Assembly (NCBI GenBank): GCA_977862235.1
Contig: OZ374565.1
Location: 2,108,001-2,172,000 of the forward strand
Reading direction: 5' to 3'
DNA: 64,000 nt
DNA from: Dudresnaya verticillata
Taxonomy: Eukaryota
This document shows positions 1 to 64,000 of the stretch, one piece after another. Position 1 is the stretch's first letter. Each line of letters opens with the position of its first letter. The translations under genes were made by a program, and so were the position numbers. Below the pieces are notes generated by a model, which worked only from the letters and a program-made list of their open reading frames with translations, did not search any database and was not told the origin of the DNA.

Positions 1-420
1 ATGAAGGCAAAGCGTCAATTCGTCATGTATACACGCGACGAGCCAGTTGCGGGAAAGTAGAGGTCTGTCGTGCAAGGTGAGCCTCTCCCGAGAGGTACTC
101 CCGACGTGTCCCATTCGCTCTTCCGGAGGTGAGGAAATGTTTCATGTCCTACAGCAAGGGGCGTGTCATGTTCGAGCTTTGATATATGGTTTCTCTCATT
201 TGGCGCGCGTATTTGGATGGCGCAGTTGGCTGCCATCCAAAATGCCACTGCTGGCAACAGGATGTGTTGCAGGCTTATTGCAAATTCGTGACGAAGCTGC
301 TAGCAACTCTGATAGTCTACGCGAAGCTACGCGGTAATGAGTTGTCGTGAGATAGGATAAACTTTACGAGATTGCTCAATTTGTTCATAAATACCCATAT
401 TCTGAGACCCTCTGCTTCCA

Positions 421-447
421 CCCCCCCCCCCCCCCCCCCCCCCCCCC
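421..447. repeat. Poly(C) homopolymer (27 nt)
   Basis: Uninterrupted C run. Confidence 0.95.
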
Positions 448-821
448 ATTAATGTCCAGACGGGCAGCAAAATAGGAATGTCACATGGTAAAGCACATGT
501 ACCATTCGGATGCTTGCTTCTTCGGATAACGCGTTTTTCCCGCTCCTTTCCCTTTTGCACTCGAGACCGTAGTGGGTTATGTCCTTTCCCGGTACTGTTT
601 CTTAGCTTGGCGAGTGTGTCTCTTTGTAGAACATTCCAAGCTCGTTTTTGTTCCGGGATTACAGAACACCACATCGGTATAATCCAAGGTTAGTATTTTA
701 CCAGTCCGTAACAATCACGAACGTCCGGCACCAATGATTAATGTAATGTGTAGATACCTACTGAAGGTAGGATCTTAAGCAGGGAGCATCTCAGAACTAC
801 ATCAAGCAAAGCCACAAGGAA

Positions 822-895
822 GCGGCAATGGCTAAGTGGTTTCTTTTTGCTTAGTCCACCATGGAGGTCCTGGGATCGAGTCCTGCGGGTGCGTG
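822..895 (+). mobile_element. tRNA-derived Pol III head (SINE-like or tRNA pseudogene)
   Basis: A-box TGGCTAAGTGG (829-839) and B-box GGATCGAGTCC (873-883) at tRNA-like spacing; no convincing cloverleaf. Confidence 0.5.
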
Positions 896-1780
896 CTCGC
901 GCGATGCTGGAGACCAGTCTACAAATGAAGACGATGATGAAAATTAAATATTTAACAACAGTGACAGAAGCCGTAGATCAATCTGGATAACAAAGCATGT
1001 GGACACCAACCAGCTTGCTCGACACGGTGGAGCTGCCTGTGACATTCAAACTGTGTAGGCAGCAAATCAGCAGGAAATCAAAGCTTAGAATCGACTAGAT
1101 AGGGACTTTGTGCATCAATGCACGTGATACCTTCGATTGCTACCATGTCAATAATGATGTGTGCCCTGCATGCTAAACATTGCCTACATGGAAAGTTTCT
1201 CGCCTTCCGCTCTTAATACGGCCTTGTAAAAACTTTTAGCGCCTCTTTCGCCCTTCAATATGTGGTGTTTTGTGTAGATAGATAGATAGATAGAACCGTC
1301 GAAATCTTTCGCCATCACGTCCTGAGTAGTTCTGGTTAAACTCACAAATGGCGGTTTATTTCGGTATTTTGCGTAAAGGTCGATATCACCAGAATTGCTA
1401 AAGAAGGACTGTCAATCATCAGCCCTCAACTACAAGCGCATAACTAAACTAAATTCGTTCTTACAACCACTTGCGGGACTTTGGCAGCATTCCGAAGCTA
1501 ACTTAGCCCCCAAAAATGAACCTACTATTAACGAGATGATCACTTCTGTTCCAATTGTTTGCTTCTATCTATCCAGAGCCATCCCATCGGTGCAAACTAC
1601 CCAAGGATGTGATGCAAGTATATTAATCGCAACATGAAGCATCGAAGGATTCCTTCTCACCTCGTTTCATCTCCGCAACGGGATGTTTTTGCTTGAGTTC
1701 TCAGCATCTTGACCGCCTATACCTAAGCCTCCCGTTGCAGTATTTTTTGAACATGTACGTACCATCAGTCATAAGAAACC

Positions 1781-1968
1781 CGGTACAGCATTTACGGCAC
1801 CTGTAGTTGTGATAACGAGTTCTGCAGCAGGCTTTGTGTGCACCACCAGTCGTTTTAACTCCGTTGTAGCATTTACGGAACCTGTAGTCATAGGAGTGAG
1901 TTCCGTAACAGGCTTTCTATGCCACACCAGCTAAAATAACTCCGGTACAGTATTTGTATATCCTGTGG
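1781..1968. repeat. Degenerate tandem repeat, 81-bp period, about 2.3 units
   Basis: ATTTACGG..CCTGTAGT at 1790 and 1871, ATTTG..CCTGTGG at 1952; CAGGCTTT, CACCAG and TAACTCCG recur at 81-bp offsets. Confidence 0.8.
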
Positions 1969-3182
1969 TTTTATCTTAAGCACGATCTCGCCGATACGGA
2001 GCTTGTTACGAGGAGAAGAGCGAATACACAGCGAATAATTTGGACAGACCGAATGATGAACGTCCGTGAAGCCCTTGAATTTTCTTTGTCTTAGTAATGG
2101 CAGATGATCAACAAAGCAATGCTTTGAGGCTTATTCCGATGCTGAGGTGGATCGATCGCTCGATGTATTCCTTCATTGCGTGTTTTATACTGCTCCGACG
2201 GCTCCTTGAGTTCAAAAACACATTGTTGTGATCGCTTATTTTGTTGAGAGAAACAGAAGGTAGCAATCATGTAGCGATCTCGCAAATGTGTTATGTACTG
2301 TGCAGGTCATTGTGAAAAGTCTCCCAACGACCCTAGCAGAGGTGGAGGAAAGATTGGTACTGTTAATGACCAAGATGTGCCGATTGAAATAAACACTGTT
2401 CGTCGCGCAAGCGCGTTCTGCAATTCGAAAAGGTAGTCCTTTCCACTGGTGTGCAGAGTGAAATACATCTACCATACCGCTTGCGGGGGACACACTTTGG
2501 GTAGTAGCGCGGTCACTATTGCAAATATTAAGAAGCAGACGTGGCTGCACCAGCTATCGTTGAGTCCCTCTATTTCCTTCTATGTCCTGGGGTTGCCATA
2601 CCTCGAAGGAAGTGAAGTACTGGAGAATGATTTCGTCGAGAGCCGAGATTAAAGGAGAAGCTCAATGCAACATGTCGTGGGTATTACGCCAAGGACGTGC
2701 AGCTGTACTTCTGCGTATAACAACTGTTCTATCCCTTCAGCCTGGTAGCAAGATATGTGGATATCGCAAGGGGAATGACTGCCGGTGAGCAAACAGACAA
2801 GCACGGACAGACAAGCGGAACAGACCTTGTAGACAACAACACGGACTCATGTTCAACGCAGCAGAAACGATTATTACCTTCAACAAAGCGACTGCGTCCA
2901 TACTGCAAGAGTCTTATGCTCTCACCGCTCCGTAAGTTCGCTGCGCAGGCTGCGCAGCGATGCACAACAGGCACCCGCACAATAGAACATATTCACTATA
3001 TTCACTATCTCTGGTGGTGGCTATGAGGTGAGAAGATCTCTTTGTAGGCACCAACCGACCACATACAATACAGTACGCACATACATATATGTATTCGTGT
3101 ATGTACATGCTAAGCGTCCCCGGCCGTAATTCGAGCGTTCAGCTCGGCACTTCCTCGCGACAGAAAGTTGGGCGTGCCAGGC

Positions 3183-3256
3183 GACTTCATTTTAGGTCCG
3201 ACATGTTACAAAGACTCCATCCCATGTTACAAACATGTCGGACCTAAACTGAAGTC
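3183..3256. repeat. Inverted repeat, 25-bp arms (1 mismatch), 24-bp spacer
   Basis: GACTTCATTTTAGGTCCGACATGTT ... AACATGTCGGACCTAAACTGAAGTC. Confidence 0.9.
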
Positions 3257-4657
3257 AACATGACCTGGCCTATTGTTGGTGATGTCACCAACACAAATCC
3301 ATCGTGCAGCAATGTTATAGTTTCGAGCATCGACGCCCATTCAACAAACTGTTTCGCCACGGCACCAGTTAAACTTGCAAAACACTTCAACGCGTGCTGC
3401 AACTACTGTACGACACTACACCCCTCGCTGCCCGAGGAAGAGCAAATACTTGTAGATACATTGTATATTGCATATCAGAAAGAAGCGAGGCGCCTACAGC
3501 GCTACGCACATATACTACATCATCTTTGAAGGTAAGCTTTTGCTACGGTTTACTAGATACGCAGGCAGCATTCGTGTTCCAATGTCAACTGGTCTATGCA
3601 AAACAACTACGGCAACAACGCCAGCAGACGATGCATTGTCTCCTGCTGCTTCATCCGCACCAGTGTCACCAGCATCTGTACATCGCCTATCTTCGCATGG
3701 CCGCTAAACATATCAACGTGACTTTCAGCACTCTAGTCCCAGATTGACAACATTAATTATTCATTGTACGATACTCGCTTCTAGAGATGCTCACACTATT
3801 CATGCACACCCACGCTTACAGACTGACTGTATGTTCAGCACATCCGCACATGGTGAGTTTCCACAAAATCATTCCTTCACGTCATGACCAGAGCCTCACA
3901 CAATTAATAATGGCACTGGAATCCCTTTGTTAGAAAGTAGGATGAATCGTGAATTGATGTTGGCTATGCTACACAGCTATGGATGTTGGACAAGGTGGTC
4001 GAGCTGGAAATGAATTTACTCATGACATGGCGGGCGACAGATGACATATACGACGCTTTACTGACGAGCTAGCATTTACTATTTGCATTTAGAGGGGACC
4101 GTTGTATTTGAGACAACGACGTAGATTGGAAGAGCACCAGCGAGTTGACAGCATAAATAGGGCCGAAGGTGGGAGCTCTAGTAAAAAAAGGCATCCGTAC
4201 TGAAGAACGAACAGGTCCGCGAGCCAACTCGCGAGAGACAGTACAACGCAGAAGAACCGGTATTACACCTTCATGATAGTCAGGTTTTCTGGTATACAGG
4301 GTCGAGCGGCTCGAAGCTAAGCAGCTATGGTGCAGTCGTGAGTAGATCGTCGTACCCAATGGTTGTAGCTTCAGTAAAGTTCCAAGTCAAACAGTTCGAG
4401 ATTATTGCGTCTAGTGCGCAGTATAATCGTAGATCTTGGTACGTTCTTGGTACCGAGCAGTAATTTTCGTCTGCCCCTTAGTTTCTTATATACTGTGTAT
4501 CGCAGTTATATATGCAATATTAACTTCTTGCATTACTATATAGTTGTTGGTCATACCAGAACATCTAGCCGATCTCATACCGAGAACGGTTGATTGCACT
4601 ACTAGAGTAGCCTACAGCTGTATGTGTCGGTTAGAACTCCATTTGGGATGTACAATC

Positions 4658-4850
4658 AGAGATGGAGACCTTTATCCATAGGAAAGACTACAGCCCCGTA
4701 AGGGGGCCTATCAAAAACTCATGTGAAAGGCAGCGGTCGAAGAATGAACGGCGGATAACAGCCACCGCAACAGATTGAAGTACAAGAGAGGTGAGGTGGA
4801 TTAGAAGAGAGAGGCAATCAGAAGCACCTGCAGCAATGCAGTTATCTGTG
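4658..4850 (-). mobile_element. 3' fragment of a diverged sister CRE-like LINE
   Basis: Minus strand encodes LTSLVLQSVAVAVIRR (compare LLSLVLQCVAVSVNRR) followed by hairpin GGCCCCCTTACGGGGCT and ATAAAGGTCTC, as at the 3' end of the full element. Confidence 0.7.
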
Positions 4851-4914
4851 ATACATATCCCTATCATTCCAGTAAAATACTACCTCATTTCAGAGCTCAT
4901 CTCTCTTATTCTCA

Positions 4915-5196
4915 AAAAGAGAGAGACCTTTATTAAAGAACAAGAGAGAAGCCCCTTAAGGGGGCTTAGGATGCAGAGCTACCGTAAAGAGGCGGAGGAA
5001 CGAGCTTGCGGCGGTTGACACTCACCGCGACGCATTGGAGAACTAAAGAGAGTAAACGAGTAGTGAGGCGAAGTTTCTCCATAGACGGAGAGGTCCCGCG
5101 CTTGCTGGCAACGAAATTAGCAATACGTTGGGAGCCAATTTCAAAGCCAGATCCAACACGGCCATAGACATCTACAACCATAGGATGGAAACCCAT
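4915..5196 (-). mobile_element. 5'-truncated copy (last ~280 bp) of the CRE-like LINE
   Basis: Reverse complement of ~10450-10733 with about a dozen differences. Confidence 0.92.
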
Positions 5197-6454
5197 AGTT
5201 TGAATTGCTAATATTCACTTTTGCTCTTATGCTTCTCCGAGGGGTGACTGACTACTTCTGCTCCGTAGCAAATTTGCGATTTTGCAGGTTTTGTGCATCC
5301 TGCTTTGAGGACGTCAAGCAGTTTAACGCTGCTTTCAACATTAACACAATATCCTCTTCTGCCCGCTGTCGAAAGCGTAATGTCCCCTAGGTTTACTCCG
5401 CATTGACTGCGGACTCAAGATCCTCTGTAATGGTAAGCCCGAAGTGGATGAGCTACCACGCGAAAAGAGTTGGTAACAATACTTATAAAATGCGTACAGG
5501 CCTTGGGCCTGTGAAGGGCTTCACTCAGGATCAAGATCTAGGAATGTACACTTCATTTTTGTGGCTACAGGGAGGACAAGTCTGTAATACGCAGATCATC
5601 GTCGAGGCGTGCGCCAAATCATCGGTTGGCAGAAGCGCCGTCCGCGAAGCGCTGGGAGGAAATCGGGTGCGGTCGCGGACGATAAAACAGGATAAATACT
5701 GGCGCTTAGCCGCGCGCCTCTGGTCAGTCGGACACACACACCGACTTAGAAGACCAGAGCGGTAAGGTAGGTTGCTACCGAATCGCTCGCATCTCGCCCA
5801 TCGTATCAATTTCGTGCTCTGCGTTCCGATCCCGCCATCGCGCGCGCTGCTAGCGGTTTCCTGTGATCCTCCACGCACGCGCTCTACTCCATTCGCGTCG
5901 CCACGCTCGTGCCAACCGCCGTACAAATCGCAGTTATTGTTGTGAGAGTCGTAGGGGCGCGCGGGTCGCAACAAGAGCAACCTTGTTTCCGCGACGCGGG
6001 GGGGGTTAGCGAGCGAAGGGGTTAGCGGGGCGGACGGGGATAATGGGGAACAGGGCTCGGGCGGCACACCCTCGCAGTAGCCTGACCACACTCTTAGTGA
6101 TCTCAAGCTGTTTACTGTTCTGACTCGGTCGCCCAGGGGGGGGGGAAGGAGGAGGAAGGCGGTCGCTTTGTAACTTTCCATCCCATCCTTAGATTCTTTC
6201 TACAGCTTGCGTTTTCTGCTCCTTCGGGAACCCAAGGCTTGTTTCCCTCGCTGTTTGTCTCTACTTCTTCCCCTCCTTCTAGCGCGACTGTGCGGAGCTC
6301 TGCAACTGCGGCTCTGCCGTATTTGCGCCGGCAGCTCGTGGGGGGTTTCTTCGCCTTTCGTGGTGTTTCCGTCTCTCGTTTTCCCCTTGACCCTGTTTGT
6401 TTCCACTCGTTCTTGCCACTGTCGTTAACCCCCTGTCGTGTCATCTTGTTCGTC

Positions 6455-7243
6455 ATGCCTTCAGCCAATCATACTCGTCGTTCGCTCCAAAATGTCCAAC
6501 AAGAAGCTTTCGTCTCTCTCACGCATTCCACCGTCGATTGTATTGCACTATCGGCCTCTTTATTGGATCCCGTGGTCGATCTCTGAAATGAAAATGCCTT
6601 AGACACCTTCCTTCTCCAGATCTCTGAACTACCGCGCGTTAAGGCTCTTATCTCGACATTTCAACACAATCTGCACTTTAAATCTCTTCTTCGTGTCTTT
6701 CTAAACCTGTCTGGACCTGTCCCGGCTTCTACTGCTGGTCCGGCTGTGTAAAATGCAGTCCCTCCGTCCACCCCTGTTGAAGCCTGTGTGCCGCGTTTTG
6801 CACCGGTTCCTGACTCTGAACCCGGAAGTTCTGCTTCCAAATCGTATCTTAATGCTGTTCGGGCGACTCAGAAGCCTACGCCCGTAGGGCGCGGCGCGTG
6901 CCCCTCCTCGGTCGGAACGGGCTCGATCTACAGTGTATCCCACCTCACGCGGCTTTTACGCATAAGTTCGCGGGAAATGTTCGTCGTACTAATCGGCGTC
7001 TATTCGGGGGAAATGAAAAACGTGTTGTTCGCGTTTCGACTGCGCAAGAGACCGATATCATCGAACACCCTGCTGAATTCCGCCGAGCTATACATCAAGG
7101 TGGATTTCCTGGCCCCTGCTCCAACCTTCGCACTACGGATCCTGTCGTTTTTTATTTCGTCGCTGCAGCTCGTGATCTTGAGTCACTGCAGCCAGCATAT
7201 AAGGCATTCACGGATCCTGCGAAACATGCTGACAACTCTATAG
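6455..7243 (+). pseudogene. Disrupted N-terminal/ORF1 region of the CRE-like element
   Basis: Frame from ATG ~6455 (MPSANHTRR) continues through in-frame stops and an apparent frameshift; same pyrimidine-rich strand bias as the RT ORF. Confidence 0.4.
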
Positions 7244-7367
7244 TACCGACTTCGGAATTCTCTGCAATCACCGACCTTCACACCTCCTTAACTACTGTCG
7301 ATGCAGTTAACTCTGATTTCCTTCCGTTGCAAAATGAGATTACGCGCCTGGAGACATCGGCTATTAC

Positions 7368-10300
7368 GTGGGGCCCGCACCGTATTTTTCTGCTGCTCTC
7401 AGCTCCACTCATGCTTTGCTTCAAGAACGTCTTTCTCAGTGGGGTCATGATACACATCCGTTGCCTCAACCCCCTGCAGACTACCCGAATATTGGTGCGA
7501 AGCGCCGCAGGGTATATCGTCGCCTTTCTTCTCCTGATGCCGACGGTTTCGTCCGTGTTCTCCCTCGAAATGTTTCTGATGAATCCTCGCCTTCCTCGGA
7601 TGCGTTACCCGCATCCACTGATCTCGGTGTGCACACTCGGACAACAATCGACAGACATCGCAATGATTCCCAACGCATAATGTCAAATGCACCACTTCAG
7701 TTTGACCCTTGTCCTCGACCACAACTCCTCTTCCCTTTACCGGTCCCCACAATTAAGTTTCTGCCAAATACTCTTCGGGCAGACTGGGACAACCTCCTAT
7801 TTCATTTGTTCTCGTCTTTTGTATCTGCGCATACGCCAAGCGCTCTTGAGGAAAGCCTTTCTCGCATTTTGGCGGTAGGAAAGCTTGTTGTTCGTAAGAA
7901 CGGGGCGGGCGAACCGCGAAATTCGCATCGTCGCACGCTCAGTCGAATGTTGCGCGCACGCATTCGTCTAGCTCTTCTAGGTCGGTGGCATGATCTATGT
8001 GAATCTGCCACTTCTGCTTTCCCATCTCTTCCCACAGCCTCACTTCACATTCCTTCGGATCCGTCCCGGCGCTGCCGTCAACTATGCTCTGATGGAGCTC
8101 TTAGCAAAGCCGCTGCACTCTGCTCTACAACATCTCCGGTACTCCCAAATTCTTCTACCCTCCCTGCCATGGAGGCGCTTCATCCAGCCCCTGTTGAAGC
8201 GGTTCTTCCACATTGCTATTCTTCCCTACCTCCTGCATAAGACTTCCCTGAATGTGATATTCGCCGGGCCTTGCGGTTGCTCCCGTATCATTCCTCCCCA
8301 GGCCCATATGGCCTTCGTCCCAGTCTTCTAAGACTGCTTGCTCACCCACCTGGCGGTACGGAGCCAAGTCGCTCTGCCTTAACTGCTCTCACTGCCTTTG
8401 TGAACAAATGCGCTGCTGGCCGTCTGCCATCTTCGTTCAGCCCGTGGTTTGCTAGCGCCCTCCTGATTGGTATTCCAAAGTCAAAACCAGGATCCCTACG
8501 TCCCATAGCTATGGGTTGCATTATTCGGCGTTTTGTGTGCCGTCTTCTTGCTCAACGTGCATCCAAGGATCCTGCTGTGATATCGTATCTACGTCCTTTT
8601 CAACTCGCTGTTGGTACCCCAAATGGAGCCGAGGCCATCATTCATTCCCTACGAGCCTTTATTGCATCTCATCGTACTGAATCCCTCATTTTGCTCCGCA
8701 TCGATGCTAAGAATGCCTTTAATAGCATTGAGCAAGCTCATTTCTTACGGGAGGTTATTTCGCATGTTCCAGGAATTTCTAAGATGGTTCATTACCTCTA
8801 TACTGCATCACCTAGACTTCTGTTCGGAGAGTTCACCCTGTTCAGCCATACAGGTACCCAGCAGGGTGACCCGTTGAGCATGCTTCTTTTTTGTATTGCT
8901 CTACAACCGCTTCTTTGTGCCGTTGCCTCCAGATTTAGCAGCATTAAGTTTATTACGGCTTATGCCGACGATTTGTATATCGTGCTTCCCATTTCGTCTG
9001 CTGCAGAAGTCCTACATTTTCTCTCCGATCGAGGTTCTTCTTATGGTTTTCATATGCAGCTTGGTTCCCATAAGTCTGACGCGTGGTGGCCTCTTCTGCC
9101 TCGCCTGCGCTCTTCCCCTCTTCGTAATTTACCATGCGATGTTAACCGAAATGCTGCCATTGAGGTTCTAGGTTCCCCTATTGAGGCTGACAATGCCTGT
9201 AAGGCTATCTTGACGAAGAAACTAGAGTCCGTGGCTCTACTCTGGGATCGTTTACTTTCTCTCGGTGACCCTCAACTTGTGTTTCACCTTCTACGCTTCT
9301 GTGCTGGTGTATCAAAACTATCCTACCTGCTTCGAACTACCCCTCCGCACTTAGCCTCTTCCATTGCCGTGTCCCACGACCTTGGAATGCGACGGGTGTT
9401 TGAAGAAACTCATTGTCTCTTAACCGATTCGATTTGGAGGCTCAGTTCTCTACCGCTGCGATCTGGTGGCCTAGGACTGACTAGAGCTTCTGCTGTGGTG
9501 GATCTCAGCTATCTAGCGTCTCTCGGTTCAAGTATGTCTACCATCCGGACAGTTCTTGGTCCTTTTCCCTTCCCTGCTGACAACACCCTTGGCCCTTCCC
9601 TAGGCCGTCTACGCTCTTCTGTTGGCAAAAATTGTCAAGCCCGACTTAATGATGTAACCACGTTCTTGAATTCTTTCCATGCTACTCCTCATGACTCAAG
9701 GTCTCCCGGGTCTGTGCATCATGAGCTTTTTTCTTCTATTAATGCTGTGGTTTTGGCCTCTGTGACCCCGTCATCCAACTCTAGTGATGATCTTCGCTGT
9801 CGTCTTCGTCTGCAATCTACCTGCACGGCCAGTTCTGCGCGCGCATTTGCCGTTGTACCTTCCTCCTTCCACGGTACTCGGGTCGAACCTAAAGTTTGGA
9901 TATCGATGATCCAGCTACGACTTGGACTTCCCATCTTCAGTGGAGATGACCCATGCCCCCGTTTTGTTGATGGTACCGCTTCTGTTCCCCCTCTTCTTGA
10001 TGTTTATGGGCATCATGCTACGGTCTGCTCTTCTCGTGAGGGCACGATTCGCCGTCATGATCATCTTCGGGATCGCTTAAGCGTCTTATTTCAGACTATC
10101 GCCCGCCCCCATGGCGTGCGCGTTGAAGTTGAACATCGTTTCACTTATTCGGATGAGAATGTGCCCCGTAGCTCTGTCCCCAACGCTGCCCGAACACATG
10201 CTGAACGCATACGTGACGAGCGTCATGCTGCTTCTGGTGGTCCCCCACAGCCTGTTGATCCACGTGACCAACTGCGTATGGATATTTTCGTTGATGATCG

Positions 10301-10681
10301 TGGCTTTGCCCCTCACCCCCATGGATTTGATGTCTCGGTCGTAGTCCCCATTCTATTCATGGTTCCACTGGTCGCGTTGCTGGTCAAGCCATTGCAGCTC
10401 GCGAACGTGTCAAACGCTCTCATTACCGCCGCGTATGCGCTAGTTTGGATATGGTTCTCCATCCTATGGTTGTAGATGTCTATGGCAGTGTTGGATCTGG
10501 CTTTGAAGTTGGCGCCCAACGTATTGCTAATTTCATTGCCAGCAAGCGCGGGACCTCTCCGTCTACGGAGAAACTTCGCCTCACTACTCGTTTACTCTCT
10601 TTAGTTCTCCAATGCGTCGCGGTGAGTGTCAACCGCCGCAAGCTTGCTCCTCCGCCTCTTTATGGTAGCTCTGAATCCTAA
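7368..10681 (+). pseudogene. Reverse transcriptase-RLE polyprotein, interrupted
   Basis: ORFs 7368-8240 and 8271-10475 are in one frame, split by TAA at 8238; a frameshift near 10345 moves the endonuclease tail into the 10445-10681 frame. Confidence 0.88.
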
Positions 10682-11060
10682 GCCCCCTTAAGGGGCTTCT
10701 CTCTTGTTCTTTAATAAGGGTCTCCTCTCTCTTTGTATTACGTGCGCCGCCGGTAATTGCGTGAGCCCGTCTGGGTTCGCGCGAAGATGCAAAATACAAA
10801 TCAAATTTGCCAGCTTTTTCCGCGCATCCTCCAGCGGCGTAACACTCCCTCCATTCCTTAAACCGGCGGTGCACGGCGATCGTACACCAGAACGCGCAAC
10901 GTATAATCGTCGTGCCCCCTAGGGTCAGTGCCCTGCTTCCGACCGCACCCGGAATTCGCGCGCACACACATAGCAGCCCTGCAGCTCCTCCGTGCACATT
11001 GTGCTTCGCACCGCTACTTCGCGTACACCACGACGCGCCGCACGTGCATCGCGCCCAACC

Positions 11061-12331
11061 GTTGGGTATTCTCTCCCAAAAACCAAGGATGACGGCACAA
11101 GCCCTTCCGGGCCTAAGGTATCGTTCATGGCTTTGACCGCAGCCTGGAGCGCTAGGTTGCGGTCCGCTTGCGGTTGGTCGACCATAATTTTTCTGAACAT
11201 CGTACGGAGGGGTTGATGGTACCTTTCCGCCAGGCCAAGGCTGGAGTGAGCCTCGACGCCGGTGTGGTCAACCTTAACACTCGAAATAGCATCCATGTCA
11301 ACGAACGTATTTGCGAAAGCACTTCCTTGATCCACAAGCATGCGGTTTGGTAATCCTGTGTAGATGGTTGCCCAGCAGGTCAGTAAAGTTTCCCAGATGG
11401 TTTTGGTCGAAACATCAGGTAGGAAGCGATCTGCACCAAAGCGGGTACCTTCATCAATGATATGAAGTACCGGTTTTCCTTCCAAGTACATGACATCGAT
11501 GAATATTCGCTCATTGAACCTGAATTTCTCAGCCCCTAACGTCGCCTTGAAACGCACAGGAGCGTTCTGAATACGTTGGCATGGACCGCACCTCTTTCCC
11601 AAGTCTTCGAGGATCTTGAGGGCTTCAGGTGTTACGTGTTCTGGTCTCGCCTTACGTAGTAACTTGAACAACTTATCGGCAGATGGGTGATAAAACTGAC
11701 AATGCCAGCGTTGGATTTGTGCTCGGGTGAAGTGAACTCGCGTGCTGCTGTCGATGGGAGCGTATATGTGCCTGCTCGGTGATCTTTCTAAAGGGACAGA
11801 CCACTCATCCACGTACGCTGTCTTTCCTTGTGCTATCTCTACCTCGACACGCTTCGATAGTCTGTTGCAAAGCATGTCCACGAGTAATTGTTCCCTGTCT
11901 AGGACATGCATACCGATCAAGGCAGGGATGTCTGCCTCCACTACATCGAGCTCGATTTCGACTCTAGGAACACTCGGTGGCGTTAGAAGTGGTAACGAGA
12001 CCTTGCCAAGCGAACTGTAGCATTTTTCTGCAAAACAAAACCGGGTCTTCGAGCGATGAGACTTCCACTTGTGGATTCCCAGAGCATTCATGATCTTATT
12101 GAGTTGTTTCCTTCCAACTACAGATCTTGGTGCTCCTGTATCCAGGCAAAACCCAAGGAGCCGGTGTTTTGTCGTGCCTGACATTTGAGCAACATGTATG
12201 TCTGAGCAGTCAACAGGAGCGGGAACGGAAATCTTTCCTTCCAATTTGCGCCTCGGACAGGTGGTGCGATGTGCATTCACCTGACGCTTAGTGCGAAGAG
12301 TCTGAGGCATGGAGCCTCGTCGCTTTAGCAA
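11061..12331 (-). pseudogene. pol: Aspartic protease + integrase (truncated pol)
   Basis: LDTGA protease; H..H..CGPC zinc domain; IDVMY/IDEGTR, VDQGS, AERYH core; homology ends at PSSLVFG.EYP. Confidence 0.85.
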
Positions 12332-14009
12332 AACTCCTGGGTTTCTTCATGAGGTTTGGAACCCTGGTTCGAGAGCGCGGCAGAAAAGTGGTGGGTAAAC
12401 CATTCCTTGTCGACTTCTTCGACTACGGAAGTGCCAACGGGTTGCGCAAAAGTGGAGGTAAGGGTATCAAACTCATCCAGGTCGGTACTAATTGCCTGGT
12501 GGTGAGTCTCCTCAATTCTTTGATTTCCTGCCAAGCCATTACCATCCTCGGTGTCATCCTCAGGGTGCTGGTCGGTCTCTTGCTCGAGGCCGACAACTAG
12601 GTCCGACACAATATGCACGGATGATTCCCCATTCGTGAGCTTTTCTCGAACATAGCTGCGAATGGAACCCGGAGCACACCGATGGCTGGGCTTCCACGGG
12701 GAGAAACCACATTTGTGACACTCATTACGGCGTCTGCTCTCATCAAATGTACGTCCAAACTTGTTCGGGGCCTTGTTGTTCCTCGGGAGATTGTCATCAT
12801 GCTTGCGGACGTACTTCGGGTGACGACCGTACTGCCCGTAGTGAGTTTCTTGCGATGGCGTATAGCGGGTAGAATTCGAACCAGATTGCAGATCCTGGAT
12901 ATCGTCCTCGGGTTCCAGGCTCTCGCGGAGAGCAGTGACGAACTGGTTGAAGCTGTACTTTGCAGTGACCAGATGGCTGATTGGAATTTTTGCCCATGAG
13001 TACTGCAGGATAGCACCACGGAGGTAGCGAATACGGTGCTGCTCCCTACGAAAATCTGTAGCGCACTGTGGGCTCATGACTTCGATGTGGTCGACAATTT
13101 TTGTGAGTCCATCAGATACAGAGGTTATCTCCTTCTCGGACATGAAGCGGTGGAGCTTGAGGTTTTCCAAGGAGGTCTGAACTTGGAGCTGTCGAGCATC
13201 GTTGTAGTACTCGTTCTTCATTAGCCTCGCCATGTCATCAAATGACATATCGTCTCGAGAGTTGTTGAAGAAGAAGTTTCGGGCAGCGCCTTCTAGAACA
13301 TTGATGAAGTAGTCTGCCTTTTGCACCGGGGTAAGACGATGTTGACGAGCGCAGATATTGTAATCACGAAGCAACAAGTCTATGGACTGAGAAAGGTTGC
13401 CAGTGAACTTGCGTGACTTGAAGTACTGATGCACGTAAGCTGCTTTACGAGATTCGTCTCGCACTGGGCGGAAGTTATTTTGACCATGGGTTCAGCAGAA
13501 ACGTTCGAAGCACTATTCGCACGGCGATCCGGCCGGGCAGAAAGTCTCTCAGAGCGCGACGGGTTGATATCACGAGGCGCAGGGGAATCGTGGCGACTGT
13601 TTCGTTCAGCGCTGGCCTCCTTCTCGACGGCGGGTGAAGGTTCAGTTCCCGCACGACCCATTGGAACAGTCACACCGTTTCCATAAGACTGGTTGTTTGC
13701 TCTGTTCATACGAAGGAAGGATAAGTCTCCACGGAAGCGACGATAAGTTTCAAGAACTTGCTTCACTTCACTCGCGTTCAAACCCTGAAGTTTCGCGAAC
13801 CAAACATGCGTGAGCAGGTTGGGACTTTCAGCGTTAAGATCAGAAAGTGCAGTTCCCTCAACGGCACCTTCTGTGTGGTGAAGTGAGCCGTGGCGCGCAT
13901 GCGGCCCACCGACGGCGAGCCAACCGTAACGGGTGATGTGGCAATACGCCACGCTGATGATATCATCAGATATCTGGCAACGTGTAACCGTGTCGGATGT
14001 TGTGCGCAT
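12325..14009 (-). pseudogene. gag: Gag-like protein with zinc knuckle, probably frameshifted near 13450
   Basis: KFTG..LEGAARNFF capsid-like segment; CHKCGFSPWKPSHRC knuckle; overlapping ORFs 13380-14009 and 12325-13464. Confidence 0.7.
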
Positions 14010-14149
14010 TGCTGTACGCCGGTACGCATTGCTGTACAGTAATGAAGCGCACCAACCATACCGGAGTATTTGCAGTGTTTATTCTTTATTTTTAGTGAGT
14101 ATCTGTACAGTATGTAGAGCAGTGCGCCAGCCAATGAGAATGCTGCGCA

Positions 14150-14560
14150 TGTCCGTGTCGGAGATTGGGACCAGCAGGGCCGATTCCACCATGGGTCCAG
14201 ACCACTAGGGTCTGGCCCCCACGGACCGGACCGCTCGGTGCCACCCTGACTTGTATATCAGGGCGGCACCGCAGCGGCTCCTAAGGTAAACGGGTAAGCA
14301 ACCTTAGCCCAATCCTTTACGGTTTTCCCCGCGCCGAGCCCGTTGCGGTCTACCACCACCAACGTTACGGAGTCCGTCCCGGCACTTGTACCACCCCCTT
14401 GTCTGTTGCTTCCCAATATCCGTCTCGGTTAGCCGCTCGCTGTTCTCCCGTTACGGTGCGAACTTCTCTACCACCCCGTGGAGGTAGTGTTGCTCTCGTC
14501 CGTTAAGGAAAGTCAGGCCAGCTGTCCGTCTCGGAGTTCGTGGGTTTTCACTACACCACA
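14150..14560 (+). repeat. Family A 5' LTR (start uncertain)
   Basis: Ends CACCACA just before the PBS; TG at 14150 is only a candidate start; no partner LTR in the window. Confidence 0.55.
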
Positions 14561-14565
14561 TCTTT

Positions 14566-14583
14566 TGGTCTCCCGACCTAGAA
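14566..14583 (+). promoter_or_regulatory. Primer binding site TGGTCTCCCGACCTAGAA
   Basis: TGG-starting 18-mer beside an LTR end; identical at 31602-31619(-), 44810-44827(-) and 54932-54949(+). Confidence 0.9.
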
Positions 14584-14708
14584 CACCGTCACGGTTGGAA
14601 GAAACAGCCGTCGAAATCCGCTACGGTAGGAATTCGGCTGTACCGACAACCCGTTACGGAATATTGGATAGACAAGCAAGAACAACCGTTGTGTTCCGTT
14701 AAGGTATC

Positions 14709-17297
14709 ATGCAGAATGAAGAACACGCAGACCCTCCCGTTACGGAACCTAAAGCGGGTGACACTACCCCCGCTGCGCGCAGTCTGCGCAGTGAAGGAGG
14801 TGAAATCCGTTCCGGAGTGGAGAACCCAGAAGATATCCTTAAGGGTGCTGCTGGTAAAGCTCCCCGTTCCCGTGTCGGATCAGACGCCTCGAAGAAGGCA
14901 GCTCCGCAACCCAAGCCGGAATCCCATCGGGTCCACTGGGTCCTGTCGGAGGTCCTTCCTAGGGTGTTAGAGCATCTCCGATTGGAAGTACAACCTGGAA
15001 TGGTAAAAGAGGTGGAGATATCCCTCTCGGAAACTGTTCCGTCTTTAGTTAATTCCTATCTGGAGCAGCACCTTCCTCGGATAGTACAAGCTTTGATCCT
15101 ACAGGAAAAGGTGGCCACCGAGCTCGAGAGCCAGGTTGCTCCCGGCATGGCAAGGCCTCCCGCTACGGAAGCTTTTACTGAGCAACCACCGTTACGGAAT
15201 GAATTCCCGGTCGAGCGAAGAACGCAGCAGCCGCAACAACCCCCCGTTATGGGATTGCCGCCGGGCACAGTACCCTCTGGGCCACTGCCACCGGCTCCCG
15301 TAACGGATTCTCAACATCAACACGCCCATACGGGACCAACACATACTCAGCCACCGTTACGGTATTCTCCTGGACACGTAGATGTGCCTACGCCAGGGCG
15401 CTATCAGCAAGAGCGCTATACCGTTCCGGTTCGATCAGGTGGAGGCAGCGACCATCTCAGCGATGCGTCCAGCTCACCCCATCCGAGTCGGAGGACCAGT
15501 CGAGGTCGGCATAAACGAGATGCCCGACACTCCCGCTCTGACCCTCCCCGTCGGTCGCACATGGGCGACCACACCCAGCGACGACGCCACCAATCCGGTA
15601 TAGAATCCAATGAGAGCAGCTCGGAGGATAGCCAACACCGCCGCCGCAAGAGGAGAAACAAAAGATCGCGGAAACGCGAAAAAAGGCATGACTCCTCTAC
15701 CTCTACGGATTCAGACTCAGAGAGTTCTTCCGTAACGGATAGAGAGAATAGGCACCGGGCCAGAAAACACGGTGCCAAATCCGGAAAGGTGAAGGTAATC
15801 CGGCCGCTACATGACAAGTTTGTCAAGGCGCTGGACTACCGCACCTACCGATTGGATAAGAGGAGTAAGACATACGGCTCTAAGTTCTCACAGAACATGA
15901 GCCGTATACGGAAGAAACTTGACGTCCAGATGTCGTCCCATACATTCGATGGGACGGACCCCATTACCGTCTTGGGATTTCTCGCTAAGTTCCGTGACGG
16001 TTGTAACATCAACGGCATCGCCGAAGGGGTTGCCGTCTGGTGCTTCCAGTTTTTCCTTAAAGGACAGGCCGAAGCCCTTCTACAGTCTAGGCTTGCTGGA
16101 GGTACCATGGCGGTTGACGAGGAGCAGGCCGAGATGCTCCGCACATATTCCGAGGTGGTGAACTTTTTATTGAGAACCTACGCTACGGATGAAGTGATTG
16201 CTGAAGCCTATACGGATGTCAGCAACTTCAGGCAAACATCCACCATGACGGAAGAGCAGTTCTCGAACCAGCTCTGGGCCAAGGCTCTCCGCTGCGGTAC
16301 AGTATTTTCCGATCGGGCATTGCAGTCACTGTTCGTTGTAGGACTCCTACCGGGCACTCGTCAACAGATGAGAAATTATCTAGCGACGCATTCCCAGTTG
16401 GATTATCAGGCCATCACTCGCTATGCGACTGGCCTGGGTCAGTCCCATCGGGCAGCTCGACGCCAAACCGTTCCGGCTCACGTCTTTGATGGGCGCACAA
16501 AAGCACGCCCGTCTAAGGTGTTATCGCTGGATTCCGTCTCGGAGGTACACTATGATCCGCAAGCAGATCCTTCCGTTACGGATGCTCAAGTCTTCGCTGT
16601 CGAGGGAGGCCACGGTGCCGCTACGGGAACGAGCACGGGGGTTACCTTTTCTACCCCGTACTCCTCGCCCCCGCAAAGCGTCCAACCTACTCCGCCCAGG
16701 ATGCCACGCGCGCAAGGTCCCCCCTATGGTGGTTCTCGCTCGGCTCCTGGCCCCCAACAGCAGCCGAGTCACCGTTACAGAAATAATGCCCACGATGGGC
16801 GAGGACAGCAGCAACCAGCACCTCCGCTACGGGATGAGTCGGATCCTCGGGTCCGACGCCTTTACGGAAGTGGCAACTGTCGCATCTGCCTTTCGCCAGA
16901 GCACGTTGTTTGCCCATGGATACATGACTCCGACCGGGTTAGGCTTATGGAAGAGCGCGAGCGCAACTTCCAGAAGCACTACCCTGTAGGTCGCAGGTTC
17001 GTAGTAGGAACCAGTTCGAATCCGCAAGGGAATCGGGGCAGACCGCAAACGCCCCCTCCGCAACGGAATGCCCCGATACTATCGGTGGAGGACCATGACG
17101 GAGTGGAACTCGCAGAATTGCGCGAGCCCATGGAGGCGGATCCGACTGGTGCAACCTTGAATTCGGAAAACTCAAGGGGGATGCGTAAGGGCACCGCCAT
17201 CCCCGTGTCACGGCGTTCCACCTCTCGCGAGTGTGGACCCGCCAGGGGATCGGCGAGATACCGTTACGGAACTCCCATTGGCTTATCAGACCAATGA
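14709..17297 (+). CDS. gag: Family A Gag (862 aa)
   Basis: DYRTYRL..FDGTDPI..FL capsid motif shared with the B, C and D Gags; CRIC..H..C knuckle. Confidence 0.88.
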   Translation: MQNEEHADPPVTEPKAGDTTPAARSLRSEGGEIRSGVENPEDILKGAAGKAPRSRVGSDASKKAAPQPKPESHRVHWVLSEVLPRVLEHLRLEVQPGMVKEVEISLSETVPSLVNSYLEQHLPRIVQALILQEKVATELESQVAPGMARPPATEAFTEQPPLRNEFPVERRTQQPQQPPVMGLPPGTVPSGPLPPAPVTDSQHQHAHTGPTHTQPPLRYSPGHVDVPTPGRYQQERYTVPVRSGGGSDHLSDASSSPHPSRRTSRGRHKRDARHSRSDPPRRSHMGDHTQRRRHQSGIESNESSSEDSQHRRRKRRNKRSRKREKRHDSSTSTDSDSESSSVTDRENRHRARKHGAKSGKVKVIRPLHDKFVKALDYRTYRLDKRSKTYGSKFSQNMSRIRKKLDVQMSSHTFDGTDPITVLGFLAKFRDGCNINGIAEGVAVWCFQFFLKGQAEALLQSRLAGGTMAVDEEQAEMLRTYSEVVNFLLRTYATDEVIAEAYTDVSNFRQTSTMTEEQFSNQLWAKALRCGTVFSDRALQSLFVVGLLPGTRQQMRNYLATHSQLDYQAITRYATGLGQSHRAARRQTVPAHVFDGRTKARPSKVLSLDSVSEVHYDPQADPSVTDAQVFAVEGGHGAATGTSTGVTFSTPYSSPPQSVQPTPPRMPRAQGPPYGGSRSAPGPQQQPSHRYRNNAHDGRGQQQPAPPLRDESDPRVRRLYGSGNCRICLSPEHVVCPWIHDSDRVRLMEERERNFQKHYPVGRRFVVGTSSNPQGNRGRPQTPPPQRNAPILSVEDHDGVELAELREPMEADPTGATLNSENSRGMRKGTAIPVSRRSTSRECGPARGSARYRYGTPIGLSDQ

Positions 17298-20200
17298 TAC
17301 TATCTTCTTTATGCAACATCAAAATTACAAGATGCAAATTACCGTGGGACGGACAGATAGCGTGATGCTTCCTTTAATCTCCGTCTTGGACTCTGGCGCT
17401 GGGCCCAATCTCATTAGTGCCAGGCGCCTTCCGCGACAATGGCTCCCACTCATACGCCCAGCAGCCAGTCCTCCATTACGGGATGCGTCTAATCGCGCTA
17501 TACGCCCTCTTGGTCAGATCCAACTTTTCGTCCGTATCGGAGAGCTCCGTGCTCGCGTCCATATTTTAGTGGTCGCGAACTTGGCGGCTCCCTGTATTTT
17601 GGGAACTACCTTCATCGACCGCTACGTGAAGGCAATCCTCCCTCCGTTACGGAAAGTTGTTTTTCATCATTACCCACCGGTATCCCTTGTTGGTCAAGCC
17701 AAAATTCCGAAGACGGGAACCACTGCAACCCTACAGCCCTCACCTCTCTCTACCGCTACGGTTTCTCAGAAAATTCGTTTAGCAAAATCTACCCTTATTC
17801 CCCCCATGACTCAAACCACCGTAACGGTTAATACCCCCACGGGTGGGTTATGCTTTCTACAAAATCATCCTAAGCCGGCTTTTAAGCACCTTACGTTAAT
17901 GGCTAATGGTATTATGGATGTTGTACCTAACAAACCGTTTCGGATCTGGGTCTCTAATTTTTCTAACAAGCCGGTACGGTTGCCCAAATCTACTGTCGTG
18001 GGCCTCGCCACTGCTGCCCCCTCTGCTATTTTTACCGTTGACGGTATACCTCCATTTTAAGGAGGGGGGAGGAATTATTCAATCATTTAATTCTAACCTT
18101 ACCTCCGAAAAGGCCAGCACCATCTCCCCTCACGACAAGGAAGTAAGCAAACCCGTAACGGAAAATTCAAATACTACCGACTGGAAGGATCAAGTCCAGA
18201 TCGGCACAGAAGAAGCATCGCTCCGCAAACGGATTTTAACCCTGCTCGAGGAATATAAGTCGATGTGGAGTGGCGATCTTGGCAACATTACAGCTGCCAA
18301 GCACCGCATCGAGTTAACTCCCGGAGCTAAGCCAGTATACCAAGCCCCATACCTTGCCGGACATAAGCAGCGAGATCTCGAAAAGACAGAGATCGATCGC
18401 ATGCTTTCCGCTAAGGTAATTGAACCAGCCTCATCGGAGTGGGCCAGCCCCGTGGTTTTCGTTCCAAAAAAGGACGGCACCATGCGGTTCTGTGTTGACT
18501 ATAGAAGGCTCAATTCCGTAACGGTTAGGGACTCATATCCCTTGCCCAGGATGGATGAGTGCATATATTCCCTTGGGGAAGCTACTGTATTTATCACCCT
18601 GGATTGCAATAGCGGATATTGGCAAGTCGAGATTCCGGAAGAGGAAACGGACAAAACTACCTTCACTAGCCATTTTGGCTTATATCGTTTTCGGAGAATG
18701 CCATTCGGATTGAAAAATGCACCGGCAACCTTCCAACGGGCAGTGGATATAATCCTTTCTACGGTTAAATGTCAATTTGCCCTCGTCTACCTAGACGATG
18801 TAATTGTCTACTCAAAAACCGTTACGGAACATTTCCACCACCTGAAGGAAGTCATTACGCTTTTACAATCCGCTGGGGTAACGTTGAAATTGTCAAAGTG
18901 TGACTTCTTCAACGCGTCTGTACAATACCTGGGGCATGTTATCCGTCCCGGAAAATTAGAAGTGGATAATAGAAATATCCAATCCGTTAAGGTCGCGAAG
19001 CCGCCGACAAACCAAACGGAATTGCGATCCTTCTTGGGAATGTGCAACGTGTATCGTCGCTTTGTACCCAACTTCGCTCGGATTTCAGCACCGCTAAATA
19101 AGAAAACCGGCAAGGGCTCACCCTTTGAGTTTGGAATATTATCCGATACGGAATATGAAGCCTTCGAGGAACTGAAATGACGCCTTATCTCTCCACCTAT
19201 ATTGGCTCTGCCCCGTCACGGATATAAATATACGTTGGACACTGACGCATGTGACCACCAAGTCGGCTGTGTCCTTCTGCAGGAACAACCGAATGGCGAT
19301 CACCTCCCTATTGGATATTGGAGCCGAAGCCTCACCGATGCGGAGAAAAATTATACGACAACCGAAAAGGAATGCTTAGCCGTGGTCTGGAGCATGTTAA
19401 CACTCCGACCCTACCTTTACGGCGACAAGTTTATTCTCCGAACGGATCACGATGCCCTGCAGTGGATCCTGAACCTCGCAGACTCATCTGGCCGCCTAGC
19501 CAGGTGGAGGCTCCGCCTATCGGAATTTGAATTTGAGGTACAATGCCGTCCTGGAATTAAGCATCAACTCGCCGATGGGATGTCGCGACTCCGAACGGAT
19601 GGCGGTGACGATAGACCTTTGGATGAAGAGATACCCTGCTTTGTCGCCGAAAATACCGTCGACGGATTATATGAGCATGGAGTTTATTTAACCGATTGGG
19701 CTACATCACAAGAAACCGCTACGGAAAATAACGTAATATGCGCCGTGAAACCCGCCAGTGGGAGTGCATCCGCCTCCCCTGACAAGCCCGACGCAATACC
19801 GTCACGGTTTACTGTGATCCAAGAATCCGACGTTAAGGATGAGACAATTACCAGGGAGGAGTTCCTCGAAGCGCAAGCCACAGACCCTTTCTGTCGTCTC
19901 AAAGCCGATACAGTAGGCTCCCCTGGATCACAGTTTGACTATGACCGTAACGGATTCTTGGTACGCAAGTCCCAGTTGGATGGTGCTCTGCAGAAGGTAG
20001 TGCCAAGCGAGCTCCGTGGACGGGTATTGTATTTATCCCACTACACCCTGATGTCGGGTCACCCAGGTGGAATTAAGATGTAATATACACTCCGACAGGA
20101 TTATTATTGGCCTCATATGGCCAACGATGTATTTGAATCCGTTCGGAAATGTCGCTCCTGCGTGAAGACAAAGGGAACCCGCTTTCGGAATCAAAGGTTT

Positions 20201-21508
20201 ATGAAACTTTTCCCCGCTAGCGGACCTTTGGAGTTTGTCGCTATCGAAATTCTCGGGCCACTTGCAAAGACAAAACGGGGTTATGTCTACGTCTTGGTAA
20301 TTACCGATCGGTTCTCTAAGCTGACGCGCTGTATCCCGTTACGGACAACAACAGCCGTTGTGGTGGCTAACCCCTTTCTGGACTTTTGGGTGTACGTCTA
20401 CGGCGCACCCCAATTTGACCTAACCGATAACGGACCGCAATTTACTGCTAAGTTCTTCGACGCGGTGTGTTCCTTACTAGGAGTCAGGCACCTGCTAACC
20501 GCTGCCTACCATCCGCAGACAAATGGGCAAGCTGAGCAATTTAATAAGACAATCGCCCAACGTTTGCGCCATTACGTTGAGGATCATCACTCCGATTGGG
20601 ATTTGTACCTGCAACCGTTGACATATGCGTACAACATGCAGGTACACCGTATTACGGAAACAACGCCATTTGATTTGGTGCTGACACGCCACCCATCGGA
20701 CATTGTTGTACGAGGGGCTCCTGTCGAGCATCAAGAAACCGTTACGGAAGGGCGTATGACCCCGGTGCTACAGAAGCGGAGCACCATGCGCCGTTTACGG
20801 TACGCGCTCCAGACAGCGCGCACGAAGCAGACAGTGGCTCAGCAAAAAGCCAAGGCACTGTTTGACCGTAAGGTGCGCTTTAGGCCCATAATCCGAAGCG
20901 GAGATCAAGTCTATGTCGACCGGCCGCCCCATAACTTGCGGCCGGCCGAACGCCGTGAGCGGGACCGATTGGAAGGCAAACCGGACGATGTGGGCGAGGT
21001 GGCTCAGGAAATGAAGAAACTCCTTCCGAGAGTCACGGGGCCTTATGAAGTGGAATCCACAACGGAACATGTCGTTACAATCCGCAAGGAAGGGGTATTG
21101 ATCCCCGTAAGTATCGATCGCATGACGAAGGTTCCGATCGGAGTTGCGGTTCAGCCGGTACCCTTAACAGTGCCGTCTGTCACGCCATCAACCGTCTACA
21201 GAGAAGTAGTGCCACATCCAGAAGGTACTACAGTAGTACCTCCTTCTGAAGGTACTACTCCCTCCGCGACGGAGCCACTGCAAGCCGATACGGAATATGT
21301 GATCGACAAGATTGTTGGTCACCGCGACGAACCTACTGGGATGACATACAAAGTCCGCTGGTATGGTTACCCTCCGGATCAGGACACTTTTGAGCCCGCG
21401 GAGGAGTTACCGCAGAATTTGATCTACCGATATTGGAAGCAAAGGAAAAAGACATCCGCTAAGGGTAAGCCACGGCGACGTGCTAATCCAACACGTCACT
21501 CACCGTAA
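17233..21508 (+). pseudogene. pol: Family A Pol (protease, RT, RNase H, integrase, chromodomain), disrupted
   Basis: LDSGA; RFCVDYRRLN, YLDD; TDAC, EKECLA; AYHPQTNG; EYVIDKIVGHR..YKVRWYGY..DTFEP. Frameshift ~18058; stops at 19178 and 20081. Confidence 0.95.
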
Positions 21509-21608
21509 CGGACAGTTGGAGTGCTGGGGTGTGAGAACACACAATGTTTATCGCAAGCTAAGATCGAGGCATAATGGAAACCGTTAAGGAGATCGTCGAA
21601 CTGTAACT

Positions 21609-23608
21609 CTAAAAGTTACGTCGACACCGCTTCGGAGCAGGGGCAACTGTATCTTCCTCGTTGCTCCCCTGACCCGTTCGTAAGCCGGGTTCCCCACTCG
21701 GATCCGATTGGAATACGCGCTGCGTAGCGTCTCCCAAGACGCGAACCGCACTATCCATGCGCCGACGCTGACGACGGACCACTGCGCGCAGATGAATCAA
21801 CTTCTCCATCAGTCCCTCCGCTAAGGTTAGCACTTCCTGAACGGATCCTGGCAATGGGAAGCGCTGCGGACGGCAAATGCCCCGTAGCACCTGTAACCCA
21901 CTTTCCGTAGCGGCTAAGTGAGCCGGAACCTTAACGGGGGGATCCTCATCTTCTTGAAATTCTACCTTAGGGGAGATCGACGGCTTATCCCTAACCCCGG
22001 CTTCGAGTGAATGTTCCGTTGAGGAGACCACCAATACGGATGGTCCCGAGTCGGGTGAAGGTACGTCCTTCCGCAGCGGTGGACCCGTGTCCTTCTCTGG
22101 CGAGGCGATATCGCTTTTCCGTAACGGTTCAGGACTTGACGCGAGAACCGAGGGCTTGTCTCCAGTTGCCCCAACACTTGGGCGCGTTGCAGCCACTTCC
22201 GATACGGTGATCGACGCCGCATCCCCCGCTGGTGTGGGAGTGGGCGCCAACAGTGGAGCACTTGGCGGGAGCGGTTCAACGGCAGCAGGCACTTGCGTCG
22301 CAGGAGACAGAGCCGCCGGCACAGTATCCGGCGCCACTTCCGTAACGGTCTGCTGCTTTGAGGTCCCCTTCTCGGATGGTGCCGCGGGCTTGGTCACCGC
22401 CATAATCGGCGCAACCACGCCTATGGGCGTTGGAGCCTTATCCGATACGGGAGTAGTGGTCTCACGATCCACATCGCGCAGCGTGGGTGTCGCGACCACC
22501 GGAAGGATTGGAGCGGGTGTCTTCTCGCTACCCGCTGCCATTGAGGCGACGGGCGTTACCTCCTCCTGTTCTTCCAAGAAGGGGTCAGCTTCTTGCTGCC
22601 TCACCGTAACGGAATCGCGTGGGTCGATTGTACGCGAACGCCCCGCTGCCTCCTGACAGATCCCCCAATCTTCAGCTTCGTCCAAACCGTCACAGTACGC
22701 ACCCCTTGGTGCTTGGCGAGGGGCATAGCCCCGATGGGCCTGCACCTCTAAGGCCAACTATTCCGGACGCGGATCTTCTCGATGAAGGAAATATGGCTCA
22801 CCCACTCCGGGCCTAAGCGGGGGCACCGATAGGACACGGTTCTCGTCCAAACTATACGCCAAGAAGCCCGGAGTGCGTTGCCAATCCTGCTCGCCGTGTA
22901 CGGATAAAAGACGCTCAACCCGATGGAGAGGGTACGCCGACCCCGTCACCAAATCGGCTACGCCGACTTGGCGAATTAGGGCGATCACCGTTACGGGAAG
23001 TTGAAAGATACGGCCACAGTCTCCCCCGGGCAGGTCATCCTCATCCCGTGGGAAGCATCGCCAGTCAGCTAACTTGGTGTTATACCGTACTCCGTAATAG
23101 GCCACCTGGAGCGACGAGAAGAGCACCAGCATTACCCATTCCGATCGGAAGATGCGCCACAGTACATCGAGCTGATCTTGATTTGGGGGACGCTCTCCGT
23201 TCGGATGCTTGTGATTCCACTCCCGTTCGGTGAGTAAGTCCGCCGAGAAGTATGCTAAAACGGAAGGCGTGGGGACAGACAACCAACGGGTCACCTCATA
23301 ACGCTCCCACCATGACGGAGCTGTAAGGTACAATTCACGACGCACCCGATACGGAAGATGGAAGAACTCCTTAGTGTTCCACGTATGCAGGATTGGCGAG
23401 CCAACTTGTATTCCGTCACGGGAACGAGTTCGCAAACGGTGTTCCGTCGCGGCATCGTCCTTCCACCCATCGGCATAGCGGAACCAATATATCGATTGGT
23501 CATAGGGGCGGTCGAAGCAAATGAATTGCACTCCGACCGGCGCACCCCGGAGACGTAAACCTTTGGCCAACAGGTGACTCACCTTTGCGGTATATCCTAC
23601 CTCCCCAT
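21609..23608 (-). pseudogene. Family A antisense accessory ORF (unknown Trp/Tyr-rich domain + P/A/T/S-rich linker + basic helical tail), copy 1
   Basis: ORFs 22758-23699 and 21609-22757 are in one frame, split by a TAG that is TGG in copy 2; homologous to the family B antisense ORF. Confidence 0.8.
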
Positions 23609-24510
23609 TGTGGTGCAAGGGGAGGTGAGCCCTTTTTCGCTGAAAGCGGGCAGACCAAATACGTCGACCGACGGAGAAACCGCCACCGGTGCTCACCACC
23701 GCCGTTGGCGCGCGAACACGTCATCGACGGCTCACTGGGGCGCGCGCGCACACTACGCGCCGCGCGCCACGCGGGCACTGTACGGTGATGGGCCGACGTG
23801 GCGCCCCGGGGCACTGTGATACGGATCCAGATGCGATCTGGATCCGGTATCCAGATTGGCTATCTGGATCGCCTGAGCTGTAAGATACGCGCCTGTAAGG
23901 CTGCGGGTGTTCGCATTGCTGGCCCGATCCGGATGGAATCGGGATCGGACAAGTATCGGATTAGATCCAAGGCGCACGCTCTACAGTATGCGCGCGCGCA
24001 CGGCTGTAAGGCACACGCGTCCACGTGTGCGTGTAAGCACCCACACAGGGGGTTGTACGGCAACCGGTCAGGCGCGCGGCTGCATGCGATGGGTGATCTG
24101 TCAGACGCACCTCGGGACGACACGTGTCCCGAGTTCCCGCGCTACGCACACGCACCGCCGCCGCCGCACCGCCGTACTATACTTAGGTAAGCTGTCCCAG
24201 ACGTAACAGTAAACGCCCGGGCAAGCCGGCCTTGGTCCAGACTTCCCCGTTCCGCACGCGCGTATCCTACCGCTGCCTACGGCTCAAGCGTCTACCTCCC
24301 GTGCTTCCACGTCTACCATCGTCCTTGACATGTTCCCTTTCTGTTTCCTTTTCCCTTCCTTTCCGCCTCGGGCGTCTACAGTCCGCCCAAGGCGTGTCCT
24401 TTGCTCTACCAACAAGTCGCCCAAGGCGAGGCTACTCACCGCCAAGGGCGCAGCTACCCACCGAGCCCCGAACTGCTCGGCGGTCTATCGTCTCAGACGT
24501 TTGCACCACA
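23609..24510 (+). repeat. Family B LTR (902 bp), isolated
   Basis: TGTGGTGCAA...TTGCACCACA; reverse complement of 32425-33330 and 44830-45731; flanks CCCAT/CGTTG do not form a TSD. Confidence 0.95.
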
Positions 24511-24952
24511 CGTTGGCGTCATCGGTAACTAACTTCGGGCCCTCCTTCCGTGTCAGCATCCAAGGCCTAGGCCTCTCTTCGCGGTGCGACACCCCAGTGT
24601 CAGGAGTTGGTGCCCGAGTTAGCTTTTCGCCTGCGGCGGTTGTTGTGGCGCTACATAGCGGTTGATCATCGTCGGATGACGTTCTGCCGTGTGCGGCATG
24701 GGTCTGCCTCGTGGCGATTGTGGTCGTGCAGCACGGCGAGCAGCGTCGCGGGTCGCGCGTTCCTTGCAACGTACATACGCATCAGCGGGGACACCAGCCT
24801 TCTCAGCCTCGGTTAGTCCTTCACAGTTGGTAATAACCTTCATGAAGTCGCTCATGCGGAGGAAGCAGTCCGGCGCGATGTGTCTGCCGGCGTAGCATTG
24901 GTGGCATACCAGCTGCCGACGCGCGTCTTGACGGGGCGGACCTCTGTCCTGC
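24511..24952 (-). mobile_element. Family B internal fragment (gag-pol junction)
   Basis: Direct near-copy of ~42032-42474. Confidence 0.92.
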
Positions 24953-25498
24953 CCCTACCATGTAATTAAAATTTGATGGTTTCTGTTCGGCCATTTATTT
25001 TATTCAAACATAGTATCCCGGAATCTTGGTTAAACCGTTAAGTTTTAGCGGGCTATCCCATTGTAGAACTAAACACACAAATTTAGTATAAAAAAGCAAT
25101 GCCGCTTTCTCGCCCCACTACACAGCCTAATTAAAATTCCGAGTACATGTATATTTGGGCAGTAATCACTTTTGTACTTGGGTTTCGTCATTCAACATGC
25201 CGCGCAACCTGAATATGTACGAATGTTTTGAAACGTGAGTTTTTGTCCCGGGACAGGTAATGAGATACACGGGGCAGAAATAGTGCTTCTGAATTGGCTT
25301 AATTGTGGAACCTCGATGGTGGCGAAGGTGAGGCCCCGAATTTGTCGTCGGAAGATACGAAAGACAAAGAGAAGCGGTAAAATAAAAAAAGGAGAACTGA
25401 CCGGGAATGAGTGTAACACAGCCGTACCTAATTTAATCTAAATAGGTCAGGAAAGTTATGTCAGCTGAGTCTCCCTGCTCAGGTTAATTTTCACTGTG

Positions 25499-27253
25499 AT
25501 GAACTCCCTCCAAAAACCCGGCTTTCTTCTCCTGTTCTTTGCGTGGAAAAGCTTCCTATTTACGACATTTGCTTCCTCCGCGGCCATACTTAAGACGAGC
25601 AATGGCCGAGAGATTGCAACATCCATTCTGTCTCGTCACCTTCCCGAGGTAGCACCAACTTCATTCGGACAACACGTCTTCGAGCAAGAACAAAGGCTGG
25701 TTTTTGTATCGAAAGAAGGTCTCCGCATCGATCTATCCGGGGAGCCTGGTGTGTTCAAATCGGTCCATCAACCTGAAACACAACAACGCAGGCACGACGG
25801 AGTCAAGCAGGCGGGCCCAGGTTCTGCCATCCAAGTCCGTCAAATTGGTCAATACACTGTTGTGCATCGACATGATGGCGCAGTTCGTTTCGTCCATGGT
25901 CCTGAACTCAATCTCGTGCCGGTTGATGAGCATACCCACCCTGGTTTGTTTGTGAACAAACGTGCGGTCATTGCTCGTAAACGTGTTGGAAAGAGCAACC
26001 ACTCGACTCGCTCAGCACAGGAAACCGACAAGGACCACAAGCTTGATTCCGCTACCATTCAGAAGAGCCTGATAAGACAGACTGCGAGTAGTCGTGCACG
26101 CCCCTTCGTCACTTGCGATAGAGGCTCGCCGAAACGAGATCTTGAAATCGCGGTTGCCGCCGATTCGGAAGCATGTCAGCTGTACGGAGGAACTCCAGCG
26201 CTTTTGCAGGACAAAATATCGTACTTGCTATCAAAAACGCAGGAGAAATTCGATGCAATTTCATGCTTGACTCTAAAAGTCGTGTTCACAGACCTGTACT
26301 GCGACAAATCCAGCGACGTGTACCAGGCCGGGAGAGATGCGGACAACGAGGAGCCCATAGATTTCTTCTCAAAGCTTTGGGAGAGGGATGCAAGGTATAA
26401 GAGGGTTCGTCGCGACATCGCCCTACTGCTCATCCCTAGGTATCCATCGGACCAGGGATATGCCGGCGTGGCAGTTGGATGGGTATCATGCAATGACAAC
26501 GCATTCTCCTACGCCGAGACAGTGGATGATGTCGAAACGTACTCAACGATTGCTCATGAATTTGGCCACAACTTTGCCCTGGGCCATACAGACACTGGCA
26601 TTATGGCACAAGGTGAGGCAGTCCCGTCCACGCGATTCACCGCAGAGTCCCAACGCTCACTATCGATGTTCCTGCGCTCTGAATATGCGCAATGTATTGC
26701 ACAGCCTGGTGCAACGAGGGTCAAGCGGGGTCCCCGCTGTAGGTCCTCCAAGCAATCTCCAGATTGCATAGAAAAATTCAAAAAGGTAAAGATGATTCGT
26801 GGTTTTTCAGTGAACGGGAAGCGTCGTAACACGAAAGTGGAGATAAAGCTCGTCCGAGGTAATATCAAGGTCAAAGTATCGGCACCCAAGGCAGAAGATA
26901 ATGTCTCCGGGATCGGGCGCGTAACCTATCACATACGGTTCGCCACGGTCATGTTGGAGTACGGTCGAGCCGGTGGAGAAGCTGACGCGGCTCACGATGA
27001 TGAACGGATAGCCACATTGACGTTCAACGAACGCAACCTCATCATCCCGAGCGGGAAGAGCTCTTGCTGCGGCAGAAATATCAACTTGAATGTACAAGTA
27101 CTCATGTACGGCGCTGACAAGGCAGGAAACTTTATCGATCAGTTCTCTAAGTTTCGCTCGCAGAATATGAAGTTTCGCATCCCGTGCTTGAAGTGCGGGA
27201 ATTCGGGAACTCAGTTCATGTCAGGTACCAGAAAATGTCCAATCTGCAAGTAA
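25499..27253 (+). CDS. Secreted zinc metalloprotease, metzincin M12B/reprolysin-like, with Cys-rich basic C-terminal domain
   Basis: Hydrophobic N-terminal signal; LEIAVAAD; HEFGHNFALGH followed by Met-turn TGIMA; uninterrupted 584 aa from the ATG. Confidence 0.85.
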   Translation: MNSLQKPGFLLLFFAWKSFLFTTFASSAAILKTSNGREIATSILSRHLPEVAPTSFGQHVFEQEQRLVFVSKEGLRIDLSGEPGVFKSVHQPETQQRRHDGVKQAGPGSAIQVRQIGQYTVVHRHDGAVRFVHGPELNLVPVDEHTHPGLFVNKRAVIARKRVGKSNHSTRSAQETDKDHKLDSATIQKSLIRQTASSRARPFVTCDRGSPKRDLEIAVAADSEACQLYGGTPALLQDKISYLLSKTQEKFDAISCLTLKVVFTDLYCDKSSDVYQAGRDADNEEPIDFFSKLWERDARYKRVRRDIALLLIPRYPSDQGYAGVAVGWVSCNDNAFSYAETVDDVETYSTIAHEFGHNFALGHTDTGIMAQGEAVPSTRFTAESQRSLSMFLRSEYAQCIAQPGATRVKRGPRCRSSKQSPDCIEKFKKVKMIRGFSVNGKRRNTKVEIKLVRGNIKVKVSAPKAEDNVSGIGRVTYHIRFATVMLEYGRAGGEADAAHDDERIATLTFNERNLIIPSGKSSCCGRNINLNVQVLMYGADKAGNFIDQFSKFRSQNMKFRIPCLKCGNSGTQFMSGTRKCPICK

Positions 27254-27326
27254 GTCTCTTTATGAAGTCATGAATACATCGACTGCATCTCTACTTTACC
27301 GCGTGCGGCATCGATGCCAGCGATAT

Positions 27327-27580
27327 CCCTAGTACGATTTGTGTTCCCTTTTGGGAACACAAGTTCGATTTCTGCAGTTTTGCACGAGAAAAAACGACCA
27401 ACTTTGCAGGCCTCGCGCAGAAAGATTTTTTGAATTTTACTTCATACTTTATGCAACGCTAGAGGGGCGTTTTCTCTTGACTGTAGAAAAAATATTTATG
27501 CTTCGCGATTTTTTATAACCTAGTAAGATGCAATATAAACTTGTGAGCCCTTTTGGGAACACAAATATTGAGTACTAGGG
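27327..27580. mobile_element. MITE (254 bp) with CCCTAGTAC TIRs and ATAT target duplication, piggyBac-like
   Basis: ATAT|CCCTAGTAC...GTACTAGGG|ATAT; subterminal hairpin TTGTGTTCCC-TTTT-GGGAACACAA near both ends. Confidence 0.85.
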
Positions 27581-27627
27581 ATATACACATTCAAATTTAC
27601 CCAAGTCCTCATCGACTATTCAATTTT

Positions 27628-27704
27628 AAAGCCAACGAAATTTTTCGTTGGCTTTACAATTGATAATTAATTTAATCATGCCAACGAAATTTTTTCGTTG
27701 GCAT
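27628..27704. repeat. Two tandem palindromes GCCAACGAAA-T(n)-TTTCGTTGGC
   Basis: Copies at ~27631 and ~27680 in AT-rich DNA. Confidence 0.9.
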
Positions 27705-28066
27705 AATTAAATTATTGAAATTGCCATTAAAAATAGATGTATAATTTACTATAATCATTTGGTTATTATTTGATAGTCGAGATATGCTTCTTATTAATAA
27801 TCCCAGTTGTATTAAACAATAAAATGTTTAATTGTTATACTATTAACAAGTCGCACCGCCTTCGGCGGGGGCGGCGCTGCGCGCCGCTAGACCGCGCCTT
27901 CGGCGCGGGACGGCACTGAGTGCTGGAATAATAGTCCCCGCGCCGAAGGCACGCGCGGGGTATACGGCGGTCGCGCGCGCACAAAAAAAGGACCAAATTA
28001 AGAAATCAGGCGCACAGCAAAGGTGTCGGCTGTAAGGAGCACCATCCCGCCAATCAATGGTAAGCT

Positions 28067-28067
<1 letters not shown>

Positions 28068-28111
<44 letters not shown>
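28068..28111. repeat. (TGC)14 microsatellite
   Basis: Perfect trinucleotide run. Confidence 0.95.
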
Positions 28112-28267
28112 ATTTTTTCATTGGCGCTGCGGCCGTGTATTTTAGATATAATTTCGGATGCGTAGAAACTATTGTGGCGCCAAGTGGATTTGTTGGCGCA
28201 TCGATATAGAATTTTGTTTATTTTTCGAGACCTGGCCGGGCTAATACTACCATTTGGGCGGTCATAC

Positions 28268-29351
28268 CCCTACAAATTCTTACTATAAGGTAAACATTAA
28301 AATTTTTAATGTTAATAGTAAAAACTTTAATGTTAATAGTATTAAAATATTAAGTAAAACGGGTAAAATCTAGGTTTAATTAAAATTAAAATATTAATTA
28401 TTATTATTAAAATTATTTGGGTGATTTTGCGTTTTAGGGGGTGACAGGGTCCGGCGTTGCGGCAAATGGGGGGTGAAAGTGGATTTATTGCGGGAGATGG
28501 GGTCCGAATGGTAACAGGTTGTTGAAAATGGGGGCGACCTGTGCGAAAGTTTGAGTTATGGCGGGGCGAAACTTGAAGTGTCACCCTGCATCTGGTTGAG
28601 AAAAACCAAATGTCGAATAAACAGAGGCATTTTCACCTATGTAAAACAGCAATTCCGGGAATGTGTCGCCCCTTGAAAAGTGCAAGACGCCAAGTACCCT
28701 CTGATTCGAAGGCTACTCTGGTCTGTTTTGAGGATAAGCGTGTGCATCTGGCGAAGAAAGAGAATCTGCAAATTCCAAAGGCTTTGCCGCCACGGCGTGG
28801 ACGTCCGGTGAGAAATGCCGGAAAGCGCAAGAAGAATTGGTACAAGAGAGGTCCCGCAACCAAGAAGAAGGGCGTGTACTCTTGCTCAATATGCCGTCTG
28901 AAGGATCACACTGTGAAGGACTGTCCTCTCAAGCAGCTGTATGGGGATACCGCGGAGTAGTGACCGTAAAGTAACCTAATTCACCCCCCATTCAGTACAA
29001 AAAGTTGCCTTGTCGCCCCGCGCCTAGTTCAATATTGAGAAATGTCGCCTTTTGTCATCCCTCGATTACTTCAAGTTTTGTCTTTTTCGGGTCAGGGTTC
29101 TCGACGCCACCGTGCGGGTGCTCGTAAAACGAGCTATGTCAGACCTGTTCTTGTTGTAAATTGACGGTTGTCACCCGCCATTTCCAGCAACATATCGTTT
29201 TTCACCCCTCATTTGCCACAAAAGGGGACCCTGTCGCCCCCCTAAATGCAACATTATCTCATTTTAGTATTCAAAATTTGAATTAGTTATATTTCATAAT
29301 TTAATTATGAAAATTTCATTTAATGTAATTAGTAGTAGTGTCAATGTAGTG
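28268..29351 (+). mobile_element. Non-autonomous DNA transposon with long imperfect TIRs and a zinc-knuckle transposase tail (Mutator-like); ends approximate
   Basis: 28425-28480 is inverted relative to 29199-29255 (TTTAGGGGGTGACAGGGTCC / GGACCCTGTCGCCCCCCTAAA); the internal ORF 28610-28960 has PPRRGRP..RKK..CSICRLKDHTVKDC. Confidence 0.65.
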
Positions 29352-32300
29352 TGCTCCTGCACGGTCATCACTGCCCGAAGCAGTTCGCGCTGCGGGTCGG
29401 GCCTCGAGGGCGTCGACGCCCGAGGTTGGCGACCGGCTTGGTCGTCAAACCCGACCCGCTTGTCGCGAGTGAGGAACCGCGGGACGTCTGCCCTTCGGTA
29501 TTCGCCGCGCGGATCTCGACGATCCCCGCGATACTGTCGCGGCTACCCCGCGATACCTTTGCGCGTCGAAGCGCTGCGGGGGACCTCTCGCGTCGAAGCG
29601 TCGGGCCCCACCCCGCTGCGCGTCGAAGCGTCTTGCGGGGTAACCTTGCCTTGGCGCCTGCCGGCATGCGCTCGTCGATGAGCTGCTGCAAGTTGTTGCG
29701 CGCGTGCGGCTGCGTTTCCAGTCTATGGTTGCAGTTCGCATACGCGCAGTACAACTGCTGTTCCTTAGTCAGGAATGGGCACGAGTACATGATGTGTCCA
29801 AGTTCTCGGCAGAACCAGCAGATGTACCACCCCTGTCGATCAGGGGTGACAGCGCGGGCCATTGCCTCTTGCGCCGGTGTGAGCGGAGGGATCCTCCTCG
29901 GCAGGACGGCGTCGATGCGTCCTGATATGTCCAGGGTCTCCTCGGCTTGCGCCGCCCCGGCTTTCGACAGCGCGGGCATGACCATGACGGGTTCGAAACC
30001 ATCGTCATCGGGCGCCACCAACATCGTGCCGTCGAAGGCCGCTTCCCTATCGGGGGTGTGTGGCGCCTCGATAAGCAGTGTGCGGCCGCTTGGCGAACTG
30101 CTTCCCCTACCGCGCCCCGAAACGATGGCCGGCGTCGACGCCTTGGCCATGCGGGCGCGGTAGGTTGTGCCCTCACTGTGGGCGATCCGACGAACGGTAC
30201 TGAAGTTGGTCTGCTCGACCATCGGCATCTGCCTTTCCTTCTCCGCTACTGCGGGTCGGGTGGTCGGAAGCAGACCACGCAGGAACTGGTGCGTCAGGTT
30301 CTCGTCGGATAAACGCCGGCACAGTCATCTGCGTAGCCCTCTAGACGAGAGGCGAACTCGAGTTCTGACTCGGCGTCCCGCTGCCGGGCGGTGGTCAGTC
30401 GGTCGTGCGCGTCGGCGATCACGTCGTCGGTGACGAACCTCTCGACGAGGGTGTTGACCACCGAGGCCCAGCACGGGGGGGTGCCGCGACTAGTCGTCCG
30501 GACCCCCGAGAAAAGGTGACTCGAATACACCTGGGAGGCCGTTCCGTCTAGGAACCAGGACACCACTCGCGCTGCTGCGCCTTCCGACAGGCCGATGCCG
30601 TTGAAGGCTTGGCGTAGCTGTCTAAGCACGCCAAGCAAGCGGATGGGCTCCTTGCCGTCGTAGCGATCTAGCCGCGGCATGAGAGCCTTCATCCTGCTGA
30701 CAATCTTGGCCGCGTTGCCATCGCAGACTTGCTGCTGATTGTCCCGCTGTCCTATGTCATCTAGACGATAGGAGCGGTAATCGATCGCCTTTGCGAATTC
30801 GGGGACCAAGGTGCTCAGCGGCTCGACGCCCGGCACTAATGGCCCCCAGTGCCAGTAGGCCGACACGGGACCTTTGTGTGGTGGGGGCTAGACGCCCCTC
30901 CAACTCCGCGCCCGTCGAGGGCGCGTTCCAGTAGCTTGGGGTCGACCCCGTAGAAGGGGTCGTCATCTCTTGTAGGGCGAGGGGACCCTTGCCCACTCCT
31001 AGGCGGAGAGGCCGGTGGAGAAAAGGGGTTTCGCTGAGCACGACGCTCAGCGAGGAGGGCTTTGGCCAGTTCGCGAACCGGATCCGCTTGAGACGGCGAT
31101 CGCAGAGGACGGCTCCGCACCGGCGACGGGCTAGGCGCCCGTCGGTCATACCGCGCCGGTGCGTGCTCAATCAACTCAACGCGTTGGCGTAGCTCGTCGA
31201 GGAGCGCTTGAGTTCGGGTTAATCCTTCCTCGACGGAGGCGAGAGTTCCGCGTCAAAGCGACTCCAGGTCACGTTGACCTTGTGCCCGCGCGTCTGCGAC
31301 TGAGGCCATGAAGGTGTCGTACACTTCCGAAAGTGAGTCCATCGTCTCCTCGTAGAGTAGCTGGAGGTCGGTCGCAGAGACCGTTGTCCCTCCTAGGGCC
31401 TTGGCTATAGCCGCCCTGCGCTCGATGCGCGGTTCATCTAGGGGAGCTCCTGAGACGCCGACGTTACTCAGCAAGGAAGTGCGTCGACCGCCAACTTCAC
31501 CTGCCGCGGCGTCTGCCGAACCGGCAGCGGCCGAAGTAGGTAGCGGCGGCATTCTTGGCCTCGATCGCGTCGACGCGAGAGGTGATAGGGTCTTCTGCTA
31601 CTTCTAGGTCGGGAGACCAGTGTGGCATAGACGTCAGGTCGAACTGACGTCTAGCTGCGCTGGCCGATCAGTCGCACCCAGACCCGTCGAAGGGTGGTAG
31701 CTGTGGTGGTAGAGCGGTGGTGGCGGCCGCGCGCCGTCGACGGTCGCGGATCAACGGCGTCGAAGCCTGAGAGCGCACGGGGCGTACCGTACGCGGGCGG
31801 CAGCGGCCGGATCCCCGCGTCCCCGTCGTGGGGCGGCACGAAGCCGACGGTAGGGAAAGAAAAAGGAAACCCTAGGCGGCTAGGGAAAGAGGGAAGCCGT
31901 AGGGCGAAGGACTGGGAAAGAAGCCCAAAGCAGAAAGGGCAAGCCTGGCGTAGGCTGGCTTGCCTGGTTTACTGAAGCCCAGAGGGGCGACTACTAGATA
32001 TACTACAGGGCCTGCGGCGGCACCAACCCGGGAGGTGCGCCGGCGCGCCCCAACACGCGTCGACGCGTACGGGTAACGGTAACCCGGGGGCGCGCGTAGG
32101 CGAAACGGTCCACACGTACTCAACGGCTCGACGCCGGAGTGCGCGCGCGCGTGTCACGCACTCAACGGCTCTGCGCCGGAGTGCGTGCGCACAGCGCGCA
32201 GGACAGCAGGGCGTTCCACCGCCGCTTACACTAGACGGTGCTGTACACTACAAAACAATAAACGTAGAAATTACATGGGAGTTTCAGTGTCACACGCGTA

Positions 32301-32424
32301 CGCGTGCACACGCGGGCGCCACTGCGCACTTCCTTACAGTTCAGCGGGGCTTCGGCGCCACCGGCTGACAGCGTGCGCACAGCAGTGCACATGTGGCGCA
32401 GCTGGTCTTACAGCTGCGCGTGCG
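29352..32424 (-). mobile_element. Ty3/gypsy family C: partial 5' LTR (31621-32424), PBS and fragmented gag; truncated
   Basis: PBS 31602-31619 next to TGTGG; gag pieces with IDYRSYRL, YDGKEPI and CWFCRELGHIMYSC. Confidence 0.85.
29368..31552 (-). pseudogene. gag: Family C Gag, fragmented
   Basis: ORFs 31253-31552, 30836-31174, 30294-30866 and 29368-30228 are successive pieces. Confidence 0.8.
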
Positions 32425-33330
32425 TGTGGTGCAAACGTCTGAGACGATAGACCGCCGAGCAGTTCGGGGCTCGGTGGGTAGCTGCGCCCTTGGCGGTGAG
32501 TAGCCTCGCCTTGGGCGACTTGTTGGTAGAGCAAAGGACACGCCTTGGGAGGACTGCAGACGCCCGAGGCAGAAAGGAAGGGAAAAGGAAACAGAAAGGG
32601 AACACGTCAAGGACGATGGTAACGTCAAGGACGATGGTAGACGTGGAAGCACGGGAGGTAGACGCTTGAGCCGTAGGCAGCGGTAGGATACGCGCGTGCG
32701 GAACGGGGAAGTCTGGACCAAGGCCGGCTTGCCCGGGTGTTTACAGTTACGTCTGGGACGGCTTACCTAAGAATAGTACGGCGATGCGGCGGCGGCGGTG
32801 CGTGTGCGTAGCGCGGGATATCGGGACATGTGTCGTCCCGAGGCGCGTCTGACAGATCACCCATCGCATGCAGCCGCGCGCCTGCCAAGTTGCCGTACAA
32901 TCCCCTGTTTGGGTGCTTACACGCACACGTGGACGCGTGTGCCTTACAGCCGTGCGCGCGCGCGTACCGTAGAGCATGCGCCTTGGATCTAATCCGATAC
33001 TTGTCCGATCCCGATCCCATCCGGATCGGGACCCGCAGCCTTACAGGCGCGTATCTTACAGCTCAGGCGATCCAGATAGCCAATCTGGATACCGGATCCG
33101 GATCCCATCTGTATCCGTATCACAGTGCCCCGGGGCGCCACGTCGGCCCATCACCGTACAGTGCCCGCGTGGCGCGCGGCGCGCAGTGTGCGCGCGCGCC
33201 CCAGTGAGCCGTCGATGACGTGTTCGCGCGCCAACGGCGGTGGTGAGCGCCGGTGGCGGTTTCTCCGTCGGTCGACGTATTTGGTCTGCCCGCTTTCAGC
33301 GAAAAGGGGCTCACCTCCCCTTGCACCACA
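32425..33330 (-). repeat. Family B 3' LTR (906 bp)
   Basis: 10-bp terminal IR; carries an 18-bp duplication and a 14-bp deletion relative to the 5' LTR; adjacent polypurine tract GGAGGGGG. Confidence 0.95.
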
Positions 33331-33838
33331 CGACCCCCCTCCAAAACGCGAACACTCCCGACCCTCAACCTGCTGCCGTGCGCCCTCCCGTTGCGGTCCT
33401 GCCAACTTCCGCGCCTTGCGAACGAGTCCCCGCGCCTTCGCGTATTGTGTTGGTGCGCCCGCGTGCGCGTTGCGACCTCGGCTGTGCCGTAAGAACTTCG
33501 CTCTTGTTGCGTGGTTGTGTCCGTGCGACTGCGTTGACGCTGCCCCGACATCACCGCCTGTGGCGCATAACGATCTCCGTCGTTGACGTCTATCGTATAT
33601 CCCTCACCGGGGGCGTCGCAACTTAATCGTCATCGACGTTGTTTGCCTTTGGCATCGCCAGTGGCGCAGCAGCTGAACGTCGTTGACGTGGGTTTCTTTT
33701 CCTCGCCTGAGGCGTTACACAGTAATCGTCTTCGACGCACGCTTCTCGAAGCTTTCGCCAGTGGCGCAGAACACGAGTCGTCTTTGACTTTTGTACAGGC
33801 ATCGCCGTTGGCGCTACCATATTCTCATCGTTGACGTC

Positions 33839-36142
33839 ATGCAGATGTTCAATGGCATGCAGGTGGCGGCGCCCTCGGCCGCGCCTGTGTACGCTTCGCC
33901 GGTCGACTTCGTCGGAAAGAACCCTCGCGACCGCGCGCATTTCTTCACGCGGGCCCCCTGGTTTGACCAGGAGGCTTTGCGCGAGGAAGAATTGGTCGCC
34001 CATTACGCTACTAGCGGTTTCTTGCCGGGAGCCTGCCCCTCGGCGTCGTCTGGACGTTGGAATGGAAGTTGCGTTGTGCCGTCCCTGCGGAATGGCTTTG
34101 GGTGCGAGCGGGGCAGTCGCGTGCGGACGTCCACGCGCAGTTCGTCTCAGACGTGTATCGTCGCTTCACGCGTTATCCGGGGTCGACGTTAACGCCGCCC
34201 CTGTTCAATTATGATGCGGGACAATACCGCACAGCCGGCGAAGCCGAGTATGGTGCTCGTCTCGGGACTCTATCGCTCAAACATGTGAGCGTGTCGATTG
34301 AGCCCCGTGTGTTGGGAGAGGCTTACCTATTAGGCGTGCGCTTGAAAGCGGATTTTCGTTACTTGCATCGTACGGGTATGTTCTTTTGGGAGCGTTGTAT
34401 CCGGTGGGAGTGCGAGACGCGTCGCCGAAAGGGCGTATTCGTGCCTTACCAGGACATGCAGGTCGATCGCATTGAGCGTAGTAAGTTACCCTTCTGTTTC
34501 TTGAAGGTGCCGCCTGTAGGGCGCGAGTTTGAGATATGCGAAGGTTTCTCCGTAGAGCTTCCTCCATGTGTCACGTATCTTGGTTCCAAGCTGATGACCG
34601 ACCCGTATTCCAGGTATTGGATCGTGTTTTACACGGAGTGGGTCGCCAATGTGGCGTATGCGTGGTTATGGGAGGTGTATGACACCTTCCGTATGTACCA
34701 CTTACCCCCGCGTGTGGTGGCTCAGCTTGGCGGCCTCGACTTGGTCGAAATATTTGGCGGGTCCCGGAACGCCGAGGAGTTCTGGAACCTGCGCGCGGTG
34801 GCGGATGAGATCGATTGGAACGACCCGGCAATGGTGCCGTATGCGAACAACCGCCGTAAGGCGAACCGTCCGCGATTCGCGATGAGTCGGACTCACTCCG
34901 CCTGTGGCGATTGGATCCATTATAATCCGTGGACTAAGCGTCGTACGAAGAAGAACGTTGCGGAGCGCCATCGCAAAACGGACCGCTTCACCCCGGGTAA
35001 TCACCCGCGTGGTTTGCGTAAGAGCTGCGACTTTGTCGGTGATTTTCCTCCGCATTTGAGTGCCTTAATGGCCGAGAAGGATGCGTTTAACGCCGATGGC
35101 GGACCGGAGAACCCGTCTGGGACGGATATCGCTACGCCTATGGCGGTTGAGTCGACTGCCGAGCCTGCGCCCACATCTTCGTCTTTGCCCGGAGGTGCTG
35201 TCGATGGCGGTGGAGTGCCAGCTGGCCTGCTAGCTGTTGTGCCTCTGGACCTTGCAGCCCCCGTCGCTGACGATGATGGCGATGCCGTTATGGCGACGCC
35301 AATATTGGAGTCGGCTCCGCCGACCGTGACGCCTCAAGGCGAAGTATCAAACGTCGCAGACGGTTCTGGGAGTCCAGCTTCGGTGCCGGTTTGGACCGAA
35401 GAGCAGCACCGCACCGTGCTTGCATTATTGCAGGCGGTAGGCGTCGCTACTAGCGGTCTGAGCGGCTCACCCACTGAGTAGATGAGCCAATCTTTGTCAG
35501 CTACGATCCCACCTCAGGGTGGGCCCGCGCCGAAGTCGACTAGTGTCGTAGGTTCTGCGAAGAAGGACGGTGTGGCGGAGAAGCCTTCGTCGCCTATGGC
35601 GAATGGTCCGGCGTCTAAAGACGTGCGTATGACTGTACCGCCTGCGGCGAGCGAAGCGAATGCCGCTATAGCGTCGTTGACGGCTCCGAAGGGGCTAGGT
35701 GCTCCTGCGTCATTGACGGGTGTCGGATTAACAGCGCCGAAGGCGAGTGAAGAGGCGACGCCAATGAAGGCGGTTTCTGAACTGACGCCAAAGGCGGTCG
35801 AAGAGTCTTTGATTACGCTTAAAGCGGATGGGGCTGTGCCCGCGCCTAAGGCGAACGATAGCTTGAGCTCTGCGCCTGTGGCGGGTGTTATTGCTTCATT
35901 GCCTTTGGCGGATATCGTCGCGACGACGCCAAAGGCGATTGATAAAGTCGCCCCTTTTGCCTGCGGCGCCTGTTGCGACTACTCCGGCAGTTGCGGTGAC
36001 GAGGCCTTTGCGGTCCGACCCGGCTCCTGCCGTGAGTGTACCGCCGACGACGGAGGACGACCTCTACGAAGAGGCGTTACGTGAGTCCGCCGAAGGCGCT
36101 GAGGATGTGCCACCCGATTCGTCTGCGACGAAAGAGTCTTGA
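33839..36142 (+). pseudogene. Family B antisense accessory ORF (unknown domain + A/P/S/T-rich tail), disrupted
   Basis: ORFs 33791-34192, 34057-35481, 35482-36084 and 35885-36142 join through two frameshifts and one TAG; opposite strand to pol. Confidence 0.8.
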
Positions 36143-37418
36143 TGTCGTTTCAGGAACGGATAGCGGACGCGAGGGGCGTATTGTGTTGCCCTTCGGCTCC
36201 CTTTCGGGACCGATGAGCGGGGTATTCCCCTTCGTCTTTGACGATTAATGTAGCTGTAGTGGTCGATCGCTGGGGCGAGGGGTTGTCCCCATTTGTTTTT
36301 AGCCCAGTAAACTTCGGCCATTGTCAGCGTCTTTTCGTGTCGCGTTTCGCGTTGGCCTTAGGGTGTAACCTTTGCTCCTCTTTCGACTTTGCGTCGTGTT
36401 CTTGATTGCCCGCTACCGTAGCGTTGGCGTTTGATGCCTTTAGCCTTGGCCGTGCGTTGCGCTTCGGCTGTGTTTGGCTGGTAGTGTCCACTGTAGTAGC
36501 GTTTTTCTTCGTGTTTCACGTGCGGCGTTGGTGTATTTCCGCTTACTTAGCGTTTTTGTAATGAATGTGTCGCACTGCGCCTTAGGCGTGGTTTATCGGC
36601 GTCCTCAACGAGGGTCGCGAAGGCGGTGAGGTAGGTGTTGACGCCTTAGCGTTGCCGCCCCTTTCGTCTTCGACGTTCCTCCCTGGGGGTAGGGTAGAGT
36701 TGTCGGTCGTGCTCGCGCGACTGCGACCGCGGCGGCCACGGGCAGCGGCGGAGTCGCTGGCGATTTGTTGGCGTGTCGTGCACGGAACCCACAGCAAATG
36801 CGTCTTCAAAAACCTTCCCCCCCTTCGGGGGTGGGTTTGTCGGTGCGCCCCTTCTCCGGCAAGATACGTCGGAGACGTTCGACGGGTGCTTGCGCGCGAG
36901 ACCGTGGCCGGCAGGGTGGCGGTCCCAGGGACTTGGCCGTGGGGCGAGTGCACGTCTCGACGTCGGAGACGGTTGTTGTGCGCTGCCACTTGAGCCTGTC
37001 GTCGCTGGGGCTCGTAGCACCTGATCAGCCACTTGGCATGATTGCGTTCGTCGTGCGTTGACGGCGGGGTGGTGCGCGCTGCCGTGTTTGGAAATTAAAA
37101 TTTGACCAACTACTGCCTCCTATTACCTGAGGGGCGCCGGTGGCGGATCTCGATTTGCGATCTGGATCCACTGTCAACAGCGCACCCATCCAGAGGTTCC
37201 GTATTGGGGCTGCTGCGAGGTGGCGTGCGCGAGGCTGTCTATGACGCAACGACTTGCGTCCGCGTTCGTCCATGGTGTGCACACGTGTTTGGCGCTGTCG
37301 CTCTGGCGACCGCGTCCACAGGCTATGGGTTGCGCTTCCGCGCCTTTGGCGATCGTAGGTCGAACAATCGGTCTCGATCGTCCGTCCATTCGCTTCCAGC
37401 GGTATTTCAAGATTAGGG

Positions 37419-40400
37419 TTAGCCGCGCTCCGCGTCGTCGACGTTTGGCGGTAGCTGCGTACGTTTTCGACGGTGGTATCGTGTGACGTGGGATCGCGGA
37501 AAACTGTAGACTGGCTCCAAGGTGTTCGCTGAAGCGGGGTATCCAAACCACTTGACGCGGTAGAGGATCTCATCATCATCCGCGTACGCGTGCGACTCGA
37601 TGCGTTCAATCACGTATTATTTTCCGCTCACAGCATTCGGCTTGGACGTGGGCCTGTCCAGCGCCTTTGGCGGTTTGTCTCGTTGCGTGATGGGCGTCTG
37701 TTCCGGTTCGGCCAAGCGTACTCAACGAGTTGATCGCCGAAGGCGTTGGCCTTGGGCCTCGGACGCTCGATCAGCGGCCAGTGGGTTGTTGCGTCTTGAG
37801 ACGATTTCATCGCTTGCAGCGCCTTGCTTCGTGCTTGCACGGTTAACGTCTTCGTTATCGGACGCGCTTTCAGCTGAGTCATTGTTCTCATTCGGCGGTG
37901 CCGTAGCGACGTGTTCCAAACGGGTGCGAACCCCTGGGGTACTGTCGTCGTTGGAGACGGATTGCGAAGCGCGGTCGTCGGGATCGGCGGCGAAGGGCGA
38001 AAGCTCTGCCAACCCACGACTGCGTGACGCTGCGATCGTACGCTCTTGCGGATCTCTCGCACTATGCGAAGTGTCTGCGTCCTCTTCCGGGTCCGCTGGC
38101 GACGTGCTTGGGGTAGTCATCCCTTCGTCGTGTGACGTGGGGGCGACTGTTCCCTGCTCCTCAGGCGGGCCTGGTGGTACGACGATTGGAGGGGCCGCCT
38201 GACCCGGTGGGGTCGGCGCCCAGACCACGCGGTCTCGGGACAAACGTTCCCGCTCATCCCGTCCCTTGTCGACGGTTACTGTCTCGTTATCAACGTGAGT
38301 TACCCAGTATGGTCCGTCCGCCACTGGTGCCAGCTTATGCTTACGCTCTGCGCGATCCGTGATCCCGCGTCGGGCGAAGTATTCCTTACGTACGAATACG
38401 AAGTCGCCTATGGCGATTGCTTCCTTCTATTTCCTTAATCTGGTATCGAAGTTTCGTTTGTAACGTGCTTGAGTTTTCTCCAACGACGCTTTAGCGGCTC
38501 CCATCAGTGCGGCCAGCCAGGTTCGCCACTTGGTGTAGTATTGCCCCGCGGTGGGTACACTTTCGAGCGACGGTTCCGCTTCGAGCGACAATAGCCGTGG
38601 TGGCTTAGACAGCACCAATTCAAACGGAGCGAGATGCGTAGACGAATGCAACTGGATGTTGTATGCGAACGTCAAGGCATCCGTGAACAGGTCCCAGTCT
38701 CTCGGATGATCCCCGACGTAGTGACGCAGCGAGGCCAGGATAGTTCGATTGAATCGTTCTACCTGGCCATTTCATTGCGGATGGTACGTCGTGGTGAAGA
38801 GATTCTCCACTCCCAAAAGACGGCAGATATCCTGAAACAGCTTAGCCACAAACTGTGTTCCGTTGTCGGACAACAATGTCTTGGGAGGACCGTACCCGAA
38901 GACCCAATTTCGTACAAACGCCTTAGCGATTTCCAATGCCGCAATACTACGCAGTGGGACCGTCCGGACCAGCTTCGAAAAGCGGTCCACAATGACGAGT
39001 AGGAACTTGTTTCCTCGCTTCGTGCGTATGAGTTCGCCCAGGATGTCGATCGATACGAATTCGAGAGGCTCGGTTGCCGGGAACAACTTCAATTACTTGG
39101 TGTTCTTTCGCAGCAATACGCGATTCTTAGCGCAGGTTACGCAGTTGCGGACGGTCGCATAGCAGTCCACTGGCATCGATGGCCAATAGTATTTGCGTCG
39201 AAGCGTATGATACAACTTACGCCCCCCTGGGTGCCCTGCCAACTTGGCGTGGTGCCGGAGGTGGAGTAAGCGAGCGCGTAACGCGCAGGGTACGACCACT
39301 TGCGGACGGACTTCCACTGTTCGGACCAACAGGCCCTGTTCATCCGTTGCGAACGGTAAGATGATCCCGTCATCCAGACGTTTTCTGATATCGTTACAAT
39401 ATTTGTCATCGCCTTGGGCGTGTACCAACTCTTCATGCGTCACTTGACGAAGGAGTACCACACTCATCCACCGGTGGCGTGTTGTTGATCAACACTTGGT
39501 CGAACTCTTCGAACTCTCGTTCGGCGAAGTCGACCTCGCCTTCGGCGTCTGACAGATCTTCTTGTGACGTTTGATGGCCGTCTTCGACGTAGCTTCCGTG
39601 ATAGCACGGTATGTCATCGTCAATGGGCTCGACGGTTTCTCCTTTCGTCTGTAGACGCGAAAGGGCATCTGCCTGAGTATTCAGGTACCCCTTTTTGTAA
39701 TTCACGACAAAGTCGAACTCGGAAAGGCGAAGATGCCACCGCATTAACCGTCCAGAGGGGTCGCTGATTTCCATCAGCCACCTCAACGACGAATGGTCCG
39801 TATGGACTGTGAACGACTCCATCTGGAGGTAAGGTCGCAGCGTCATGACGGACCATACTACTGCGAGGCACTCCTTTTCGGAGACCGAGTAGTTACGCTC
39901 TGGAACGGTGAGCGAGCGGGACCAGAAGCCGAGTGGCTTACGCTCCCCGTCGGGTTGCGTTTGAAAGAGAGCGCAGCCGACATGATACTCGCTTGCGTCA
40001 CAATCGACAGAATAGGGGAGACCCTGCTGTGGTAGCGCCAGTATAGGCGGATGAGTCACGGCCTCGACGAGCGTACTGAACGCTTTGGCTTGTGTATCAT
40101 CAAACGGTCGTAACCGGGAGTCCTGTTCCTTCCTCAGCAACTTGTTGAGGGGGGCAGCGACATGCGCGTATCGCGAGGCGAACCGTCTGTAGACGTTACA
40201 AAGACCGAGGAAACTCCGTAGCTCCTTCTGATCCCGTGGATGCTTGGCTTCGCGTAGCGCGGCAGTGACAGTTCGGTCAACTTCTAACCGTCCTGGACGA
40301 TTGACGTGTCCTAAGTAGTTGACGGTCGCGGTGAAGAAGTCACACTTGGTCAACTTCAGAGTCACCCCGGCGCGGTGCAATGTCGAAAGGATCTCGTCAA

Positions 40401-42140
40401 CATGACGGAAGTGACTGTCGATGTCGCTGGAGAAGATTATTACGTCATCGAGGTAGACGAGGCACGAACGCCACTTGTAACCAGCGAGCAGTATGTCCAA
40501 CGTTCTTTGAAACGTAGCGGGTGCGTTCGTGAGACCGAATTTCATACGCTTATAGCGGAACAGTCCGGCGTGGCACGTGAACGCAGTCTTTTCGCGGTCT
40601 CGCGGATTGATCGGCACTTGCCAGTACCCACTGTTACAGTCTAGGGTGGTGAAGACGTTTGCTTCCCCTAGACTGTCGATGCATTCGTCGATACGCGGCA
40701 GCGGGTACGTGTCCCGTACGGTTACTGCGTTTAAACGACGGTAGTCTACGCAAAAGCGGAGGGTCCCGTCCTTCTTGAGGGCGAAGACCACTGGTGACGC
40801 CCACGGCGATTGTGCGGGTTCGATAACCCCTTGACGCAGCATACGGTCCACTTCCGCTTGAGTGAGTTGTCTATGCTTCGGCCCCGCTAGGTAGGGCGGG
40901 GACGATATCGGTCTAGAGCCGGGAAGCAAGTCGATGTAGTGCTCCGTGGTTGAGATTTCTCCCAACGACCTGTCCCACATAGACGAAAACTTGCGCAACA
41001 TCTCCTTAAGCCGGCCTTGATGCTCGGCGGGGAGATTTCCCAGGTCTAAATCGTCTACTGACGGAGGTTTGGCAGTGGTTGCCTCGATAGACTTCGTGAA
41101 AGTATCCGGCTGTGCCGCAGTGTTATCGTTCGTTTGAAAACGGAAATCTTGGTTTACCTTCTCTTCCTCGGCCTGTTCCTCTGTGAGGCCCAAAACATCG
41201 GCTAGACTTACGTGACTGGGGAACACTGCTGTCGGATGTGGTAGCGCCGTCGCGACGACTTGGCCCTTGGTCAGCGCCTGCGGGCGGGGAGAGAAGTTGG
41301 CAACCAGAATGCGAAACGCTTTTAGCGGCTCCACTTGAGCAATCCCGTTCGTAACGGCCAGACCTTGTTTGTCGTATAGCGTTCCGAACGGTTGAATTGT
41401 GATGATGCCGGCGCGCTCGGTGGTCACCGATACCCATTGCTGCGCCTTAGGCGGGATGACCGCGCGCTCGGCGACTCGGGTCTTGGGTGACGTCCTCCCT
41501 TCGGCCTTGCCATATTCCTGTTCCGTTGGTAACGGAGGATACGACGGTGGTCGGCGCAGCGGGCGGCGCGTTATAGGGACACGAGTCCCGTCATCCAATT
41601 CAACCTCGCGACTTCGCGGATATATTACTTCGACGAAGCGGTCGCAAAAGTCGCAGCCGAGTATAACCGGCGCAGCGAGTCGTTCACAAACGATCAGTTC
41701 CAACTTGACGACTCTCCGTCCTAGACGAACTACCAGGTCGATGGTGCCTCTTGTCTGGATCGCCTTATTGTTGGCGTCGGCTATGACGGGGAGGCTCTTT
41801 ACCACGATGCGCGATCGCGCTTCCAGCGGAATGTCGTCAATGCGAATGAAATTCGGACCAGCCCCCGTGTCGAGGACAGTGAGTTTACGTGCCAAGGTAC
41901 TAACGGTTGCGCCCAAATCGGCGTACACCTTATAGTTCCTCTTGGCCATTACGAACAACTGCCCTCGCGCCCGGGGGGGCTGGTACCTTCGCCATGGGCG
42001 TTTTAATGACGTCTGCGACGACTCTATCCGCCCGTTGGCGTCATCGGAAACTAACGTCGGGCCCTCCTTCCGTGTCAGCACCCGAGGCCTAGGCCTCTCG
42101 TCGTGGTGCGACACCCCAGTGTCAGGAGTTGGTGCCCGAG
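37419..42140 (-). pseudogene. pol: Family B Pol (protease, RT, RNase H, integrase, chromodomain), disrupted
   Basis: LDTGA; YLDD; DCDAS, EKECLA; GHPG..C..C; TYHPQ; GPY; VIERIESH..YRVKWFGY..TLEP chromodomain (37419-37613); several stops and frameshifts. Confidence 0.93.
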
Positions 42141-44702
42141 TTAGTTTTTCGCCTGCGGCGGTGGTTGTGGCGCTTCATAGCGATTGATCATCGTCGGATG
42201 ACGTTCTGCCGCGTGCGGCATGGGTCCGCCTCGTGGCGATTGTGGTCGTGCAGCACGGCGAGCAGCGTCGCGGGTCGCGCGTTCCTTGCAACGTGCATAC
42301 GCATCAGCGGGGACACCAGCCTCCTCGGCTTCGGTTAGTCCTTCATAGTTGGTAATAACCTTCATGAAGTCGCTCATGCGGAGGAAGCAGTCCGGCGCGA
42401 TGTGTCCGCGGGCGTAGTATTGGTGGCATACCAGCTGCCGACCTGCGTCTTGACGGGGTGGGCCTCTGTCCTGCCATCCGGGCCTTGATCGGTGGACGTG
42501 AGGAGCATACTCGGAATAAGGGACGCGTGGCGCTGGTACGACCGAGCGCCCAAAGGCGAGAGCAGGGTCCATATCCCTTTCGTCCTCGTCATCGACGTAA
42601 CTGTCCGTCGGTAGGGCCGAGGTCGGCACCGACGCTTGCTCGTCTGCCAAGTACAAATCGCCTTCGGCGTGTGTTTCTATGTCATCGACAGGGCGACTAA
42701 CGTCTCGGAACTCGACGGAGGACTCCGATATCATAGCGCGCGCTCCAGGCTTGGCGCCTCTCGTCTGTGGACACAGTACCCCTCGGGCATCGCCGATGGC
42801 GGATCGCGGTGTGCGTACGGCTTGAGCCGGTGTCAGTAGGTCACGTCGTGCTGACGCGGAACCGGCTCGGCCGTGTCGTGCGCGATTGGCATCCTCTTCG
42901 TCCTTTGCGAAGTGGACCAGCCGCTCAAATGACAACTCCGCCCTTGGCGTTTCTTCTCGGAAGCGAGCGACCAGGGACCTGATAGACGGGTGTAACCCGT
43001 CGATGTACAGCGTCATCTTTTCCCAATCGGGATATACGTTACCGCAACGAATACACGCACCGGCTAGCCGCATCCCATAGGTCGTCTCGTCCTCGCCTTT
43101 CTTTTGGGCAATCGACCGTAGGGCGAGGACAGCGTCCCTGATCGCCGCTGGCGTAGCATACGTACGGAGGAGGTACTGTACCGCCTCCGGATACGAATAC
43201 ACACCGCCGCGATGGCGAGAAGACGACGACTTGACGGAGCGGAATTGCGTGGCTGCTGTACCTCGCAAGAAGTACGGAAGTGCGACGAACGCTTGGGCTT
43301 CGCTCATCTCCAGCGTATCGGCTTCATCCGCGTAACGCGTCAGGAACTCGAGGACCATGACGGGGTCGCTGCCGTTGAAGGCGGCGTCCTTTATGGTCAG
43401 CTCCAAGCGCTTAATATGGTCCTTGACCTTACCCGTATCGCGCCCTGAGCGTTTTTGCCCTGCGTATTTGAGACGGTACGTCCTGTACGATAATAACTGA
43501 TCGAAAAGGGGGTTGGAGGGGCGTAGCTCCTTCAACCCCTTGAACCGCTTTCCGCGAGGTCTTGCGGTACTACCGAGAGTTGGGAAGTCGTCGTCCTCAG
43601 ACGAAGAGTCTGATGACTCTCCGTTACTTGACGAGTCCGAAGAGGACGAGGATGAGTCCCCGCATCGATGACGGTTCCTCTCCCGTCTCTGACGCAGCTT
43701 GCGACGATGTCTCTTCCGATCCTTACGTCTGTGACGATCTTCGCATGAGCTCTCGTCGCCCGACGGTGGACCGTTGCGCCACTTGGCGGTTTCGAGACGC
43801 TCTAAGCGAGTCGCAAGTCGCTGAAAGCGTTCACGTGAGCTAAGTTCAGAATGCGAATGAACCGTTACCGCCGGCGGATGTTGTGTACCCTCACCTTGGG
43901 CGTTTTGGTTCGTCAATAGACGGTCGAGGTCGGATCGAAGCCCTTGTAGGGCGCCGTCCCGATCCTCTTCCAACGTCTGTAGACGACTTGCGATTCCTCC
44001 GACACTGTCGTCCAGTAACCCGGCGAATCTAGCGAGCATCGCATCGTCCTCCAAGACGCACACCTCTCGGATCCGTTCGCGTGGTATCGTTAAGTTACTC
44101 ACGCGGACGGCCGAGGGGGACGCCGTTGGCGGTTGGCTTTCGCGGTTTGACCGTTCGGGCGTCCCTTGCGCCTTCTGACTTGGCGACTTCGGCTTAGCCG
44201 GCGAACACCCGGCACTGCCGTGGGGAGTGGGGCAATATGCCCCGTGTGTCAATGGTTCGTCAACGACGTTGCGCTCTGCGGAGTGCCCTTGGTCGTCGTT
44301 GACGGGGATGGTTGGTTGATCCGAAAGTTCCGGTTGTCCCTCGACGATGTCGGCTTGTGTTCCGTCTACGACGTCCTGTTGCTCGGCTTGTACTGTATCA
44401 GCCGAGTCAACGTAGGAGCGGTAGGTGCGGAGGGCTGATCCCTCGGGGACTGAGGTGCGGACGACGACGGGGTTGCGCGTCGGCGGGGGAGGTAACTCTC
44501 CTCCGTTGAGCGATGCGTGGCAGCCTGCGTGGCCGTGGCCCGGGGGTAGCGTCGGGAACGCCGACGCGATCTCTGGGCTCACGAGGCGCCCAGACCTCGT
44601 TGTAATCCGCTGTAGCGACCGTTCTGACGCGGGTACACTCCTAGGCGTCGAAGACGGTCTTCTTGAACTTGGGCCTCGCGACGGCGGCGGTCGTGAGGCC
44701 AT
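42141..44702 (-). CDS. gag: Family B Gag (853 aa)
   Basis: LSYRTYRL..FNGSDP capsid motif; knuckle CHQY..GH..DC (CHQC in the 24.9 kb fragment); ends G AAA AAC TAA with pol in the -1 frame. Confidence 0.88.
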   Translation of the reverse strand: MASRPPPSRGPSSRRPSSTPRSVPASERSLQRITTRSGRLVSPEIASAFPTLPPGHGHAGCHASLNGGELPPPPTRNPVVVRTSVPEGSALRTYRSYVDSADTVQAEQQDVVDGTQADIVEGQPELSDQPTIPVNDDQGHSAERNVVDEPLTHGAYCPTPHGSAGCSPAKPKSPSQKAQGTPERSNRESQPPTASPSAVRVSNLTIPRERIREVCVLEDDAMLARFAGLLDDSVGGIASRLQTLEEDRDGALQGLRSDLDRLLTNQNAQGEGTQHPPAVTVHSHSELSSRERFQRLATRLERLETAKWRNGPPSGDESSCEDRHRRKDRKRHRRKLRQRRERNRHRCGDSSSSSSDSSSNGESSDSSSEDDDFPTLGSTARPRGKRFKGLKELRPSNPLFDQLLSYRTYRLKYAGQKRSGRDTGKVKDHIKRLELTIKDAAFNGSDPVMVLEFLTRYADEADTLEMSEAQAFVALPYFLRGTAATQFRSVKSSSSRHRGGVYSYPEAVQYLLRTYATPAAIRDAVLALRSIAQKKGEDETTYGMRLAGACIRCGNVYPDWEKMTLYIDGLHPSIRSLVARFREETPRAELSFERLVHFAKDEEDANRARHGRAGSASARRDLLTPAQAVRTPRSAIGDARGVLCPQTRGAKPGARAMISESSVEFRDVSRPVDDIETHAEGDLYLADEQASVPTSALPTDSYVDDEDERDMDPALAFGRSVVPAPRVPYSEYAPHVHRSRPGWQDRGPPRQDAGRQLVCHQYYARGHIAPDCFLRMSDFMKVITNYEGLTEAEEAGVPADAYARCKERATRDAARRAARPQSPRGGPMPHAAERHPTMINRYEAPQPPPQAKN

Positions 44703-44829
44703 GATATAATCGTAGAGTTGCTTGAACGTCGTGGACGATTAGCGACAAACGTCAGAAGACGGAGAGTCGGACGTCGCACGACGGAGTAACTCGTTGAAAC
44801 GTAGCACAATTCTAGGTCGGGAGACCAGA

Positions 44830-45731
44830 TGTGGTGCAAACGTCTGAGACGATAGACCGCCGAGCAGTTCGGGGCTCGGTGGGGAGCTGCGCCCTTGGCG
44901 GTGAGTAGCCTTGCCTTGGGCGACTTGTTGGTAGAGCAAAGGACACGCCTTGGGCGGACTGTAAACGCCCGAGGCGGAACGGAAGGGAAAAGGAAACAGA
45001 AAGGGAACACGTCAAGGACGATGGTAGACGTGGAAGCACGGGAGGTAGACGCTTGAGCCGTAGGCAGCGGTAGGATGCGCGCGTGCGGAACGGGGAATTC
45101 TGGACCAAGGCCGGCTTGCCCGGGCGTTTACTGTTACGTCTGGGACGGCTTACCTAAGTATAGTACGGCGGTGCGGCGGCGGCGGTGCGTGTGCGTAGCG
45201 CGGGATATCGGGACATGTGTCGTCCCGAGGCGCGTCTGACAGATCACTCATCGCATGCAGCCGCGCGCCTGCCAAGTTGCCGTACAACCCCCTGTGTGTG
45301 TGCTTACACGTACACGTGGACGCGTGTGCCTTACAGCCGTTCGCGCGCGCGTACTGTAGAGCGTGCGCCTTGGATCTAATCCGATACTTGTCCGATCCCG
45401 ATCTCATCCGGATCGGGCCAGCAATGCGAATACCCGCAGCCTTACAGGCGCGTATCTTACAGCTTAGGCGATCCGGATAGCCAATCTGGACACCGGATCC
45501 GGATCCCATCTGGATCCGTATTACAGTGCCCCGGGGTGCCACGTCGGCCCATCACCGTACAGTGCCCGCGTGGCGCGCGGCTCGCAGTGTGCGCGCGCGC
45601 CCCAGTGAGCCGTCGGTGACGTGTTCGCGAGCCAACGGCGGTGGTGAGCGCCGGTGGCGGTTTCTCCGTCGGTCGACGTATTTGGTCTGCCCGCTTTCAG
45701 CGAAAAAGGGCTCACCTCCCCTTGCACCACA
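44830..45731 (-). repeat. Family B 5' LTR (902 bp)
   Basis: Adjacent to the PBS; terminal IR TGTGGTGCAA/TTGCACCACA. Confidence 0.95.
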
Positions 45732-46222
45732 GTCAATAGATGAGAAATTACCTGGCGACGCATTTCCAGCTGGATTATCAGGCCATCACTCGCTATGCGA
45801 CTGGCCTGGGTCAGTTCCATTGGGCAACTCGACGCCAAACCGTTCCGGCTCACGTCTTTGATGGGCGCACTAAAGCGCGCCCGTCTAAGGTGTTGTCGCT
45901 GGATTCCGTATCGGATGTACACTATGAGTCGCAAGGGAATCTTTCCGCTACGGACAATCAAGTGCTAGCCGTCGAGGGAGGCCACGGTGCCGCTACGGGA
46001 ACGAGCACGGGGGTTACCTTTTCTACCCCGTACTCCTCGCCCCCGCAAAGCGTCCACCCTACTCCGCCCAGGATGCCACGCGCGCAAGGTCCCCCCTATG
46101 GTGGATCTCGCTCGGCTCCTGGCCCCCAACAGCAGCCGAGCCACCGTTCCGGAAATAATGCCCACGATGAGCGAGGACAGCAGCAACCAGCACCTCCGCT
46201 ACGGGATGATTCGGATCCTCGG

Positions 46223-46997
46223 TGTGGTGCAACGCCAAGGGGCCTCCAAAACGGGCGCAACCGGCCGGGCTAAGTGGGACAGGCAGCCCAATCAGAAAGA
46301 TACGTTTGGCCAACCGACGACAGTGCGGCCGAGCGGACGCCGGTGAACATGCGCAAGAGACATACGTGTCCAACAGGTGTACACGTGTGTCACACGTGGC
46401 CACTTATGACACCCAAGCGCACCACGTGGCTCGCTGTACACGTATGAGTGTGATCGGATCTGGAAGCAGGTGCGGGAAGGAAATTGGATTTGGCCGCAGG
46501 TGAAATCAAGCAGAAGACAGTGGAAAAATCAAGGGAAAATCTAACTCATTTGGCCAACCACTAACGAACAAGTACTTGGTTTAGACTGGTAAGGGTACAA
46601 CATTGGCCCGACGCCGGTACACAAGTAGATATTATGGCCGACGGGGAGTAACCTCGGCCACTAACTGTAGAATAGCTCTAGATTAGCTCTAGTGGCCGAT
46701 TTTGGGCCTACTTAGACGGCCACAGACCACGGCTCGGCCAGAATAGGTACGAAGCCGTCCCGCCAGAGGTTGGGGGTAAAGTTTTGCAACCTTTTTCATA
46801 ACTCGGCCATTTTCCGCTGCTCATCCAGGTTTTTGGCCGCGACTTCGTCTGCGCGCTCCCGCTCTACCACATTTGCTACCGGTGCGCAGGTCCGTTCTAC
46901 GTTCGACCGTTCTACCACGAAATCCGACAGGTCTTTTTGGGTCCTCTTGGGGTCTCGCCCGGCTGCCGTACGCGGTGGTGCCGTTCGAGATACTACA
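46223..46997 (+). mobile_element. Solo LTR, family D-like (775 bp), with 5-bp TSD CTCGG
   Basis: CTCGG|TGTGGTGC...TACTACA|CTCGG; empty site visible in copy 1 near 16846; homologous to 54146-54930. Confidence 0.93.
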
Positions 46998-47384
46998 CTC
47001 GGGTCCGACGCCTTTACGGAAGTGGTAACTGTCGCATCTGCTTTTCGCCAGAGCATGTTGTTTGCCCCTGGATACATGAATCCGATCGGGTTAGGCTTAT
47101 GGAAGAGCGCGAGCGCAACTTCCAGAAGCACTACCCTGTAGGTCGCAGGTTCGTAGTAGGAACCAGTTCGAATCCGCAAGGGAATCGGGGCAGACCGCAA
47201 ACGCCCCCTCCGCAACGGAATGCCCCGATACTATCGGTGGAGGACCATGACGGAGTGGAACTCGCAGAATTGCGCGAGCCCATGGAGGCGGATCCGACTG
47301 GTGCAACCTTGAATTCGGAAAACTCAAGGGGGATGCGTAAGGGCACCGCCATCCCCGTGTCACGGCGTTCCACCTCTCGCGAGT

Positions 47385-50300
47385 GTGGACCCGCCAGGGG
47401 ATCGGCGAGATACCGTTACGGAACTCCCATTGGCTTATCAGACCAATGATACTATCTTCTTTATGCAACATCAAAATTACAAGATGCAAATTACCGTGGG
47501 ACGGACAGATAGCGTGATGCTTCCTTTAATCTCCGTCTTGGACTCTGGCGCTGGGCCCAATCTCATTAGTGCCAGGCGCCTTCCGCGACAATGGCTCCCA
47601 CTCATACGCCCAGCAGCCAGTCCTCCATTACGGGATGCGTCTAATCGCGCTATACGCCCTCTTGGTCAGATCCAACTTTTCGTCCGTATCGGAGAGCTCC
47701 GTGCTCGCGTCCGTATTTTAGTGGTCGCGAACTTGGCGGCTCCCTGTATTTTGGGAACTACCTTCATCGACCGCTACGTGAAGGCAATCCTCCCTCCGTT
47801 ACGGAAAGTTGTTTTTCATCATTACCCACCGGTATCCCTTGTTGGTCAAGCCAAAATTCCGAAGACGGGAACCACTGCAACCCTACAGCCCTCACCTCTC
47901 TCTACCGCTACGGTTTCTCAGAAAATTCGTTTAGCAAAATCTACCCTTATTCCCCCCATGACTCAAACCACCGTAACGGTTAATACCCCCACGGGTGGGT
48001 TATGCTTTCTACAAAATCATCCTAAGCCGGCTTTTAAGCACCTTACGTTAATGGCTAATGGTATTATGGATGTTGTACCTAACAAACCGTTTCGGATCTG
48101 GGTCTCTAATGTTTCTAACAAGCCGGTACGGTTGCCCAAATCTACTGTCGTGGGCCTCGCCACTGCTGCCCCCTCTGCTATTTTTACCGTTGACGGTATA
48201 CCTCCATTTAAGGAGGGGGGAGGAATTATTCAATCATTTAATTCTAACCTTACCTCCGAAAAGGCCAGCACCATCTCCCCTCACGACAAGGAAGTAAGCA
48301 AACCCGTAACGGAAAATTCAAATACTACCGACTGGAAGGATCAAGTCCAGATCGGCACAGAAGAAGCATCGCTCCGCAAACGGATTTTAACCCTGCTCGA
48401 GGAATATAAGTCGATGTGGAGTGGCGATCTTGGCAACATTACAGCTGCCAAGCACCGCATCGAGTTAACTCCCGAAGCTAAGCCAGTATATCAAGCCCCA
48501 TACCGTGCCGGACATAAGCAGCGAGATCTCGAAAAGACAGAGATCGATCGCATGCTTTCCGCTAAGGTAATTGAACCAGCCTCATCGGAGTGGGCCAGCC
48601 CCGTGGTTTTCGTTCCAAAAAAGGACGGCACCATGCGGTTCTGTGTTGACTATAGAAGGCTCAATTCCGTAACGGTTAGGGACTCATATCCCTTGCCCAG
48701 GATGGATGAGTGCATATATTCCCTTGGGGAAGCTACTGTATTTACCACCCTGGATTGCAATAGCGGATATTGGCAAGTCGAGATTCCGGAAGAGGAAACG
48801 GACAAAACTACCTTCACTAGCCATTTTGGCTTATATCGTTTTCGGAGAATGCCATTCGGATTGAAAAATGCACCGGCAACCTTCCAACGGGCAGTGGATA
48901 TAATCCTTTCTACGGTTAAATGTCAATTTGCCCTCGTCTACCTAGACGATGTAATTGTCTACTCAAAAACCGTTACGGAACATTTCCACCACCTGAAGGA
49001 AGTCATTACGCTTTTACAATCCGCTGGGGTAACGTTGAAATTGTCAAAGTGTGACTTCTTCAACGCGTCTGTACAATACCTGGGGCATGTTATCCGTCCC
49101 GGAAAATTAGAAGTGGATAATAGAAATATCCAATCCGTTAAGGTCGCGAAGCCGCCGACAAACCAAACGGAATTGCGATCCTTCTTGGGAATGTGCAACG
49201 TGTATCGTCGCTTTGTACCCAACTTCGCTCGGATTTCAGCACCGCTAAATAAGAAAACCGGCAAGGGCTCACCCTTTGAGTTTGGAATATTATCCGATAC
49301 GGAATATGAAGCCTTCGAGGAACTGAAATGACGCCTTATCTCTCCACCTATATTGGCTCTGCCCCGTCACGGATATAAATATACGTTGGACACTGACGCA
49401 TGTGACCACCAAGTCGGCTGTGTCCTTCTGCAGGAACAACCGAATGGCGATCACCTCCCTATTGGATATTGGAGCCGAAGCCTCACCGATGCGGAGAAAA
49501 ATTATACGACAACCGAAAAGGAATGCTTAGCCGTGGTCTGGAGCATGTTAACACTCCGACCCTACCTTTACGGCGACAAGTTTATTCTCCGAACGGATCA
49601 CGATGCCCTGCAGTGAATCCTGAACCTCGCAGACTCATCTGGCCGCCTAGCCAGGTGGAGGCTCCGCCTATCGGAATTTGAATTTGAGGTACAATGCCGT
49701 CCTGGAATTAAGCATCAACTCGCCGATGGGATGTCGCGACTCCGAACGGATGGCGGTGACGATAGACCTTTGGATGAAGAGATACCCTGCTTTGTCGCCG
49801 AAAATACCGTCGACGGATTATATGAGCATGGAGTTTATTTAACCGATTGGGCTACATCACAAGAAACCGCTACGGAAAATAACGTAATATGCGCCGTGAA
49901 ACCCGCCAGTGGGAGTGCATCCGCCTCCCCTGACAAGCCCGACGCAATACCGTCACGGTTTACTGTGATCCAAGAATCCGACGTTAAGGATGAGACAATT
50001 ACCAGGGAGGAGTTCCTCGAAGCGCAAGCCACAGACCCTTTCTGTCGTCTCAAAGCCGATACAGTAGGCTCCCCTGGATCACAGTTTGACTATGACCGTA
50101 ACGGATTCTTGGTACGCAAGTCCCAGTTGGATGGTGCTCTGCAGAAGGTAGTGCCAAGCGAGCTCCGTGGACGGGTATTGTATTTATCCCACTACACCCT
50201 GATGTCGGGTCACCCAGGTGGAATTAAGATGTAATATACACTCCGACAGGATTATTATTGGCCTCATATGGCCAACGATGTATTTGAATCCGTTCGGAAA

Positions 50301-51659
50301 TGTCGCTCCTGCGTGAAGACAAAGGGAACCCGCTTTCGGAATCAAAGGTTTATGAAACTTTTCCCCGCTAGCGGACCTTTGGAGTTTGTCGCTATCGAAA
50401 TTCTCGGGCCACTTGCAAAGACAAAACGGGGTTATGTCTACGTCTTGGTAATTACCGATCGGTTCTCTAAGCTGACGCGCTGTATCCCGTTACGGACAAC
50501 AACAGCCGTTGTGGTGGCTAACCCCTTTCTGGACTTTTGGGTGTACGTCTACGGCGCACCCCAATTTGACCTAACCGATAACGGACCGCAATTTACTGCT
50601 AAGTTCTTCGACGCGGTGTGTTCCTTACTAGGAGTCAGGCACCTGCTAACCGCTGCCTACCATCCGCAGACAAATGGGCAAGCTGAGCAATTTAATAAGA
50701 CAATCGCCCAACGTTTGCGCCATTACGTTGAGGATCATCACTCCGATTGGGATTTGTACCTGCAACCGTTGACATATGCGTACAACATGCAGGTACACCG
50801 TATTACGGAAACAACGCCATTTGATTTGGTGCTGACACGCCACCCATCGGACATTGTTGTACGAGGGGCTCCTGTCGAGCATCAAGAAACCGTTACGGAA
50901 GGGCGTATGACCCCGGTGCTACAGAAGCGGAGCACCATGCGCCGTTTACGGTACGCGCTCCAGACAGCGCGCACGAAGCAGACAGTGGCTCAGCAAAAAG
51001 CCAAGGCACTGTTTGACCGTAAGGTGCGCTTTAGGCCCATAATCCGAAGCGGAGATCAAGTCTATGTCGACCGGCCGCCCCATAACTTGCGGCCGGCCGA
51101 ACGCCGTGAGCGGGACCGATTGGAAGGCAAACCGGACGATGTGGGCGAGGTGGCTCAGGAAATGAAGAAACTCCTTCCGAGAGTCACGGGGCCTTATGAA
51201 GTGGAATCCACAACGGAACATGTCGTTACAATCCGCAAGGAAGGGGTATTGATCCCCGTAAGTATCGATCGCATGACGAAGGTTCCGATCGGAGTTGCGG
51301 TTCAGCCGGTACCCTTAACAGTGCCGTCTGTCACGCCATCAACCGTCTACAGAGAAGTAGTGCCACATCCAGAAGGTACTACAGTAGTACCTCCTTCTGA
51401 AGGTACTACTCCCTCCGCGACGGAGCCACTGCAAGCCGATACGGAATATGTGATCGACAAGATTGTTGGTCACCGCGACGAACCTACTGGGATGACATAC
51501 AAAGTCCGCTGGTATGGTTACCCTCCGGATCAGGACACTTTTGAGCCCGCGGAGGAGTTACCGCAGAATTTGATCTACCGATATTGGAAGCAAAGGAAAA
51601 AGACATCCGCTAAGGGTAAGCCACGGCGACGTGCTAATCCAACACGTCACTCACCGTAA
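47385..51659 (+). pseudogene. pol: Family A Pol, copy 2, disrupted
   Basis: Same domains as copy 1; stops at 49329, 49614 and 50232. Confidence 0.95.
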
Positions 51660-51759
51660 CGGACAGTTGGAGTGCTGGGGTGTGAGAACACACAATGTTT
51701 ATCGCAAGCTAAGATCGAGGCATAATGGAAACCGTTAAGGAGATCGTCGAACTGTAACT

Positions 51760-54145
51760 CTAAAAGTTACGTCGACACCGCTTCGGAGCAGGGGCAACTG
51801 TATCTTCCTCGTTGCTCCCCTGACCCGTTCGTAAGCCGGGTTCCCCACTCGGATCCGATTGGAATACGCGCTGCGTAGCGTCTCCCAAGACGCGAACCGC
51901 ACTATCCATGCGCCGACGCTGACGACGGACCACTGCGCGCAGATGAATCAACTTCTCCATCAGTCCCTCCGCTAAGGTTAGCACTTCCTGAACGGATCCT
52001 GGCAATGGGAAGCGCTGCGGACGGCAAATGCCCCGTAGCACCTGTAACCCACTTTCCGTAGCGGCTAAGTGAGCCGGAACCTTAACGGGGGGATCCTCAT
52101 CTTCTTGAAATTCTACCTTAGGGGAGATCGACGGCTTATCCCTAACCCCGGCTTCGAGTGAATGTTCCGTTGAGGAGACCACCAATACGGATGGTCCCGA
52201 GTCGGGTGAAGGTACGTCCTTCCGCAGCGGTGGACCCGTGTCCTTCTCTGGCGAGGCGATATCGCTTTTCCGTAACGGTTCAGGACTTGACGCGAGAACC
52301 GAGGGCTTGTCTCCAGTTGCCCCAACACTTGGGCGCGTTGCAGCCACTTCCGATACGGTGATCGACGCCGCATCCCCCGCTGGTGTGGGAGTGGGCGCCA
52401 ACAGTGGAGCACTTGGCGGGAGCGGTTCAACGGCAGCAGGCACTTGCGTCGCAGGAGACAGAGCCGCCGGCACAGTATCCGGCGCCACTTCCGTAACGGT
52501 CTGCTCCTTTGAGGTCCCCTTCTCGGATGGTGCCGCGGGCTTGGTCACCGCCATAATCGGCGCAACCACGCCTATGGGCGTTGGAGCCTTATCCGATACG
52601 GGAGTAGTGGTCTCACGATCCACATCGCGCAGCGTGGGTGTCGCGACCACCGGAAGGATTGGAGCGGGTGTCTTCTCGCTACCCGCTGCCATTGAGGCGA
52701 CGGGCGTTACCTCCTCCTGTTCTTCCAAGAAGGGGTCAGCTTCTTGCTGCCTCACCGTAACGGAATCGCGTGGGTCGATTGTACGCGGACGCCCCGCTGC
52801 CTCCTGACAGCTCCCCCAATCTTCAACCCCATCCAAACCGTGACGGTACGCATCCCTTGGTGCTTGGCGAGGGGCATAGTCCCGATGGGCCTGCACCTCT
52901 AAGGCCAACCATTCCGGACGCGGATCTTCTCGATGAAGGAAATATGGCTCATCCACTCCGGGCCTAAGCGGGGCACCGATAGGACACGGTTCTCGTCCCA
53001 ATTATACCCCAATAAGCCCGGAGTGCGTGGCCAATCCTGCTCTCCGTGTACGGATAAAAGACGCTCAACCCGATGGAGAGGGTACGCCGACCCCGTCACC
53101 AAATCGGCTACGCCGACTTGGCGAATTAGGGCGATCACCGTTACGGGAAGTTGAAAGATACGGCCACAGTCTCCCCCGGGCAGTTCATCCTCATCCCGTG
53201 GGAAGCATCGCCAGTCAGCTAACTTGGTGTTATACCGTACTCCGTAATAGGCCACCTGGAGCCACGAGAAGAGCACCAGCATGGCCCATTCCGATCGGAA
53301 GATGCGCCACATTACATCGAGCTGATCTTGATTCGGGGGACGTTCTCCGTTCGGATGCTTGTGATTCCACTCCCGTTCGGTGAGTAAGTCCGCCGAGAAG
53401 TACGCTATAACGTACGGCGTGGTGACAGACAACCAACGGGTCACCTCATAACGCGCCCACCATGATGGAGCTGTAAGGTACAATTCACGACGCACCCGAT
53501 ACGGAAGATGGAAGAACTCCTTAGTGTTCCACGTATGCAGGATTGGCGAGCCAACTTGTATTCCGTCACGGGAATGAGTTCGCAAACGGTGTTCCGTCGC
53601 GGCATCGTCCTTCAACCCATCGGCATAGCGGAACCAATAAAGCGATTGGTCGTAGGGGCGGTCGAAGCAAATGAATTGCACTCCGACCGGCGCACCCCGG
53701 AGACGGAAACCTGTGGCCAACAGGTGACTCACCTTTGCGGTATATCCTACCTCCCCATGGCAGCGATACCACAACAAATCCGAAACGGTAGAGGTCCTCG
53801 ATTGACAATAGCCATGCACCCATCGGCTTTGTCACACAAATTCTCTCCGATTCGGAACAACGCCAATGCGTTGATTCGCCTTGAAGGGTTGCGCCATGAC
53901 GGCCTTCAAGGCCGTCATGGCGCAACCCTTCAATCGTCTTGGAAGCAAGAAGGTACAAGTTGTACCTTCTTGCTTCCAAGACGGTTGGATATTTCTTAAT
54001 GAAGAGGTCCACCGTCATCGGGGGCTTAATCTTTGCCCTTTCCGCATCGGTTCTAGCCGGGCGCCCCGCACGATGATCAAAGTGGTGCCCCGGCCAATAA
54101 CCACTCGGGGCAGGGCCCTCTCCGTCACGGGTATGCACCACCGGC
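51760..54145 (-). pseudogene. Family A antisense accessory ORF, copy 2
   Basis: ORFs 53566-54219, 52899-53819 and 51760-53001 overlap through frameshifts (1-bp G deletion near 52970). Confidence 0.8.
53881..53983. repeat. Two abutting perfect inverted repeats (26-bp and 24-bp arms)
   Basis: 53881-53933 and 53935-53983, each with a 1-nt centre. Confidence 0.97.
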
Positions 54146-57100
54146 TGTGGTGCAACGGCAAGGGGCCTCCGAAAACACGCCTGTCGACTGGGCCACGCCA
54201 CCGAATTGGCCAACTCCAAAAAGACACTTGGCCGAAGTCGCTACTGTACAGCCACGCGGACGGCGGTGAACGCCGGCAGGGAACCACACGCATGACACGT
54301 GGGCCATACGTGTGTACGTGTCAACCACGTGGCCAGCGCCAGGGAGAATGATCATATCTGGACGACATAGGTGATCTAGATCGGCCAATCAAGATCAAAA
54401 CGGGATCGGATTACGGAAAAAGGATTTGGCCGCGCCACCACATCAAGGAATCAAGCACGAAAAAATCAAGGGAAATCTAACTACTACAACCACTGATCGA
54501 CTGACAAGTACTCGATTTAATTCGGTAGGGCTCTAATATTGGCCCGAAGCCAGGATACGAGGAGATATTTTGGGCCATGGTGAGTAACCTCGGCCACTAA
54601 CTATAGACTAGCTCTAGATTAGCTTTAGGGGCCGATTTTAGGCCTACTTAGACGGCCACAGACTACGGCTCGGCCAGAATAGGTACGAAGCCGTCCCGCC
54701 AGAGGTTGGGAGTATAGTTAGCAACTGAACCCCCAACTTGGCCTTTTTCTGTTCTCATCGCAGAATTTGGTCACGACTTCGTCTGCGCGCTCCCGCTCTA
54801 CCACGCTTGCTACCGGCGCGCAGGTCCTTTCTACGTTCTGGCCAATTTTTGGTTAAATCCGACAGGTATTTGTGGTCTTCTTGGGGTCTCGTTTGGCTGC
54901 CGTACGTGGCGGTGCTCTAGAGATACTACACTGGTCTCCCGACCTAGAAGATCAGTTGTGATTTCGGCCGTAATTCTCCGTTAGAAGACTCGAGTAGCTG
55001 GCCGTAGTCGACGACGGCCAGTGTCTTCCTCGCTACTGTGGTAGCCAAACCCCGCAAGTTGCATATTGCGGGTTGGTAACTACCCGGTTCCGCAATCTGA
55101 TTGTCAGTTTACTTCAACCCGTTTCTATGGCCACAGTCTAGGTCACAGGCCAGATACCCGTCGCTTGGTTCGTTCCCAGGTAGGCCACTTTGCACACTCG
55201 CTGGTTCGTTCCCAGCACAGGGAGCTTTGCACACGGCAGTGTCCGGCCCTTGGTATAGGGACTATTAGCTAGGAATCGTCCGTTCCCACCCCTGTGTTTT
55301 GCACACGACAGTGTGGTTCCCAGGAAGGCCACTTTGCACACGTCGGCCACGGGGTGGCCACGAATCGCTAGAAGTATCTGGCCAATCAGTCTCCGACGTA
55401 CTTCTTCATGTCTTCTTCTTCTTCACAGGCAGGCGGACAACCGCAGTCCTTACAAGACTCGGCCCCGCCTCCCTCCACGTTGGGCGCTCCCATAGGCCCA
55501 CCCCCTGCTCCTGGTCTGTATCCACCGTTATCGGGGCCAACACCAGCTCCTCCGGTCCCATTATCGACCGGCCAGTTCATTCCTCCGACAGTAGGACGAG
55601 CAGGGTCAGCTTCCACAGCAGGTGCCGTCCGTAATGAGGCACTGCCGCGGACAGCCCCACCAATCTCGCCCAGGCGCACGCCACCGGCGGCCACAGCGCT
55701 GCCGATGACCCCGCTTGCCGCTCCTGCTAATCTTCGTCCAACTCCAGTTGATGATGATTCCCAGCCAGAACACGACGTTTGGTTGGGCCGGCAAGAGTTC
55801 TACCAGTATAAGACACGTACGGCCGAGTGGCAGCAAGAGGTGAAGAACCAGTTTGGCGAGATGCAAGTCAAGATGTCCACCACGGCTCTGATTAGGGACC
55901 AGCAGCTTCGCCAGGAGATACACTCCGTCATCCTAGACGGTGCACTTACGGCCATAGCAGAACGTTATGATGAGCGTCTGGAAAAGGTTGAGTCGGCCGT
56001 CTTCTCTTCCGACGGGAAGGTGAAACTAGCTGTTCCTCCTGTCCAGACAAGGTCCGAGTCCGCTCGGATGACACCGGCCAATCAACCAGTCTTGGCACCA
56101 CAGGTTGGTGAACCGGTAGCAGCAGTGCAGAAGCAACTGGATAAGTTGCAAGATGAGATAACAGCCTTGTCGCATCCTGACAAGGCTAGGCCAAATATTC
56201 CTGAAGAAGGGGCACCACCGCAAGAGGGCAACACTCAAAACAGTGGTGCCGCACCACGGCCTGCTTTAGTTGGACCTTCGGGGCCAGTTAATGCAGGGGA
56301 ACCTTCCATGGGATACACTGGCCAGTTCGATGAAACAGGTCTTCCTGTCGCGATGATGGGGCAAATGGAACCAGGTCTGGAGCCTCTCAAGACCCTCCAA
56401 GAACCCTTCCGGCGGGTGGTGGATTACCGGACCCACCACCTGTTGGATACTCGGCCGACGATGACTATGGAGGATGCGCGGCGCTTGTCCCGGATGACTC
56501 GCCAAATCCGGAACCTGTTCCAGCAGATGAACCCATTTGATGGCCGATGTCCGATTGAACTCCTGTCGTTCCTCAAGGAGTTCAAGGATGCCTGTGATGG
56601 GACAAACGTCCATGAAGGGGCTGCTTTGCGTCTTCTGGCCTTCTTTACGGCCGGTGATGCGAAGAGGTTCTATTCTGGCCGGATGTCCCGTGGTATAAGG
56701 TCAGTACACTCCATCTTTCCGATGAGTGGATTTTCACAAATCAGCTGGCCACACTTAGTCCACGCTCTCATCAAGCGCTACTGCACCGAAGATGTTTTGG
56801 CCACTGCGTTCGACAAAGTGGCCAGAAGCAAACAGAAAGATACCGAGACAGAAGCGGAATTCGCCGACCGGTTAGGGGACGCGGCGCTGTCGTGCGCCGA
56901 TATCTTCTCGGAGAACACCCTGATCAACCATTATGTGCGGGGTTTACCTTCGACCACTCGTTCGGCCGTGGCTGAGAAGCTTATGCAGATGCGGCCGGAG
57001 GAAAAGGACTTCTCGACGGTGCGCCGAATCGCCATCGCCGAGGGGGAGACACACAGAGCCTACTTGGCCTCTGCACGTCCCAAAACAAGGTTGGCCAGTT

Positions 57101-57570
57101 CTCGAAGTGCGTTGGTCATCCCTACCCTTGCGGCCGAACCTGCTTGGCAGGCGGAGCCCGACGATATAGCGGCCAACTATGATGGTCCGTTTGACACCAT
57201 ACCGGTTATGGCCATTACTCCTGGCCAGAATGGTGCTCAGCAAACACCGACGATGACGCCGACTACGCCGTCACCGGCAGGGTCGGTGTCCGGGGGTAAT
57301 ACCCCGGACCCACTCCGGAAGCCGCCAACATTGACGGCCGATGAGCTGACCAAAGTCGCTATTATGCTACGCAGTGACAATACCAGCGCCCGTTGTTGGG
57401 GTTGTAGCGAATGGGGCCATGATTTGGACACTTGTGTGTACTTACCAACGGCCATCAGGAACTTGTTTGCCATACGGAAATTCCGCTTCCGAGATGAGTA
57501 CTCTAGATGGCACCCTGAACAGTTTGCTGGCCGAGGTGGTCGAGTCTACCGCCAACACAGATTTCCGGGT
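54146..57570 (+). mobile_element. Ty3/gypsy family D: 5' LTR (54146-54930), PBS, gag; truncated before pol
   Basis: TG...CA LTR followed by the shared PBS at 54932; short UTR repeats TGGTTCGTTCCCAG..CTTTGCACAC at ~55165-55340. Confidence 0.9.
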
Positions 57571-57600
57571 CTTCAGAATCTGTGTCGCGAATCAGTCTGA
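55408..57600 (+). CDS. gag: Family D Gag (C-terminus truncated or chimeric)
   Basis: VDYRTHHL..FDGRCPI; CWGCSEWGHDLDTC knuckle. Confidence 0.85.
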   Translation: MSSSSSQAGGQPQSLQDSAPPPSTLGAPIGPPPAPGLYPPLSGPTPAPPVPLSTGQFIPPTVGRAGSASTAGAVRNEALPRTAPPISPRRTPPAATALPMTPLAAPANLRPTPVDDDSQPEHDVWLGRQEFYQYKTRTAEWQQEVKNQFGEMQVKMSTTALIRDQQLRQEIHSVILDGALTAIAERYDERLEKVESAVFSSDGKVKLAVPPVQTRSESARMTPANQPVLAPQVGEPVAAVQKQLDKLQDEITALSHPDKARPNIPEEGAPPQEGNTQNSGAAPRPALVGPSGPVNAGEPSMGYTGQFDETGLPVAMMGQMEPGLEPLKTLQEPFRRVVDYRTHHLLDTRPTMTMEDARRLSRMTRQIRNLFQQMNPFDGRCPIELLSFLKEFKDACDGTNVHEGAALRLLAFFTAGDAKRFYSGRMSRGIRSVHSIFPMSGFSQISWPHLVHALIKRYCTEDVLATAFDKVARSKQKDTETEAEFADRLGDAALSCADIFSENTLINHYVRGLPSTTRSAVAEKLMQMRPEEKDFSTVRRIAIAEGETHRAYLASARPKTRLASSRSALVIPTLAAEPAWQAEPDDIAANYDGPFDTIPVMAITPGQNGAQQTPTMTPTTPSPAGSVSGGNTPDPLRKPPTLTADELTKVAIMLRSDNTSARCWGCSEWGHDLDTCVYLPTAIRNLFAIRKFRFRDEYSRWHPEQFAGRGGRVYRQHRFPGLQNLCRESV

Positions 57601-58298
57601 AAACATTTTAATGGAATGAAGATTTCTATATCGCGTTGGACTGGGGAGAGGGAGCTGAGAAGAATGGGGGAATCGGTTTTGGGATAGCATGCACGGTTGC
57701 GGAGTTACAGCATGCCGCATATACGGGTAAATGTCCCCGAAACTTTCGTGAAAGTTTCGAAACTTTCGGAATTTCTGGATTAAAATTTAGCCAGAAATTG
57801 CGCCGCCCCCTGCTGCCCTTCGGGGGGCGCCTGGGCGCGCACGGGCGCCTGTGCCCGTACGCGCACAGGCGCCTGCGCCCGTGCTCCGGCCTGTCTGGCC
57901 CCGCTCGCCTCATCCCCCGGCCTGCCCTGGGCTGGGACCAAGGGCGCAGTGTTGCCCCGCACGACTAGTACTGCTTGGCCCAGATTTACCCTGTCTCACC
58001 AGTATCACCCCTCCGTCTCGTGGCCATCATTGCACTCCGGGTCCAGTGCGGCGCCTGTGCCGCACCACCTCTACCGCCATATCGCTTGCCATATCAGACT
58101 GCAAGCTCACCACACCCCGCTGTCTACACCCGCCCCTGCCGCCCTCCCCATCAAGCCGCGCACCTCGCGCACCAACTCTACCGTACCGCGCAGGGCATGT
58201 CAAAGTGCGCGTGAAGTTGTAGACTTCACGTCTACGACATGCCCCGACGCGGCGGTAAGTGTTGTGCGACTGGGGGGAAACTGAGCAGGTCCTGCTCA

Positions 58299-58845
58299 AG
58301 TGCTGAAACTGCATCAGGTACTGCAGAGTGACACCAACCGCTCTACCTGCGCATGGCTGCCGGTGCGCCTTGCGTCAATCGCTTCTACATCGCTGCGCAA
58401 ACAGCCCCCGCTATTGCCATTGCAAGCCAAACAACGCAATCCACTCGCACGAAAACAATTTCGCGAGTTGTCATTACCCCCGTATTGCCATTGCAAGGCA
58501 AATAAGAATCACTCGCACAACAACAATTTCGCGTGTTATCATTGTCCTCGTATTGCCATGGGAAGGCAGATAACAATCACTTCCACAACAACAATTTCGC
58601 GTGTTTTCATTTCCGTCGACGCCAACTGCTGAAGTGCTGAAACTTCATCACGTGCTGGACCACGACATCAACCGCTCTAACTTCAAATGGCTTCCGGTGT
58701 GCATTGCCTCAAACGCTTTTGCAACGCTGACCAAACAAACCCCGCTGTTTACATTGCAAGGCAAGGAACGCACACCACGTGGTGTGCGTTCCTTGCCTTG
58801 CAATGTAAATTGCGAGTACTCGCACAGTACCAATTTCGCGTCCTA
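58299..58845. repeat. Diverged ~334-bp duplication with internal ~69-bp tandem units and a 62-bp perfect palindrome
   Basis: AGTGCTGAAACT at 58299 and 58633; TATTGCCAT..ACAATTTCGCG at 58412, 58483 and 58551; palindrome 58748-58809. Confidence 0.85.
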
Positions 58846-59010
58846 GCACTACTGCTCAAGTATAGAAAGCGGTAGTCCTGGACGAACGGGAAAACAAACC
58901 AGTTTCATAGCAGCTCTCAAACACATTACCCTAATCACCTTCACTCTATACTTCCCATTCTGACTCTGTAAACTTACATCTATTCTTTGCTCTACAGATG
59001 GCTGCGGGTG

Positions 59011-62000
59011 CTACTGTTTGTGAAGGCACTCGCGCAAGTTCTTCTGTACTGCAACCGGCAGACGGTTATTTCGAGTGAGCGACTCAAACTCCACAAGTAC
59101 GCAATCAACGGTGACGTCTTCTTCCCATTGCTTTGCGACCCCGCGCCTGGTTGTGTAGAACGAAGGTTTGTAAGCTGCACTGAAACCATTACCGGTGTGC
59201 TTGGCTTCATACCACCGCAACAATAACTTTGAAACCTTTCCATCGTCCCCTTTCACAACTTCCATCACTTTTGCCACGTGAAAAGGAAATTGCTCGGTTG
59301 CCTGAACATAATTGACGGCCACCATTCTGTTGTGGCTGTAGGTTAGGTCCTGTGCAGGTAGTTGCTCCACTTCTGGTATCTCCGGAAGTATTTCGGGGTC
59401 TCTATGCTGTCTACTGTCCCTTCGCAGCTTCCCATTCGTCTTCGGGGCGTGACCCAAGTCCCAGTGAAATGGTTCGTTTCGATCTCTATAGACGTGATCC
59501 CTAAGATTTTCCAGTTCGGTGATCTGCGACGCCTTGAGCGCTCGGACTTCGGTGCAACGTATGCGATCATTAACCTCCTTCACATCAGGTGGGCATCTCG
59601 CTATGGTCTCTGGCGTCTTAACGAGGTCAGGGGTGAATAGTATGAAGCCTTCCTGTTTGAGAGAGTTGCCACGTGCTTCTGTTACAAGTGGTTTCCACTC
59701 ATCTTCACACTGAATCTTGACGAGGCATCGCGTGCGGAATCTCGCTTTTCTGCCCATGCTCTTTCCACGTTGGAGAGTAATTCGAAAGAATCTGTAGTGT
59801 GAGAATGCTTCAGTCTTGCCAATACACGCATACTTGTCACACAGCCCGGAAAAGTTGGCTACCTGCAGCAACCTTGCCACCGATGGACGAGGCGTGTATG
59901 ACATGCTTAGTTCGCGGAGAAGGCAAGACATGGTCGGCATTTCTTTTGATCGGACCGTCTTGCTTGTGCAACTGAAGGCCTGGTCGATGTCGGAATGGGT
60001 GTGGCCGATTGGGAGAAAGGAAACCTGCACTTCATGCAGAACACCCCACGCGACTAAGCACTCCAGGTAAGAAAGCATGTACTTATTTTTGTTCTCCCGG
60101 GTGCAGTTGTCTAGCTGCAGTAACAGCGTAGGCTGCAGAGTGCCATGGTTATGCTTGACTGTGAGAAGGCGATGGACTGTTTCGATCATGTGATTTGCGC
60201 CGGTCTCAAACTCTCCTGTCATGACGAACAGGGATAGGTGCTTCAATGAACCGTGTTCCAATGCGCCCACAGCTTTGGTTGCTATGGCATGTCCACGCGT
60301 AGCCTTCGTGCTGACCACGAACTTTGGTACTCCGAACGCTTTCTGGTCCGCGCCATCAATTACCAGTGAACAGTACTCGGAGGGATACAAAGTAGCTTTT
60401 TCCGTATTCTCCCTGTAGTACACCCTCTCCTTTGTAACCAGCTTGTAGTGCTCCTTTCTACGGAGCAGGAACGGCTCCGCAAGTCTGCGGTTTGTACCGG
60501 CCCTGGCAAGTCCAGCAGGAAATTCTTCACACTCCGAACACTTTGTGAAGCGTTGGATTTTGCGGACTTTTATGTCACTGCGGTGCTGCTTCCAGACGTG
60601 GTAGAAGTAGTTTTGTCGAGGCGGGTCTTTTCCAGGATACAGTCTCTCCGGGTCCAGAAGGAAGTTCTCGTAGACCGCAGCCTTATCAAAGTACGGCAGC
60701 TGCTTTTCATCTGCGTCGGGCATGCAGCTTGCTGTTATCTCAGCAAGCCGATTGAGATAACTTAGTATCTTATCCCTGCCCTCACTCGGAGGCTGATACG
60801 GCACGGCATTGTCACCCTCCATAGGCCGGCTTCCACCAAACTGTTTGACTGAATATTGTAGGTCCCTGGAAAACCCAAACGCCGTCTCCAGGAACGTGTA
60901 GCATACTGGCTTACCGTCGAAGTAGTAATTCCATCCCGGTCGCCGCAACAACCCGTGCAAATAGTTTCGTCGATCATGGGCGTCCATACGCAACAGTTTG
61001 CGAATCTCGGCTTTCATGTACACAATCGATACCCTCTTGAATCATTGCTTCCGCATGCAGCACTCCTTGGAGCCCCAGTCTTCTTCATCAAGCCTTTCCA
61101 GAGCAGCATTGCGACGCTTTTGCAATGCAGTATCACCAACCCTCAACTTCTTTCTTTGTCTTGCGTAGAAGCGGTACCTTCTCTTTCGGGAGCCATTGGT
61201 CTCATCCTCAGCAACTCCGGGCGTTTGCGGGACCCGTTGAGCCTCACATGCTGCCGTGCGTCTTCGTGAAATTGTCGCACTTGGCACGTAATCCGCGTCC
61301 TTGGTGAGGTCCTCAATTTCCTGGTCGCTTCCAGTATCTTCGTCTTCTAATATTCCATCACTTCCACCTTCCACCTCTGCGTCGCTCACCAGATCCAACG
61401 TCGCAGCATCTGATTGCTCCTCACCGTGCTCTATTTCCGAGCCATCAGCACCCGGCGTTCGTTCCACGTCACCCTCTGTGTTAGTACTCGCGGCCAGCGC
61501 CGGGGTAGCATCAGGGTCGGGGTCAGGTGCGCCACTACTAAAACCCGAACTGCTTTCAGGCGTACGTCTGACATTGTTTGCAGGGCATGGCTGGGGCGTG
61601 ATACAGTTCTCTTCGTCGCTTGCTCCTTTTCCTAGAGAAGGAATAGATCCGACAGCCCTAGCAGAGTTTTGTTTCAGATCTGCATCGACTCTGTCTGTCA
61701 CGCCTACACGAGGATCTCTCTCCTCCAAGGGTGTAGTCGTGGGTTCAAGAGACACTGGGGCCGAAGAGACTGGTAAGGCGTCCGGGACGTTATTCTTGGG
61801 CGGTTTCTGGGGTCGTTCACGCATAGGTGGCCGGCGTACAGGTGTGTACTGCAGAAGTTTTGTGACTTCTTCCTCTTCATTGTCTTTCTCTGGCAGTGGT
61901 GTTGAAGGGCTGTTCACCGCTGCCATTTCTTCCGCACCATGCTGCTGATTTGGGTGAGGAGCGGGTTTGCGAACCCTGAGCAGAGGGGGTGTTGGTGGGT

Positions 62001-62492
62001 TAGCGTCAGCCACCGCACGTTTTTCCACTCCGGGACAGTTGCACCTGAGCTTTTTCTGCGCTCTGTATTGTAGATGGTTACGAGATCCTCAATCTGGAAT
62101 AGGTCCCAGGCGTGTTTTCCAGTCTGCATTCGACTCAGTGTCTCCGGACAAGGCGTACTGCCTGGTTTGTACTGGAACGGGTTTTCGTAGGAATTGCAGT
62201 TGTGGAGGCATCGCACGAGGTGAACTACAACCCATACTTCTCCATCACGTTGTTGAGGCCCAAGGTTGCGCCCGTGCAGGTATGTGCTGAATCGCCCACT
62301 GGGATCAACGGCACCCTCCCTAAAATCATGAGGTCGTAGCAGGGTTGCTGTAGCAACGTGTTCCCCGTTGAGAGTGAGCATGACTCGTGCGCCGGGCTTT
62401 GTTCCGGGAAGCAGCTCATCGCCGAAGTCGTCGTCGTTCTGAACTGGAAAGCTTGCTGCTTTCGAAACCTGCCCAGATGAGGCTTGGGCCAT
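59011..62492 (-). pseudogene. Sola-like (DUF7869-type) DDD transposase, about 1150 aa if repaired
   Basis: IDGADQ, QLDNCTRENKN, GHTHSDIDQAFS, CSECE; ORF 61042-62028 is in frame with 59011-61023 across one TGA (CCMRKQ*F); 61914-62492 likely joins by frameshift. Confidence 0.75.
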
Positions 62493-63265
62493 GTCCTACT
62501 ACCCCTTTCGGCAGGGGAGTCTGACCCTTTTGCAATGCACTAGTGCAACATGCTCCTTGCACTCAGGGCGGGCGAAGTGAAGGAGCAAAATCGATGTTCC
62601 GGCTAGGGCGCGATAGCTGTGCGCTACTTGTTCTGAAGAGCTGAAATACTCGGGAGGGCCGAGGGCGCTTCTGAAACGACACCGATATAATACTGTTCCA
62701 GAGGCGGTGGGGCGTTCTGCATGACAGGCTTGCGCATGCCCACAGTTGCTACGGATCCCAGTTAAAACGACTGGTATTGGAAGGGCTTGCCTCTCGCTCT
62801 GTATGCACCACTCCATTCCGCCATACACTATAGCGCCAGTGCGAGCAAAACAGTCTGATTCGAGAGACGAGCGTGCCATGTTACCAATCAGAACGGACAA
62901 GTCGCGAATCTCGAGTCCCCGTCAATCAAGAAGCAGAACTCGGTATCGCAAGGGTACGCCCTGCAGACTGCTCTATTCCGCCATGCGACCACAAGCGCGT
63001 AGTATTGATGGGCGTCAAGGATAAGAAATAGCATCGATAGGGGCTGAGAAGTAAGACCCCGGCTGCCGGCTGCGTTGATGTTTACGTCTCGATACCCGGT
63101 GATTTTTCTTGCAGAAGAAGGACAAGTCAATCCAATGAGCTGCCGTGGGCTACAGCTGGCTTTTCACCAGTTTGCGAACATGCACCAACCTGTGCATCAA
63201 GTACCAGTCTGCAAATTTGAAGTTCGCCGTGAGACAAACGTTCCAGACTCTACCTTATGCACAAC

Positions 63266-63529
63266 ATGTATCAAGAGACAAGAGAAGGGAGGCTGCATTC
63301 CGCTCAGGAGAAGATAGCTACACTACAGGGGGAGATCAGGACCATTCGGGAGACGGTATCGTACTTGTCGCGTGAGCTTCAACGACTAGGGTGGCCAGTT
63401 GTGTGTCAAATCAACCGTCTGCTTGTCTTCATCCAGGAGAAACTTACAGAATCAAGAGTACATATCGCGGCTTTGCAGCGCCACCTTTCCCGCAGAAACG
63501 AGGAGTCTGAAGTCACGGAACAAGCCTGA
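63266..63529 (+). CDS. Small coiled-coil hypothetical protein
   Basis: Heptad-like LHSAQEKIATLQGEIRTIRETVSYLSRELQ; no family recognised. Confidence 0.35.
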   Translation: MYQETREGRLHSAQEKIATLQGEIRTIRETVSYLSRELQRLGWPVVCQINRLLVFIQEKLTESRVHIAALQRHLSRRNEESEVTEQA

Positions 63530-63798
63530 TGCAAACGGATGACATAAGTCTTGAAGATGTCGAAGCGCAACTCGTTGAGCTTGAAGAAGAATTCCAGCAA
63601 CTTAGGAGCGCTCAGGATGAGCTAAGTCAGCTGGTTGCCCGTCTGCAGCGAGCGGCTCTGCGCATGGTTGGCAGTGTCTTTCGCCGAGTTCATCGCAGTG
63701 TCACATTGGCCTTATCGCAGGCAATGTTTGCCCTGGAAACTGTGATCACATCCGTTGAGGCCCAAGCCAGCCCACGATCCTCCCGCTCCGAATCCTAA
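63529..63798 (+). CDS. Small coiled-coil hypothetical protein (89 aa)
   Basis: LEDVEAQLVELEEEFQQLRSAQDELSQLVARLQ; ATG overlaps the upstream TGA. Confidence 0.4.
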   Translation: MQTDDISLEDVEAQLVELEEEFQQLRSAQDELSQLVARLQRAALRMVGSVFRRVHRSVTLALSQAMFALETVITSVEAQASPRSSRSES

Positions 63799-64000
63799 AA
63801 GACCTGCTCCGAAACCGTTATGGCACGATAACCGCTATTAGTAAATCTCTCTGCGCGCACATCACCGCCCGGGCCGTTGTGCGCGCCTTTCCGCCGTGCC
63901 ACTCTACCACAACGCGTCCGCCTCGCTCTGCTCGCCAAAGCCGGTGCTCCGTTCATGTAACTGTAGATTTGCATACTCGGAGCTTTCCCGACGCGCCACA

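Follow-up and report, generated by a model that had tools for sequence, protein, structure and literature searches.

Family-specific palindromic stamps in red-algal Ty3/gypsy retrotransposons and an antisense protein as their putative reader

The family A element belongs to the Ty3/gypsy chromodomain LTR retrotransposons, is red-algal, and is present in two copies in the window, the whole 64-kb stretch of DNA that was analysed. Copy 1 starts with a 5′ LTR (13874..14560, + strand) that features TGTGGTG...CACCACA inverted termini and adjoins a PBS (14566..14581, +). Families A, B, C, and E share one and the same PBS—four exact matches in the window compared with 0.03 expected. The genes gag (14709..17294, +) and pol (17161..21508, +) follow. 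The latter consists of a protease region, RT, RNase H, integrase, and chromodomain, with the Pfam hits RVT_1, RT_RNaseH, rve, and Chromo in the order RT–RNase H–integrase–chromodomain; its frame is disrupted by one frameshift and stops, as judged by the ORF list. An antisense ORF (21609..23608, − strand) is cut off by the LTR of family B. Copy 2 (45732..54144, +) is 93–99% identical to copy 1 and is split by a solo LTR of family C (46223–46998). Nested insertions truncate both copies, which is why the element lacks a second LTR; none is found in the window, so that we infer the boundary of the 5′ LTR. The Gag of family A has 24 homologues, one of them named, from Agarophyton chilense. Neither Gag nor pol has matches among viral and metagenome contigs, and the window gave no hit when scanned for Rfam families and tRNAs.

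Copy 1 is stamped, without regard to strand, with the palindromic word CCGTNACGG between positions 13924 and 23452. The first-pass annotation had described this stamping, which is confirmed and proves wider than first described. The approximately 27 exact copies claimed for 14300–23608 are indeed 27, and each of the 24 positions given for them is an exact CCGTNACGG. The element had been taken to start at 14300; the LTR begins at 13874, which adds a 28th copy at 13924, and one-mismatch variants amount to 46 in copy 1 instead of approximately 15. The word is present in all five parts named—LTR (two exact copies), UTR, gag (seven), pol (12), and antisense ORF (five)—and all three reading frames are used, as had been claimed. 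Depending on the binning, 23 or 24 of the 28 exact words lie in gag, pol, or the antisense ORF. In the window, CCGTNACGG occurs 47 times (28 in copy 1 and 19 in copy 2) compared with 1.55 expected, a number reached by 0 of 100 shuffles, and it is absent from the 45,854 bases of the window outside the family A copies. The fuller site of family A is W-CCG-(T)N(A)-CGG-W. Its core CCG-N3-CGG is found 66 times in copy 1 compared with 6.5 expected, including nine sites in the LTR and 18 in 14709–17160; copy 2 carries 43 such sites, together with its 19 exact words, in 46999–54144. Per kb, the core amounts to 13.1 in the LTR, 20.3 in the UTR, 7.3 in gag, 5.3 in pol, and 6.5 in the antisense ORF. Spacing is more regular than chance would give (CV 0.54, P 0.0004), and no gap among the 66 sites is shorter than 21 bases (P about 5e-5), in keeping with the footprint of a protein.

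The stamp overlays the RT and integrase genes with a second code whose strength suffices to bias their amino acids. That the constraint acts on the nucleic acid, as had been proposed, survives three kinds of codon shuffle, with 0 of 1000 shuffles reaching the observed number in all nine tests: gag has seven words compared with 0.46–2.28 expected, pol 11 compared with 0.63–1.72, and the antisense ORF five compared with 0.39–1.05. The proteins of family A permit the word at 28 places in 2930 aa, 23 of which are filled; the proteins of family B would permit it at eight places in 2433 aa and those of the related locus L001 at one in 988 aa. Between the two copies of family A, 0 of 252 core positions differ at copy-1 sites and 3 of 270 at copy-2 sites, which is not significant, the copies being too alike for a conservation test. 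The half-sites vary independently (33 complementary compared with 31.0 expected), in line with the dimeric DNA site suggested earlier. TAACGG is a MYB-type core, and the elements could have gathered sites of host transcription factors: in family A, the A/T centre, and hence TAACGG/CCGTTA, occurs in 24 of the 28 exact words, and outside full dyads this MYB-type core still reaches 0.82 per kb compared with 0.24. This origin is, however, very improbable, since 37 of the 66 CCG-N3-CGG sites lack the core and still amount to 3.8 per kb compared with 0.46, lone half-sites are hardly enriched (11.3 compared with 9.1 per kb), and four stamps occur in four families of one host, with the stamps tracking element lineages. 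Binders of CCG/CGG of the Zn2Cys6 type carry a conserved six-cysteine cluster. A reader of this type was rejected, as the alignment of the antisense domain features no conserved cysteines and no Pfam hit.

Three further families of the window carry stamps of their own. The family B element (32423..45731, − strand, both LTRs present) bears 123 CG-xy-NNN-y'x'-CG inverted repeats in 33331–45731, and its antisense ORF (34015..36081, +) is homologous to that of family A (BLASTP E 8e-05, 22% over 169 aa). The family C fragment (54145..58290, right end approximate, +), which comprises LTR, PBS, and gag, has 41 YGGCCR, and the family E fragment (29300..32422, left end approximate, −), with part of an LTR, PBS, and pieces of gag, has 26 CGTCGA/TCGACG. 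Under codon shuffles, 25 YGGCCR are found in family C compared with 9.8 expected and 13 CGTCGA/TCGACG in family E compared with 5.1 (0 of 300 each); these two words were chosen post hoc from short fragments and are weaker than the stamps of A and B. The stamps of A, B, C, and E are mutually exclusive in the window and are not found in its element D, LINE, DUF7869 region, and peptidase ORF. The family specificity claimed for the word thus holds within the window. The related claim that other families lack CCGTNACGG stands too, with the correction that the other gypsy families bear palindromic stamps of their own.

The stamp of family B bears on whether DNA or RNA is read. Its arms covary (CC-CC 37, TC-TC 32, mixed 1), its loop length varies (three bases 123, four bases 43, five bases 25; controls 9–13), pairing of the flanks is avoided (15 compared with 31.6, P 0.0008), and its loops are A-rich on the sense strand. 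Together with a small sense-strand G-U excess (z 2.6) and the fast divergence of Gag, these features would suit dispersed stem-loops for RNA packaging or export, bound by Gag or by a Rev-like antisense protein, by which each family packages its own RNA. We regard such RNA signals as unlikely. Inside gag-pol, the enrichment of loop words extends to both orientations—9 and 7 compared with 1.6 and 0.9 in locus L085, and 13 and 7 compared with 0.8 and 0.7 in L088—and the loops of 515 span-13 sites feature GCC 34 times and GGC 31 times, GAC 32 times and GTC 33 times. In B and its relatives, perfect stems number 825 compared with 329 expected and one-G-U stems 513 compared with 467; the 46 extra one-G-U stems thus stand against 496 extra perfect ones, an excess about 9% as large. 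Furthermore, predicted pairing is nearly equal on both strands (0.40 versus 0.32 in B, 0.33 versus 0.29 in A), and A, C, E, and L001 carry fixed words whose arms are 0–2 bp long or do not covary. Loops in both orientations and barely tolerated G-U pairs hence point to DNA. The first-pass annotation had allowed for a DNA-binding or an RNA-packaging factor, and it is the latter option that both properties weaken in the relatives: the stem-loops of B and its relatives are not the strand-specific, G-U-tolerant ones of packaging signals, and the arms of A are invariant.

Beyond the window, the whole clade bears dyad stamps, with a form that differs by lineage. In a scan by span, z reaches a peak of at least 4 in 73 of the 87 related loci, always at spans 11–14. 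The 87 loci are not independent, as 59 of them make one clade of about 88% DNA identity. The four outgroup loci have span peaks only up to z 2.7. Fixed words are found in A, C, E, and L001, whereas B and most relatives carry sequence-variable inverted repeats of 4–5 bp with centres of 3–5 bases. The word of L001, CG-N3-CG, occurs 74 times compared with 32–47 expected (0 of 1000 codon shuffles). Word scans of 80 loci had suggested that only L001 is stamped and that the other signals are tandem arrays; the span-based scan overturned this result, as a search for fixed words overlooks stems of variable sequence and had missed the stamps of the relatives. Five further contigs of genome G001 are left out of the results. 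In a sister clade of 18 loci, a weak peak at span 13 persists even though the antisense domain there shares only ~30% identity with that in the clade of 59. In a quick RT tree, A, B, and L001 have no resolved order at the base, and hence no order of stamp events is claimed.

Within the span-13 clade, seven of seven comparisons show less change at four-fold sites of stems than at those outside them—in one example 7 of 63 compared with 111 of 291 (P 1.5e-5), chance stems giving 24 of 68. Over 20 comparisons, however, the conservation of stems attains P<0.05 only five times, and the signal fades in distant pairs. Compensatory change is rare in the 59-locus clade, where more than one stem occurs at 3 of 25 shared sites (456 observed compared with 443 for shuffled arms). 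Such stems could also be a mutational by-product of no benefit, created and restored by template switching or by hairpin-templated repair in the course of reverse transcription: this origin would yield covarying arms, and fully compensated homologous stems exist. It could also lower the divergence of stems, which weakens the stem-conservation test as evidence against it. It is nevertheless improbable, since it cannot yield the fixed word of family A with its independently varying half-sites, the loop-less words of C and E, or the CG-N3-CG of L001. In addition, stem length is fixed and shows no growth, spacing is over-dispersed, and the amino-acid sequence is bent toward the word.

The antisense ORF of family A features a globular N-terminal domain (22761–23606, an open frame), a low-complexity linker, and a basic C-terminal tail, and it holds one internal stop. 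Its protein, invoked by the first-pass annotation, is a real, conserved, and fast-evolving family: a joint HMMER profile of the A and B proteins gathers 153 clusters, whereas word-indexed protein searches with the tail and the domain found no homologues. Named members are red-algal only among those looked up (one of ten clusters named). Among the 25 loci having at least 5 kb downstream of RT, 21 carry the ORF; the other four are stamped, yet have no antisense ORF downstream. PXF39757.1 of G. chorda is an intact homologue. A basic NLS-like motif terminates only 14 of 68 long homologues; the corresponding figures are 1% for windows inside the proteins and 0 of 13 for Gag. Among 30 homologues, no informative Pfam hit occurs (E≤0.01). 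The fold of the domain is predicted with confidence (pLDDT 89, pTM 0.89) and has no clear match—the best Foldseek hits have E 1.4 in the PDB and 0.72 among viral structures, a VIA search gave a best Z of 5.7 over the helical part, and ESM Atlas hits of the family A domain are all under 0.8—which does not make the fold new. As no known DNA-binding protein fold is matched in the PDB, viral, and VIA libraries, the fold gives no prediction of DNA binding. A single PDB sequence hit of the ORF was disregarded because it sits in the low-complexity tail.

The antisense protein is the likeliest candidate reader of the stamp. In one contrast between neighbours that differ in their stamp, the antisense domain is 43% identical, Gag 60%, and RT 81–85%, and in another 31%, 61%, and 71%, respectively; where the stamp is the same, the domain is about 70–86% identical and Gag 76–89%. 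Stamp and protein are linked through these two contrasts only, and fast divergence is seen in Gag as well. The same values bear on a role of the dyads at the cDNA stage—protection, compaction, or nuclear entry—with integrase, RT, or the antisense protein as reader and no part in chromatin silencing. Strict Watson–Crick stems without wobble and GNA-type loops would fit DNA hairpins, and the integrase has a chromodomain and binds DNA. Both orientations are used, however, which a single-stranded intermediate does not need, and across stamp changes RT and integrase remain 65–85% identical compared with 31–43% for the antisense domain. We deem a purely cDNA-stage role unlikely.

The reading we prefer, to which we give an even chance, is that the word of family A is a self-recognition site of the element's own antisense protein and probably keeps copies active. 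A two-fold symmetric protein would read the dyad on DNA—in family A as plain duplex, in sites of the B type as a hairpin or cruciform after extrusion. On its own, a cruciform of 4 bp lacks stability, so the protein would have to drive the extrusion. The antisense protein, as reader, would coat the family copies that bear the dyad word, coated copies would be kept active against host silencing, and altered specificity would found a new family; the least certain part is whether anti-silencing or protection and handling of cDNA is at work. In Cyanidioschyzon, PRC2 is responsible for the silencing of elements (bioRxiv 2022.10.24.513474). The dispersed self-recognition barcode proposed by the first-pass annotation is thus supported in part, namely, by the constraint on the nucleic acid, the family specificity in the window, the dimer-like half-sites, and the real antisense family. 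A wider form of it, which we hold only tentatively, has an accessory protein of undescribed fold read symmetry itself across the clade. The stamps would then be mini-cruciforms of family-specific stem length and loop, placed every 60–150 bases, and synonymous as well as amino-acid changes would have written them into coding sequence; family A would be the lineage in which the structural code hardened into a fixed word, and reader switches would found families. If true, retrotransposons would here have their first self-recognition (anti-silencing) system, and its readers, over 150 in number, would form a natural library of programmable dyad-reading proteins. The antisense ORF comes here with a testable target—a family-specific palindrome in A, with different ones in B, C, E, and the related loci. 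Antisense proteins set against probes in a matrix (CCGTNACGG, CG-xy-NNN-y'x'-CG, YGGCCR, and CGTCGACG) could directly test whether retrotransposon DNA is self-marked for a factor that the element encodes, and whether short DNA symmetry can be read by a protein regardless of sequence. Searches of open-access literature listed no description of these stamps.

Dispersed packaging signals of ssRNA viruses consist of many short stem-loops within coding sequence, formed as RNA hairpins of one strand. The stamps resemble them in number and placement and differ by occurring in both orientations and by barely tolerating G-U. Centromeres show a similar split between sequence-variable dyads (<10 bp) and fixed protein-binding words, the latter read by sequence-specific benders such as CENP-B; in the available text the dyads lie in satellite DNA, here in the coding sequence of mobile elements (PMC5889037). 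Plant gypsy elements carry additional antisense ORFs between pol and the 3′ LTR—gene23 of Grande, RIRE2, and Retand—that resemble the ORF described here in position, orientation, and conservation within families; the available part of this source describes such ORFs as having no known function, reports a nuclear location for GENE23 of Grande, and mentions no associated DNA motif (PMC7264820). Unlike those ORFs, the antisense homologues found here have no Transposase_28 hit. The comparison with VANC, drawn by the first-pass annotation, holds for dense family-specific motifs and an accessory gene, and does not extend to element class, motif placement, and protein domains. In the text available, motif binding and anti-silencing by VANC are demonstrated for Arabidopsis VANDAL transposons, the gene is an accessory and fast-evolving one, short motifs are enriched in a single family and scarce in the rest with density mattering, and related families differ in motif (PMC5735166). 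VANC motifs lie mainly in non-coding tandem repeats in one orientation (PMC5735166, as far as its available text goes), whereas the motifs here are palindromic and scattered over gag, pol, and the antisense ORF of an LTR retrotransposon rather than a Mutator-like DNA transposon, and most relatives bear sequence-variable inverted repeats instead of a word. DUF1985/DUF287 gave no Pfam hit on the ORFs of the window or on the 30 antisense homologues (E≤0.01 for the latter). By analogy, the stamp system appears to work like VANC/VANDAL without being a member of it.

Family A belongs to the Ty3/gypsy elements: it encodes RT, RNase H, integrase, and a chromodomain, has a 5′ LTR and a PBS, and bears an antisense ORF following pol. 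The two copies (copy 1, 13874–23608; copy 2, 46999–54144) have decayed and are interrupted by nested insertions. One of its 24 Gag homologues is named, from Agarophyton chilense; together with an antisense homologue from Gracilariopsis chorda, it makes a red-algal host the most likely one. The window contains 47 copies of the word CCGTNACGG, with 1.55 expected; 28 lie in copy 1 and 19 in copy 2. The first-pass annotation had listed 24 coordinates, all of them exact matches, and had not noticed the word in other families, which is borne out by its absence from the 45,854 bases of the window outside the A copies. In full, the site reads W-CCG-(T)N(A)-CGG-W. CCG-N3-CGG is found 66 times in copy 1 compared with 6.5 expected, and CCG/CGG pairs at any other spacing number at most 13, with mild enrichment for spacers of 2 (11 versus 5.4; 5 of 300 shuffles) and 4 (13 versus 7.4; 8 of 300 shuffles). 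The exact words are spaced more evenly than random (CV 0.54, P 0.0004), and the smallest distance among the 66 sites is 21 bases (P about 5e-5). The half-sites vary independently—33 inner bases are complementary versus 31.0 expected, and 21 flanks versus 23.3—which, as judged from sequence, is the pattern that a symmetric dimer on duplex DNA would leave. The two copies are too similar to each other for testing site conservation.

The earlier proposal that the constraint acts on the nucleic acid holds: synonymous codon permutation of gag, pol, and the antisense ORF, with or without the next base or next residue held, never attained the observed count (0 of 1000 in all nine tests). Hence, this stamp—a short family-specific dyad dispersed along the element—is not a by-product of coding. 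The word is present at 23 of the 28 places where family A proteins could encode it. Family A proteins offer such places at about three times the density of B and about ten times that of L001, a related pol fragment, so the amino acids of A are bent too.

Each gypsy family in the window has a stamp of its own. The family B stamp (32423–45731) is CG-xy-NNN-y'x'-CG, with 123 of 252 CG-N7-CG self-complementary and 0 of 1000 codon shuffles attaining the count. Its arms are CGCC/GGCG (37), CGTC/GACG (32), or mixed (1), the stem ends at 4 pairs, and loops of 4 and 5 are rarer. These 123 mini inverted repeats, each with covarying arms of 4 bp on a CG base and a centre of 3 bases, are arguably more surprising than the A word. 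YGGCCR is enriched in family C and CGTCGA in family E (0 of 300 shuffles each), both words having been picked post hoc. With 6 of 300 shuffles, the LINE ORF is a borderline case, and the shuffle test gives no excess in element D, the DUF7869 ORF, or the peptidase ORF.

The PBS of A is common to B, C, and E; across 13874–58290, these families also share TGTGG... LTR starts and are mutually nested, which suggests targeted insertion into element clusters. The ORFs of element D (10925–13491, minus strand), gag-like and protease/integrase-like, have no Pfam match; the element is unstamped and is cut by the family A LTR. A 286-bp inverted repeat (95%; 4913–5197 and 10450–10735) flanks the LINE-like RT region. 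Between elements, an AT-richer stretch of host sequence contains an M12 reprolysin-like metallopeptidase ORF (25469–27253, plus strand), with a mild inverted-repeat excess at several spacings around it (24954–29300, z about 4). The unstamped DUF7869 ORF (59011–62088, minus strand, E 1e-44) is possibly another mobile element; an acidic ORF lies upstream of it, and short repeats occupy 58292–58778.

Within gag-pol, both orientations of the loop words are enriched, and the excess over codon shuffles is 496 for perfect stems, 46 for one-G-U stems, and 7 for one-A-C stems (178, 26, and 24 in antisense ORFs). The two orientations and the little G-U excess compared with perfect stems favour DNA over RNA and make it unlikely that the stamps are RNA packaging or export signals, for which the A-rich loops of family B and a G-U excess on the sense strand, though small (z 2.6), leave some room. 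A role at the cDNA stage is likewise doubtful.

RT scans yielded 80 metagenome loci, 7 loci from eukaryotic contigs in a bacterial assembly, and 4 distant loci. Short inverted repeats in the pol region reach z ≥ 4 in 73 of the 87 related loci—a few independent lineages rather than 87 replicates—with all spans (arms plus centre) at 11–14, and the 4 distant loci peak at z ≤ 2.7. Stamp form goes by lineage. Judged by inverted-repeat spans, a GC-rich clade of 59 loci has 5 pairs around a 3-base centre, and L003 has 4 pairs around one; L085 and L087 combine 4 pairs with centres of the TTCA/TGAA type, and the loops of L086 and L088 are GC-centred. L001 (1–2968) has a plain CG-N3-CG stamp (74 versus 32–47 under codon shuffling); its CpG pairs exactly 3 bases apart (74 versus about 27) amount to a 5-bp CpG periodicity within coding sequence. 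In each of 7 comparisons within the span-13 clade, four-fold sites in stems carry fewer changes than those elsewhere; 4 of these comparisons are significant, two of them being one pair in both directions. Over all comparisons, P<0.05 is reached in 5 of 20, with distant pairs showing little, and compensatory change is rare at 88% identity. The stems are under purifying selection in this one clade, and the dispersed family-specific dyads are non-coding in origin; that they arise by hairpin-templated mutation is improbable.

Palindrome-rich tandem arrays (units of 50, 57, 96, or 101 bp) lie downstream of pol in GC-rich relatives (L009, L022, L029, L037, L042, L047, L056, L067, and L072). Several of them separate pol from the antisense ORF, and they are reminiscent of VANDAL and Retand arrays. 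The bacterial metagenome assembly (G001, L085–L104) holds at least 10 contigs with red-algal-type retrotransposons, most likely host contamination.

The candidate reader is the antisense protein. Families A and B have homologous antisense ORFs, and a search with their joint profile brings up 153 clusters (50% identity); one of 10 clusters looked up is named, from Gracilariopsis chorda. Among the 25 loci whose sequence extends far enough, 21 carry a homologue in antisense orientation downstream of pol. The predicted fold of the domain (pLDDT 89) has no clear match in structural searches, and the family no informative Pfam match. Conserved residues in the alignment include an E-x-R-x-R segment, and a basic terminal motif occurs in A and 14 of 68 long homologues. 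The domain is the most diverged gene across two stamp changes; as a counter-case, however, one sister clade retains a weak span-13 peak at only 30% antisense-domain identity. Extra plus-strand ORFs of this family downstream in L012 (13909–15153) and L035 (11499–13532) probably come from nested elements in opposite orientation.

We give even chances to a two-fold symmetric element-encoded protein that would bind the stamps on DNA along the whole element. Sites for host factors such as MYB, put to the test in the window with a weak outcome, are the least probable alternative. The effect of an element-encoded binding protein would most likely be to maintain the activity of copies, in analogy to VANC (accessible part of PMC5735166) and in a lineage in which PRC2 silences elements, according to the accessible part of bioRxiv 2022.10.24.513474.

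The stamp is real, clade-wide, and without explanation in the open-access literature searched, in whose main texts no description of such stamping was found. The accessible text of PMC13547354 mentions anti-silencing for VANC only, and plant antisense ORFs, as far as the accessible part of PMC7264820 describes them, resemble the red-algal one in position only. A new kind of symmetry-reading system is a tentative reading. The VANDAL analogy drawn in the first-pass annotation stands in part: VANC/VANDAL elements are stamped and work alike, but differ in element class, domains, and motif placement.

Follow-up and report, generated by a model that had tools for sequence, protein, structure and literature searches.

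What does a gene on the strand opposite to gag-pol do for a retrotransposon? The role of antisense open reading frames (ORFs) in LTR retrotransposons is open, and they mostly come without a candidate substrate. The question is raised here by a stretch of 64,000 nucleotides (the window), in which two families of LTR retrotransposons, A and B, each combine a conserved antisense domain, predicted to fold well, with a candidate target word of their own. The host is likely to be a red alga. In red seaweeds, genome growth is driven in large part by LTR elements. The silencing of their transposons is described as unexplored in the accessible part of one study (10.1101/2025.02.11.637652).

The sequence-only reading had assigned both families to the chromoviruses. 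The PR-RT-RH-IN order, the C-terminal chromodomain, the LTRs and the primer-binding site (PBS) identify A and B as Ty3/Gypsy elements with chromodomain. Pfam RVT_1, RT_RNaseH, rve and Chromo were matched in A. RT, RNase H and Chromo (37434-37616, minus strand, E 3.8e-7) were matched in B. The layout is nested (Table 1). The first A copy (A1) was inserted in a Copia-order element, and the 3' LTR of A is absent from the window. No target-site duplication is formed by the flanks of the B 5' and 3' LTRs. Two in-frame stops in the pol of A1 (19178-19180 and 20081-20083) are also present in the second copy (A2), and about 5.6 kb are nearly identical. For most of their length, A1 and A2 hence do not count as independent copies.

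Table 1. Features of the window, with coordinates counted from its first nucleotide
Feature	Position	Strand	Remarks
A1 5' LTR	13873..14560	+	Ends approximate; starts TGTGGTG, ends CACCACA
A word, 66 CCG-N3-CGG sites	13900..23608	both orientations	
A1 PBS	14566-14578		After A1 5' LTR
A1 gag and pol (PR-RT-RH-IN-chromodomain)	14703..21508	+	Dead; Pfam, translation
A1 antisense ORF, C-terminal part	21609..22757	-	Translation
A1 antisense ORF, conserved core	22734..23608	-	HMM; profile positions 79-310
B LTR (23609-24510) and inverted 443-bp B internal piece	23609..24953	+	Interrupts A1
Family D fragment	28900..32422	-	Partial LTR, PBS 31607-31619, broken gag
B word, 125 perfect CG-XY-N3-Y'X'-CG sites	32423..44829		7-22 per kb; LTR, coding and non-coding
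B 3' LTR	32426..33330	-	Purine tract immediately inside
B antisense ORF, conserved core	33839..35050	+	HMM; first ATG 33839
B antisense ORF, low-complexity tail	35051..36142	+	Translation
B gag, pol, chromodomain	37434..44738	-	Broken
B 5' LTR	44830..45731	-	PBS 44815-44827
A2, gag fragment to antisense ORF	45732..54145	+	
Family C solo LTR inside A2	46223-46997		5-bp duplication CTCGG
A2 antisense ORF	51760..54145	-	HMM; core 53861-52968
Family C LTR and gag	54146..57600	+	PBS 54932-54944

In both families, the antisense gene consists of a domain of about 320 amino acids and a low-complexity tail. It lies opposite to gag-pol, between the chromodomain and the 3' LTR in B and downstream of the chromodomain in A. 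The sequence-only reading had described an ORF of about 2.3 kb; the antisense frame is there, but it is not open, as all three copies are broken. The A1 core contains a stop (22758-22760), and its 5' part is replaced by a B LTR from 23609. The B core changes frame near 34015-34030, leaving an N-terminal piece to which the B-clade HMM gives 28 bits; its tail holds a TAG (35479-35481) and a probable second frame change near 35960-36084. A2 shows a frameshift near 52960 and a stop near 53833, and it is truncated by the family C LTR at 54146. The lesions said to be private to one A copy each are present, as are the peptides quoted from A and B. A2 also carries two perfect palindromes (53881-53933 and 53931-53987); fold-back palindromes with 0-3 nt spacers occur in the window DNA, so templated inversion happens there. 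Between A1 and A2, the core shows 8 synonymous and 18 non-synonymous changes (pN/pS 0.70) and the tail 11 changes in all (pN/pS 2.25); both copies being dead, selection is not distinguishable from neutral decay in either part. CpG transitions account for 49 of the 192 copy-to-copy differences, counted over partly non-independent pairs, while CpG sites make up 19-26% of positions. There is thus no clear excess, and methylation silencing is not evident.

Whether the A and B frames are related was assessed with several methods. With BLOSUM62, the core alignment scored 76, which none of 1000 shuffles reached (mean 36, maximum 66). With BLOSUM45, the support was marginal, since 12 of 1000 shuffles reached the real score. 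The pairwise alignment by itself is therefore moderate evidence of homology. Profiles gave a clearer signal: the A-clade HMM scored 61.8 bits on B and the B-clade HMM 56.1 on A1, compared to at most 8.9 for the best of 1,000 shuffled controls, the homologues behind these profiles having been collected with a joint A+B profile. A versus B in hhalign yielded a probability of 99.7 and an E-value of 2e-26. An HMM made from 105 natural homologues, with zero rows from the window, matched exactly three sites there, 34015-35019 (+), 53861-52968 (-) and 23615-22734 (-), with E-values from 5e-72 to 1e-58, and no homology signal was found on the opposite strand. Judged from these profiles, the two cores are homologous. 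One proposed pairing had to be replaced: EGRHGATL is part of one arm of the first A2 palindrome, in another frame than the core, and the A partner of the B segment GEAEYGARL is GEVGYTAKV. Both belong to a conserved block, D-x-x-x-x-R-x-x-x-E-x-x-Y-x-x-x-L.

Chance open frames in GC-rich DNA, with a coincidental likeness between A and B, would agree with the low pairwise identity, the BLOSUM45 result and a pN/pS near 1 between dead copies. The cross-clade scores, the silent opposite strand, the confident predicted fold and the 149 homologues make this extremely improbable, and the reading was already refuted by the homologue search, the window HMM scan and the cross-clade profile scores. That the conserved antisense gene is real is close to certain.

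The relatives of the domain number 149 at the 50% cluster level (E <= 0.001), 24 of them at E <= 1e-10, and the named ones among 30 clusters looked up come from red algae, Gracilariopsis chorda and Gracilaria changii. The homologue cores share a median pairwise identity of 23%; their near-invariant residues (D, R, E, Y, R, P, Y, E) at such divergence indicate selection on this frame. A quick protein tree of 88 of 112 rows, short cores left out, separates four clades well. As for G. chorda, one cluster has four members and five accessions on separate contigs, the pattern expected for a mobile gene. The G. changii homologue stems from a Trinity assembly and is thus transcribed, from one strand or the other. 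The claim of a lineage-wide gene therefore holds for the protein; its antisense placement was seen for A and B in the window and probably extends to most of the lineage. An indirect hint from outside the window is that a B-type homologue (P0009) and a close RT (P0233) come from contigs of equal length, 21,947 bp. Profile scans of viral and metagenome contigs confirmed no genomic locus of the homologues. Searching proteins by indexed words did not pick up the family, with 0 matches in one run and 5 in another.

Alternatively, the ORF could be a gene captured from the host, or belong to an unrelated nested element, and lie antisense in both families by chance. This is very unlikely, as position and orientation are the same in two families whose RTs are 57% and whose cores are 22% identical, each antisense ORF contains the word of its own element, the G. 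chorda relatives are multi-copy and the core belongs to no Pfam family.

The domain had not been recognised from the sequence, and database searches agree. No Pfam family matched the core, and the B profile found no PDB sequence at E 10. AlphaFold2, proposed as a check, gave a confident model for the homologue P0007 (pLDDT 91.7, pTM 0.90), and a model of P0002 reached pLDDT 91-98 over most of the core. The protein is predicted to comprise a compact, mostly helical N-terminal domain and a disordered linker; for the A clade, the prediction adds a coiled-coil or helical segment and, at the C-terminus, a basic nuclear signal. The A1 C-terminal part shows a P/A/S/T-rich linker, a helical hairpin or coiled coil (predicted from a homologue model) and the basic end APKRCRRNF. 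The motif K[KR]x[KR] occurs within the last 25 residues of 14/60 long homologues and 8/674 control windows (A clade 9/25, B clade 2/27). A related fold was sought without success: the best Foldseek E-values for the core were 1.5 and 2.5 against the PDB and 3.7 against BFVD. Among the 48,161 chains of VIA wide, the B-type model (>400 residues) reached at best Z 2.5 (rmsd 5.1, 111 aligned), and the A-type model (>400 residues) yielded generic helical-hairpin rows only, at residues 454-541 (best Z 7.3, rmsd 2.4, 53 aligned). A second look found none at Z 2, and the ESM Atlas gave no usable match (Atlas model pLDDT 0.31). The predicted core fold is possibly new with respect to PDB, BFVD and VIA wide. 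In the tails, a small helix-loop-helix segment, which by eye we take to be HeH/SAP-like, is a lead only: a profile from 16 hand-picked seeds matched 4/45 other homologues and no shuffled or reversed sequence, it gave the window copies low scores, and the segment had no Pfam match.

Next to the protein, each family carries its own dispersed word, and these words proved stronger than the sequence-only reading had stated. In A, CCG-N3-CGG was found 66 times (7.5 expected). Its form CCGTWACGG accounts for 23 of these sites, in nearly equal orientations (11 vs 12), and occurs 37 times window-wide, always in A copies (0.56 expected). The half-sites degenerate independently (T1 in 44/66, A3 in 42/66, both in 28, as expected), as for a dimeric DNA site. 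In B, the word was counted 112 times inside the element (9.6 expected) and 25 times in the 49,346 bp outside. Of its CG-N7-CG sites, 125/255 are perfect, compared to 24.5 under independent halves. These covarying arms give the B word a hairpin-like character, and 7 of 16 stem classes exceed the maximum of 100 simulations. Loops of three are preferred over four and five, spacers 4 and 5 being enriched as well. Pairing does not extend beyond the fourth position of the stem (56 pairs one position further, 61.5 expected), and stems open with CG alone (125/255, other dinucleotides at most 9). The related family D has hairpins with a fixed loop, GTC(G/T)A, and a variable stem of at least three pairs at 33/43 sites (5.2 expected); its pentaloops favour the sense strand (8 vs 2). 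Family C shows GGCC at 17 per kb. The A and B words lie in both orientations; within gag and pol, they occupy every codon phase. They are not explained by synonymous-codon shuffles (B gag 28 vs 5.1, B pol 20 vs 3.3, A gag 19 vs 2.9), and no excess of either was found in LINE, Copia, host or C/D gag sequences. The difference in words goes along with a difference in protein clade.

We propose that an accessory protein of the lineage binds the dispersed words of its own family, likely keeping the copies active against host silencing; taken as a whole, this is a tentative explanation, held with less than even confidence. The antisense gene would be transcribed from the 3' LTR or a 508-bp spacer, and the protein imported into the nucleus, where it would bind the palindromic or hairpin-forming word and exert a VANC-like anti-silencing or activating effect. 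That the protein reads the words at all is given slightly less than an even chance, and reading on DNA rather than RNA an even chance or a little better. Somewhat more doubtful than the reading itself is a self-recognition code across the red-algal chromovirus lineage, with a family word every ~100-150 bases even within gag and pol, and a reader of possibly new fold that protects or licenses its own family. Protein and word co-occur in just A and B, and the pairing may be coincidental, as both belong to one lineage; words also exist in C and D, whose 3' parts are absent from the window. A single fold would have to handle a sequence-fixed A word and a covarying B word, the latter agreeing more with a hairpin than with a double-stranded site of fixed sequence. 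Furthermore, the core is just mildly basic (median net charge +2, positive in 51/75), which speaks against word binding.

The same covariation, the preference for short loops and the D stems with their strand bias would also suit RNA mini-hairpins. These would serve as dispersed export or packaging signals, read by the antisense protein in a Rev-like manner or by the Gag nucleocapsid, each family handling its own genome. Gag has zinc-knuckle-like C/H motifs by eye, and reviews have likened antisense ORFs to retroviral Rev and Tat (PMC7264820). Against this stand the G-U pairs of the B word, unenriched on both strands (12 vs 7.4 and 9 vs 11.4), B loops barely richer in A than their flanks (66% vs 61% of A+T), the orientation-symmetric A word without covariation, and a 301-nt B RT piece that folds no better than shuffles (z 0.56). 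This reading is rather unlikely. Equally improbable is an accessory gene unrelated to the words, acting in nuclear import, particle chaperoning, an enzyme step or cell-to-cell movement, the words coming from another reader or family-specific templated mutation. The near-invariant acidic, Arg and Tyr residues could make an active site, the core is weakly basic, and templated inversion does occur in the window; the four-pair limit and CG-only start of the B stems fit selection better than a mutational process.

Should the protein not read the words, an explanation is still needed for an 11-nt hairpin with covarying arms that recurs ~125 times across a 12-kb retroelement and overlies coding sequence. 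With the proposed reader, each family offers a domain and a precise candidate target, so the question of function becomes a direct binding test. Moreover, the new domain is a ready annotation marker for elements currently filed as hypothetical genes.

Antisense extra ORFs as such are already known. The aORF-3R or eORF-3'R class, a long antisense ORF between pol and 3' LTR, includes maize Grande gene23, rice RIRE2, Retand TRP28 (PF04195), PvRetro13 and Botrytis Boty. B fits this class, and A fits it downstream of the chromodomain. The function of these known ORFs is given as unknown, with a suspected nuclear role, in the parts available of two reports (PMC7264820; PMC11963269). Retand belongs to a non-chromovirus lineage, and TRP28 carries Transposase_28 (PF04195) in non-chromovirus Tat elements, whereas the A/B carriers have chromodomains and PF04195 matched none of 7 window pieces and 57 homologues at E 0.01. 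Plant extra ORFs are very heterogeneous, forming 314 groups in the portion seen of one survey (PMC6317226), while here a single domain spans the whole lineage. We found no description of the ORF or words in red algae; earlier annotation is possible in Repbase, the Chondrus and G. chorda genome papers or supplements.

An env-like ORF would be sense, with signal peptide and TM helix; the A/B ORF is antisense, and only 9/75 cores contain a 19-residue stretch of strong hydrophobicity (KD >= 1.8; median 1.35), in line with the earlier view that it is not env. RNA viruses carry many short, degenerate packaging or export stem-loops along their genomes, and retroviruses have Rev-type accessory regulators. 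The A and B words differ in having no strand or G-U signature, and the elements have no env. The red-algal Plavaka/Mutator genes PAG1-3, suspected to act on chromatin, sit on DNA transposons, and enzyme domains can be recognised in PAG2 and PAG3; PAG1 is likened by description only, from the part of the study at hand (10.1101/2025.02.11.637652).

The closest likeness is to VANC of the Mutator-like VANDAL elements and to the Plant Mobile Domain (PMD): as far as the available portions of the sources go, an accessory protein with conserved domain, variable region and coiled coil (PMC5735166; PMC13547354; 10.1101/2024.09.27.615353), with a structure entry, 9LNK (PMC13547354). No sequence link was seen: DUF1985/PMD matched none of the same 7 window pieces and 57 homologues, was also missing at E 10 in 55 B-type homologues (all 9 families), and for 70 A-type homologues at E 10 was absent from the first 25 of 60 families. 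According to the part consulted, VANC21 binds a 9-base motif enriched solely in its own transposon family, and VANC motifs are same-orientation tandem repeats in non-coding DNA (PMC5735166). A and B resemble this in that each element is enriched in a short motif of its own family. In contrast to those non-coding arrays, the A, B and D words are inverted repeats that contain CG and lie scattered over coding sequence, with covarying stems in B and D. VANC carriers are DNA transposons; here the carrier is an LTR retrotransposon, the words are candidates, and the protein is known from sequence and models. If the protein reads the words, as proposed, the two would amount to a system of self-recognition so far undescribed for this element class. 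An LTR retrotransposon would then, for the first time, have a VANC-like pairing of protein and motif, independently evolved and using hairpin shape.

Dead transposons lie nested in one another across the window; four Ty3/Gypsy families, A to D, are among them (see table). RT, RNase H, integrase, and a chromodomain are present in both A and B. All four families have the primer-binding site TGGTCTCCCGACC in common, possibly primed by tRNA-Tyr. Their LTRs end in ACA, and those of A, B, and C start with TGTGGTG. Among the 120 best RT matches, named relatives came from Agarophyton chilense (2) and Palmaria palmata (1); one frog protein (43%) and one bacterial MAG were also found there. The two A copies, A1 and A2, hardly differ along some 5.6 kb, but identity falls to 93-96% at the edges (16846-23608 vs 46998-53758). 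Recombination, conversion, or mis-assembly may each account for the rearranged A/B nest.

Coordinates of features in the window
Feature	Position	Strand	Remark
Family A, copy A1	13873-23608	+	inserted into the Copia-order element
Family A, copy A2	45732-54145	+	
Family B, with both LTRs	32426-45731	-	target-site duplication not found (32418-45736)
Third B LTR	starts 23609		then inverted B internal sequence (23609-24953)
Family C	54146-57800; 46223-46997		
Family D	28900-32422	-	
Gypsy primer-binding site	14566; 31607; 44815; 54932		
Putative helix-loop-helix segment, B	35377-35478	+	
Putative helix-loop-helix segment, A	21768-21977	-	
Palindromes	53881-53987; 58743-58814; 27620-27714		perfect or near-perfect; arms 21-36 nt, spacers 0-3 nt
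Non-LTR RT element	8241-10475		enclosed by the inverted repeats
286-bp inverted repeat pair	4913-5197; 10450-10735		
Copia-order element	10740-14100	-	
M12B reprolysin-like metallopeptidase ORF	25469-27253	+	intact-looking, N-terminus hydrophobic; probably a host gene
DUF7869 ORF (E 1e-44)	59011-62495	-	further ORFs lie upstream; probably a DNA transposon that carries accessory genes

The sequence-only reading had proposed that A and B carry a homologous gene between pol and the 3' end, on the opposite strand. The frames and peptides it described were located in place. The A1/B alignment of the conserved core of about 320 residues scored 76, which beats 1000 of 1000 shuffles with BLOSUM62, whereas 12 of 1000 reached 76 with BLOSUM45. 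Searching a protein library clustered at 50% with a three-row profile brought up 149 proteins, 90 nearer A and 59 nearer B. Profiles of each clade, built without the window rows, scored 61.8 and 56.1 bits against the other family's window copy (shuffled controls at most 8.9 bits, opposite strands near zero), with some circularity, as the joint profile had gathered the homologues. The A and B clades matched profile to profile with a probability of 99.7, and invariant blocks continue through both. Capture or chance is a very improbable explanation. Comparison of A1 with A2 gave a pN/pS of 0.70 in the core and 2.25 in the tail from few changes, which says little because most of A1 and A2 is a single recent duplicate. 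Selection is supported by the cross-clade conservation, at 23% median identity.

Other parts of that reading did not hold. None of the three window copies of the ORF is intact. The peptide EGRHGATL, which had been paired with B, forms one half of a perfect palindrome and is read in a different frame from the core; the true partner of GEAEYGARL is GEVGYTAKV. In A2, conserved codons are replaced by two adjacent palindromes (53881-53987), which suggests fold-back template switching as their source.

Intact homologues are about 400 to 1,100 residues long; a domain of about 320 residues at the N-terminus is followed by a linker of low complexity and often by a helical or coiled-coil segment. No Pfam match to the core was found in seven window pieces and 57 homologues; the few matches were to coiled-coil or repeat regions. 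AlphaFold2 models of two natural stand-ins were confident (P0007, pLDDT 91.7 and pTM 0.90; P0002, pLDDT 91-98 across most of the core). The core is only mildly basic in net charge and seldom hydrophobic enough for a membrane helix. A basic C-terminus was present in 14 of the 60 long homologues, compared with 8 of 674 control windows (9 of 25 in the A clade, 2 of 27 in B). A's own antisense protein ends in APKRCRRNF, matching the A-clade pattern. A putative short helix-loop-helix segment turns up in the tails of both clades (e.g., homologue P0036, 457-502); in B it is interrupted by the stop at 35479, which may be a lesion rather than a natural end.

Each family also carries its own short motif, or word. 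For the A word, CCG-N3-CGG, there are 66 sites in 9,709 bp vs 7.5 expected (maximum 16 in 100 simulations). All 37 sites of its strict form, CCGTWACGG (0.56 expected in the window), lie within A copies. Orientations are balanced and two inner positions degenerate independently, a pattern resembling that of a dimer's DNA site. The B word is CG-XY-N3-Y'X'-CG. Perfect inverted repeats make up 125 of 255 CG-N7-CG sites in B (24.5 expected with independent halves); CGCC/GGCG pairing occurs 37 times, CGTC/GACG 33 times, and mixed forms only a single time altogether. In seven of the 16 stem classes the count is above that of every simulation; spacers of 4 and 5 are enriched as well, and pairing ends after four bases. 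The B word therefore reads as a mini-hairpin signature. Neither a G-U excess nor a clear strand bias was found in it.

Both words outlast synonymous-codon shuffles in gag, pol, and antisense ORF tails; exceptions were the A core, with 4 vs 0.8, and the RNase H of A, with 5 vs 0.9, which stayed within the shuffle maximum. The A word is absent from B, and the B word from A. Neither is in excess in LINE, Copia, and host ORFs of the window, nor was either found in the non-LTR RT element, the 286-bp inverted repeats, or the Copia-order element. In family D, a stem of at least three pairs, variable in sequence, encloses 33 of 43 GTC(G/T)A sites, which form a fixed loop (5.2 expected, maximum 14 of 5000, with palindromic sites counted once per strand). 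This loop lacks stems in A, B, C, and the remainder of the window. Family C has 17-21 GGCC per kb vs 2.5-6.5 elsewhere, mostly as YGGCCR; flank pairing was not found at these sites. Thus, words are a property of the window's Gypsy lineage.

The gene, its domain, its position, and the words are established; the remaining mechanism is what we infer. A word that is element-wide, family-specific, orientation-free, and kept in coding sequence points to a reader acting along the whole element and distinguishing families. The natural candidate would be the element's own fast-diverging, probably nuclear antisense protein; a different word goes with a different clade of it. Self-recognition acting at the DNA level, anti-silencing or activating in effect, ranks first among the readings, though the odds are against it. 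Its main weaknesses are that the protein-word pairing is based on two families and that the A word is fixed but the B word shape-like. Two other readings are each somewhat less likely: that the words are RNA hairpins for export or packaging, and that the antisense gene has a job unrelated to them. Should the protein bind the words, such self-recognition would be without precedent among LTR retrotransposons; the chance of this is somewhat less than even.

The observation was confirmed in part, and the interpretation of a conserved antisense gene was partly supported and extended. Its antisense placement is established for A and B only, but is likely lineage-wide. Named relatives of the protein come from Gracilariopsis chorda, with a cluster of five accessions on different contigs, and Gracilaria changii; one homologue derives from a transcriptome assembly. 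Together with the named RT relatives, they make a florideophyte red alga the likely host. The B-type homologue P0009 and the RT relative P0233 each come from an ENA contig 21,947 bp long, one by-eye match among 63 and 120 rows.

No description of the antisense ORF or the words was found in the literature covered, which did not include Repbase and some genome papers, and the available part of a plant survey does not mention red algae (PMC6317226). Antisense ORFs of unknown function occupy the same position in Grande, RIRE2, Retand, PvRetro13, and Boty (PMC7264820; PMC11963269). The window element fits this positional definition; unlike in Retand-type elements, TRP28 was not found in it. The proposed system would work like that of VANC, the anti-silencing proteins of VANDAL DNA transposons (PMC5735166), but in sequence the window protein does not belong to them, and its motifs are laid out differently.
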